Source: Raillietiella orientalis (taxonomy: Eukaryota). Taken from it: 64,000 nucleotides of DNA. The notes under the pieces are model-generated. The model did no database searches. It was not told where the DNA came from and was given only the letters and a program-made list of their open reading frames with translations. Below, in pieces: positions 1 through 64,000 of the stretch (position 1 is its first letter; the number at the start of each line of letters is the position of its first letter). The DNA lies in NCBI GenBank assembly GCA_036172245.1, contig JAYWIR010000060.1, positions 434,001 to 498,000 on the forward strand, in the 5' to 3' direction. Both the position numbers and the translations under genes were made by a program.

Positions 1-3000
1 TTTCAAGGAATCGCTGATGCTGTTGTAGCTGGTCCGCAGCCTCGACGTCTGTAAGAAAAGACTGCAATGACGGACAGTGGGCAGTCAAGTATACCTTCTG
101 AGGAGTGTAGTCATGAAGTGTACATGATGTACTCGGGGACTGGACGAATGGCAATTCCAAGCCATTGTCTACATATCTGCTCTGGGCCAACTTCTGAGAC
201 AATTCTGCCTGCGAGAAAGAAAAAAAGGAACAACAACAAAAAAAAAAAAAAAAAAACACATTCCAGATGAGTTGTGCACACTCATTTAATGCACAATTAC
301 ATAACGGAACATTCATTTCCTTAGGCATTGCATGCACGCATAAGTACTTCAGTTTTTGAGAGAAGAAGTAAAAGGGGACCAAAGGGCACAAAAGAAGCGA
401 AAGGACCACCAACAACAACAAACATATAGAAGGGTGAGAAGAGAGAATTGTGTCTACGACTTACTAAAAGCTGAGACGACATATCGGAAAATATGCCACA
501 CAAATACAAATTTCATTGGCATGTTGAGAAAACTTCAAGCAAAACAAAACGGGAAAAAAAAAAAAAAAAAAAAAAAAAACGTATAAGTAACGTATAAGTC
601 TAAAATTTCCAATGTTTGTTTTACTTTTATAATCATAATCCGCTACAGTCACTGTATCAACTATGTTAGCGTTCGGCTTTTCCTGAAACAAAAAAAAAAA
701 AAAAAACATGAAAAAATGACGAAATGAAAGCAAATTTCATTTTAATGTAGTTAACATGCATTGAATTATTTTCACCTTCCATTTCCCGATTTCGGAAACT
801 GGACTCTTGCAAGTCCTTGCTGCTGACGTCACGTATACAGTTCTACTACTACTTTGCGATCGCAGAACTGCCAACGGGGAAAGATAAAAAAAAAAAGGGG
901 GGGGGGGATAGAGGTCTTAATTTGCTCGGAAACTGTGCTGCTGAAGAGTACCACTTTGTTTACTTTGAACCCGTCGTTTCCCGGATTTGCAGATTCTAAT
1001 TAAAATCTACTTCGTTTTTCCACACTTTCTACACGCTCGTTTGCTTTCACTTTCCGTACGCGCTCGCTCTTTGTGCTTGCCCGTGGTCACATCAACGTGC
1101 AATTAAATCCACGGTCAAATTATTTGATGTGATTCGAATCAATGTTCCTTCCTTCCTTCCTTCCTTTCCTTTCTTTTTTTTTTTTTCTTAAAAAGAAAAA
1201 AAAAAAAAAAGAGAGAAAAAGAAACAAATTTACGACGAGCGCCTGCATGAAAATAAAAGCAATTTGGCGAGGAAAGCAATTTCTCTTGATCACAGTGCTC
1301 TGCACAAAAAACGCTGCCATGGAAACGTCGCATCACCATCCATATTCCCCACGATGTTCCTATAGCAACCGTCATCCGATTCCCTCGAAGGACGGTGAGT
1401 ACACAAACTGCAAAGTCTTTAATGGGTTATGCGTGTTTTTCGACGGCGCAAGCAACCGGAAAAGTCGCCAAGGAAGACATGCAGAAACGGTTGCCGGGCG
1501 GGGGTGCTGCAGCTCGACTCGGGAGGGTCCACCCATCAGTGGAGCAACGCAACGGCGGGCCCACTCGGCCAGAAGAGAAGTGCAATCGGATGCACCGAAT
1601 TGCGGAAGTTACGACAGAACGGATCCGATGCGGAAGCGCAAAGAGTTTGGGGGAATTTTTCGAATGGCAAAGGCCCTACTCTGCTCCTACGACCGAGAAG
1701 ACACGCCGAAGGCGAATAGGCAAAAGGAAAGTGGGGGCAAAAAGCATGCACCTGCCGAAGGTAGAAAAGGGAATGCAGTGCCCAACTGCGCAGGCGCCAA
1801 CGCGTACGTACGGAAGGGCAGATCACGTCACCCATGGTACAGACGGTGAAACCAAGGAAACCGAAAGCAGGAGAAACCTGTGCGGAAGCAAATCGGCGCG
1901 TTAATTGGGCATGGCGCAAAAACATGAGTCGAGTTACGGCCATCTTGCAGTTCTCGGAGGTTATTATAAAACTATTCGGGAAGAAAAAGTTCCCAATGTT
2001 CCGCTGACAAAGTCGTTGGAACATTTGGACCCCCCCCCCCCAAAAGGAAGGCGAAAAAACAATCCCATCCAAAAGTCACGAAATCACGCAGCGCGCCCCC
2101 CACTCTATTCCTTCACAGTTGGCATCGTAATGATATTCTGAAAATCAGTGTCGTGTACACTACCATCCCAGAATAAAAGAATCCTGGCCAGTTTCCCATT
2201 ACTAACGTACTCGTTTTTGGAGTGCAGGATGAAAAAAGGCCTACAATCCGGAGATGGAAGGTTCCCGGATCAATGCAAAACAACTTTCCAGCCGAGGAAG
2301 GACCCCCCTCTGCTTCCAAACCGAAAGACGGAACCATTGTACCACACGTCCTGGGCTGCCGGCTCTTACCATGGGTTGTCACATGCCAGGGGGCCGGTCA
2401 TGAAGGTAACTCGTTGGGCTAAACTGGTCGAAAACATCCCTCTGGAAGAGCGGAGGGCTTCGCCCTCAGCCCTTCCTTCTGCGAAGACTGTTGGGCAGTT
2501 TCGACGAAAAAGGTCGGAGCACAACCGGAAATAGGAAGGCTACCAAGGGGAACACATTGCAAGAATTCTACATATGTGGACATGGACTGATCACATGTGT
2601 TGAAGATGTGGAACCTCAGAGAACTGCCACGGTGAGCACGAAAACAGTGTACAGAAACGTGTCCGCCGTACACGAAACGCGTGCACTCTAGATACACCGG
2701 CGGAGGATGGGAACCGTTTTTTCCTCTTTTCCCTACGCTTGTACAGAAAACGGAGACTTAGCCGTATCTTTCTGACAGACAGTCTTAAGGATTCGTGGAC
2801 TTCCGCTTCGCCAAACGGCTCATATAGCGTACATTCCTGGAGCTCGAACACCGTCAATTACAATACTTGTGCAAACACTGACACGACGCGGGCAATCAAG
2901 GTGATTCAAGGTGCCGTTTTAAAAAAAAAAGCCCCCCGACACAGCCATCATCATCATCATCACCAAATCGTGTACTAGGATGATGCAGACGCAAGCACCG

Positions 3001-3237
3001 GTCATCTCGGTGTACGCATATCAAGAGGTACGCATGCACATGGAAAGGAAGGCTTCCCAATTCAAAACCAGAGGAAGAGGAGGGAATTCTTGTGAAAATA
3101 CCGTACCAGAACATCCTTCCCGTACGCCGGAAACGACGCCTGGGGCTCGGGCAGGGGTGCCAAAATTTCGGTGACGCAGCGATCCGGGAACGGATCGCGT
3201 CTCCGGAGGATGGCCTGGTTGTCGTCGCTAACATCAC
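1..3237 (-). CDS. Partial unidentified protein-coding gene (continues off the left edge); exons 3107-3237, 95-208, 1-48
   Basis: Exons 95-208 and 1-48 are joined by a 46-nt GT-AG intron (49-94), with a T-rich acceptor before 208. The only open frame reads AELSQKLAQSRYVDNGLELPFVQSPSTSCTLHDYTPQK|TSRLRTSYNSISDSLK. Exon 3107-3237 (taatcag| ... CTG|gtacgg) reads (G)DVSDDNQAILRRRDPFPDRCVTEILAPLPEPQASFPAYGKDVL and joins in phase 0. No family recognised. Confidence 0.6.
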
Positions 3238-6200
3238 CTGATTAATGTACTCAGAGTCCTCTCTTTACATTACCTCTTCTGCAACACATCGAAGCTGGAG
3301 CTTCTCGCGAGGTTCTTTGGCTTTCTTTCAATGCGATGAAAGAAAAAATCTTTCAGTGTACAAAGGAGTGTCCTTTTTTTCGATTTTTCTGTTGAAAATT
3401 TTTTCGCTAAATCAGTACTGACCTCAAATAAAAGTTTCGCACGAACAAGTCGCGTACACTGTACATTCAAAGTCTTCGTCGTGCGCACTCATTGCGTTTA
3501 CATATACATATGTGTGTGCGTGTTGGCGTCGTTCTAATTGGCAATTTTACCGCGCGAGCTTACGTGTGCCGCGACGGGCAAAAGCGCCGTACCAAAAAAA
3601 AAATGGTACAATACCTGAGGGCGGGCTCTCGATGTTGCACTCATCTGCGCAGGCATCTTTCGATTTCAGCTTTGCCTTATTTCTGAATAATGGCATGACT
3701 AATCTCATGGGAAGGACAGAAGCCCATATTTAGCTCTGACAAATTAGGAACTGTAACACTTTACTAAACTGTAATCGTTCCGACAAATATCTTCCATGAT
3801 ATCTGATACGATTCCACCTAGAAAAAAAAAAAAAAAAAAAAAGAGGCATACAGACACATATCAGAGATATATGCACACATGTACATATCACACACAGCAG
3901 GGCATTGGTTAGGAGGGAGGAGTTTTCACAGGACCATCATTCCTTACAAGAAGGTGGGAGGAAGAAGAAGAAGAAGAAGAAGAAAGGCACTGCGTTGCAC
4001 GGTGTTAGTCCACGGCGAATCCGAGTTCACGGCTGCTGGGAACAAACTCGAAAGCGGACGTGCCGTGCCATATCTTCGCACTGCACACATTTTTCTGCGC
4101 CGTGGCACCACGGGCAGCACACAGGGAGGAGGAGAAAAAGAAGAAGACGAAGGCGACGGGGGGAAAAGAAAAACCCTCTCTGAACTTCGGAACGCTCACT
4201 CCGCAAAGATCGCGCACCAACGTTTGCGAATGGGAAAGGCTGAACGAATACAAAGCTCGGCAGTTGCCAGCGTGACGGGAGGAAAGGAGCACGGGAGATA
4301 AAAAGGAGAAGCAGTGGATCAGAACGGTTTTGTGCGAAGCCGCCGCGTGCGAGCACGTGAGGTCCCGAGGGCGGGCTGCAGGGGGAGGGCTCCGGCGGGA
4401 GTGCCCGGAGCTCCCTCGGGAGATGGTGGTGCTGCCTTTTCTCCCGTTTCCATGGCGGCGTGCGCGGTTGGGACGCCGGGGGACCGCATCGCGGGACCTT
4501 GGCTATTTTCCAAATCAGAAACAAACAGGCAAACGAACGAAAATCGAAAAGGCACGCACCCCGCACACGGAGCCCGGGCGCCGCAAAAACACTGTGGAGG
4601 CGTTTAAAAATCCATTATCTCATAAGAAGATTCACACGCAGGAGATAACGTCAAAGTGTGTTTTATCGTAGCTGCATTGGCAGATTCCCTCTCGGGTAGG
4701 CCCACTGCGCGTAGAATAAATACGCGGCAGAAAAATAAGTCAACAGCTAACCCATCGGACGCGCAGCCTTCGGCAAACAAAACGCTACGTGCCAAGCACG
4801 ACGTCTTCTCGCGCTTCTTTCGTCAGCTGGTCGCCTCTTTATCGAAAGGTCGCGGCGGGGGCGAAACCGGCCGCATGCCTTGCTGGGATGCTTCTCCCCC
4901 GTACCCACCCCACCCCACCCCACACGCACCGATGCCTTCCTGCCCGGTGGACGGGCGTCCGGGGTCGAATGGGAAACACGAAAGCTGTGTGCACTCCCAC
5001 CTCGAAGTGTACACCGGCGGCCCATGCCGAAGATTTCACCGGGCCCGTACGCAGCGGCCGGGAACGAACCACACAACCGCTTCCGTGCACGTACGATGAA
5101 ATGCGTACGTACGGACGGCGGCCAACGTTCTCACAATGCCGTGACGACGATAATCACCGTCGACTTGAAACACGGCAACCGCCTCCCTGAATGGCAAACC
5201 TCGTGGATGAGATTATCTACCGTTGCCCACTGCAATCGACGTCAACAGATAGTCGACCACTGTCGTTTCCGCATGCTGATGCTCGGCGTGGGTCACATGC
5301 ACCCTCTGGCCACAGGCATGATTTTCATTCGAATTCCTTGCATAGGAAATCGACAGTGGTCCAAGGTGAAAACAACGCCTGAAAGTGAGCATGCACATTA
5401 ACACAACGCATTCCTTCTACTAAATGGTGCTCCACTTGTTTGCTACAATTTCCATCAAATCTGATGGCACTCATGCCGGAAAAAAAAGGAAAAGAAAAAA
5501 AGGTGGCTTTGAAGAATAATGATCGCACACATTCTGGGCAATCCACACCGAACTTTTGGAGCTCATGAGAGGACAACAACTGTAATCACAAATCAGTGAT
5601 TACACAGCAAAGAATCTGCTGGCTGTAACCGTTCCTCTGTAGGCCAACAAGCAATGAATTTTGAACATCAACTTAATGCATTTCCGATCATTCCATCATA
5701 CTGCACCATCTTAAATCACAGTGAAGCTACAAACTACTCCACAATATCCTGCACGCTTAAGTAATTATGCAAAATACTCAGAAAAAACGATCAGATAAAC
5801 AGGGCTAGTCAACTGTATATGATAGACTCCCACATTTTAATTTCTCACATATGATGGTTCTTAGTTTCAAATATACAGAATCATCACAAAACTGAATAAA
5901 TGTAAAACTGTGCTCCTGAGAACCACATCTCCACAACATAACCAAGAATGTTTTTAAGATCATATCTGGCAGGCTGAAGATGGAATCCCCCACAACACTG
6001 GAATTATCAGACAGAAAACCTCTGCTAAGAACTTCTTTGGAAATGCATTCTTTTTTAAAAAGTGAGTTCTACTACGAATTACACTACTGCCTCTCATCTG
6101 CATACTTTTGCATTCAAATTTGATCAAAATGCTACCCCCATTTGGGAGACAGAGCTGCATACAAAATTCAATGCAATAATACTCAAGTGCGTGAAGCACA

Positions 6201-6666
6201 TGGTAAACTTCACACTTATTTTTATAATAAGAATCAACTGTCATCATCAATGTCTACAGTTTAATTACCTTAATGGTTCACTCACTGGTTTCACCCATAA
6301 ATATTCACCTCACTACAACACATACTGCAATATTTCGAAAAGGATTGCAATGTGGTGCACTAGAAAAACACTGCTAAAAGAAAAAAAAAAAAAAAAAACG
6401 AAACACGGCTGCTGCATCCGTGGAAAAATTTACACAATGGCAACAACGTCAAGCACAACTGGAACTTCAATAAAAGGCACACAGGACAAGTCACATTGGT
6501 CATGATCGTTCTCCATTGCAAAACTTGAAATCTCTCCTGAGTTTATTTCTCGGAAACCCAAGGATACGCTCCCAAAGGAAGGGCACATGCAGGAGAAGAA
6601 ATCCGGGAAACGAGAATAAAAGGACGGTGAATGGAATTTCCCTTTTCACCCAACGTACGCTGCATC

Positions 6667-6815
6667 GTCGGGATCACACGGGCGCAGGGCCTGCAGACTC
6701 GTGGGAAGCGCCGAGCACACTTGGCGCAGCGACACGCCATCCGCCCAGGCCCGCACGGGAGCCGCCCGCGCCGGGTGGTCTCCTGGAGAAAACCTACTTT
6801 TGGGGGGGCTTCTTC
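6667..6815. repeat. Diverged copy (inverted orientation) of the dispersed GC-rich ~150 nt element
   Basis: Reverse complement ends cgctgcgcc...tcggcgcttcc...tgcgcccgtgtgatcccgac, matching cgctgcccc...tcggcggttcc...tgcggccgcgtgatcccgac of the copy at 26816-26875. Forms a GC island in AT-rich flanks. Confidence 0.5.
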
Positions 6816-9014
6816 AGCTACTCGCAAAAGCTCCGGAAGCCTTCGCCCACGATCCGAGAGCCCACTTGATAACCATCGTTTCATGCAGGTATCAGCTCGT
6901 ACGGATACGTAACTCTTCATCCTTATCAGCAGGCGAGGGAATCCGGAAAATCAAATACATGCCAACACAAACACCATCCACGAGACTGCAAAGCCAAGGG
7001 CGTAAATAAAACAGCAGACTAGCAAAGTTCCACAGTGCTGCATGGACACTTGAAATGCTTCGGTTTCACACTGGCGGGAAGGCACGGGAAACCATTCTGT
7101 GGTGCGAGACTCCTGCAGCAGCCTCGAAGCACCAAATACACTTCTATCCTGAGGGAACCCATTAGATTGGGGACTGAATGGATTTCGGGATGCTACTGTT
7201 TATCAGGGTTCCTCCCTGTGGATATGACTAACAAAAAAGTATAATATAAGAAAGGACTGAGGAGTAGCTATAAAATAGTTGCACCCTTAACCAACAAACA
7301 AAAATCCTTGTATAAAATGGGGATTCGCTGCCTTCTGATTACTCGAGGTCTCATTTTTCAATGCAAATCTTAAAGTGAACAGCACTTCCTACAGAGAGAA
7401 CATCACGAATATTCCGAATGATCGATAAAAGAATCATCAGAACCCGAGTTCGTATTCAATCACAAGGAATCTCACAGAGCATCGTGTGTGAACAAATCAC
7501 ATGAGCTGACTGTACTTTCAGTTTTCACTACGGAGGCGATTTCACGTGACTTATCAGAAAAAAAAAAAAAGAGTACCCTACAACTTTCCTGTAGGTTGAT
7601 TACAAACTGAGCTAGAAATTTTCATAAACATTGTATTATTAGTGGACTCATATTGTTCTGTGATTGCTTGACTTTTTTTCTCTTTGCCACCACTATTACA
7701 TTTCTCATTCATTTCATTTACTGAAGCTTCCAGTTAACGAAATGGTCAATGAAATCATTTATAACATTATTTGCATCATTACATTTCAATTCCTTCATAA
7801 ATAATTGTTGTCCGTGTTAAAAGTTTTTGACTTCAACTTTCAGCTTTCGGTTACTGGAATGAAATTAAGGTGAAGTAAATGACTATCATGAAATTAGAAA
7901 AGATGTGCAAATCACCTCAAAAACGAGCATGCATCACCGAAACTTTCAAGTGCATACTGTTCAAGATACATGTTATAATTTACATTGCATATTGTTTAAA
8001 ATGCTATTAATGAAGATCAGATGGCAGCTAAAGTTGGTTTCTGTAATAACGGTTTGCGGTTTCTTACGTAGATTTTTTAATAAGGGCAAGAAATGGATTT
8101 CGATATCTTGTACTAGGATAGTCTTCAGAAATGTATCGTTTTTTCATAAAAGTGAGGAATATTGTAGGGAACAAGAGAAAAGTTTCTGCAAATAAAGAGT
8201 TTAGGGCATTTGACACAAGTCGAATAAAAGGGAATCATCCAAGGAAATGGGAATATCGATGTACAAAATGCTGCACAGGTTTCATGAGGCACGTTCCATA
8301 ATGTTCAACTTGAGTGCAGTGGACGTAAACGCCCTGTCTCGAAACCCGAAGCATTCATCGAAGTACGTTCAAAAAAGATTGTTCCTAACTTCCAAGCACA
8401 AAGAGGTTATTTAAACATAACAGAGATCCCGAAACTCTCTGCAAGTTGCAAAAAATGACTTGTCCTGCGTCACAGGATGATGCTAAATGAATCGTACCGG
8501 CAGAGTTACCAGAAATAACTGCACCGAAGATAAGCATAACGGGCGATGTTTCATCTTTCATACACTTCATTTCCAAACACAACAAGGAACCGGCAAGGAA
8601 ATTCAAAAGTCGCCTTAAAAAAATGCAAGGTTGTACTATGATAATTCGCTACTTACTACCTTCAAAGGAATTGCACAGTCCATAAAAACGGACTGTACAA
8701 TTCCATAAAAGGGAAACTATAGTCCACAATAAACTATGGATGATGGTTTACTTAAATAGGACGAAATCCAGGTTAAAAGCATAAAGCCAGAATATGTTCA
8801 TGCCGGAAATGCTTTGACAAATTTCAAAGATTTGACATAAAGTGCGACTGTACTGACTTGCCTAGACCTGCAGGTTATGCATTCATTCTCACGGGCAAAT
8901 AACAGCTGCAAAATCAAATTGGCTGGCATTAACAAATATTTCGGATTTCCCAAACGTAGGAATAGCACAAATAAAGCAGAGAATAGGAAATCGAAAACTG
9001 ATGGAAACATATAC

Positions 9015-9039
9015 CTGCCGCAGCTACATTGCTACCCAT
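9015..9039 (-). CDS. Candidate first coding exon (MGSNVAAA-G) of the unidentified left-hand gene
   Basis: ATG GGT AGC AAT GTA GCT GCG GCA G|gtatat; the phase-1 donor fits the phase-1 acceptor at 3237. There is an in-frame upstream stop and an upstream acceptor (acttacag, 9143). Confidence 0.35.
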
Positions 9040-9332
9040 GAAAATGTGAACCAAATTTAAGATTTGGATTCGAACGTGACGGCTTCAATGCCTTAGGGGG
9101 ACAGTAATGCAGCCTCAAAACCAACTCTGAACCTCCAAACCTCTGTAAGTTTTTGAATACCATGTAGAAAAATCCAATGCAGATAAATGGACATGTGCCT
9201 TGGCATCAGAACTTTTCTATCAACGTTTGCGTGTGGAAACACGATATTGAAAAGGGTCTGTAAAATTAAAAAGGGAAAGTAGTGGCTGACACTAATCAGT
9301 GAGTCGTAACTCCGCTTTGTTACTACAAAAAC

Positions 9333-9359
9333 GGGTACTATTAGAGTCTAATAGTACCC
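9333..9359. repeat. Perfect 13-bp palindrome with 1-nt spacer
   Basis: gggtactattaga-g-tctaatagtaccc. Confidence 0.9.
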
Positions 9360-9689
9360 CTCAGGCATCGAGTTTTGCAAGAGGTTTCTGTACATTTAAT
9401 CAAGAAACGGAACTACTGTTTCATCTCTTGGTTAAATGCACACAATGTCTTGCAAATGGAACTACTTTTCTGTTTGTTAACTAAATGTATGGAAACATCA
9501 TGCAACTACTGTTTATTATCATCTAGTTATTATTGCAATTTTTCTGTTGAAAAAATGATTAGATCCAAAATACGGTGGCTAGTTATAAAATTACCAGAAA
9601 GGATGTATATGTACTGTCTCCCACTATCAACCTTTCATATTTTTGCACATAAAAAAATATTGCAAAGACTTCAAACTATGCAATGCATA

Positions 9690-11922
9690 TTATTTGCTTG
9701 ACATTGATGATTTCGAAATAGAAGACTTTGATGCAGAGCGCCGTTTCTTAATTTCCTCTTGCCGCTGCTTAGCTTGTTTTTGTCGCTGGGCTAACAATTT
9801 TGCATATTCTGCTGCCTCCTGACGTCTCTTCTGTGTGCGTCTCTTTTTCAAGGCGAATCGATGGCGTTTTCGCTATTAAGAGGCGTAAAAAACAAAATTT
9901 GTACTTCATCGACAATTACCTGTAAAACCACAGGAGTTATGAGTCTCTGAATTTTAGGTGCTCGAAATCTTTCTGGTTTTCCTTCCTTTTTGGGAAGTGG
10001 TCTCTTGACAACATAACGACGCACATCATCTTCCTTTGACAAATTGAATAATTTCCGGATTTTGTTTGCTCTCTTGGGGCCAAGACGCCGAGGAATGGTT
10101 CTATCTGTCAGCCCAGGAATCTCCTAAATTAGAAATCCACTCATAAAAGTTGCATTTCACAGTTCACACATACCTTTTCTCCTTTACGAACAATCACCAA
10201 TGCAAGAACACTGAGATTGGAGTCTACAATACAACCACGAACACTTTTTCTCCTTCGCTCTCCAGTTCTTCTTGGCCTGTAGCAAGAATGACTTTTTGAA
10301 AGCAACAGGCGTACTCTTTGTGCTGTCAGTACTCCTTGTTTCATTGGAAAGCCTTGCTTGTCATTTCCACCAGAAATGCGGACCACATAACCTTTCCATT
10401 CATCTCCAAGACTATCTGCTTCCACTTCTTGACCCATTCTCTTCTCATAGAACCCACGTAGTTTTTTTTCATCATCTATGTCAATTAATTTTTGACAACC
10501 AGTAACAGGATATGATACGTTCAACTAAAATGAGAATGCTTGTTGGAAGTTTTAAATGATCAACTCAAATGAATGTTTTCAGAATGTTTCAAAAACACCA
10601 AATGTAGGCATTTTATTCACAAGAGCTACTACTTGCTACTAGTTGAAGGAATGAATAAGTTTGAAAGGCTCAAAAGCCTCTAATTAATTATCATACACTA
10701 AGACTGTTTTTACACTATAAACCTGGTCTGCATAAAATACTTGCAGATGCCATGGATTGCATACATCTACATTGTGCATTCAGATGTGGCACTTTAATTT
10801 TCTGTGTGAATCCTATGCAGTAATGACAAAATACATGCTATTTTCGGATTTCTCCAAGCATACTATCAAGAACATCGTGAACAAGCAAAAATCATTTTCT
10901 AGTTCATCCTGTTGCTTTTCTGCTTGAAAAAAATTCAAATGATCCAATGCTATTAATGCAAAAATTCCATTCAATTGCAATAATCTTTGCTGTGTAAAAA
11001 CCTGTTCACAACTGTTTCTGGTTCACGCATTTGAGCAAGCCTTTGTGTCATGCTTCAACTCCAAATCAGAAAATGCATGTCACCTGTATTTCAGATGTAT
11101 TTTTTTCATATAAACAAAACAAACCCAATTAAAATCAAACAATCCTTGGAAAAATCATGCATGGTATCACAGATAAATGAAGGAACAGTATTTCTACAAT
11201 GTTGTGTTAAGGAAAGTATAGTTCATTCCTTGCTTACACCTTTTTAATTCATGGAATCCGAAACGTGATGAGGTTCAACTTCGCAAGAGTGAGCAAATCG
11301 TGAAATGTCAATTGCTTCGGAAGTTATCTTTGCAATTCATGCAACCTGAACATCCTATTGGGCTGGGATTAGGCACTAATTCCACTGATGCACAGAAAAC
11401 TACGCTAAATTGGGTGACACATCACACCGGAAACAACTCTGTTTACAAAAAAGGCATTCAGTAAATCTGAACCTGTGCACCGACGAATTCACATTTCGAT
11501 GTAATCCTATTCCGAACAATGCAAGTTTGTGATTCTCTCCGAATATACAATTTCCTCACTAACTTGAGGAAACCACTAAACATATTTTTCACGGAATGAA
11601 AAGCAATGATCCTCCCGAATGCTTGCTAACGATGCTTCCCATCTTTGCCCTAATGGAAAAACATGCACAGAAATGCAAACTGAATTCATACACTATAGGT
11701 CTAAGCTTGGGTTTCGTTTACTAACAAAATGATAAATAACACAATTCTTCTTTGCAGAGAAAAACATCATAGTACACATTCAACAACCTGTCAATACACA
11801 TCACTTAAAACTTTTGCAATTTTTCAAAATCAAAAATATGTATTAGGGTAAATATACAATGTGTAACAAAACAAAATTTGTAATATAATTTACATTATAT
11901 TGCACATTCAAATTACCTTCAT
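9690..11922 (-). CDS. RPS6: 40S ribosomal protein S6 (eS6); exons 11917-11922, 10174-10524, 9920-10123, 9690-9872
   Basis: [15 protein letters not shown]...[14 protein letters not shown]...[24 protein letters not shown]...PKIQRLITP...[21 protein letters not shown] introns of 1392, 50 and 47 nt; intron directly after ATGAAG; Ser-rich phospho-tail. Confidence 0.98.
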
Positions 11923-14298
11923 TATTAAACAAGTCTACCACATTCAGGGCACTTCACACGCCAGTAACCGAAGTATCATACGCATTAAAGGAAATAGAAT
12001 TACCACACTTCTTAGCAGCCACAGAGTGATTTCTGTGTCGATTACCAGAAAAACCTCATAGATGTAGATTTCAGGAAAAGTATTACATACATATTAATGT
12101 ACTCAGCAGAGTTATTACTAAAAATTTGAATTTTTCTATCTATTTTTGAACGTACAAACATAGGCAATTAAAATAAGGCTTTCTAAATAGCTGAGATACG
12201 TTAAGTAACATGAATGCCGATAACTAATGAGGCAGACGTAAAAAGTAGGAATGATAATCCAAATGGAAGATAATTCAGTTACTTTATTGTTGCTGTGTCT
12301 GTATTCACATCGACACACTGCAGCTGATACGCATGAAGAAAGAAAAACAAGAACTAATAATGGTTACTAGTGTGCAAATAATCATGGACGTCTTTTCATA
12401 CCATTTTTCAGGTTAAGTGATTTTATTATTTTCTTGCATATTATCTTGTCAAAAGCTGATGTGAAAAAACGTTAAAACATATAGCAGTATCGATACTGAG
12501 AGCATTCTCAGAGATCAATCGAGACAAGCTTTTTATGAAGTCAATAAGATTTACTCTCTTAAATAAAATTTACGAAATGCTTTTTCCTCCTATAATCATT
12601 CAGTTTCATGATAATAATTCTGATTATATTATGCTCCTACAAATTTCTAAAATAATTTTTTTGGCATGACTATAAGCATGAAATCAAATTCAGGTATTTT
12701 TTTTTGGTTCTTGAAAATCATTCTTCCTTCCACTGAAATAACCATACGAAAATAGTATAAAATCAAGAATTAGTGATGTATGTATCGCATAATTTTTGTA
12801 TCACTGAACTATCCCATCGGAACGTTCACTGCCAAATAACTTTCTTGATAACTAAACAAGGTTAAACTAAAAACGGGCGCATCACAATCTCAAATGAGGA
12901 AATGAAATCCAGTAGTTAGTGTTTATAATTTGTATAAATTTTCTCATTGCAGCATGCACTGCATTTTTTTAGTTTTACTGTTTTCGACAAATAAACAATA
13001 TTCTTTTGTCACACTTGGGAATCTCATCGATATTATGGTGAATGAATATAGGCTACTTTCATTATCTAACGCATCAAAGAAAAAATGGAATTTAGTTTCA
13101 TCCTCTGTTCAGTGTTTTCCAAATTGCATGTTACTAGCGGATGCATGCACTTTAATTATTTTGGAATGATTCCTGACGTATAAAAAGTCGCATTGGAATG
13201 CATCTTGTATTTTTCTTTAATAAGATAATTCTATTCTTTCATTCATTGGCTCGCATTATAGATTACGAACTGCATAACATCAACATTTCTCTGAAAGCTG
13301 ATGAACTTTATTTATTTTTCACAAATGCTTTCGGACCACCACTCTTTTATCATCATTGAGGATGCATACTGGAACTTATATATGGAATGAAGACTACATA
13401 AGCATTATCCATAAGATATTTCTTCATGGAGTAGCAGTTGCCACCTCTAATTAGCTGATACATGGTCTTGCTGCTAAATCATGAGGAAATTAAATACTAG
13501 ATCTTGCTTTCAAATCTTTTTGTATGCCTGGTTCCAAAGCACACACATTTTTATGAGAATGGGAGAAGAATCCATTGAATTTACTGTCAACCTTTTCAGG
13601 GATAATAACTGAGTAGTTATTTTATTCTTAATGAATCATGAGATACGTTAAATTAGCTTGCATTTAAAACTGATTTGTTTCATATTAATAAATCGGAACA
13701 CACAAATTTAAGATGCGTATTTTCGAAATAATTGTTACATAGAATGCACAAATGCCATTCTTGACTGATACAGATTTTCGATTTAATCTTCAAGAGCTAT
13801 TTTGTAGCACTATCCGAGGCATCCTTACATAAAATAAGGATCTTCCCTCAAAAATTCTTGCATCTCAAAAATGCAAAATAATTCCATTATTCACCATCTG
13901 CTCATTTATTATTTAGATATGCCATGAAATGTTCCATTTAGAAGTTACACACTATAGGTATTCTGGTAATGCTGCACCACTCCTAATAAGAATATCGTCC
14001 AATCAACTTATAAGCCAAAACTTTGCAAGCAAGAAAAAAATCATCGCCCCTAAAATGTAGTACAAATGCAATACATTCTGTAACCGTAAGAATTCAAGTT
14101 TGGACAATCCATTAATAAAAATGCTATACGAATTTTTATTTGCAAGCTATCATATTTTTCTCATAGCTTTATTCTTAGTCACACTTTATAAGATTGGGAA
14201 CCACTGTTGGATAATGAGGAACTTCAGTTATTTCGAAGAAGTGAAGCTGCAAAATTTCTTTTAGGTGCAAGCGTATCTTCCTCATTAAATACGAGCAA

Positions 14299-16835
14299 TC
14301 AGTCTACTCTGATTGATGAATTAATTAGGGGATTCTTTTGAGAGCTAAAGCAAAAGCATAAATTCGAATTTGAAGAGAAATCATACCTGAAACTACTTGT
14401 GCTTACATCCAAGAAGCTTTCCAGATCTTTCACGTCCAGGGAAAAATGACACAACTGAAGACTTATGTCACCTTGTGAACAAGATAAAATCTTGACTGCT
14501 TCATCAGAAGAAACCTTATCTAAAAGATAGTAACTGCAAATCGTCATGTCTGCAACTTACATCTTTCAATGATGTTCCATTGATACTAAGAATAATATCA
14601 TTTACGAATACCTGATTTGCAGCATTAGCTATCAAACCTCCAGGAACTATTTCTGAAACCAGAATAGGAAGACCATATTCCTTACCACCCTGAAAGCAAA
14701 GAACTTTGATAGTTTTCAAAAGGCTTCATCATTTATCTCACCATAATTGAAATACCTAAACACTGATTATCTGTACGCTTTATGCACACAGTTCGTTCTG
14801 CTTGATTTTTTGAGGATACTTCATTTCCAGAATAAGAGATGAAAGCCTGAAGAGCATGAATCATAACTTTCTGACGATGAAGTGCAATCTCTGATTCAAG
14901 TTGATGCCATAGTCTTTGATGCTCTTCAGTATTGAGATTCTGATCAATTAGCTGGATCTGCTGAATCCTAATTGCAGGAACTGCATCCCTAGCTTTGAGT
15001 AGACAAATTCACCTGCCAACTAGCTCCCGATCCAAATATTTATGGACTAAACGGACACTCTGGACTTCACTTTGAAGCAGTAAGAGTTGTTTGCGAAGGT
15101 TGAAATTTTCCTTTTCCAAGATCTTTACTTCTTCTAGTAACTCATAATCAACAGCAGGAGCATCACACTGCACCTGTGTTTCTTCTTTCTAAGAAACATA
15201 TAGAAAGACCATACAAAAGCAACAGAAGAGAAACAAACAAGGTATCAACATGAGCATATCAGGCAATAGAGAATTTCAATTTTCACATCAAGAAGAATTC
15301 ATGAAAACACCTGAGAAAGAACAATTGACTCACACAAACACAATCAGCTAAGATGATTACAAAGCACAAAGGGATGGAAGCGAGGAGCATTACCAGTTTT
15401 GCAAGTATGCTTTCTGCACCAACATTTAGTCCAACTCGTGCTTGCAATTGACAAGACTGAAGCTCTACTAAGAGCTGGTTGAGCTCTTTTTCCACTGCCT
15501 TCTTGGATGATAAAGCCTTCACAAGATCATGTCTTTGACCTACTAGCTCAGCCTGAGAAATCAAAACAAGCCACTCAAATTATACACTACATACCTATGC
15601 TATTTAATTACAATGATTTTAATATGAATCATTATTTGATGAACTTTTTTTTTGCAAGTCTTGGTTGTTCACATAAAAAAGTAACTTTGTACCCTGAATA
15701 CTGAATGTATTAAATTTACAACTAATTTATATGCATAGGGGCAATAACCCAAAGTGATATGGACATTAGCTAGTGTTGCTATCCTAATTAATTTAAGTGT
15801 TTTCAGCAGTAATAAATGCTGCTTGTATAGATCTTAAAATGGATTATATTTATTACAAATCTAGACATTATCTGAAGGTCACTCTGAAACATTAACCTTA
15901 ATGCTATTCAGAAAGAATATACCTCTAGTTTTGCATTCTTTTGAACAAGCGTTTCTGCTTTGTGGAGTAACTGAGCAAAACAGGAGCTCAGACCAGTGAT
16001 CTTTTGTTGAATACATTCAAACAGTTGTTCCTCTTCGATACTTTCATCTAAAATGAAGCATTTCAAAACAACCATCTCCACAAGAAAACATGCATTGCAA
16101 ATGCCAAGCAAGCATAAACTTTTGGCAACCACTGCAAACTCTGGTGGCCATTTGGAACACAAACAGCTATTTGAATATACTTATTTTAATAATCAAGGTA
16201 TACTTGTGATTTGGGCTACAGGTGGCATTGGAACACTTGATTTACAAATATTTAGCTGATATATTTCGGTTTGCCTGATACAAATTCGGTGAAAACTAAT
16301 GTTGTTATTTTCCATATCTTAAAAACATTCTTATTGTTGTTGTGGCCGTTTTCTTGGGTTCAAAATTGGTGATAAATCTTGCTTCAATCTGGAGGAAGCA
16401 GTTCCAAAGATAGAAACGAAGAATGCAATTTACTGATCTCTCCGCAACAGACATAACAACGAGATGCTTTCTTTCTCAAATTTTCTCTTAATGTTTTGTA
16501 ACAAAAATACCTGGTAATGCTTTCTTTGGTGCAGGCAGTTAAATGATTGTCTAATGCTAAATAAATGGCATACAACCGCGACGAGAAGCAAAGCTTTAAA
16601 GTTTTGGATGATTTTCATCAATTACAGAACTTTGTGATCGAATTTAGCATTTCCTTACATCCAATGGTAAAACGCATTCAATTTTCAAAAATTGCATGCA
16701 ATCCTTCAAACAGCTTCACTACTCATTAGTAACTTTGGCATACTTACTTATCACAGTTTCTAAACTGAAATAAATTTTATCGAATTCGGCCTCTAAATTG
16801 TTTAAAGTACGAAAAATCATGACTGCAACTGACAT
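14299..16835 (-). CDS. GOPC: Golgi-associated PDZ and coiled-coil protein (GOPC/PIST/CAL); exons 16748-16835, 15923-16047, 15394-15552, 15013-15188, 14742-14967, 14561-14689, 14387-14514, 14299-14344
   Basis: MIFRTLNNLEAEFDK, QKITGLSSCFAQLLHKA, KYLDRELVGRIQQIQL and LWHQLESEIALHRQK coiled-coil motifs, then a PDZ domain (LGISIMGGKEYGLPILVSEI...DIILSING). All junctions GT-AG and frame-consistent. Confidence 0.92.
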
Positions 16836-17057
16836 AACTTGCAGGCGTATGCGTTCCTCAGCATTACATCAGTTCTCGTTAGTATTTTACATGCTTTGCA
16901 ATTCTCTCTGTACAGCATGTACAGCATACGACCCGACTTTCCTGCCGAAGCGGACAGCTAATCGAACTACACAAAAAAAAAAAGAAGTCCATCAATCAGG
17001 CGTGCATAAGTCCAAGGATGGGCTTGCTGTGGTGTTTATCTTTTAGGTGAAAATTTT

Positions 17058-17224
17058 CCCCATGGTACTGCGGGTCGCTCCATTGATCCGCAAGCGGCTG
17101 CGGATGCTGCGGCCTTCCGCGGTCCGCCCACGCAGCCGATAGGCGGGCGGACGTGCCCGCAGGCACTTTGTGGGGTCTCGTCGCCGCCGGGGGGACGTAG
17201 GGACTGCTGGCCTCCGGGATCCGA
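17058..17224. repeat. GC island ~220 bp upstream of the GOPC ATG; possible highly diverged copy of the dispersed element
   Basis: Starts ccccat..gggtc and ends tgctggcctccgggatccga, like ccccat..gggtc...tgcggccgcgtgatcccga of the 26730 copy; the middle is poorly alignable. Confidence 0.35.
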
Positions 17225-20200
17225 TGAGCTGGTGAAATCCTTCTTGAACCCCCGAAGCTCAATCGAAGACACTTCTCTATGTCTTCTTCTATGTTCTTGA
17301 ATTCTTTCTTCTCAGTATATTTTCGAGAAAAAATGGCTCCACCTTCGTCTCCTAGGTTACCTCGACGGAAGATACTTCTACTTCGACTCTTTTACGTCCA
17401 GTCCCCAGAGAAGATTCCTCTTTCTTTTTTCCTGCATTCGGGATTTGTGTGAGTCTATGAGTGTGTACGAAGCCAACGGAAACATCAGTCTATAATTCGC
17501 GTACACACATCTAAAAAATGACGTCCTGATAATAACGAGGGAGAAAGAAGAGAGGATCAACAACAATCCTTTTCATTTTTAGACTATGAAAACAAAGAAA
17601 CCCCGCAAATTTGGTACTTTCCTAGGTGTTCGGACTTCTCAGGCATTCACTGAAAGATATCCCCGGAAAACATCCACTTCCGGTAACGAGAATGAAGATT
17701 ATTTAGAAGAAAACGCGGAAAGTTTACAATTTAGAATTATTTGTCAGAAGGGAGTAAAAATAAAAGCGGAAGAAAGGTGAATTGTACGAAAATTCTGAGG
17801 AAGGGATACACAGCGGCGACTAGTTCTAAATGAGTGACACTGAGCAACAGAGCAGCATTGCAAATATTTTCCAAAAAGAAAAAGTGTTGGCTGCGACTCT
17901 TCAGTGGATTGCAGTCGGAATTCTGGGGGTCGCCGAAACTTTAATCAATTCCTTTTCGCCGAATTTCTTACGTAAATCGATTAAGTGATTCACTATGATG
18001 TTCTTTTTTTTTTTTTTTTTTTTTTCCATTCCAAGGGCTTTAGAATACTGCATGACATACGAGAATGCGTTCCGCAAATAAATTTTAAACGGTAATTCTC
18101 TTCAACTGAAAGAGATTTCAAGACACATTCAAGATGGAGATGAAGGGTCAATAAAATATGCTTCCAAAACAGGAGTCAGCGTTTAAAATGCAACGGAACT
18201 TTAGTGACTGCACGTTATAATATAGTCTACAGGAGATAATGTTAAGATCCAAAAATCTAGAGAAATACAAAGATCCGAAACGATCCAGGGTGCATCAATA
18301 GAAAAGGACTAGATTCATTTACTGCTTTTAAAAGTGGAATGTATCTAAGGATTTGGCAAATGAACTTTCAGGAGAGCTTCTTCCCATAAATGTATGGATG
18401 CAGATAATGGAGAAAAGATAAATCAGGAACAGCTTTCGAAGAAGAAAGCATTGTAAACAAAACACTAGAAGATCGAGGGAAAAAAAATCTGTGCCAATCT
18501 GTGCTACCATGTCATCATAAGGTAAGGGCTTATTAGATGTAGTCTGAGGTTTGACAAAACTACCCAATTAACATGATCTCCCATTTACCTTGCGGCCATA
18601 GAATCAATTAAGTCCTTTTCCCCATCTCTTGCGTAAGAGAGAGTATCTGATTCTATTAGTAGAATCAGATACAAAGTTTCAATCAGATACTGCATAGTTT
18701 GTTTTTGTAATTACTTTATAGATTCCAAATTTTCCCACTGAAGATACGTGTAGGCTCCACTCTTATGTTTAACGAGTTTAAGAAAGCATGCAGCAGCTAC
18801 GTAGTAAGCGCTCAAAGTGAAATAGGAACTAGAACTCAGTCCAGGGTTTCCAGTTTACCTAGAGTGCCATATACCTTATCGTAAGAATTTTGCATTCTCA
18901 ACTAAAGTGTTTGAGAATTTCCAATAAGAATGGGGTTTGAATGGCTCGCTATCGTTGAGAAAGGATGAATGACAAAACAGAAAATTCCAACCCCTGCTTT
19001 ACAAAATTATCGACAGTTTTCTTCTAAACCAGCTCCAACATGTGTGTACTTGGAGCATTGTCAAAGAATACAAACTGTATTTTCCCAACAAACATAGTAC
19101 CGACCTTGTCACATTCAAGTTCACGATGATTTTTGGTGTAGAGGAGACACAAATTACAAAATATTCTTTTGCTGATGGCAATCACTGTTTTCCCAATCAA
19201 AGTAGACACCTAAGAAGTTTTTCCAAGCAATTTGTATCCTAAATACTGGAAGAAGGCAGACGCCAAGGTTGCATACAATCCGGTGAAAGTATACACGAAG
19301 CACAAAGTGCCAACCTCCTATCGGGACACTTTTTGATGAAATACAGTGTACCTAGAGATTCAGATTTACAAGTGAAAACAAAAGTAAGTGAGACTCTGCG
19401 ATTCACATTAAAAATAACAGATAAACATAAGATGCTTTTGAGATCTCTTTTTTTTTGTTTTTTTGGAGTTATTTTTACACATTTTCACCCAATTTTGGAA
19501 AGGTCTCGACACTGACACGCTTTTTATCCAGAAGCTTTGAGATGGAGAACTATTACAGGCTGATTTTTCTTGCTCACCCTTTCTTTCTTCTTCATTCATG
19601 TGGATCTTTTAGTCTTTTGACTTCGCCACTATGTGCCATTTCAGAAACCGTCAGCAGGGATACCAAGATTTTCTTGGAAATGAAATGCAGATTATTTAGC
19701 AGTAAATTTGCGAAACAAATGAATATCTCCATGAAGAGTAACAAGAAACGTGAAATGTTGATAAGCATACGAGTGCACAAAGCATAATGCGAGAGGTACT
19801 GATTTAGTTTATTCTCCAAGAAGGGTGGTTTTTTAACATTCAAGCCTTCCACAGCTCAGGCAGAAGTCCAATGCCAAAGATGTTTGCTCTTTATACAATG
19901 GATGTCCGAAGTAGAGAAACGAATTTTTGAGCTTTTCCAAAACATGCGGGACACCTGATCTTAATGCAATTTTTAGAATGCGTGAGCCGAATATGTTCCC
20001 CAGCTTGTATACACATTGCTTGCAGAAGTGTTCATTCAAGATAGACACCCTGAATCATGAACTACGAATAGTCAGCAAAATTAGACGTACTCTTAATAGA
20101 TTTTGCGTGCTCATTGTACAGCGATGTACTGCATAGGTACAGAGACTAGGAAAAGAGCCGAGAACAGCACTCAAACTGTTCCTAACTATCAGTTAAGTTG

Positions 20201-22129
20201 GTCGAGCAGGTATTTCACGAATACAGTGCTCTCAGGTCTGAAAGAGAAATGAGATCATCTCCAGAAAGCAAGATGGTCCATTCAAAAAGAGATGCACATC
20301 TTACTGGCACTTTCAGACACGTCTGTGGGCGAGGAAGAGAAGCCACTAGCGCCTGCATCGATGTGTTGCTTAACGTTAAACTGGAGTCGAAGACGAAAGC
20401 GTCGTTGCCATTCCTCTGCATAAAGTGCAAATGACATAATGACATAACTTCACTTAAACTTCGAGAGAATTCAACAGCACTTGGCAATGCTGAGTCACAC
20501 GCGCCCATTGTCGTCCATTTTCAGGCGGAAAAAAAAAAAAATGCTGGAAAAAATGCGAAAGGAAAAATCCACCGGCTTTAAAACTGCATGTGGATAGTTC
20601 GCTGCAAGTAAAGAGATGTTACATAGGAGAGGACAATAAGAATGCCTCCAAGGTAAACAGAAGAAGATAGAAGATAAAGAATAATAGACACGATGATGTC
20701 ATGGAAAAGGAGTTCGTCAGGACAGTGTTAGATACGGAGGTAGTGGAGAGTGGAAGAGCTATCATTAAGGGATTCGTATGGGGAGACTCTCGTCATGATT
20801 ATGGATATACAAGGGGATCAAATATTAGGAAATTAGTATTCTAAATGCTGTAGATTTCAGATTGAGATGGACAGGGACGAGAATGATGGTTTGGCTGAAA
20901 ACTGAGCCTCCTTCCGCATCCCCAGTGAAGAAGACTGAGGCGGGTGGGAGCAAGCCGAGAAGATGTGTGGATGCCGGGATTTTTCACCTGGCGCGAGTCC
21001 CTTGCTGCCCCTCTAAGCAATCAAAAAACAGGTGCGTTAGCGAAGGAGGGAAGTCCATTGTAGAAAGAGCCGCGGACAGAAAGGGGGGGGGAGGGAAGGA
21101 GGAACTGCAGTTTGCTTCACGGAAGCTCAGGGGAACGAAACGATGAGAAGAGAGGGGGGAACGAGAAAGCTGACTTTTCCTTTTTATGCCACTTGCAATC
21201 TGCAAGCAAGGATCATGTGCATCCGGTTTCTTGCCGTCCGATTTCCGGAAAGCCCTGGATGCAGTCTCGAACCTCTCATGGGGAAGGGGAGGGGGGGGGG
21301 GGAGGAAACCCTGGGATCCCTTCTGCGGAAGAACCTGGCATCGGCGGGAGGAGGAGCTCTTCCAGCATCATTGCTTTTCGGAATCCCTGAAAAGGACGGT
21401 CCAAGCTCGGAGGGCTCTTTCGGATGCTCCGCTGGACCCCGGTCTTACCCCGAATGGGATGGGGTAAGTGGGAAGGAACAGCAGAAGAGATCCCCGAGCC
21501 TCAGGAAAGAGGGAGCAGAGAGAGCATGCGAATCGAAAGCGGAGGACCGGCGCGTCGTCCGGATCCGAAGAGGGAAGCACGCAGAACGCATGCGCGGTTC
21601 CCAAGCTGGGCGGAGGGCTGAGCTTGACTCCCCCCTCTCCCTTCCTCCAGAGTCAGCTGCGCCGGTTCCAGGCGAAGCACTCGCATCGATTCCCGGCGGA
21701 GCCTCCGGAGAAAGCCTCACCTCTGGCAAGGCGACCAGAGTGGGGTGCGCCCCACCCGTGGTCGCCCCCCTGTCTCGGGAAAGGAGCAAGAGACACCCCT
21801 GCCAAAGAGAGGTCTTGCGGGCCATCCTGTCTTGGGATCCCTGGGGATGCTCTTTGACTGCAGGTTTCCCCCCTTCCCAGTGGCGGGAGGAGCATTCCTG
21901 AGAGGGTTCTGGAACGAGGGAGGAAAAGTAGAGCAAGGCGCCGACGGGCGGGTATTCCCATTTGCCGGCGCCACTTCGGAGGCTTCCATCTTAGAGGAGG
22001 CGCCTCCGCCTCTCTCTCTTCCCCCATTTCACCCCTCCTCCCCTGCTGCGTCTCTGCCCGAAAGGTCGCGCGCAAGCGGTTCCATCCTATCCTCAACCAC
22101 TTGCTGTGCGTCTGGCGAGGGAGAGCTTT

Positions 22130-22270
22130 CGAAAAAGAGAAGGGGTGGAGAAGGAGAAGGAGGTGGAAGAAAGGAAGAGAGGGAAGAAACTTGGAGGAGA
22201 GGAAGGGGAAGGAGAGCAAGGCAGGGAGAAAAAGAAGGGAGGAGGAAGGAAGAAATAGGAGAGGAAGAAC
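22130..22270. repeat. Polypurine (GA) low-complexity tract
   Basis: Almost pure G/A run immediately 5' of a dispersed element copy. Confidence 0.85.
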
Positions 22271-22415
22271 AATGTGTGTGAGAGCCCCTAAATTTCGGCT
22301 CTAGCGGCCGCCGGCATCGCCAGTGGAAAAACCCTCCACCCCGCTCTCTTCCTCGGCCCCCTTGCTGGATCGGCGGCTCCTGGAGGAGATGTGCGGTCGC
22401 GGGATCCCGGCAGGG
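22267..22415. repeat. Dispersed GC-rich element, copy 3' of myosin VI
   Basis: Aligns over ~150 nt with 26730-26879; core 22357-22409 vs 26821-26873 is 49/53 identical. Confidence 0.85.
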
Positions 22416-22496
22416 GGTGGCGCGCGATTTCCTTTGCCTTGCTTCTATTTCGGTGGACTGTCTGGGTCTCGCCGCGCGGGAGTGGGGGTGGTCCGT

Positions 22497-25400
22497 TCAG
22501 GCGCAATTCGCGCCTCCTGGAGGCGCCCGGCGACCGCGCGTGGGGGTCGTGTATTCCCCGCCTCCGTGCTTCTTCCACTCCTGGATGAATTCCCGCTCCA
22601 GGATCTCGGCTCCCCGCTTGCGGGCTAGGCCCGTCTCCTCCAGGCTCAGCTCGCACATCTGAATGTCGTCCCTTCCTACAGCCTCCTCTCTGCTGAGGGG
22701 CGACACAGGGAGGAGGGAAAGGAGCGAGGCGCTCACCCGCGACCAGCAGCACGGGCGCGCGGTCTGGATGCAGCTCCATCTGCCTCGCGATCCAGGGGCC
22801 GTCGAAGTGGGAGTACCACCATCCCCTGGGGGCCGTCGCGCCCCTGTCCGCATGGCGGACGAAGGGGATGCGGAAGTACCGCTGCTGCCCGATGGAGGAT
22901 CCGGGGTCGCAGAGTTGCCCGGCGGCGTTCCTGGCTGAGACGGGGCCGCGGTCAGGGTGGAGGCTGCAGGGATGCTCACCGGAGTCGAGGACCGCCTGCG
23001 GGGCACGGTCGGCGTCCCACCCGTCCTTCCGGGACTTGTTCTCGGCTTTCCACTCGTGGTACGCCTTTAGGCGGCGGTGGAACTCTTCCCGGCAAGCCTT
23101 TTGGGAGCGGAGAGTGGGCACGGCCCTACTCTTTAGCGCACAGACCTCTAGCAGGTCCAGGTCGCACGATGTGTTGATGGTATCCCGCAGCTCGGCGTAC
23201 TTCCAGGTGGAGAGGTCGAACGGCCTGCGCTGGAGCCGCCCTCCCTCAGGCGGAGGCTCGAAGACGCCCCCGTCCGCGGCGCGCGGACCTCGTCTGTCCG
23301 CCGTCACCCAGTCACCGCCGCGGCGGTCGCCTTCACTCTGGAAGAGGAGCGGTGGCGCCGCGGTCCTCGACCGTGACCGCCGCCTCACCGTCTCGCCGCC
23401 GCCCTCCGCCTCGGACGAGGCTACGGCGCTGCTGCGGTCTCCGCGCTGCTTCTCCTCTTCCAGCCTCCTCCTCCTGGCTTCCATATCCATCCTCCTGAGG
23501 AACGCTCGTTGACTCCTCCGTCGCCCTCGCTGACCCCGTCTCACTGCAGACGCTCCGCCGCTTCCCTCTTCTTCCGCGCTTCCTCCTCCTCCATCCTCTC
23601 CTTCCCGCGCTCCAGCTCCTCCTGGATCTTCTCGAGACGCACCCGCTCCTCGACTGCCCTCTGCCGGTCCAGGGAGACGTTCAGCTCCTGGAGGACGTCG
23701 CCCGCTTCCCGGACGAGCGCGGAGACCTCCCGATCCGCGTCGTCGGCGCGCACGAGCTCGGCGTCCTGGCACGGCAGAGGGACGTCCCTCCTCCTCCTCC
23801 TCCTCCCCGCCCACTCACCCGTAGGCGGTAGATTTCGCGGTGGACCGCGTCGGTCAGCGCCCTCACCCGGTTCAGGTGGCGGGCTGCCTCCCCGGGCGGC
23901 AGCTCCGAGGCGCCAGACTCGAGGCAGGCAAGGTTGTCCTGGGCGGAAGGGTAAGGGTAAGGCAGGGACCTCCAGGAAGGCGGTCTACCTACCCGCAGGG
24001 CCTTCAGCCGCAGGATGCCGAGGTAGCGGGGCCGGAACCTCCTCTGCGCCAAAAGCCTTCTTACGTTTCTCTGGAGCAGCACGAGGTTGCTGCGCCGGTA
24101 GGCGATCTTGTTGCGCACTGGAAGGCGCCGTCCAGGACAACCAGGACCGAGCTCTCCTCCGGATCTCCCGCCCCCCCACCCCTCCTACCCACCCACGTAA
24201 GAGGAGCAGGAGGAAACTCACGCTTGATGGCCGCCAGGACGCACCACTGGCACCTGCGCCAGCGCGAGCGCAGCAACCACCTCCGGGCGCGCGCCACCAG
24301 CCCTCGCAGGTGCTCCGGGTCATCGCGCAACATCTGGTCAAACTCGGCAAACTTGCCGGCGCGGAAGAAGGCCCTGCTGGTGCCGAACCGGAAGTCCCCG
24401 CTGCGCAGGCCCAGAGCGTGGAAGAGGACCTGGAAGAGGGACGTGGAGTGGCGTAGTGTCGGCGTCGGAGCGCAGGGGCGAGACACGCACCTTGCAGAAG
24501 GAGCGCGCATCCAGGCTTGCTAGGGAGTCCGGGAGCCGCAGGTGCCGGTACCGCTCGTGCAGGTCCCGGAAGGGGGTCCGGGAGGGGTACCCTTCGTTCA
24601 TCAGCTCCATGACGCTGTTCATCCCGAAGCAGCGCAGCTGAGAGAGGATGCCGACCGCGTGGAAGTCGCCAGCGGACATGGCGGCGTTGGGTTTGATGCA
24701 CCGCACGAAGCTCGTGCCCTGAAAATGGGGCGACGGGGAGTGAGGTCGGAGGGATGGGAGGAAGAGCCCTTACGGTGCCCCGTAGCCTAGTTAGGAGGTC
24801 TTCCAGCTGACCCCGGAACTGGGAAATGACGCTCACGAAGCTTAGCTTCCCCGGGGACGTCGCCGGGGTCTCCAGGCGGCTGCTCTCGAAGATTCCACGC
24901 ACGAACGACTTCCGGGACGTCTCCCGGACGAGGGCCTCCAGGGACGCGTGCAGGGCGTCGCCGTTCTTCTCCAGGAAGTGCCTCTGGATGGAGGCGGCGG
25001 GGTAAAAGGGGGTAACCGCGTCCTGCTCCTCTGCTCACTGTCTCGTAGCAGACGTCTCCAGCGAAGTGGCGGACGACGAACCCCTCCGCGTCGCGCATCT
25101 CGCGGTGCTCCCTGACCTTGGACGCCCGGGGCAGTGCGATCCGAGGGTGGTCGCGGTGCCTGGAGTGAGCAGCGAGGGTGAAGCGCTGCGCGTCCGGGCG
25201 TGGCAGCTTGGCCTCCTCGTTCAGCAGCTCCACAAGGCCGGCGTCCTTGCCCTCGATGAGCTCTGCGAGGGAGACGGACGCCCGAGATCGCGGGGAGCGC
25301 GCACTACCCTGGCCTCACCGATGCAGTCCTGGTTGTCCTCGTAGCCAATCCTGCCGACCCCCAGGCCTTCCTTCTCGTACAGGACCTGCTCATCCCGGAG

Positions 25401-28210
25401 GATCCTTTCATTGAAGAAGCGCTGCAGCTTCTCGTTGCAGTAGTTGATGCAGAACTGCTCGAAGCCGTTCCGGGGCAGCCTCTCTGTCCCGCGGTAGGAA
25501 GGGAGGGAGGGGCCACTGGCGCGTGCTCTCATAGGGCTAAAGGGGGAGGGGAGAGCTTACCGAATCCGGCGATGTCCAGGACGCCGATGTAGGTCGACGA
25601 GCTAGAGAACGGGATGCTGGCGTTGATGCGTCCAACGATGTGATCGAACAGCCTCCCGTACACGGCCTTGGCGAGGGCGTCCCGGGCGCCTCGCGCCTCG
25701 CGAACCTTCAGCGGCACGCTGGCTGCAGGTGTCACCCGCGAGTTCTATCTCTCCCGCCGCCCACTCACAGGATAACGGTCCCTTTGGCGCCTCCCTTGCT
25801 AGTCTGCAGCACACGGGTCAGCAGCGACGACCGCAGCTCCCCAGGATCCAGGCCCAGCAGCGACGCACTTGCGCTTAAGGAGGTCTCGGACTCCGCTCTC
25901 ACCGCGCAGCCGTCTGTCCACCGCAAGGGGATGGCGGCGGATGAGCGTGTCAGGGCGCCCCCCCTTCCCCTGCTCACCTCCCCTGTCCTCGTGGTTCTCC
26001 TCGAACGCGACGTTGCCCAGGTGCAGCACCGCGGCCACCAGGGCGTACACCTCCACCCGCTCCTGCTCGGGTATGCCGATGTGACCCAGAGCATGGTCCA
26101 CTTTCCCGAAGTCCCCAGCATCGTCGAGGAGCGAGTCTGGGACGGGACCCCTGCGCATGTGCTCGGGAGACGTCCGCGCGGGCGGTGCGCCCGCTGGCTG
26201 ACCTTGGCGGACGAAGTACCGGGTGCACCCGTGCCGCAGATACTGAAGAAGCAAATGAAGAGGAGGAGGAGGGGCGCAAGCGCTGGGGCCCCGACGCGGG
26301 ATGGCCTCGGGCGTCTCCACCACGCCGGGAGCGACGAGACACCCAACGCCGAGCTCGAAGCAAGGAGGCTGGAAGCGCGAGCCCGGAAGAAGAGGGAGAA
26401 GGGGAGCAGAAACGGCGATCGCAAGAAAAAAAAAAAAAGCTACAGCAGTAGCAAGGAAAGAAAGACCCGTGCCTCAGGCACTGAGGAAGCCAAATGAGGA
26501 GGAGAGGAAAAAAGGAAGAAAAGAAGAAAAGGAAGAAGGGAAGAGGAGGAAAAACAGAAGAGGAAGAGAAGGAATAAGACGAGGAAGAATAGGAAGAGGA
26601 AGGCAGAAAGAAGAGGAAAGGAAGGGAGGGAAGAGGAGGAGGAAGGAGAGAAGAAGGAAAACATGAAGAAAAAGAAGAGGAAGAAGAGGAAAGGAAGGGA
26701 GGAGAAGGAAGGGAGGAATAAAAGAGGACGAACAATGGAGGAGAGAGCCCCATATTTTTGGGTCCAGCGTGCCGCTGGCGTCGCCTGCGGAAACGCCCTC
26801 CATACCCCTCTTTTCCGCTGCCCCCTTGCTGGGTCGGCGGTTCCTGGAGGAGATGTGCGGCCGCGTGATCCCGACCGGGTACAGAATCACTAGTCGGGTC
26901 CCCGGAAGGCAAGGACGGCGAACAACGGGAGGGAGGGAGGAGAAGAAGCGGAGGGGGGTGTTTTCGGGACGGGATACCTCGAACTGGTCGGGACTACTCA
27001 GGCGCAGGGCCTCGGCGAGGGACGGTGGAGTGCCTGCGCACAGCTGGTAGAAGATGTGGTGGCTCCTTTCCTCGCCCAGCGCCCCCACCGCGCGGGACTT
27101 TTCCAGCAGGTAGTGGGACACGTGGCCGCCGACCACGGCGCAGGATGCGTCGAAGTGGACCTCCACGAACTTGCCGAACCTGCTGCTGTTGTTGTTGCGC
27201 GCCGTCTTGGCGTTGCCGAAGGCCTCCAGGATGGGATTGGCTGCGGGGAGGAGGAGGAGGGAGGGTGGGTTGTCGGGCGAGCGAGGGTCACTCCCCCCGG
27301 GCTCGGTCCGACCTACGAGAAGCACCGACCTTCGAGGATGCGCTGCTCCACGGAGCCGGCGGCAGACCCCCAGCACTCGCACAGGTAGCGCAGGATCAGC
27401 TTGGTGGACTCGGTCTTTCCGGCGCCGGACTCCCCGGACACGATGATGGACTGAGAGGCCCTGGTGACCTTCATGTCCCGGAAGGCTTTGTCCGCTGCCA
27501 CGCTGCGTGAAAGGCGGGACCTGTCCTCTTTCCTGGGGAGGGGGAAGGGGGGGCGAGTGCTGACCGATGGCGAAGATGTGAGGCGGCAGGGTGCCCATAG
27601 ACTTTCCCTGGTATTCGCGTATGACCGCCTTCGAGTACAGCCCGGGGATCTGCGCGTAGGGGTTGACGGCTATCAGGATGTTGGCGACGTAGGTCTGCAA
27701 GGGAGAAAGCGGGGGAGAAGTCCTCCTCGGTCCGTATCCCGGGGCAACGCACGTAAATCTTGCTCTTGGAGTATCGGACTCTGATGTTCTGCAGCAGGTT
27801 CGCCTCGTTCAAGAACATCAGGGAACCTGGGGTTGCGGGTGAGTGAGGGGCGAACGGGGGACGTCCACCCCTCCTGGATGCGGGCGGGAAGACTCACAGT
27901 TGTCATCCACGTCGCTTCCTTCCTCCTCCGCCACGTGGACCTCGGCATACGGGAAGGACGCCTCCGGCAGCGTCCGGTCGACCGGCTGGACGGTGATGCG
28001 GTCGCTGCCCAGGTCCACCACCTCGCCGCGCACGAATCCTTCGTCCGCGTGCGGGATCCACACCGTCTGTGCCAGGAACTTCCCGGCCGACGGCTGAGGG
28101 CGTTGCTCAGACTCCGCGGTCGCGACCGAGAAGGAGGAGGGGGTCGATCTCGCACTCTTCGGCGGCAGCGATCGGCCGGAGGGACGATTTCCTATGGTCA
28201 CCGCCGCCAT
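22497..28210 (-). CDS. MYO6: Unconventional myosin VI, 21 exons: 27898-28210, 27753-27826, 27565-27694, 27330-27494, 26978-27240, 25978-26242, 25769-25913, 25561-25718, 25319-25483, 25039-25262, 24774-24983, 24491-24718, 24222-24429, 23993-24117, 23819-23938, 23545-23765, 23389-23494, 23146-23337, 22980-23097, 22737-22934, 22497-22675
   Basis: P-loop GESGAGKT, switch [10 protein letters not shown], switch II DIAGFE. Class-VI insert 1 (GCTRYF...SPEH) and insert 2 (DPEHLRGLV...RSRWRRCQW), IQ motif and E/R/K-rich SAH. Tail [25 protein letters not shown] and [20 protein letters not shown]. The start codon is less certain than the rest. Confidence 0.97.
26495..26745. repeat. Polypurine (GA) low-complexity tract in myosin VI intron 5
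   Basis: ~250 nt of nearly pure G/A, directly 5' of the second element copy. Confidence 0.9.
26730..26879. repeat. Dispersed GC-rich element, copy in myosin VI intron 5
   Basis: Aligns with 22267-22415, including the leading gaacaatg...gagagcccc; sits in the only long (735 nt) myosin intron. Confidence 0.85.
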
Positions 28211-30914
28211 TGTCACCGGAGCACTTCCTTCACTTTCTCGGGGCTGCAGGCGCTGAGCTCCCTTTCTCCCAGAAAGGGTGGAGGCGGAGTCCCCTGCAAC
28301 GCCGGCAGAGTCCACGAGACGGTCCGGACTACTTCCGGGCTCGGCATGGAGCCGCTCCCTGAGCCCTTCCAGGGGCAGCTGCCCCCTTCGACCCAGTCTC
28401 GAGCGCACGCCAGCGTGGGAGTCTAGACCGTCTCCAAGAACACGCGGTGGATGCCCACCGACGCGTTTCTGCCGGAGGAGCGCGTAGCCGTGACGACCTC
28501 GGGCCGCTCTCCGCCACGCGCCCGCGCTCGAGGGACTTCCCGAGAGGTCCCTGCGCCTCCCTTCCTCCCTCCATCCCCCGAGTTGCGGAGGGGAGGGGTG
28601 CGCGTCCGGGAAACAACGGGAAGGGAGGTCCGCGCTCACGCCCCCGCAGTGCGTCGGCCGGCTGCAGGGGCGTGGTGCGGGCGTGGGTGCGGTCGGGAGC
28701 TGTGATCGGGAAACGGCAGGCGTCCTCGGCGGCGTTCCACGGCAATGTTCGCGGCCGTTTTCAAGGCGAACGGAGGTGTTCGGGGGCGACAGAACGAGGG
28801 GGTGAAGGCGCCCATTCGGATCGTGTCCTGACCTGCCCGCTTTGTCCCGAGAAAGGGGCGGTCGCTGCCTCGGATGGCACCCTCTCTCCCGTGTCAGGAG
28901 AGCGTTTTTAAGGAAGTAGCTCTCCTCCCAGTCCCCCTCGACGCAGCGAAGGTCTCCCTGATGCAGCAACCGGATCACCCCGTCTAAGCTCTTCCTTTCC
29001 CCTCCCCCTCGCGCGCAGCCGCGAACGCGCGCCCGATCTGTCGCACCTTCGCCCTCTGGAGGACGGAACAGTTCGATGGCCGCCGTAGTTGCGGAAAGGA
29101 GAGGTGAGGGGAGACAGTATCAGGGGCAGGAAGCCAAAGAGGAGACTTTCCTTCAATCGGGGGCTCTGAGCCACCGACACCAACGAGGGCACGCAGGTGA
29201 GGAAACGAAAGGCAGCGGCGCGCGTGCGCGTCATAGGACGGGCTGCAGATGAGGTCAGCGTCCGACCAGTCGAAGCCCCCCCTTCCCCTCCACGCAGGTT
29301 CTCCCCAGCAGGCGGGGTCCCTCCCTTCTTCCGGAATGAACATCCCGCTGCCGCTGCCGTCTGGTGCCACCCGGAGGGGTCGCGGAGGGACCGCGCCGTC
29401 TTCTGAGGCGTGTCGGAACGCTGCGGGCGGTCCAGGCTAGCGAGGCCGACCCGCCCACGGTTGCAGAGAGGGAGCCACTCCCCCGGTTGCCAAGGGGAAC
29501 GGGGTGTGCGCCGCACGCTCGCGCGCGTTCCTGCGGAAGACGTGTGGTGGGCGAGCCGCCGCCTCTCCACGACCCCGTCGGAAGGGAGAGCGTCCTTCCC
29601 GTTCTGATCCTTCCTAGACCCATCCCGGCGTGCTGATATCCGGGACGCTCACTCGGGAGTGAAGGTGGCGGCGGAGGGGGCCTTTATCAGATCCGGAAGG
29701 CCCCTTCCCTCTGGGGCGGAAGTGGAAGTGACCGTCGCCGCTGCTTCGGGAGGCGACGACCTCGCTCGCCTCGCCTTCCCTTGCCAAGGTCTTTGGGGCG
29801 TGCCTCCGCGCGGGCTGCCGGCACCCCGGCGCCACCTCGTAGGTTCGTCGACGGTAGAAAAGGGGAGAGGCTTCGCCCTTCCCTTGTCCCTTTCTCCGCT
29901 GTCCAGGCTCCCAAGTGAAAAGAAATGCCCCTTTCCTCTAGGGAGAAGGAGGGAATGAGTGCCACGCCCCCCTCCTCCCCAAGGGGCGGGAAGCGTTTGG
30001 TAGGGAACTCCAGCACGCTGAAGAGCCCTCACACCTCCCGAAAGGGGGGCGGCGGGAGGTTCGAGGTCGGAGCGAGTTGCGAGCGAAGCTTTTGACTCGG
30101 AGATCACCACGGGAACGGATCGGATATGCCCCACCCGGTGCGCATGCGCTGCTGGCCAGCGGGGAAGCGCCGTCTGCTTTCTGCATGGGTGATCCCAAAG
30201 GCAGGACCTGCCTCCCTCCCTTCCCTCCCACCCCACCGACAGAAGGTCGCAGCTGCAACGCTATATCGCGGACGCTGGCGGAATCGTTCGCCTCGGCGGC
30301 AAACTAAACAAACGGGGGGCAGTTCTTCAGGACCTCCGCAATTGCAGACGCGGTAGTGCGGGATCGGCGCGGGCGTGGACCGCAACAGAGGAACGAAAAA
30401 AAGGAAGAGACGTACCGCGCGCCGAAGATGCGTCCTCCGGAGCCAATCGGATGCAGGAGAAAATTCCCGGGCAGCAGCTAAGGCGCTCACAAGGATACCG
30501 GCGGAGGCAGGCGCACGGAGAAGAACCGAGCGCTCGTGGCGGCGGCGGAGGGGAAGGGAGGCGTGTGCACCCCGGAGCAGCGCGAGTCTCCCGGGGCGAT
30601 CACTTCAGGAAACTGCCGATCCGGACCGCCGCGGAGGTGGGGCGAACCTGCGGGAGAGAGCTGGTGGTCAGACCTGGGCCGACTCCCCGCCCCTTCGCCG
30701 GCTCCCAGCGGGTCTTCTGCATCCTCGCACGGACGGGCAACGTGGCAACACTTGGATGTGCGCGCTCCGGAGACCGAGCGTACATCTGGCTGTTGCCAAT
30801 GCGAGTGGGAAGGGAGGAGAGGAAGAGGAACTAGGAGGCGGAAAGACCAGGCGAAGACCTCCGTCGGCCATTCCACCCAACCCCATGCTCTCTCGCTCGC
30901 TCGCCAACGCCCAG

Positions 30915-30950
30915 GCGTGCGCGCACGCGCACACACACGCACACGTACAC
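30915..30950. repeat. 36-nt perfectly alternating purine-pyrimidine tract (Z-DNA-prone)
   Basis: gcgtgcgcgcacgcgcacacacacgcacacgtacac. Confidence 0.75.
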
Positions 30951-33900
30951 CACAAGCACGAACGCACCCGACTGGCGGGGGCTGCGCACGCAACACGCGT
31001 TGCCAGGCGACTCCTCCGCTCGTCGCATCCCAGCCAGCGTTCGCGGAAAACCTGCAGCAGACCCGTGAGATGGCGAATTCAACGTTTCGCTCTGCCCAGC
31101 ACGCCCGAAGACCGGAAACCCCCGCCGCGCGCGTGCGATCCCGGCGGCGTCGCGGTCGGCTGCTGCGCGCGTCCACTGCCCATTTCCTCCCCCCTTCCTC
31201 CTCCGCCTCCCCCTAGAGTCGCACCCGCGCGCGCACGCTCGCTCGCCCTGGTGCGTGCGGCACGTAGGCGGGCGGGAGCTCACTTTGCTCCCCCCCCCCT
31301 CCCTCCCCCGCTCCAGCCGCTGTCCGCCTACCCAACCGCTCGCTCCAGCCACCCGCCCGCCTTTCGCGTTTCAGCGGAACGGCTGCTTCCGTTCCGCGCC
31401 GTCGGCGGCAGAGGCCGGTCGCTAGGCAACGGGCCGTCTCGGCCGTCTCGAGGGGAGGGTAGCGATGCGAAAAGGCGGCGGAGGAAAAGGAAGAGGCTGG
31501 TGCTGCCCCCTCCTTCCCTCCCCCCACACCCACACCCACACTTCCGCATTCTGGATGCGGGGGCGGCGTTCGGGCGGAGCAAGGTTCCGCTCCGGTGCGT
31601 TCGCGCGTGAGCGTCCCCCCCCCCCTATTCGCGGGGGTTAACCCGGATTGCCTCAGGCGTTCCTGGCGCTCGCCTCGCAACGTGACTCTTCTCACTGGTG
31701 ACCTCATCGTCAGCAATGCGGGCGGTCGCGCGCGGAAGCTGGACGCCTTTGGCTGCCACTTCGCCCATTGGCCCCTTGCGACCAACGGAAAGGAAGAGGG
31801 CGACACCTGCCGGCGTGGAGTCCTTCCCCGCGCTGACCTCGATCCGCCGTCGCTCCCTGGGCCGCCCTCCCCTACCTCCCCGCTCGTGACAGGAGCATCA
31901 CTCGGTCCGCGCCGGGCAGAGACCCCCTTCGAAGAAGAGCCGTGCATGCGCATCCCCTGTCCCGTCCGCCCTTTCCCGTGCACCCGCGTCGGATGCCGCC
32001 AAGGAGCGGCTTCCCTTCTCCTCCCCGGGGGGTGTCTCAGGAGGGTTCCTTGCTAGAGGGACGATCGAGCTGCACCCATGGGCGAGCAGCCTGGAGGCCA
32101 GCTGACGACTTCCTGCCTCCGGGGACAGCAGCAGCGATGCGGAGACGGGATCCGACCTGCGACCCCCTAGGAAGACCCGACCGGGGCAGCGTGGGATCGA
32201 ATCTCTCCCTGACCCACCGTCCTCCTGTGGGATCGTCCTCAGGGCTTTTCCTCCCGAGAACCCGCCTTCGGCAGGTCTGGAAGTCCTTTCGCTTCCGGGC
32301 GGAAGTGACCGCCGCTGTCGCCATTATGGGAGGCGCGTCGCGCGCGCGCTTTTCCGGGCGGGAGACGACGACCTTGTGCCGCGATGGCTCGGGGCGACGT
32401 CGCTGCTCGCCTCGCCCACCCTCGCCACGGCCTGTGGGGAGCCCCGCCAACTCCACCTCACCGACCTCGAGGTCCGGCCGCCGCCTCCGCGTGGCGGTCT
32501 CCTCCGGGAGTCACAGCCGCCCCTGGGCAGGACCGGGCCACGGGTGCTTCCTTAGCGATGGATCTCCTCGCGACCCGGCGCTCGCAGAGGGTGCGAAGGA
32601 GCCAGCCAGTATCCAGCACCCCCACCTCCTCCGCACGCACAAGGCCCTCCAGGGGAAGGAGCTTCGCCGGGGCCGAAGCGGCGAGGGGCGCCGGAAAGTT
32701 GGTGCGCGCCCGCGACGCTCGCATGCCGTAAGCGAAGGGAGGCGACATGCGGGCCGCGGAGAGTGCCCTCGGCTCTCTGGTCGGTCTCCAGGGAAGAACA
32801 GAGCGAGCCGAAGTCTAGGGGGCAGCGGAGAAACCAGAGAGACTCCCAGCGCCGCCTGGGGGGCGCCACCGTGTATCCTTCCGGCGCCGCCACCGCAGGC
32901 GGGAGACTCCAAGCGCAGGAATGCTGCTGGGAGCGGCGGCCCATCTCTCTCCCTCCGGCGCCGCAGACAAGGGTTAACGGGGATCGCCCCCTCCTCCCGG
33001 GTGCACGAGCGCGCTCGGGCTGGGTCGAGTGCGCTCGGGAGGGCGGCGGGGCGTCCCTGGCTCGGGAAGGAAGGAAAGGGAGGTCCAGGCTGCTAGTCGC
33101 CGTCATGGAAACGCGAGCGAGGGAGGGGGTGGTGGCGGTGGTCCCTCGGGTCCGTAGGGCAGGGCGGGCGATTTGGAGAGACTTCGAGGTCACCCAGCTG
33201 GAAAGGAGGAAGCTGTTCACTCCCCTGAATTCTGGGCCGGAGGCGGCTGGTCTACGTTTCCCCGAGGGAGACAGGGGTATGCTCCCTGCTGGTGCGGCGC
33301 CTCCGGAGCTGCGTGCCCCACGGGCCGCGCTGCCTGGGCGGAATTGAGTGGTTCCTCCCTCTCGTCGGGAGATGCAACCGTCCCTTCCACAAGGGCGCTT
33401 CCTCGGGACGGGCAGTCCCCGGCGCGCGGGCAGGAAAGAGCGGCACCATGGTGTCGCGCGTCACCTTCCGGCGGTCGCATTCGGAGTTGCCAGCCGGTCA
33501 GAGGAGTGGAGACTCGGGGTCACGTGGTCACTACGGCGGAAACTTCGAGCCCGAATGCTACCGAGCGGGCGCGCCCGCTCGGGAGGAAAAATGGCGGAAA
33601 TGCGGAAGGAGGGACGGGACCAACGATCCTGGAAACAGGGAGGGCAGGCCTGGTGGGAGAACCCCGGGTCTGCGCAGAGCGTGCGGGTGGTCGAGGACCG
33701 GCGTAAGACATGACCGACGGAGGGTCTGCTCCCGCGGGTGCCTCCTCGCTGGCGGGAAGACACCAGCAAGCGGGGAAGGGGCGGAGGGGATGGAACCGGA
33801 AGCGGGGGCTCGGAGGTCAGTCCTGCAGGTCGCATCCAGGAGGGCGGAGCCCGGTCACGAGCCCCCACCTCGAGGACTCTGGAAATGGGGCCGACCCCGT

Positions 33901-36379
33901 TGTGTGACCGGCTGTGGGCGGGGTCGCGAGCTCTTCGCTCTGCGGGCGAGCTGCCCGGCGTCCGCTTCGCTCCTCTCCGGGCCGCGCCTGCAGCGCGGAC
34001 GCAGTGGGCAGCCGGTGGGAGGACATGCAGGCCGTCTCGGGGGGGGGGGGGTGCCTCTCTTCGGCCCGAGGAGACATGCGGGCGTAGGTCAGTGGATGGG
34101 TAGTAGACGCGGGGGATGGGGAAGAGGCGGCAGACCGCAGATGTTCGCTCCCACCTGCCTGAAAGCACGACTGGCCTGGTTGGCTGCCACCACCCTTGCT
34201 GGCCCCTTGCCAAACCTCCCGAGAGCCATGAGGGGCGTCGCTCTGTAGGATGCGCCTTTCCAAGGGGCAGCGCCCTCCTCTGAGGGAGGCGCCCGGGGGC
34301 GCGTCCACAGAGCCCTTCCGAGAGCGGTGAGTGGCGAGCGAGGTGCGCCACCTCCCACGCTTTCCATCCCGGGTACCTCCGAACGGAAGCTTCCTAGTGC
34401 CCCGAGAGATGGCACGGGAAGCCGCCTCGAAAACTCTGGGAAGGTCGGGTTCCAGGTCGGGTTCCCTCCGCTGTGGACGCTGGATCGGTCGCCCCACGCT
34501 TGGAGGCTGAGCTCGTGGACCTCTTCTTCACGACAGACCTCTCTGGAGCGCCCGCCGCATTGTTGGAGGGCTCGAAGGGGACGGCCCGGTCCTTCCGCGC
34601 GTCCCTCACCGGAAACCATCGAGGAACCTGACGGCCTGGTCCGTCGGCCAGGAAGGCCCTCCACTGATGGGTTGGTCCGAGCGAAAGTGGGGTGATCCCT
34701 CTGGGTCGGTGCGGGACAGGAACCACCGTGACTGCCGTTGACTCTTGCCGCCGCCCGCGACAACCGGAAGCTCCGAAGCCACCCGGGAAAGCCGGAAGTC
34801 CCTCCCAGGCTGGCGTTCGGCAGCACGTCACTTCGGGCTCGTCCTCCCTCCCAACCGTTTTCCCTACCGGATGGGGCTTGGATTCGACGGGGGGAGAACT
34901 CCTCTCCAAGACCCCGGCGATTCCCCCTCCGCCGGCCAAAGGGTTCCGCTCTTCGCCGGCGTCCATGCGGAGCGAGGAACCTCTTGGCGCACGAAGTAAG
35001 GAAGCGCCGGGGCATAGATGAGGTGTCCTTCGAGGCTAAGACGGGAAGATGCAGGAACCTCCGGTACTCGACCTGGGAACGCGACCTCTGCCTTCAGGTT
35101 TCCTTGGAATGAGGCGAGGAGCAAGCCCCAAGGGCTCACCGACCCTCCTCTGGGAGCGCGCAGGGTTCCACGACGCCACGCCGCCAGAGGGGCGCGCTCC
35201 TCTGCTCCGGAAGGACGAGTGGATCTGGCGGTATTGAGGCAATTCGAGCCCCGGGGCGAAGCCGACTGACCACGCGGAGAGACGGAAGGGGTGGGGGCTG
35301 AGCCCCTATGAGTTTCTAGCAGGCGCCACTTGGAGCGGGCATCCATCCCACGAACCCAACGGCTCGGTCCTCCTCTTCCCCCTCTCCCGCGTCCTGGTGA
35401 TCCCGAGATTCCCAGGGGCGGTATCTCCTGGGCGCGCAGCCAGCGCGGTGTAGAAAGGGCGGCCGGCGCTTCCGACAGCCCATCCCCAGCGTGCGGTAGG
35501 GGGGAAGTGGAGGGACAGGGGCGGAACTGCTGCCGCCTGCGGAGCCCGCCTGGGGGTCGAGCTGGTCCGATTCACCCGCGGGCGACGATGAGCTGCGGAG
35601 ATAAACCGACCAGACCTCTCCCCGCTTCCGTTTCCGGTGGCCTGGTGACGCAACGGCACGCCACTTGGGCGGGGGGGTCTCCTTCCGGCGAGAGGTCACG
35701 GGCGGTGCGGAAGTTCGCGATGGGACGCGTCATTCCTCCTCGCCCTGAGCCTGCGCAGAGGAGAGGCGGGCCGACCGAGCAGCGGGCGACGCTCGGGGAG
35801 GCCGGAGGAGTCGATCCCCGCCGGCGGCGGGAAGCAGAGAAGGAGAGATACCCCCCGGGGCGTCTGGAGGGTGATCTGGGAGATTCCTGGGAGCAGCGGC
35901 GGGACGCATGGGCCGAGCAGCTTGGCCGAAGAGGCAGAGGGGTCCACTGCTCTCCCGCGTGAGGCGATGCACCTGTCGAGGGAACGCGTCCCGGAGAGAG
36001 CGCGTTCCTTCCGGTTAGGAGAGCCGTTCTGCCGTCGGCTGGGGCAACCGGGGTCGGTGACCAGGCGGGGGGAGCGAAGGTTTCCGTAGCTTGTCGCCTT
36101 GGCAGCGAGCCCCTTCCCGGCGATGCCCGCGGGGTATTCCCTTTTCCCTCGCCTACCAGGGCGATCAGTACGCTTCGCCCATCGAGCGCGGATGGTTGTG
36201 CGGAAGTGCGAGGTAAGCGGGAGGCAACCCCAAACGAAGGGGAGCCGGACGAGGGTCAGACCAGTGCCAGGGCCCTGGAGCAGCTGGCGACCCCGCCCGT
36301 CGTCGGCTACGAGACATGGCATTCACGGGAGCGTCAAGCGGTCTCCATAGAAACCTCGCGCGATCGCGAAAGAACACTC

Positions 36380-37055
36380 ATAGATCTGTTCTGAACACAT
36401 TACTGTTCCAATTTATTTTAACGTGCATTTAGTTATTCATATTTATGAACGTACATATTATTATTCACCGCTATATTACTCGAACGCATGTGTTTATCAA
36501 CATTTACATGTATTTACTAGCACAGGCTTTATTGACAAAATTAATAAGTTGTTGATTATATATTATTGACGTATGTAATGAAAGATTATATATGGATTCA
36601 TATGTATATTTATGTATATTACGTCACGATGTAAATATCGAATTTTTAAAACTAAATAAATAAACTGTGGAGAACACAGCAAAAAAAAAAAAATGCAAAC
36701 AGATCAAATAATCAAAAAAAAAAATTCATGTATTCATTAAATATGCGTAAACATATCAATATAAATACTAATATACACACGCATATTTCTCTCTATATAT
36801 ATGCTTGTATGAGCATTTCTCTCTATATATTTTTACGCATATTTCTCTTCATACATTCATATATGTATATGTGCATACTTATACTTACACCTATATATTT
36901 TCGTGCACATAATTATGTTTATACATATATTCATGTGCATATTTGTATTCATATTTATATATTCACATTATCTATAAATATTGATGTCTATAACAAGAAA
37001 ATGCATGTACTTTTTATGATCGTTAATGTGTGTACCTATTAATTGTGTACATTAA
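36380..37055. repeat. Very AT-rich, degenerate (TA/TATG/CATA) low-complexity tract at the edge of the GC-rich domain
   Basis: About 20-25% GC with many tatat/atac motifs and a local duplication (gcatatttctct / gcatttctct x3). Confidence 0.8.
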
Positions 37056-39434
37056 GTCGGAGTCTTTATCTTTGATGATCTTTGGGAATTTTGAACGCAA
37101 GGGATGTCGGCGTTTCTGATTTTGAAACAGACCTGGCATAAGCACCTGGCCCCATGTGGGAAGCTGAGGGACCCTGGGGGCACCGTGAACTGCGGCGAAA
37201 GCTGAAAGTCCTTAAACTCGCGGAGAAGAGTGTCGCTCAGCCTCCGATAAGCAGCACTCTCCTAGAAGGGATTGCAGATCACCACCAGTCCCCCGGCTCA
37301 AAGAAGCCACCCGTGCCTCAAGGACATCAGATTCAGAGGGGGAAGCAAGGACTTTGACGACGACGTCTTCAGCACGTTCTTGGAGACTTCGACACATCCA
37401 AAAGTCAGTCTGGCATTCCTGAACTGAACCGAAAACGTGAGTCGAGAAAGCCAGAGCAAGGAGTGTCCCGTGATGGCAGATTGATTTTATCATTATTCCC
37501 GATGTTTCACCAGCATCGAGAGATTACAGAGTCATAATCGAAAACGTAACCTATTCTGCAGAGCCAGAGAGCATTTCTGACGCCAATTTCTTTCAGAGGC
37601 CCACAGAGGATGGCATCGCCCACCGTTCTCAATACAACAAGCTTGAAAATGTGTTTTTCAACAGAGTGACTCCAACTTCGAGTTGATTCTTGATTCAACT
37701 CGAAGTTGATTCAGTCTTGAGAAATGGTCCAACAGAACGAAAGGATAATTCAAAGGAATCCATGTGCCTCAATGGATGCACTGATAAGGAAGGAGTGAAT
37801 CAATGCACTGCCATTCGAGAGTTCATTTCGAAAAAAAGCAGTGGAACTGATTATCCGCATTTCCATCTCATGCAGTTTCCTTTAGTCACTATAATCATTA
37901 ATTTAGAAAACACGTGCAGGAAGGAGCACTTTTTGTTTGTGAAGGTTTTCGAATATCCATACATTCTTCACGGTTTGAAACCCAAGAACTCTGGAACGAT
38001 CATGCATTCCAAAAAAAATACTCAAAACTTCAGTTTGGGGACATGCTACCCTCAATTTTTCGATACAGTTGAAAAATCTGCCCATACCTGAGAAGCTTTT
38101 CAGAAGAGAGCCTCGGATTTCAGAAAACAAATACTAAAGCAGAAACGAAAACACATATCCATGTGAAAGCCACAATACGTCGTTCGCTTGTGAACTTTTG
38201 AAATACTGCAAACTCCTATGGTTACTGCAGAATGAAGGTCAAAGAGAAAAAAAAGGAATCATACAAAGCTTTGAAGTTTCAACACATAACACACAATCAA
38301 GCAAATGCATTGCTTTACAATGTTTCAGAACATGCTTGAAAATCATTAATGTTAGCAAAGCTTTACAGCTGTATAGTCTTCTGCAAAAAAGAAAAACAAA
38401 AAAACCAACGTTGGGGAAAAATGAAGACAAAGTAGCAGTGTTGCTGGATTTTTGTCATTTGCAGTGAATTACAGCTGAAGGCGACTGCTTTGACTTTTTC
38501 CAAACATTGAACTTAAACCTCAAAATTTCAAGAAGGCATAAGAGGAAGATGAGGAGCACTCTTCATACAAAGACAGTGCAGTTCATTCGTAGCAAGTGAT
38601 CAGAACATTTTAAAAACTCAACGATTACTCATCCCATCGTCTCTGGAAGATTTCAGAAAATGTTTCGATACGACTATCTTGCTTAGAGAAAAATGTAAAT
38701 TCAAGACATCGAAGGAGTGCAGTGGTATTGGTGGTCATACTCTTATCGATGCACCACTAGAGTATTTAAGCTTTCAGGATTTCCGATAAAGTTAAAATTT
38801 CAATTATCTTAGATGACTTGAGATTTTCAGGTAGTGAAAAACTGTTTAATACTAACCACAAATGTAATAATTTTACACCTACGTGTTGAAAATAAGACTT
38901 GTATGATAAGAATAAATGAGCGAAAAAATAGACAAACATCGTTTCAGCCTACTTGAATTTAGTGAAATTTTAGTTTACTGGAAGAGTTAAGTACCATCAA
39001 AATCTACAAAGCGATCCGAAGCACAGAGAGGACGAATTTTGACATCGAATTGGCTGCTACAGCTATCATTATCACTGGTAGCTATTACTGTCATTGTTTG
39101 AAGAAGAGCTTTTCGAGAGCTTAGGGACAAAATAAGGGAAGGTAGGAAGTGCTAACAAACGGCATATTATTGCCAAGTGAAAATAGGTTCTCAGTACTTA
39201 TCTCTCTATATTAAGGATATTTCAAAACTTTAAATATTGCCGGTACATACAGAAATAGAGTTAAGTAACAATTGAAAGATTTGTTTACTCAGTCACTTTA
39301 GTGAATAAAATATCAAATGTTCAAATGTCATGAAAAATTAGTTGGTATGCTTTGTTCAGGTTGCTAAGTGTGCTTTGGTTACACGTATTTCTTTTATGGT
39401 AGATTTTGTCACATGTAAGAAGAAATGACAAAAA

Positions 39435-42400
39435 ATGCAAAAGTTTTCAGTCGAGCAAGTGAAGCTTATGCAACTGGATGCCCATTCCATAAGAAATCTA
39501 TGCATCATAGCCCATGTAGACCATGGGAAAACAACTCTTGCCGACATGCTCGTGGCTGGCAATGACATCATATCATACCGTATGGCAGGCAAATTAAAGT
39601 TAGTACTGTGAAATATTTTTCCTTCTTGTACGTGATTGATCCTGTATGCAGCATTGGTGCTGATGACCTTGGAATGATTAAATTTTGAATATGAAATAAA
39701 TTAGTGACCTTTCATATTAACTTTGTGTTTATTTTTTTCATTATCCTGTTTCCACCCGATTAAAATTGAATTTTTAGATACTTGGATAGTCGAAGAGATG
39801 AGCAGGAAAGGGGGATAACTATGAAGAGCAGCTCAATTACTTTGCATCACAAAATTGGCAAGAATTACAATTTTCTTATTCCTACTTGTTTGATAGCTAT
39901 AATTCCAAGAGATTAATATCTATAATAGCTTTTATATTTAGATGATTCCGATTTCTTAATCAATTTAATCGATTCACCTGGCCATGTGGACTTCAGTGCT
40001 GAGATATCTACAGCTGTGCATGTATGTGATGGTGCAATACTAGTTGTAGATGTAGTAGAAGGCGTGTGCCCTCAAACCAAAATTGTGTTACGGAAAGCCT
40101 GGTTGGAAGGAATTCAAGTGATTCTAGTCCTTAACAAAATAGATCGATTGATTGTAGAGCTTAAGATGGCACCATATGATGCTTACATTCATTTACAGCA
40201 ATTGGTAGAAAAAGTAAGACTTTCATATTCTTTGTCACTGCTGGACTTTGTGAGATTGTACGCAGATCAATGCATTTATGGCAGAGCTGTTTGCCAGCAA
40301 AGCAATGAAGGATAATGAGATTCTTCCAAAAATGTCAGCATCTGTTGATAAGCATGTTAGCACATTCTATTGGAGTTCTGTCTTGGATGACTTAGATGAT
40401 TCTTCCATTTACTTCTGTCCCGAGAAAGGCAATGTCATTTTTTGCAGTGCTCAGGATGGCTGGGGGTTCAAGTAAGTGCAACTGTGAAAAATTGATTCAA
40501 AGTAATTGTCTGTAGTCTTCCCAAAATTGCGCAGGATTCATGTAGCCTCCTCAATGTCCCTCCCATGGATTTGCAGAATGCTCTGTGGGGAGATTTTTAT
40601 TACAGTTCGAAAGATCATTGCATAAAGCAAGGTGCTCAAGAAGCAGCTCGTCGCCCCCTTTTTGTTCAGTTGGTACTAGAAAGACTGTGGCAGGCATATG
40701 ATGTGTTACTGATCACCAAAAATTTGAGCAAAGTGGAAAAAATGATTAACAATTTGCAACTCTCTGTGCCACCTAGAGATTTGCGCCATAATGATCCGCA
40801 TGTCACAGTTCGAGCTGTTATGTCTCAGTGGCTTCCTCTGTCCAGTTGTGTTTTAGGTAGATATATCTTCTCGGTTGTGTGTTTAATTGTATCTGTAGAG
40901 ATGGCCATACGTAATTTGCCAAGTCCAAAGCAGCTTTCACCAGAGCGGATTGACAGACTCCTCCAATCATCTGTTTCTGATAGCATAATGTCAGCTGAAG
41001 AGGTGCAAAAGTTGAGGAGTGCGCTGCAAGAATGCAGCAATGCCCCTGATGCTCCTATTATCATATTCATTTCCAAAATGGTGGCGGTAAGTATTAGACT
41101 AGAGAGTGTTGATGCCATTGTGGCCAAAGGTTGAAGCTGGAGCCTTGGCTCCGAAGCGCTCTATTCTACCTACATCAGAAGAACTGGTGAAAAGACGAGA
41201 AGATATTAGGAGAAGAAAGTTGGAAGGTGTGGATTCTTTGGCACCACAGTCAGACCAACAAGGAAGCACTGCTCTTCAAGGTGACAAGAGTCCAAAACCA
41301 ACTTTCATTGCATTTGGACGTGTCTTCAGTGGCACTGTGAAACCTGGTCAGCAACTCTATGTGTTTGGTCCACAGATGGATAGTTTAGTCTACCAAGTAA
41401 TAACATTTTATTATTATTTTATCGTGAGTGCTGTGATTTAGGATGAAAAGGAAGATAATGATTCATTGTTGGAGCCATGTGCTACTCAGTGGACTGTTGA
41501 TAAATTGTATTTGTGGATGGGAAGAGAACTTGAGCAACTCCCCTGTGTGCCAGCAGGCAATGTGCTTGGTATCTGAGTGTCTGTTGGTGTAGGTGAACTG
41601 ATCATGCTGTCTTGCAGGTTTATCTGGTTTAGAAAATGTGCTGCTTCGTTGTGGTACGCTAACTAGTCTGTCTGTCTGTCCAGCATTCACTGAATGCATG
41701 AATCAAGCAGCCCCAATACTCCGTGTTGCAGTGGAACCTGTTAATCCTGCCCATCTAAGTGCCTTGGTGGATGGACTTCATCTGCTGTGCCATGCTGACC
41801 CTGGCGTTGAGATGATGGTGCAGGACAGTGGGGAGCATGTGCTCATTACAGCAGGCGAGGTGCATCTGCAACGCTGTTTGGATGACTTGGAACAGCGATT
41901 TGCTCTCGTGCCCCTTCATGTTTCCGAGCCCTTGGTCCCATTTCGAGAGACCATTGTGTCCTCAGAGTTGACAGAGACAGCAGTAGAAATGATAGCCCCT
42001 GGTGGGATGTTGCGGGTTTGCATCAAGGCTGTACCACTTCCACATTCAGTTTGTCAGTTTCTTGAGCAGTCAGCTGGCGCTTTGCGTCTTCTGGATGCTG
42101 GCCAGACATTAGAATTGCAATCATTGCGCAATACTTTTGAACAAGTATTGCATAATGAGGGCCTTCCATGGGCTTGCTTGGTGGATCATATTTGGAGTTG
42201 GGGCCCCAAAAAGAATCCTTCCAATATCTTATTTAATGGGAAGACTGATTACAAGCGTCCTTCTATCTGGAACAAAACTGACTCAATACCATTTGTCTTT
42301 GACAGCAGCATTGTTGCAGGTTTCCAATTAGCCACTTTATCTGGTCCACTTTGTGAGGAACCAATGACCTCCGTGGCCTTTATTGTAGAGGACTGGGAAG

Positions 42401-42593
42401 TGGATCCATCTGTAGAAAGGCAAGTAATTAGCCACCTCCTCATATAGAAAGTGTGCATCCCGTAGTGGGTTAATTTCAGGACAAATTATTTCTTTGGTTA
42501 AGGAATGCTGTAGAAGAGCCTTCCAGATGCATCCGCAACGTCTGGTGGCTGCTATGTACAGCTGCAACATCACAGCCACGTCTGCTACTCTGG
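39435..42593 (+). CDS. EFL1: Elongation factor-like GTPase 1 (EFL1/Ria1), 3'-incomplete; exons 39435-39598, 39778-39857, 39942-40213, 40266-40471, 40516-40856, 40899-41086, 41130-41396, 41442-41568, 41618-42419, 42466-42593
   Basis: [114 protein letters not shown]. These are EFL1-type rather than EF-2-type. Ends at donor G|gtgagt (42594) with no downstream exon found. Confidence 0.95.
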
Positions 42594-43967
42594 GTGAGTA
42601 AACTGGCTTATGAGTGATTGCAACCTCTCCCACTCAACGTTTGGAATAACTTCTGTTCCCTGGTGGCGAGAATGCTTCTTTCTTTGATTACAAAGCATTC
42701 CATACACGAGCACGTTCTCTAGCTGTGCGTATAAGGGCGGTTCATGCTGGATTGGACCTTCTACTATGCCTTGAGACTTCTGGATACTAATGGTGATACG
42801 TTACCAATCAGCTTGTATCCAGGGCATTTACAAGTTATTAGGCTGCGTGACTTGCCCGTTTGTTTGTTTTGCATGGATAATATGGTCCAGTCTTTGGGAT
42901 ACTTGCAGGCAGGAATTTCAGGATATTGTTCGCATGTCATGATGTGCGTTAAAGCCTTTTGAGGGAATGCAGCGCAATATCGTACAGGTAGTCGCATCAC
43001 TTACTTGTTGATTGTACTTTGTACGAATCTCAAGTGTCGGTTTAGCAAACGATCCTGCGAAACACGGTTTGGAAAACTTGGTCTCGCATTCGCAGAATTG
43101 TTGACTTTCATTGAAACGCTTATATGACACTCCACATACCTGTATTTTTTTTTTTTTTTGCAATTTAGCAATGACTTTACTGTGAAGAAGTACTCACTTC
43201 ATAACTCGAGCAGAACGGGAGACTGGCCTCTTTCGCCGTTTTGGGTTGCTTATCCTGGAATGGGAGAGAACACAGTGTGTAGGGTGCATGGCCGACCACC
43301 GTAGGCGTTCGCGCGCAATACAACGAGTCGTCGGGTGCGTGGTATGATCTTCCGAGTGGGTGCCCTTTGGTGTTACCCCCATGCATTGGCGGGGCAGCAG
43401 CAGCGGGCTCATTGCATTTTTGCCCGAAAGGCAGCGGGGGTCGTCCGACCGTTTCTTGTGACCACAGGAAGGTTGTTGCTGCTCGGTTTTTTTTTCCTTT
43501 TGACAAGCTGCCTCAGACAGCAGCGCCTTGTCTTACAAACACTGCTCGAAATCGCAAGTTATGGCTCCAGTCGCATGCGTGCTTCCTCGCGTGTACACCA
43601 CCCGTGTAGATTGTAGTCGGAACGTGCGTGTGTCTCATTTTTTCGTACACCGCCGCGTCTCCCCCCCTTCCCCAAGGGCCCCCGAATTTAGAAAACAAAA
43701 TGCCACTCACTACCGGGTTCTTCGTTTACAGTCTACACCGAACTCGTACGATGAATTCGCCATACCGTTTTAACACTGTGGTCAAAAACATCCCGTTCAC
43801 GTAGTATTGTACACATCCTGTGACAAAATTCGTCTTACCTGGTTTTCTTCAAACGCCGATAGCCAGTCAACTAAGCTGTGAACGTTTTTATTTGACATCG
43901 CCTTCGACAGATCTGATTGAACTCTGTGGGCGCAGACCACAAATAGAATGAAAGTAAAAAATTCCAT
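42585..43967 (-). CDS. Secreted Cys-rich two-domain Argos-like protein (~215 aa; resembles scoloptoxin-11-like family); exons 43839-43967, 43198-43254, 43005-43139, 42805-42955, 42585-42757/42760
   Basis: Signal-peptide-like MEFFTFILFVVCAHRVQS. Four frame-consistent GT-AG introns (584, 58, 49, 41-47 nt). Mature region LPFCSSYEVCGVSYKRFNESQQFCECETKFSKPC...TCEQYPEIPACKYPKDWTILSMQNKQTGKSRSLITCKCPGYKLI(E)GPIQHEPPLYAQLENVLVYGMLC has 10 Cys spaced like domains 1-2 of the argos gene in this window. TAG at 42585-42587. Confidence 0.88.
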
Positions 43968-44383
43968 GCTGATGAAGAAGATTTGATTCTGAAGAACTGA
44001 TATGTTACAACTGTGGAATTCATTTGCTGTGGGATGTAGAGCACGTCTTGTTTAAGTAGCATGCAATATAGACATAATGAAAGTGTCCACGGTGTAGAAA
44101 GTTTGACTGTCTATTTTCTTGTACGGGGAAAATAACCGAATGATTGCCGAATTGTATTCCTTTTCGTGTCCCTTCCAAAAAAGAAAGAGAAATTGAGATG
44201 AACCTGGTGGCAAAACAACGCGATGCTTGTAATGTGCAATTGAAAAAAAAAAAAAAAAAAAAAATAAGGCCAATTTCTCGTTTCCCTTTTGTACGGAAAT
44301 CTTGGATTTGGAGTTGTGTGCTTCCTGTTGTTCTCTGATTGTAATCTCTTTTCAGAGAAGAGTTCTAGATTAAGAGCAGAGGT

Positions 44384-44419
44384 TATACATATATATATAT
44401 ATAGTTATATATATATATA
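44384..44419. repeat. (TA)n microsatellite, interrupted
   Basis: tatacatatatatatatata-gt-tatatatatatata. Confidence 0.9.
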
Positions 44420-47400
44420 GTTTCGTAATGAGGCCGCGTTGGTTCTTTATGAAAGGTGCATTTCAGAAACAACTGCCAGTGTGTTGAAACCCATAAATTT
44501 TGTCGCCATGTATAAAAGAGATTATTGACAGAGCAGTGCTAATAATAAAGAATGTTCTAATAAAATGTGGTTTATTGGGGAATGAAGGAGCGAAGGAAGG
44601 TCCATGGAGTTGAGAAGCAAATTTAGGAAATCTTTTTTGTGGTATGGAAACACCAGAGAGCACACCACATTTCGATTTCTTTACCTTTTTTCGGCTTAGC
44701 CGTAGTCGCGACATGGTCAGTTTGATTTGCAAACGCTGGCCATGATCTTCTCCTGAACTGTTTTCCCAGCTGGGTCGGGATTTTAGGATCCTCGTCGATG
44801 TTGTTGGCTTCTTAGAAATTGCGTGTTTTCAGTGTGAGCGTCGGGACTTCCGGGTGCCCGTTGTTTGTGTGCAGCTCTGCAGCTGGTCACATCGCAGTCA
44901 GGCCTGTGATAAGAACACTACGTGTGCCTATTCAGGATTCACGGTACACGGTTGAGGTTTCGAGTGCTTTTCCGCAATGTAGGTCGTACAGTTTGCCAAT
45001 GTGCGCGACTGCCGTTCATCTGAAGAGAAGTATAGAATCCCATGGAGCGCTCCATGGAATTCAATTCAGCTTTTTGGTAGTCGCTCTGCTTGGCGATGAC
45101 TTGTTGTTCGAAAAACTTTGAAGGGAAAAAAAAAAAAAAAAAAAATGGTGCAAAAGTCAGGCTTCGGAAGGTGTTCAAAGTGCTGCACGGGAATCGTAAT
45201 TGGCGAATCGTAATTGATTGAACATGGATTCCGATTCCCAGAGGTGCTGGAATGTTCTGCAGCTCTTTGCAGCGCTTTCGACCGCGTCTTTGAATGCGTT
45301 TGGCAAATGGTTCAACAGATCGCCTTTGTGGCGCACAATTTTCACGTTGTCCGAGGAATGTGGAGAGACATTATCCGTACGGAAATGATCGCATGCAGAA
45401 TGTGACGTCGAAGTGGAGTGATCTGGAGATCCTCGTTTGGGCTTTTGCGTCTTCCGTTTGCTGGCCAACTTGGGAAGAATCCGAATCCAAGAAGGCAATC
45501 ATCTAATGCACGCGTCCTTGGATTTATTTTTGGCCCGCACACCTACAGTGTGGTTTAGCAGTAAATTTGCAAAAAATTGCTCCAAGCAGACGACCTTTGT
45601 GTTTATTATTCCCCTCGTTTGTTCCGAATCCACCAAGACCAAAAATTACAGCTCGTCATCCTTTTTGTTGGTTTGGTTTCGGTAACTCTTGACTGTGGTC
45701 ATCCCTGAGAGAGTGCCATCCCGACTTTCGCCCAATGCAGCGTGGGGAAATGTTATGGGAAACTGTAGAGGAATAGGGATCCTCCCATCATTGCGATTTC
45801 GGGTTTCCAAATTCGCGTTCCCATTGCGGCGTCGCGTGTTGCTTTGCGAGCAGCTGGGAGCAGCTGCAACCAGCAGTCCGAGGTCGCTGCCAAACCCTTG
45901 AGGATTTTCCTTGGTTTGCTTTCCAGACTTTGGACACGCAGCGCAAGCACTTGGAAAGGTGTGAGCAAAAAGTGGAAAGTCAGTTTCCTGACTTTTATCC
46001 TTATGCCACGCTTTCGCTGTGGCAATCGGGAATCCTTCGGGTTTCCGAGCAGCCAAAATTATCCGATGAGAACGAAATGATGCTCTGGGAAAATGCTGAT
46101 TATTTTTCTTCCTTTTTCCATTTTTTTTTTTTTTTTTATGTGCTGACTTAATGCCACTTGCGCTTTGAAGTGCCTTCTATCGGTATCTTCTCTGATGGGG
46201 CCGTGTGCAGATGAGCCTTCGGCTCGCCGATCGAATTCTAGCTCAGCGACTAGGCAGAAGCGACTAATTGCTGACGGCGATTAGGCGATTTGTGAATGGA
46301 AAATAAATAAATAAATGTAACCCGTCATTTGTCTGGCAGAGATATCCGGATTATCTGACGGGAAAACAAATTAGATCAAGTAATGCGAGGCTGCTAATCC
46401 TCCGAGGTTGGATTCGGTAACAAAGTCGTGCGTGTGTGCGTTTGGCCCTTAATGTAGGATTGCGAGGCTCGAGATGGACGGCACAAAAGTAGAATATCTA
46501 CTTCGATTCGGACTGGCTTCCTTTTTTCCACAGCTGTCTCTCCTTTTTTTGTATGCTCTTTGTAGACTGCTCTTTTGGTGTCCATTTTGATCCATTCTCG
46601 AGAATTTTCACATTCAGAGTACATCCGCCGCTTTCCGAAGAAAGGCCTTCCCTGAAGAAAATTGCGCGACTTGAAAAGGAGCGCTTCTGTGCTCGAGTCG
46701 CACCTGGAGACCCGGTTCCGTTTCCTCTGGAGCAATCTGCAGGATGACCCGGCGGAAGAATTTCCGAGTGCGGGATTGTGTGGGAGGATCTCACGCACCA
46801 ACTCGTTGCCTCCATGCCGTGGACGCTCGGCCGATCCGCCGCCGTCACCGATCCCGAGTGCTCGAGGGAGATGAAGGCCCAGGTGCAGATGGAGAAGCGT
46901 TCGGGACGTTTTCGTTGACTTGGGGGCAGCGTCCAGACAAGCACCGGGTTCTCCTCCTCGCCGTGGGGACACGAGCTTGCTCCTGGATTCCGGCGATCGC
47001 TTCTCCCGGATGGAATTGCGGGGCGCAGGCTGCTACGTTCAGGTGTTTCGGGCGATTTATGTGAATCACACCGGAGCGGAGTAATCATGGTAATCGGACC
47101 ATCATAAGAATCTCCGCGTTAGAATTCTAACAAGGCACTCTTGCACAATTTGCGAATGGTTAAGATGCGAGTCCGATCCCGAATTCGATAAAAGTGATTG
47201 ATTGGAATCGAGCGGACGAAAGCTGGGTTCCCGATTAGAAACGTGCTGCCGGTATGCACCGTGTACATTCGGAAAATCATTAAAAAAGCCAAGAGGGGGA
47301 GGGAGAGAAAGAAAAAAAAAAAGGCAGAGCAGACGAGCAAGGATTGCGAGCAGGAGGAAGCGAGCAATCCTCAGTCGTGGAGAACCAGCACAACTTCCCA

Positions 47401-47928
47401 AGAGGAGGTCGCCTGGTGACCAGCGAGCTCCCTGCCCGTTTCTTCGTTCGCATAGCGGGGATGGGTGACGTCGACTCCTGCGGTATTTTCAATCTGCAGT
47501 AAGCTCGAAGGGAAGAGATGGAGTGAGTGGGAAACTGATCCGTTAATTCGGTTGATTCCCAAGTGATCCCAGGCATGCCGAAAATGTGAAAAAGTCCCAT
47601 CATTAAAATTAAATTCAAAGAAGAGAAAGGAGAACGAAAGATTCCTCTCGTATTTTCGGATTTTTTTTTTTTTGTCTCCTCCTTTTCCTCCTTCTTCATA
47701 GGCTTGCCAGCACACTCTCATTTGTCGGATGTAAAATGGGAGACTTTTCTATTCTCATGAGGATCCAGCACATTTTGGACCGTCAGGTGGTGTACTGTAA
47801 CTTCCCTTCTGTTCTTTAAAGTATTCCCGTGGTCCGATTGCCTCGAATAGATGCATTCAGAATCGAAGATCAGTTGCTTCGTTGCTTCTGAATTACTCAA
47901 GCGGGGAGGTGTCTTCACAGTCCACTTC

Positions 47929-47964
47929 CATGCTAAATGTATCTCATGCTAAATGTATCTCATG
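47929..47964. repeat. 16-bp tandem duplication
   Basis: catgctaaatgtatct x2 + catg. Confidence 0.9.
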
Positions 47965-50900
47965 TTTCTTAACATGAAATACGAAGCTGACAAAAATGAG
48001 TTGCCATTCATTTAAAAGGGTTGAAAAAAAAAAGAAAAAAAAAAAAGGAGCAGCGGTAACTATTGAGGATAAACAAGAAATAGAAATCAATAATTTTAAA
48101 CACCGTGTAGTCTAGTGAGACGCAAAACTCGGTCCATATCTTGTCCGAGACCGCACTTGCGCGAATGGTCTCTTCGAAGCTCGCTGTTACTGAGGTGAGG
48201 TCTGCATGGGAACGTCCACACCGCTCTGGTCAGTGGGTCTGCTCTGACACGAAGTGCTCGGATACGCCCTACGCCAAATTCGGTTCCTGCGCGCCGCCAG
48301 CGGGCTGCAACGCTTTCCAGCATCTGGAAGAATGCGTGTGGCAAGCCTGCTGCTTCATTCCATGTCGTCCTCTTTGACGGAAGCGTTTCTGCCCGAGTGA
48401 TCGGAAACCGAGAGACGAAAGGAAGGGTCGACTTCCTGCTTACTTGCTGGGCCCGCAGGGACGAAAGCACGAAGTTCAAAGGGCATGGCGATGCTGCATA
48501 AATTCCGTTTGCTTTTCCGTAGCCTGCAGTTCCGTACACTAAACACTTCCAATATCTGGTGGGTAGAAGTGCTGTCGAAAGATCCTTTGAAAGATATGCC
48601 ACCAGCAGATACTCCAGTTCAGTGACTTTGAAGATGCCACACCCACGAATCGGATCCAAAGGAACTCGAGTTACCCAAACCCCTTGTCTGGGGATTCATC
48701 AGAACGAAAGCAGGATGCTCGCTAAAGGGCAGGTTTGTTTACGTGTTTGCAGTCGCAAGGCATCCTCGATCTGCTGGGCTTTTTCACATCCGCTGTTGCT
48801 TTTCCTGTCGATTTCCAACTTTGGCCCGTCTGCCCCTTGGTTCAATTGCATGTGGTCGTATGGGAACGTTCTAAGGGGACAGTTGATATGGACTCTTTTG
48901 ACTGGTTTGAAACGCGCTTCACCATGAGCGGACTCGAAATTTTTTCAACCTTGAATAGAAGAAACTGTTGTTACGCCTCGGAACAACCAGAATCAGGGTG
49001 GCAGAAAATTACCGTGGCAGCGTTTTAAACTCCCGCGATTGCGAGCGTTCGTGTTTCTGCCAAGGTTTGTCAGTTCTTTGAGCACAGAGGTGCCAGCTTT
49101 TGTCTCGAGCTATCCGTGAGTACACTTTGTGCACCTTGCTGTAGTTGACCATAGTATGCCACTTTGTTTGGAACCTCCCTCGAAGAAGTATAAAGGGAAC
49201 TCGAATTTGCCTTTACCAGCCGCTTGTAGGGAAATCGGTGCTTCTTCGTGAAAGCTGCAGTTTACGCGCACCTGAAAATATGGATTCTTCCGGTTGCATG
49301 GTTTCCGCCCGAAAGTCCCCGAGGTGGTGGTACACCTAGAATGATACTTCTGACAGGAGTGTAGGGGGGGTAAATAATAAGCCAAGTAAGAATGAGGTTT
49401 CTCAGCCCTGCGGTTGCAGACCACGGGTTCCCACTTTGCCTTCTCGATAGGCGTGGAAGCAGGTCGGGTCGCGTGACACCAGACGGCAGCTCCGAACAAA
49501 AGTGATAAGAGGTGGCTCGCGTCGTCACCACAGGTGTGTGCTATTTCATACCACCTACTTGGACCATGCAGTTCGTCCGGAGTGGTTCGGAGTAGTTCCT
49601 ATGAACGCGGGTGCATCTCCAGATGGTATTGGCCAAAGGCGAACCGATGTATGTGAAGAGAAACGTTTCCCCATCTTTCGAGCACTCGGAAAGTGTGCTA
49701 ATCGGATGTTGATTGATTTTTTTTTTCCATCGGCAATAACTCGATATTGCCAGACAGTGAGCTCTGAAAGGCCTTCTCGTATACTTGGAGCATTTTTGTC
49801 TCAAAAATGAGGAACGTGCTGACTCACGTGTCGAAGAGGGAAAATGGTCGGCGAAAGCGCGCAGATTCTTTCAGCGCAGGAGAGCTCGGTTTCCCAACAG
49901 CGCACCCAAGGTGGCTGTTGTTCTGCCCTCTACCAAATCGTGGAAGCAAGTGCCGGCCCGGGGGGTCCTTCACAACTTGGAAAGTGTACGTTCATGCAAG
50001 CCCATCCCTGTCCAGCGAAGCGACAGTACTTTCGATGCCTCGGGCTGTTCCATCTTCCGCCTGCACGCTTCCTCCTCCTCTTCCTCCTTCGTTCGTGTTG
50101 TGCTGTGTTGCGCATCTTTTCAGTCGCAACACGAGCAAAAAAAGACTTGGTGGGAAGAGTTGCATGGGGGGGGGAGGGTTAGCGTTGTGCCCGGGTTTTT
50201 CCATGCGGAATGGCACCTCGATGAGGGAACGCGTGTGTGGTGGTGGTGGTGAATCGAGGCTCAGAACTCAGTGGTGCTGGCCAAAAAGAAAGAAAGAGAG
50301 AAAAAAGAAAATTCATAAGAAAGTTTCCCTTTTTCTTCTTTCCTTTTTTCTTTTTTTTCCTGTGAGCGGATATGAATTCCCGCTGCTTGCAAAGTGACGG
50401 CAGGTTCGCGTTCAGTTGCTGGAGTGAAGCTGCACGACCGAGAATGGGAACCAAAAGTAGTAGTTACCCATTATGTAAGACTGAATTTCACATCAGTAAA
50501 TTTTGTAATTTGCTCGCCCGCTCAGCATCTGTGCCGCCGCACACCGCTTGCTCCACTGTGGAAAGTGACTACCGAGGAAAGATAACACGTTGCTAAGCAG
50601 TGGAGGATGGCATTGCCGACGATCCTGAGCTCGAATCCATGTCGTACGCGTAATTCATTTTGGAGTTGGCGTGGCAGCAGCTTTCCTCCGCCCTAAGAGT
50701 GCAGTCCCCACTTGGTCGTATGGTGCTCTTCTTGGTCTTCGTTGTGCCTTTTCCTGAAGTATCGCGTAGTGGACCTCCAGTCCGCGGTGGCCGAGCATGG
50801 TTTTGACCCATTTCGTCACCTGTCGAAGAACCACTCGACATGCCGTGGTCCGAAATGGCTGTGAATTTTGTCGGCCCGACAAGCGCGTTCTCGAGGGGAG

Positions 50901-53900
50901 GGCGCAGCTGGTTACTTGGTGTGGACACTGTGTGCAAGTAGGGCTCCGGAGAGGAGCTCCCGTTTCGATGCAGAAGATGCGGTAGCCAGGATTGATTCAG
51001 CCATCTTCTTCCTCTTCTTTTTCTTCTTACGAATCGGAACTTTCTCTTGATTCAATGAACTGCTGCTACCTACTTAACTTTCTCTTTTCTGCTGGATCGG
51101 AATTCTCCCAGTGATATACATATTCCGTTGGATATGTAGAACAAAAATGTACCTATGCCAGTACGTAGTGTGTAATTTGGGGGCTCCAAGTTTCCTACAA
51201 ACGGTCGCTTTCCACTTTTCTGTGTCTTCATCTTTCGCCTAATAGTGAGTAAGACGAAGCGTCTGCTGTCGGTTTTTACTTTCACCACGCGGAGTGAAAG
51301 TTTTTAGCACACTTTAAGTTTTATCTTCAGCTCCAGTAATTGCTTGTTTTAGCTGCTTGTGTCTCCGTACTCGGTCCTGCCGTTCTTCCGGTGGAGCCTT
51401 CTCATTCGTGTGGCTTCCATTCTTTCCGTCCGGTTACCGACCTACGTAGCTCGTCCAGGGGCCGCCTTAATACGATACGTGTATATGTATGTAATAAACA
51501 TTTGTACTTATGTTTAAGATCGTTCAGGATCATTCGTATAAGCAAAGGAGGAAGCAAATGAAGATTGCACGAAGTGTAGGCAGCGGAGCGTAAAAAAGTG
51601 GATCAGTGGATGGTCCGAGGAAGAATTCCGCGAGGACGCGTTTGAATTCGAGCGAAGAGCAAACTGTTGAAGAGTTTCTGCTGCCGCATGCGCGGCGGCA
51701 GCACCAGGATCCGCGGAGGAGCAGATCTTCGCCAGAGGCGTGCTCGCGCAGAGATGCACGGATCCGACATTTGCATCCGGAGGTCGGACTTGACTCCCGG
51801 CTTTGGAACCTCCTCGGCGTCCCGAGAGGTCGTCCGAGACGTGCTGCGTCCTGGACGACCTCTCGGGCTGCCAAAGCCAAACGAATGGGCTCCTCGAGCT
51901 GATGGTATTCGGTCGGAGGAGAATCGGACTTTCAGTGTGCCTCTTGGTTTGCTCACGCGGTTTCTGTGGGGAGGGCGTTTTGTGCGAAGACGTGTTTATG
52001 TTGACATCCATTGTCTTGATCTGTGGAGAATACACTTCATCAAGTTTTTCATCTCACTAAAGATGTTACTCGAAGATGCTTCTTGATAATGCTGTGTACA
52101 GAAATCACGAACACCTTAAAACGAACATAAGCGGTTTTATTTCGAGGCCCGGGTGGGGGGGCATACTGAACTCGGTTATGGCTAACTCTCATAGGATGCT
52201 ACTTGTTGCTTTGGTTACTGCCGCTGTTTATCTGAAAGTGCACAGGGCGTTACTTGAGGCGAATGAAACGGGCATCTGATGTTTTCATCACGAAGAAGCT
52301 CATTCGCCATCTGCGTTCGCCACCATGTGCGAGTTCTCCCTGTATTGCCTTCGAGTGCTTACATCGGTAGATTCGAAGATATCCCATGTGGTTTCTATTC
52401 AGGAGGTTAGGGGAACACAGATCGATGCATCGGTTGTCCATATAGGAATTTATTTATTTATTTATTTGTCCCTACCTCCCCCCCCCCCTCGTGTTTGTCG
52501 CACGGTCGCAGTCCATGGAAGTTGCTTTGATCTCTGTGCCCGTGATTCTGCAGTCGATCGAGGAGAGTTCATTTGAGTTTGTTTTCATTTTGATGACGTT
52601 TCATTTTCAAATTCAGGTGGTTGCCATTACGAAATAGCGAGGTGTGTACCTTCGCGATTGCAAGGTTTTTCAGGGATTTAGAGTGGAATGCCGTAGCCTT
52701 TTCTTCCACAGTTTTCGAGGTCTGTCTCCACGGACTGCATGTCTTCCGACCTATACATCCGTATGCCAAGTTGTAATAGATGACAGACAAGGGATCCTTT
52801 CACCGATTACCGATGCCGTCATGCAGATAATATGTTGCCATTACCCCGTGCATCCGAAGGGAAGATTTCCGAAGTCAGGCAGTGTTTGCCTGTGCACAGA
52901 TGGTTGCTTTCGTTGCAGAGATGTACGAATGGCAAAGTCGTATAGCTGTCGATGCTTTTCGTGTCTCCGACTTCTAAACAGTTGGAATGGGGTCTGATCC
53001 CAGAAAAAGAGCTCGAGTGGTGAGGATAAAAAGCGGTGGCTGAAATAATTAAAACCTTTTGAGGTTACGAAATTTGACGGTGGCAAATGGCAGTTCGGGA
53101 GGCAGCAGAAGGATAATCAGAGAGAAAAGAATTTGAAGTAAAGGTTAGCAGCATTCAGCATACATAGGAAGCTTCGTGTTTTGAGTAATAGTTTTTTCTT
53201 TTTCGATTGCACGAAGGGGACTGAGTCTCCATTGCCATGGATTCACCACGGTATTATCTCAAATTAAAATACGATGCACTGACGTGATGGGTACTCTGTC
53301 AAATGTACAAAGCGGTATCGGAGATCTTACACGTGATTCATCCCGGTGTAATGGCTATTATTTACTGTACAAGGCCGTGTGCTTGCCTGCCGAGCATCCG
53401 GTTGCTTTCCACTCACTGCCGATGCTTCGAGATTCGCGTTTTCATTCTCAGTAGTTAGGCATCGGCGGAGGTTCACTTCGAAGTGCTGTTTCTGAGCCGA
53501 GAGCTGAATTTGCGGTCGATAATTGATCATTGATTCATGAGAATTGCGTTTCAGACAGACCATTTGCGGAGCCGATAGGGAACAGGTTTCTCTCATCGAA
53601 CTTCCAGGCGGCAACTTCGCCGATGACACGCCTTCGATTTTAGATGTAAACGTCTCCGGATCCCTCACGTTTGCTCTTGCAGGCTCCGGGCAGTTTGTGA
53701 TCTTGCCTGCGTTGAGATGCTCCCGGAAGCAGGATGATGCTTTACCTTATAGGTTGCGAACGAGCAACCTTTTTTCCCACGACGATCCCGCACATCCCAG
53801 CATCGGGGGAGATGGACGGAGGGGTTTCCGATGTTTTGCTTGCTCTGATGGTCCATCCCGAGATCCCTTCCCGCGCCGCAGCAGCTCGGACGGGTCGGTT

Positions 53901-54210
53901 TCTGGATCGGTTCGAGACGATTCGCTTTCCTTTGTTCGAAGGTTCCGATTTGCGATTTGTTTTGACAGACGCGCGGTGCGCAGGCACGCAGCGTGGACGC
54001 TGCCACTGTGGTAGAGAGGTATGCCACGCCAGACGTGCGCAACCATCCGCCGAATTTCAGGTCCGAAACTTTTTAAAACTTGCTGCTGTCGGTTATTTAA
54101 GAGGAATTTGACAAATTACTCCTTGGTTTGAGTAGCTTCCCTGTTTTTCTGGGATTTGCCAAGATTTCCTTATGGGGCTAGCTTAAGATTTTCTGAAAAT
54201 AAAACACTTT

Positions 54211-54229
54211 TGTGTGTGTGTGTGTGTGT
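54211..54229. repeat. (TG)n microsatellite
   Basis: (tg)9. Confidence 0.9.
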
Positions 54230-57200
54230 TCGAAGGAGGGAGAAATTGAGCGCATTTCACAGTCGGCTGCCTTCAGCGCTGACTTCGCTGGTTAGCATTT
54301 AGTGTACCTCGACACCGGGGTGTTATTTAATTGTCGTACAATCCAGAAAACGCGGAGGGTTTCGAAGGTGATCGCATCCCAAATTTGGGTGCTTTTCAGC
54401 CGAGTTTCCGAATCCCGTGAGTCCCTTGCTGCTTTTCCCGCGCGGGAACAGCGAGGTGGACTCGGTCATCAGATTGAGCCACATCATCTCTACCACGCAT
54501 ACGTGCAGGAAAAAGCACTGAAGAAGTGCAAGAACGGAAGCCTGCGTCCGTGTGCTTTCTTCATCCGTTCGGATCGTTGTGATGTAAGAGAACGCCGCCG
54601 GCGCTTCAGATGCTCTGTCTCTTCCGCATCTCCGTTTCTGCATTCCGTTCGTAGTTTCCCTGAGCGCGTGCCTTGGAAACTCTGTGCTCAAACAGGTTCG
54701 CTTTCCGCTTCTTCTTGTGCTGCACTTTCCTCGTCATCAGCAGCGCTTTTCTGCGGATGGTTCCTGCAGGTTCGGTCTGGGATTGCGGATTTTCTGTTCC
54801 GTTCCCGCGTGTGTGCGTTTCGTGGCTCCGGGAGTCCTTTCGGAGATTCCGGATGCGGTTGCTGAGAATCGCCGTCGCTGTGCAGCAAATCCAAAAGCTA
54901 TGGGCTGGTCCAAGAGGTGTGAGCCCTCAGTCGATACTTGAGGTCGCTGCAATCGGACCCTTGCTTTCGGAGGAGGGAGCACGTCCTCAGCGTACAGCAA
55001 GGCGGACTTTGGGCACTCCTTGCAAAAAGAGCCGTCTGTTCCGCCTATCGCGAAAAAGATGGAAGATGTAGAAAGTAGAGTGGTTCCTGCCTCTCTGGTG
55101 AACGATCTCTTTCGCGAACTGCTATTTTTCCGAAACCCAGTCTGCGAGCGAAGAATGCCGGGAAGGTTTGGGAGTGAGCTCTTATGTTGCTGCTGTCGTT
55201 TGGAGGATGGGTGCCGCAAAAGGTGAACGACAGGCATGTGGAAAAAGTTGAAAAGCAAAACACAGCGACGACACCAAGAACAACAACCGTACTTCCAGTA
55301 GTAAATAAGGCATTTGATGCTCATCAGCAATTTTTTCCGATTTGAACAGGGTGACAATTTTATCAAAATAATGATCATGACCATCCACGATTCCCGTTCG
55401 TGATTACTCATGGTGTTGGATCGTTCCGCAGCGGCATCCGAAGCGGCACAAATGCGCGGGAGAAAAAATAAGGTCCATTTGGGGGGAGCTTTCCGTTGCT
55501 GGCCATCTCGAAGCGGCGGATCCGTGTGCGTTTCGGATTCGAAACGTCGGAAACTGAGGCTGCCATGCCTCTCAACCGGTCGTGATCGGGCGCAGCATCT
55601 TCAGCACACGCTGTCTCCGTCTTTCCCCCTTGCGGCGTGCGCTCGCTGCACCGCGCATCTTCGCAGCGGTTCCTACGTATCTCGATTTTCCCGCGTCGCA
55701 GGTTCGTTTTGGTCCATCAACTTCAGGGAAAGAATTTCGGTTTCTGCCAGCCGAACCCGCGGTTCGGGGAATCCTTTCCGAGTGTCATTTCTGGCGATGT
55801 TTCGTTGCCGCTTTTTCCTGCTGAAGGCTCATGCGAATTGCGTTTGTCAGGTCACCGTCCGAGTAAGGCAAGCGGCGTTTGCTGGTGCTTTTCTCTTCCC
55901 TGTTTGGATTTCTTTCTGGGACTGTTGGAAATGTTTTTCCGTGAAGCTTGGAGGAGTCACTTCCCAACCTTCTGCCAAGAAACGAAGAGAAGGTTTTTTT
56001 TTTTCTTTTCTTTTTCGACGGAAAGCGGAAGTGGCTGGAAGCGGTTTCAGGCGTCCAGCCGCTGTTTGCCTGCCGTCGTTACCGTGGCAGCGTTTTCGTT
56101 CCGAGTAGTCTCCTGCCACGAGTCTCAGATCTTCCAAAAGGCGGTTCCCAACGGATGATCAGCCACTGGATTTTTTCCTGACCCTGGCTATTTGTTTGGA
56201 TATCGCTGTTCGGTAGACAAGCTCGCACTCCTTCTTGGTTCGCCTCTCTGCTATCTTGCAGGTGGACAGCGGCAGCTCAGGCAAGGGTAAACCATGTTTT
56301 TTTTTTTTTTTTTTTTACAAAGTCTGTCTGGCAATCCGTGTCCTTGTATCCATCCCTACGACCCTTCTCTTCCAACTGAATGATCTTTTCCTTTTTTTGT
56401 ACGTGTTGTGCGTGTGTGTGGGGAGGATTGGCCAGCTGACCTCAGATTTCATGTGGCTTTTGATTCCAGCGTGATTTCATTGCGCTTCTAGTGGTAGGAA
56501 GGGGTTCGTCTCAAATGCATTCTTCATCTGGACTACTTCCTGTTTCCGTACGCTCGTACGTGGTGTTTTACAAAGTTGTGATGTGCGTGCTTCTGGTCGT
56601 GTTCGGATGTGCTTGCGTGTACAGAGTCCCTGTACGTAGTCATGAACCTGTTCGCGCTTACATGCCACTGAATCTCTTCGCGTCTCCCCGATGAAATGCT
56701 GAACTCGTAAGCCAACCTGCATTTCCTTTTCGCCCAGGCCCCCTTTTCAGTCACACTGCAAACAATTTCGAGATCTTTTTGCTTCTTTCCTTCTCAGCTC
56801 TTAAGCCTTTTTCCCCCCTCTTTTCCTTCCTGCCCTACGATTACACCTGCATGCTGGACGTGCTCTTCTCCGATGTAGGTTTGCATAATCAGCTCTCATT
56901 GAAAATGTAATCCTTTGCTTACACACGCGTTACTGCAATCCCGTGTTTCGTCCAACAGAAAAAGAAGAAAAAAAAAAAAAGGCCCCATCTCTGTCTCCAG
57001 GAAGCCTCGTGTATCCATTGATTTGCAGGAATGCTTTCGGTTTGCTCATTTGCAAGCAGGAGTGCTGCTGTGGACATTTTGTTGTTTGTGGAAAAGAACT
57101 TTTCCCAAGCTGGGAGTGATTCCTCTGCTCGAGGGAGATCCAAAGAACCAACCGTTGGATTGCGCAAGTCCCTTGCAGCTCTCACAAAACTGCAGACTGC

Positions 57201-60200
57201 AGCGCCTTTGCCCGTCGTGCCCTCCGATGAAGGCCCAGGCTCTTCTGGAGCTCTCTGAGGCAACCGTCGCGAAACAGTAAACGTCCGTTATATCCACTGC
57301 CGGCTAGCAGAGATTTCGTTTCCGACTTTCCGAGCTTCCCACTCTCCAAAGTTTATAGCAAGCGGCAATTGAAATTCTTTTGCGTCAGCTGTTTGCAGGT
57401 CTACGCCCGTGCAAATGCCACACGGCAGTGCTCCTCGCGTCGGGAGGGGTCGAGACGTCATCGATCCCGATGGGAATTTCGACCCCCGTCCACGAAACCG
57501 ATTCGAAATTACGGAAATCGAATGGAACTCGTGCCCTTGACGCGAAAGAGTGATTCTAGGTGGTCAGCGTCGTTCGTGACGTTTCGTGGGTCCAGATCGA
57601 GATGGAGCGTTCCGCTGCGAACGCTCATTTTTGCCGTTCGACGGTTTCTTGAACGCTCCGCTGTAATGAGCTGAACGCTTGTCAGGACTGCTCTTCTCGG
57701 AGGAATGAGTCCTCCACTCCTCGTCCTCCAGCGCTTCACATAAATTAATCCGTTGGTTGCGGCTTCGGGAAAACACGGATGTATTTTGGGTTGCAAAGAC
57801 TTGTCTTCGCCCGAGGTTTCGGAGTGCCTACCCCCTTTTTGCTTCCCTTTGTCTCCGCGTATCGACGTGGGATGGAGACGTAAATCCTCGTTTCTCTGCG
57901 AGGGCGCTCTTTCCCGCTCATATGGTGAGGCAGGAAGATCCAAGGGACTCTTTCAGGTTCCGATGAGAAACCGTGTTTTGGCAAATTGACAATCACCCGT
58001 TTCGTCCCAAGTTGAGATTTCGGAGGAGGATTTTCGACGCCCTCCTCACAATTTCGCACTTTTTATTTTTGTGAATTTCGCAGTCCTTTTCCGTTTCGCT
58101 TGCCAGTCACGTGGATGGTTCCCGGCTATAAGTTCATAGACGTCACTTAGGCAACGCCTCGTTATCTTCACGTGGGAAAATATGTGGCTCCCTTTTCCTC
58201 GAGGTTTATCCTCGGGATTCGCTACAATAGTTCCGTGTCAGAGCAATGCCCTTCTCTATGCAAAGTGCTTTCGCTCTCGCGAAACGACGAACAGCGGACA
58301 AACAAGTTCGATTGCCTCTTCCTGTTGAGCTGCCTCGGTGCCCGCTTGCGGCAACCGTCCCTCGAGGAAAGTCCCTTCGGTTTCCCTGAAATTCTGCCGA
58401 GCGGGTTCGGCTGCGGAACGGTCCCTTCTGGACCACGTCTGGAATTGTTTGTTTGGAAGCAGCGGAATCTGGATCGCTTGGCTAGATAGAGATGATGCCC
58501 GTTTTTCCTTCCTCGTCGCTCGTTTTGGGTGCGCACAGTGGCTGCGTGCGCGTCTCTCCTCGGCTTCCCTCTGGCCATCCGTTCGTCTTCGGATGGAGTT
58601 GCAGCTTCAACGCCTCGTTACGAGGAACGATGGATGCGGAAGCACTCGCGTGCCAAATGCCGCCAAGGCACGTGTAGAGCAAGTGTGCCGGTTCGCTCGC
58701 AAACAAATGGGACGACGTGATTCCAGATTCACACCGTCGACTTGTGGACGCTTTTTGCTGTTTCTCGGGGACGCTGCTGTACCGATTCCCGGATGGATTC
58801 GAGAAGCATCAGCTCAAATATGCGAACAGCGACCACAGGCGTGAGCGTATTTCTTCGGCATCGCACCATTCGTCGAAGAGGAGTAACTCGTCGCGCGTCT
58901 TGTGTTTGCTGGGGGGCAGAAGTAACGAAAGTCGAGAACCTTCCTTTGCTTGCTGGATGTGCAAGGCGGAGGACCTGTTGATATCGGATCAGCTCAGACG
59001 CTGCGGACGCTCAGAAAAACAAACGTTTAACGCAAACACCATTTATCCGCTTTGGTCAAACGGTTCCTTTAACGTCTTGCGAAAACAGAAACGACTGAAG
59101 CGTCTTTTTACGGAGACCACAGTACGAGCAGCATAGACTCGAAAACAAAAGCCCGGGTCGTCTTTTCTCACAGATCCACTGCATTTTTTTTTTTAAAAAA
59201 AAAAACAAAACAAAACAAAAAACAAAAATGTTTGCACTTGATAGGCACGTGCAGTGATGCCGTTGTACACGTAACTTCCGAAGTGCAGAAAGTACAATCG
59301 TGAGGCTGAGCAGCCGCTATCCGATGCAAAGAGCTTTCGATCGTGGCGATGAAACCTCCTCCGAGCCTGGTCACTTTGCTCTGGACCGTTTCTCCGCCAA
59401 GAGGGAACGGGTTCGACACGAGCGGAGGGAAGCACTGCTGCGCCTTGCCTTCGTGTCTGCCTGCGCGGAGGGAACAAAGTGTCCGTGTTCACCGTCCGTG
59501 ATTCCCACCTGCACGCGGCTCTGCCTGTGCAGCGACGGCGGCGCTTGCCGTCGTCTTCGCCGGCTGCGTTTCGGGCACCGTAAGTAGGAGCGGCGTCTTC
59601 CTGCCTCCTCTTCCAGCAGGCTGCTTCTTTTTGTTTACCTTCGCGATGTTTGTGCGCGCGTGCTCCGTGCGGACTGTAACGTTTTTCCGTTTGAGAGGGG
59701 AAAGCGAAGCGGACCGAAGCACCGGAGCCGAACCGGTCAGCAGGAAGGGTCTCTTTTTCTTCCTGTGTCGTTGCCGAAAGTGTCGGAGAGTGGATTCCGC
59801 GGGAGCGCCGTACGCATCCGAGGTGCCAGGTTTTCGCAGGACTCCGGGAAGGAGCCGCCCGTCGTCCGTTCCTGGAATGGTGGCGGCGTGCTTCAAACCA
59901 AAGGACACTCGCACACCCGGAGCGAAATCGATGTATGCCGAGCGCGTGTCCGGCTTCCTCGTCCTCCCACTCGCGGTGTTTTGCGATCGAAAGGGAAGGA
60001 CGCGCTCCACGCGTTCCCGCTCACGTGGCGCTTCCCGCTTGCATTCATTGATGGCGCCGTGCGATGCCATTCGCCGCACCCATTGAGACCTTTCCGGCGT
60101 TCCCTTGGGTGGTGGCGTCCGCATTGTTCCCGTGCGCCGGGGGGGTTTCAAGGCTGAGCGGACGAGCCGCTGGGGTGGATTCGGGGCTTCGGTACTTTCA

Positions 60201-61031
60201 CGCCTTTCCGTTTTTCGTCACTTCGTTTACCGACTCTCTGCCACATTTTCGAGATGACCGCATCTCCGTTCGTATCGTGCGAGCGCCAACGGCTCTTTTT
60301 CCCCTTCCCCCTTCCTTCCTTTCATCGATGCAGTTCCGTGGGTGGATCCGCGCGCTCTGGGGTCAGCCTTGCTGGAATTCCAGCTCGGCCTGATGGGTCT
60401 CCGCGAGTCTTGGACCAGGTTGCAGCAACAGCACGTTTCGCCAGCGCGCACCGCCGCATCACGCGAGAGGCCGATCGGAAGCTGGGATGAAATTCCCGGC
60501 AACCGCTGTACCGCGTTCCGTGTCTTTACGTGTCCGCCCAACTTACTGGGTGTTTTCCTTCTTTGTCAACAACAGATAGGGAAGCACTTTTTGCCGCTTT
60601 CGGAATTCGGGTTGTTCACATTCAAAAAGTGCTCCACGAGTATTTTGTCAGAGCACAGCATCCTTGAGAGAAATTCGCATGGCAGCTCCCCAGGACATCC
60701 TGTAATTTTCTCATTAGGCGCGTGTGCATCTTTCCGCTGTATCCTTCTTTGAGCAGTGCATTTGGAGATGAATACTCATCTTTCCGAGGAACATAGGCGT
60801 GGTGCTTGCCTGATACCGCTCTCCGGCGGATTGTCTGCTGCCGTGGCCGCCTGATCTCCATCGTTTAGAAGTGAGCCACGTTCTCGTACAGACTCAAATA
60901 CACGCAGTAGGTACGCACATTCCCCCACACTGTATTTTCTACATCATTATTTTACACTTCAGACAGTTTCTTTTTCGGAAAGGTGGAAAGTTCTCCACAG
61001 AATTCTCTCGTCACAAAAACAAAAACAAACA

Positions 61032-61033
<2 letters not shown>

Positions 61034-61063
<30 letters not shown>
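61034..61063. repeat. (CA)n microsatellite
   Basis: (ca)15. Confidence 0.9.
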
Positions 61064-61071
<8 letters not shown>

Positions 61072-61503
61072 TCCTTGCAGTGCTTCGTTGTCCAATGTTT
61101 CATCCTCTTGCGTACAGAAAGTGTACAGAGGCGCGTACCGCGCGCGTTTGTCTGTCTGTCTCGCGTGAGGTTTTCCCTCTTTTGAGTCTTTCCTTTCCAA
61201 ACGTCGTGCGGCATTCGTTTGGTTCCGCCCGTGGAAGAACGTGCCGAACCAGCCGCCCGGTTCCTCCAGAACCGGGCCTGGAAAGTTGGTTCCGCGGTTC
61301 CCTACGACGTGCTCGGCAGGGGTCACGCAGGAGTGGGGAGTGGGGGAGGGGGGAAAGGGAGGGAGGGTTTCTGGGACTTCTCTCATGACTAGGGATCGTG
61401 TCGCCGCGTTTTCATCTTCTCTTGCCCGCGGCACACGGATGCACGTTTGCCCGTTCCTTAGACGATGGATGCATTTGGCTCCGAACTAATGACGTTGCGC
61501 CGG

Positions 61504-62595
61504 TCACGAACAGTATCCGCTGTATGTCCTGATCATTTCTTCCGCGTAATGCTTTCCCATTTCTGCAAGCAGGACACCGTCTTCGGCGTGGTGCCTCGGG
61601 CAGTGATTTCCTGGAGCACACTGACAAAGTGAATTCATGTTCACTTCCTCCACCTCGTGGCGTTTCTTGACAGTGAAAAGGCGGCACGGTTGCTTTCGGA
61701 GGCAACGTAATTTCTGCAAAATATGGAATGAATTTCTTTCTTTTTTTTTCTTTTACACGGAATTGCTTTCAAGTGTTGGTTTGGGAGGTCAGCATTCTAA
61801 TGTGAATTTTATTTTGATTATATTATCGTATGCTGAACATCCATGAACCAACCGTTTCGTTCCAAACCCAATCATTTTTCTCTCAAATAGAACGTGTTCG
61901 ATTAAAACGGCAACCCGGCTTCGTAATCAAGGACTTCGTGATTCCAATCGAATTTATTATCATTATCATTATCATTATTATTGTTTTTACAAGTGCTTTT
62001 CGGACTATGGACCGACCGGATGTACCGAGCGATGGCGGAACTTCCTCTCACAAACACATTTTTGCCGTCGTTATATAAATAATGAAAAATTTCGATCTCG
62101 AACTGCTTCAAGAAATGTGCCCATTCCGTGTTCCCACATTTCAATCTCCACTTACGTGTGCAGTTTGAGGCGAGCACGCGAAGGAGAATTCGTTGATGGT
62201 TCCCGCATTCGTGATGATGGCACTTCTTTTCACGATGTAAGCCACGGAGTTCTTCGGACACCGACAGTGCACGGTTTGCTGCGTCGTCGTGTTGTCGGAG
62301 AAAGCGTAGTACGTCCACGTGATGTCGTAGAAATATCTGCATTTGGGCAGGCGATCCACGGGCTCGCAGACCTAAGGAAGAAGCGGTGGTGCCGCCCGTG
62401 CACCAGGATGCCGGGGATCACCTTGTAAATACGTGTTTTGTCAGGGATGCTGTAGCCGTCCTGAACGTCTAAGGACGAAGAACACTTGCGGCTCTCGTCG
62501 CATCTGCATTGCTTCTCGATCCATGGCCTGTCGTAGTTGTCGATCTTGTTGCAGACTTGGCGGGGCATGCAAAGTGGAAGGTCACCTTCCGTTTG
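61504..62595 (-). CDS. aos: Argos / giant-lens (secreted EGF-ligand antagonist), 5'-incomplete; exons 62422-62595, 62156-62371, 61504-61713
   Basis: DLPLCMPRQVCNKIDNYDRPWIEKQCRC...CSSSLDVQDGYSIPDKTRIYK|VCEPVDRLPKCRYFYDITW...VHCRCPKNSVAY...FACSP|KLRCLRKQPCRLFTVKKR...EVNMNSLCQC...CPRHH...IRTYSGYCS*. This matches Drosophila Argos motifs (PWIERQCRC, DKTRHYK, VHCRCPRNS, RKQPCKLFTVRKR, TYSGYC); 16 Cys. The signal-peptide exon was not found in the window. Confidence 0.95.
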
Positions 62596-64000
62596 CTGGA
62601 ATGGAAAAGAAGAGCGACCGGTGATGCTGTCAACCTTGGTGCCTGGTTGCAGTGGGAACCTCCATTAAAACAACCTTGGGCAGGGGTGCGTGCGTGTGTG
62701 TTTGAAACAGCCTGCCTGCTGTGTATTGGGTATAATTATCAAACCGCTCAATCAATGTACAAAAAAGTGCGCGAGATTATGAAAATCAGAGGAGAACTGG
62801 ACTGCAGGGGTGCACGTCTGCTTTTCTGTTTATTTATCATTGGAGTTACTTGAAGAAATGGGTAGAAATCGTTCCTCATCATTATTTTATCAGTGCACTG
62901 GCAGCATGGCATGATTGCTCAATCCACGGTGTTCCCCCCTCCCCTTTTTTTCCCTCCCCCTTCCCCCAGGTGGAAAGTGTGCGTTGAAAGGTGTTGGCGG
63001 ATTGGCCTTTGGCATAAGGGAAGATTGCACGGAGGAGTGCACGAATTTTGCGCTTTTCACAATATTTTTTTAACGAAACAAGGTTTTACCTTTTTTAAAA
63101 AAAAATAAAAATATATATATATATAAATCTGTCTCGTTGTTCGATCACCAGCCTGTTGACTGCGTTCCTGTTCCCGAAAAAGCGTTTTCGTAATGGTTCT
63201 GTCGGGTGTGAGCGATTTCACATGGGACCAGCGTGGGATGCTTCTCGCGTTCATCTCTTTTGCATCCACTGCGAGGTCGAAACGCGCATTCCCTGAAGGG
63301 CCGGTTGATCTTTCTGTGGAATAGAAAAATGGTCCAGCTCTTCGCGCGCTGTGTTGAACGGATCGGTTCCAGTAGTTTCGTGGAGTTGAAGGTATACAAT
63401 ATTTTATCACGCATTTTTCCTTTCTCGGCCGCGCTGATGTACTCGAGCGGAATGTTTGCTTCAAAGACAACAGCTCCAGGCTTTCAGGAATTCATCTCGG
63501 TGCAAGTGATGGTTGAAATAACCATGGAGATCTCTAGTCATTACCAAGAGGCGCGAACGGGAATGCGTGTAAAAACCTGCTTATTAAGCCGAAGAGAAAT
63601 TGCGGCTCATGGAACGCCCATCCTTGTGTTGTGCACACTCGGTATATAGTGTTGCCGAGAACGCAGGAAAATGGTCCATTACTGGATGCGAGCACGGCTG
63701 CCCATCCTCTCAGCAGGCAGGGTGCCTCTCGTTCATCCGTGAAAAGTGAAGCAGATTTTTCGCATTCCTTTCCTGTCCTTTGATGCAGCAAGGATGAAAA
63801 CTTGCGCACGGCGGCGGTCGCAGTTTTTTCCGACCTTTCGTCGAGCCACATCTGCTGCAACCACGGCCTGGACGTCGCCGTAGCAACGTGTGCTAACAGT
63901 GGATGCTTTGGTTTGCCTTTTTCCACAAAAAAGGTGCCTTTTAGAATCGCATCTGTCTCAGCCCTGCCGCGAATGTTCGCCCACACGAAAGTGTTGGGGC

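What the first reader, a model, noticed from the sequence alone, without database searches (positions are those of the whole stretch)
42585..43967. Hidden two-domain Argos paralogue: a candidate second ligand-trap paired with argos
Seen: five short exons splice into a signal-peptide protein. Its 10 cysteines and linking motifs (LPxC-x5-C...CxC...C...CE-x4-[IL]PxC...W[TS]...CxCP...C) parallel domains 1-2 of the argos gene 17.5 kb away on the same strand. It lacks domain 3 and ends instead in RKK plus a short tail (VEWERLQSLI). Known: Drosophila Argos has three three-finger-like domains and sequesters the EGF ligand Spitz mainly between domains 2 and 3. From memory the sequence also resembles arthropod proteins labelled scoloptoxin-11-like (unverified). 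Inference: an ancient tandem duplicate forming an argos/argos-like pair that may trap a different growth factor, act as a dimer, or be a secreted effector.
Basis: partly seen in the sequence, partly recalled or inferred. Interest (0 to 1): 0.8.

Follow-up and report, generated by a model that had tools for sequence, protein, structure and literature searches.

The report
Argos-like dsx-c73A orthologue beside argos
This is a real five-exon gene for a small secreted, cysteine-rich protein, the counterpart of the fruit-fly gene dsx-c73A: a two-domain relative of the growth-factor trap Argos that lies next to argos itself, but the family and its Argos-like fold are already in print, so it is a sound yet fairly ordinary find.

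Summary
On the minus strand, 43967-42585, five GT-AG exons encode a 215-aa protein with an N-terminal hydrophobic leader and 10 further cysteines. I moved one splice junction (exon 4/5). Exon 4 alone finds 127 relatives. A profile of 50 relatives matches the spliced protein at 144.8 bits across exons 2-5.

The family is Drosophila dsx-c73A (doublesex cognate 73A): 16 of 120 listed relatives carry that name. It equals the two-domain 'Cluster D' of Argos-like '2FTX' proteins of Khilji et al. 2025. Homology to Argos domains 1-2 is shown three ways:
- profile against PDB, E 2e-6;
- hhalign, 96.3%;
- model of a mite homologue against Argos, Z 15.4.

No third domain exists.

True argos lies 17.5 kb upstream on the same strand. 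A bee fusion model and hymenopteran locus tags suggest the linkage is old.

The ligand-trap idea is untested. By citation, fly Dsx-c73a is a secreted apical-matrix protein of cuticle-making cells. The 'scoloptoxin-11' label belongs to other, three-domain clusters.

Verdict: new member of a known kind; interest about 0.3.

The parts
43839..43967 (-). Exon 1: ATG and hydrophobic leader (putative 18-aa signal peptide) plus a variable N-terminal stretch; ends at donor gtaaga
   Evidence: No homology support (2.8 bits against the family profile). The leader was judged by eye only.
43198..43254 (-). Exon 2 (19 aa): carries the LPxC start of domain 1; strong acceptor (ttctctcccattccag) and donor gtgagt
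   Evidence: Together with exon 3 it scores 32.9 bits against the family profile.
43005..43139 (-). Exon 3 (45 aa): rest of domain 1 (VC...CxC...C); donor gtaagt
42805..42955 (-). Exon 4: first part of domain 2 (TCE...PAC...DW...CKCP); revised phase-1 donor G|GTAACG
   Evidence: The intron position is shared with relatives: 69 of 127 representatives read through at this exact point.
42585..42760 (-). Exon 5 with stop TAG (42587-42585): EGP...YGMLC end of domain 2, basic linker (RKKHSRH), conserved tail helix motif (VEWERL...)
   Evidence: (34.4 bits alone). Its last 9 nt overlap, antisense, the end of an EFL1-like exon on the plus strand.
61504..62664 (-). True argos, three coding exons seen: ..62664-62422 (D1; 5' end open), 62371-62156 (D2), 61713-61507 plus stop (D3)
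   Evidence: PDB Argos 3c9a at E 8.8e-21. Pfam PF11581 at 1.6e-25 and 3.6e-18. Exon borders.
43968..61503 (.). 17.5-kb spacer between argos and the candidate; no Pfam-supported coding sequence found on either strand
   Evidence: Plus-strand ORFs of >=30 aa were scanned over 42.4-63.1 kb. Minus-strand ORFs of >=36 aa were scanned over 44.0-60.6 kb, 150 of 160 ORFs. The only hit was one sub-threshold Serinc match.

Best explanation
The locus is an intact, strongly diverged orthologue of the arthropod gene dsx-c73A (doublesex cognate 73A, also called Dsc73).

Shown here. It encodes a leader peptide, a short variable stretch, and two disulfide-locked 'two-finger' domains homologous to Argos domains 1 and 2. 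After these come a basic linker and a short conserved C-terminal helix motif. There is no third domain. It lies directly downstream of argos on the same strand, as expected for an old tandem duplicate.

Inferred. The protein is secreted and works outside the cell as a small, rigid binding module. By analogy with the fly orthologue, it probably acts in the apical extracellular matrix of cuticle-forming epithelia. It probably does not clamp an EGF ligand as Argos does, because the clamp needs domain 3.
For: - Gene model: canonical splice sites and an open frame.
- Relatives: exon 4 finds 127 of them.
- Profile match: a profile of 50 relatives aligns to residues 48-193 of the spliced protein at 144.8 bits, without gaps at the junctions. 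Exons 2+3 and exon 5 score on their own at 32.9 and 34.4 bits.
- Conserved residues: 21 of 25 family-invariant residues are kept, including all 10 cysteines.
- Shared intron: the exon 4/5 intron position is shared, with 69 of 127 representatives reading through there.
- Names: 'dsx-c73A' or 'doublesex cognate 73A' appears and in 16 of 120 rows. All 13 named clusters of the 20 I looked up are arthropods.
- Published family: the 'Cluster D' representative in the supplement of Khilji et al. 2025 shows the same motifs.
- Argos homology: PDB profile search hits only Argos at E 2e-6, with the next hit at 0.72. hhalign gives 96.3%. In Foldseek the top 4 hits are all Argos chains, E 7e-7 to 4e-6. VIA gives Z 15.4 over Argos residues 107-349. 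Exon 4 against the window's own argos D2 exon gives 30% identity and E 5e-6.
- No domain 3.
- Fly orthologue: secreted, in trichome-forming epidermis, trachea and pharynx, with a suggested apical ECM role (passages).
Against: - No RNA evidence could be obtained.
- Exon 1 has no homology support, and the leader was not run through a predictor.
- The candidate sits on a very long branch (7.65). It has lost two invariant Q residues between the first two cysteines and keeps only 12 of 27 near-invariant positions. Changed or relaxed function cannot be excluded.
- The functional part rests on citations of Andrew and Baker 2008, which I could not read, and on transfer from Drosophila to an unplaced organism.
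- Exon 3 against the window's argos D1 exon is not significant pairwise.
Confidence: 0.85

Rival explanations
1. Second ligand trap. The two-domain protein sequesters a growth factor, either an EGF-family ligand or another. It would do so alone, as a dimer, or together with Argos.
For: - It shares ancestry and fold with Argos D1-D2.
- It has secreted-type architecture.
- It is linked to argos.
- Khilji et al. speculate that some protostome Argos-like proteins modulate EGFR signalling.
Against: - Domain 3 is absent.
- The same paper states that Spitz binding relies on domain 3. [quoted passage not shown]
- The fly orthologue is described by citation as an apical-matrix protein of cuticle-forming cells.
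Confidence: 0.1
2. Decaying or non-functional copy. The ORFs are a pseudogene remnant, or a by-product of sequence antisense to the EFL1-like gene.
For: - The branch is very long.
- Two invariant residues are lost.
- The 3' end overlaps an EFL1-like exon.
- There is no RNA evidence.
Against: - All five exons are open with canonical splice sites.
- All 10 cysteines and 21 of 25 invariant residues are kept.
- The tail motif is kept.
- The EFL1-like gene of the same window is also unusually diverged, at 31-47% identity to the best relatives. The long branch therefore fits a fast-evolving genome.
- Only 9 nt of the coding sequence overlap the EFL1 exon.
Confidence: 0.03
3. Venom-type or secreted effector of the scoloptoxin-11 kind.
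For: It belongs to the same superfamily as centipede venom proteins and the cone-snail toxin Tx33.1.
Against: - The scoloptoxin(11)-like names sit on three-domain clusters B and E, not on this family.
- None of the looked-up relatives carries the label.
- The family tree broadly follows arthropod groups with one copy per species, unlike an expanding toxin family.
Confidence: 0.02

Closest known systems
Drosophila dsx-c73A (doublesex cognate 73A; Dsc73) and its arthropod orthologues
   Same: It has the same architecture: leader, variable N-terminal stretch, two Cys-rich domains, basic linker and FPW-type tail. It keeps the 10 cysteines and 21 of 25 invariant residues. It shares intron positions and lies next to argos.
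   Different: It is much more diverged than any other member, at 31-43% identity to all 50 compared. It lacks the KPTKYHYYPHNQH motif that insects and crustaceans have upstream of domain 1. It has no RxxR in the linker, whereas 33 of 39 relatives have one. The gene is compact, with 44-58 nt introns.
Two-domain '2FTX' proteins, Cluster D of Khilji et al. 2025 (Protein Sci 34:e70333; PMC12514838)
   Same: The Cluster D representative, from the butterfly Battus philenor, shows the same family motifs. The paper already describes these proteins as two-domain, Argos-like and secretory.
   Different: The main text holds none of the words synteny, tandem, adjacent or neighbour. It does not use the name dsx-c73A, and that name is absent from the supplements I could search (one supplement was too large to read).
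Argos / giant-lens (Pfam PF11581; PDB 3C9A, 3CGU)
   Same: Domains 1 and 2 are homologous in sequence profile and in fold, through the last cysteine of domain 2. Both are secreted-type proteins. They are neighbours on the same strand in this window.
   Different: There is no domain 3, so no three-domain clamp. The Pfam score is below the gathering cut-off, at 18.8 bits for exon 4 and 24.0 bits for the best of 39 relatives, against 25. The intron positions differ from those of the window's argos. It has a conserved C-terminal helix motif that Argos lacks.
Scoloptoxin-11-like proteins (centipede venom; clusters B and E of Khilji et al.)
   Same: They belong to the same 2FTX superfamily and are secreted and cysteine-rich.
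   Different: They have three domains and fall in different sequence clusters. No direct sequence comparison was made here.
Conotoxin Tx33.1 (PDB 9FRQ)
   Same: It has a two-domain 2FTX fold. It is the fifth Foldseek hit (E 0.09) and scores VIA Z 7.0.
   Different: It is a far weaker match than Argos. It is a mollusc venom peptide of 124 residues with 12 cysteines.

Membership tests
dsx-c73A / Dsc73 family (= two-domain 2FTX Cluster D) | Full-length profile match over both domains and the tail | tested here: met
   144.8 bits, E 1.1e-46 (Z=1), residues 48-193. Exons not used to fetch the family score 32.9 and 34.4 bits.
dsx-c73A / Dsc73 family (= two-domain 2FTX Cluster D) | Ten conserved cysteines and the invariant residues of the family | tested here: met
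   21 of 25 invariant columns are kept, all 10 cysteines among them. 12 of 27 near-invariant columns are kept.
dsx-c73A / Dsc73 family (= two-domain 2FTX Cluster D) | N-terminal signal peptide | tested here: inconclusive
   The sequence shows M-E, about 11 hydrophobic residues, then V-Q-S before a charged stretch. No predictor was available, and exon 1 has no homology support.
dsx-c73A / Dsc73 family (= two-domain 2FTX Cluster D) | Two domains only, followed by a basic linker and a conserved C-terminal motif | tested here: met
   There is no domain 3-like exon downstream. The linker RKKHSRH and the tail VEWERL align with the family's FPW tail.
dsx-c73A / Dsc73 family (= two-domain 2FTX Cluster D) | Shared intron positions | tested here: met
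   The phase-1 intron after ...L-G is shared: 69 of 127 representatives read through there and 58 of 127 are spliced to xGP. The borders before VC... and before ALT... are suggested by fragment starts but were not counted rigorously.
dsx-c73A / Dsc73 family (= two-domain 2FTX Cluster D) | Secretion to the apical matrix of cuticle-forming cells, dependent on Shavenbaby | not testable with these tools
   Known only for Drosophila, and only by citation. The primary paper is not held.
Argos (Pfam PF11581, EGFR-ligand trap) | Pfam gathering score | tested here: not met
   Exon 4 scores 18.8 bits against a cut-off of 25. The best of 39 relatives scores 24.0 bits, and 19 of 39 match at E <= 1. None of the 102 dsx-c73A-type rows carries precomputed PF11581. 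The whole spliced protein could not be submitted.
Argos (Pfam PF11581, EGFR-ligand trap) | Three 2FTX domains forming a clamp | tested here: not met
   Only D1 and D2 are present. The structural alignment covers Argos residues 107-349 only. No D3 exon was found.
Argos (Pfam PF11581, EGFR-ligand trap) | Homology of D1-D2 | tested here: met
   E 2e-6; 96.3%; Z 15.4. The fold test used a mite homologue, not the window's protein.
Argos (Pfam PF11581, EGFR-ligand trap) | Binding of Spitz / EGF-domain ligand | not testable with these tools
Scoloptoxin-11-like (SLPTX11) | Three 2FTX domains; membership of the clusters that carry the label | tested here: not met
   The label sits on clusters B and E, while this family is Cluster D. 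The label is absent from all names seen. A direct alignment to a scoloptoxin-11 sequence was not made.

The most novel reading that the evidence does not exclude
argos and its domain-3-less paralogue dsx-c73A are an ancient tandem pair, kept together from this very diverged lineage to insects. The two-domain protein would be a matrix-resident partner in EGFR-ligand handling, not a mere structural cuticle protein. It might hold or present an EGF-type ligand in the apical matrix, or bind a different ligand through its D1-D2 surface and its conserved tail helix. That would link the Shavenbaby trichome programme to EGFR signalling.
Probability: 0.1. Interest if true: 0.7.

Novelty: new member of a known kind. 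Interest (0 to 1): 0.3.

Why it matters
The gene itself adds one very diverged member to a named but barely studied family.

Two things are modestly useful beyond that. First, three lines of evidence join up here. They are the fly gene dsx-c73A/Dsc73 (a secreted apical-matrix protein), the 2025 structural class of two-domain Argos-like proteins, and the physical linkage to argos. I did not find the linkage stated in the papers I could search. Second, if the linkage is as old as it looks, dsx-c73A arose by tandem duplication of an Argos-like gene followed by loss of domain 3. That gives a concrete, testable question in Drosophila: does Dsc73 touch EGFR ligands or Argos?

Tried and rejected
- RNA evidence: no RNA holder was listed for 42596-44000.
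- Own genome: none is held.
- Word-index search with exon 4 against longer proteins: none found. The full HMMER scan then found the family.
- Homodimer test (two copies of residues 31-203 of the mite homologue): no verdict, score 0.00.
- Hidden third domain: a C-x-C-[PAS] scan of the minus strand and Pfam on 89 minus-strand ORFs at 36.3-42.6 kb found nothing Argos-like.
- A further Argos-like gene between the pair: none found.
- C-terminal exons of the EFL1-like gene: not found by motif scan, Pfam or tblastn with four homologues.
- Pairwise BLASTP of exon 3 against the window's argos D1 exon: not significant.
- Andrew and Baker 2008: not held, by DOI or by PMC id.
- Literature searches that led nowhere: 'dsc73' was swamped by stock numbers, and 'argos'+'73A' gave nothing relevant. 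CG32159 appears in one paper as a gene of unknown function. That this number is dsx-c73A is only my recollection, so I did not use it.
- Earlier findings of the scan: nothing relevant.
- Tree placement of the candidate: unreliable because of its long branch.
The comparison was then made by window references.

Full report
**The observation**

The region 42585-43967 holds a minus-strand gene. Six-frame translation shows an ATG at 43967 followed by a hydrophobic leader.

All borders are canonical GT-AG. My first model joined exon 4 to exon 5 through a 53-nt intron. Relatives showed that the conserved stretch L-E-G-P-x-x-H was then lost. With a phase-1 donor (G|GTAACG) and an acceptor 14 nt further upstream, the stretch is restored.

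The final model is:
- exons 43967-43839, 43254-43198, 43139-43005, 42955-42805 and 42760-42588;
- stop TAG at 42587-42585;
- introns of 584, 58, 49 and 44 nt;
- a 215-aa protein with 10 cysteines after the 18-residue leader.

**Is it a real gene?**

No RNA run was listed for the stretch and no genome is held, so the test is comparative.
- Exon 4 (52 aa), scored against 1.84 billion representative proteins, gave 127 hits at E <= 0.001. The best was 2.6e-9, at 36-54% identity.
- Fifty of the 140 proteins then stored had both the domain-1 start motif and the domain-2 end motif. I cut these to the core and built a profile from them in the Python box. It aligns to residues 48-193 of the spliced protein at 144.8 bits, without gaps at the exon junctions.
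- Exons 2+3 and exon 5 played no part in fetching the family. They score 32.9 and 34.4 bits on their own. Exon 1 scores nothing.
- Added to a 39-sequence alignment (A1), the candidate keeps 21 of 25 invariant columns, including all 10 cysteines, and 12 of 27 near-invariant ones.
- Of the 127 representatives, 69 are unspliced gene calls that run on as 'L-G' plus unrelated residues exactly where my revised exon 4 ends. The other 58 are spliced to x-G-P. The phase-1 intron is therefore shared.
- The tail that looked like an odd appendage (VEWERL...) aligns with a conserved family motif, F-P-W-x-x-V.

**What family is it?**

Source names identify it.
- A mayfly member is 'uncharacterized protein dsx-c73A'.
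- In a second search, 16 of 120 listed rows are named 'doublesex cognate 73A', 'dsx-c73A' or 'Dsx-c73a'. They come from bees, ants, wasps, Tribolium, a cockroach, a katydid and a planthopper.
- Of 20 clusters looked up, 13 carry organism names, and all 13 are arthropods: insects, decapods, Artemia, a barnacle, a sea spider, a millipede, a mite and a spider. The other 7 are unnamed environmental or transcript records.
- A tree of 41 rows broadly follows arthropod groups. The candidate sits on by far the longest branch (7.65), so its place is unsure.
- The EFL1-like gene of the same window is also only 31-47% identical to its best relatives over 281 aa. The whole genome therefore seems fast-evolving or poorly sampled.

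**Relation to Argos**

- Exon 4 alone hits only Argos in the PDB (E 0.051) and only the Argos family in Pfam (E 0.0017, 18.8 bits, below the cut-off of 25).
- I left the two bee fusion models out of the family profile A1. That profile hits only Argos in the PDB, at E 2e-6 over chain residues 22-121. The next hit is at E 0.72.
- Profile against profile, with 17 hymenopteran Argos proteins (A2), gives 96.3% probability and E 1.6e-9 over 140 columns. The alignment runs from the LPxC start of domain 1 through the last cysteine of domain 2.
- I made an AlphaFold model of the mite homologue P0103 with A1 (mean pLDDT 79.7, core above 80). In Foldseek its four best matches are the four Argos chains, at E 7e-7 to 4e-6 and TM about 0.5. 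The cone-snail toxin Tx33.1 is fifth, at E 0.09.
- VIA-align gives Argos Z 15.4, rmsd 2.4 A, 124 residues, model residues 31-168 on Argos residues 107-349. Tx33.1 gives Z 7.0 and all other chains 2.3 or less.
- Within the window, exon 4 against the argos D2 exon gives 30% identity over 40 residues and E 5e-6. Exon 3 against the argos D1 exon is not significant pairwise.
- No member passes Pfam's Argos cut-off. 19 of 39 match at E <= 1, the best at 24.0 bits. None of the 102 dsx-c73A-type rows has a precomputed PF11581 hit.
- A third domain is absent. There is no C-x-C-P-type piece and no Pfam Argos hit in 89 minus-strand ORFs downstream. All relatives end the same way.

**What is already in print**

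Khilji et al. 2025 (PMC12514838; I read the abstract, section 2.7, passages and searchable supplements) describe about 1800 protostome 'two-finger toxin fold' proteins in 12 clusters.
- Clusters A and D are two-domain.
- The Cluster D representative printed in their supplement shows this family's motifs.
- The names 'U-scoloptoxin(11)-Sm6a-like' and 'kappa-scoloptoxin(11)-Ssd1b-like' stand on clusters B and E, which are three-domain.
- Their main text holds none of the words synteny, tandem, adjacent or neighbour. One supplement was too large to read.

dsx-c73A itself appears in 9 held papers, never in a title or abstract. Passages say that the protein is secreted. It is strongest in epidermal cells that form trichomes, and is also found in trachea and pharynx. 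It is suggested to be an apical matrix protein, and the passages list it under cuticle development, citing Andrew and Baker 2008. That paper is not held.

**The pairing with argos**

True argos is confirmed on the same strand: PDB E 8.8e-21 for the D1 exon, and Pfam 1.6e-25 and 3.6e-18 for the D2 and D3 exons. Its stop lies 17,537 nt upstream of the candidate's ATG. I found no Pfam-supported coding sequence between them on either strand.

Outside the window, three things point the same way.
- Two isoforms of one bee gene model join Argos D1-D2 exons to this family's exons at an exon border, with Argos first, as in the window. No second fusion was among the 120 rows.
- In Ampulex and Eciton the two genes have locus tags two apart, on a contig of the same length.

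The gene name places the fly gene at 73A. That argos also maps there is my recollection.

The intron positions of the two genes in the window differ. This fits an old, not a recent, duplication.

**How it most likely works**

Shown: the protein has a leader, two disulfide-locked domains of the Argos D1-D2 type, a basic linker and a short conserved helix. In the mite model this helix spans residues 183-193, with block pLDDT 88.

Inferred: it is secreted and acts extracellularly as a compact binding module. By transfer from the fly orthologue, this would be in the apical matrix of cuticle-forming epithelia. Argos-style capture of an EGF domain is unlikely without domain 3, a point also made for the two-domain toxins. 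A different binding mode is not excluded.

In 33 of 39 relatives the linker holds an R-x-x-R, though not in the candidate. A strict F-P-W tail pattern is found in 23 of 39. This raises the untested idea that the tail is released or regulated by a proprotein convertase.

**Verdict**

It is wrong on 'hidden' and on the scoloptoxin label, and it is unsupported on the trap function. The locus is a new, very diverged member of a known kind.

Noticed in passing
window 39447-42593 (+): An EFL1-like (elongation factor-like GTPase 1) gene. It aligns to residues 5-987 of a 1109-aa homologue, but the last 120 or so residues are found nowhere in the window. Its last visible exon ends at 42593 and overlaps the candidate's stop and last two codons antisense. 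Either the final exons lie beyond 64 kb, so that both Argos-type genes sit in a >21-kb intron, or the gene or assembly is truncated.
   Followed up: partly
window about 21000-36000: A sharp GC-rich block (GC 0.62-0.70) flanked by DNA of GC 0.35-0.43. It holds a myosin VI gene on the minus strand, at about 22.3-29.1 kb (Myosin_N, Myosin_head and Myosin-VI cargo-binding domain hits). The cause of the compositional jump is unexplained.
   Followed up: partly
P0026 and P0137 (bee, one gene, isoforms X3 and X1): Gene models that splice Argos D1-D2 exons onto dsx-c73A-type exons, skipping Argos domain 3. This is either read-through transcription between neighbours or a prediction artefact. Either way it shows argos immediately upstream on the same strand in a bee.
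   Followed up: partly
family alignment A1; candidate residues after the last cysteine (exon 5, 42588-42690): Nearly all relatives have a basic linker after domain 2, with R-x-x-R in 33 of 39. Many then have a conserved F-P-W-x-x-V helix. This could be a convertase-processed or regulatory tail. I found no mention of it in the papers I read.
   Followed up: partly
window 43968-61503: 17.5 kb between argos and the candidate with no Pfam-detectable coding sequence on either strand. This is long for a genome whose introns here are 44-58 nt. It might be regulatory DNA shared by the pair, or unrecognised repeats.
   Followed up: partly
window 9851-10524 (-): Two ORFs that by eye look like ribosomal protein S6 exons. 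Not tested with any tool.
   Followed up: no
window 42379-42384: An AATAAA on the minus strand, 201 nt downstream of the candidate's stop and inside an EFL1-like coding exon. It is a possible poly(A) signal. It is noted from the sequence only and carries no evidential weight.
   Followed up: no
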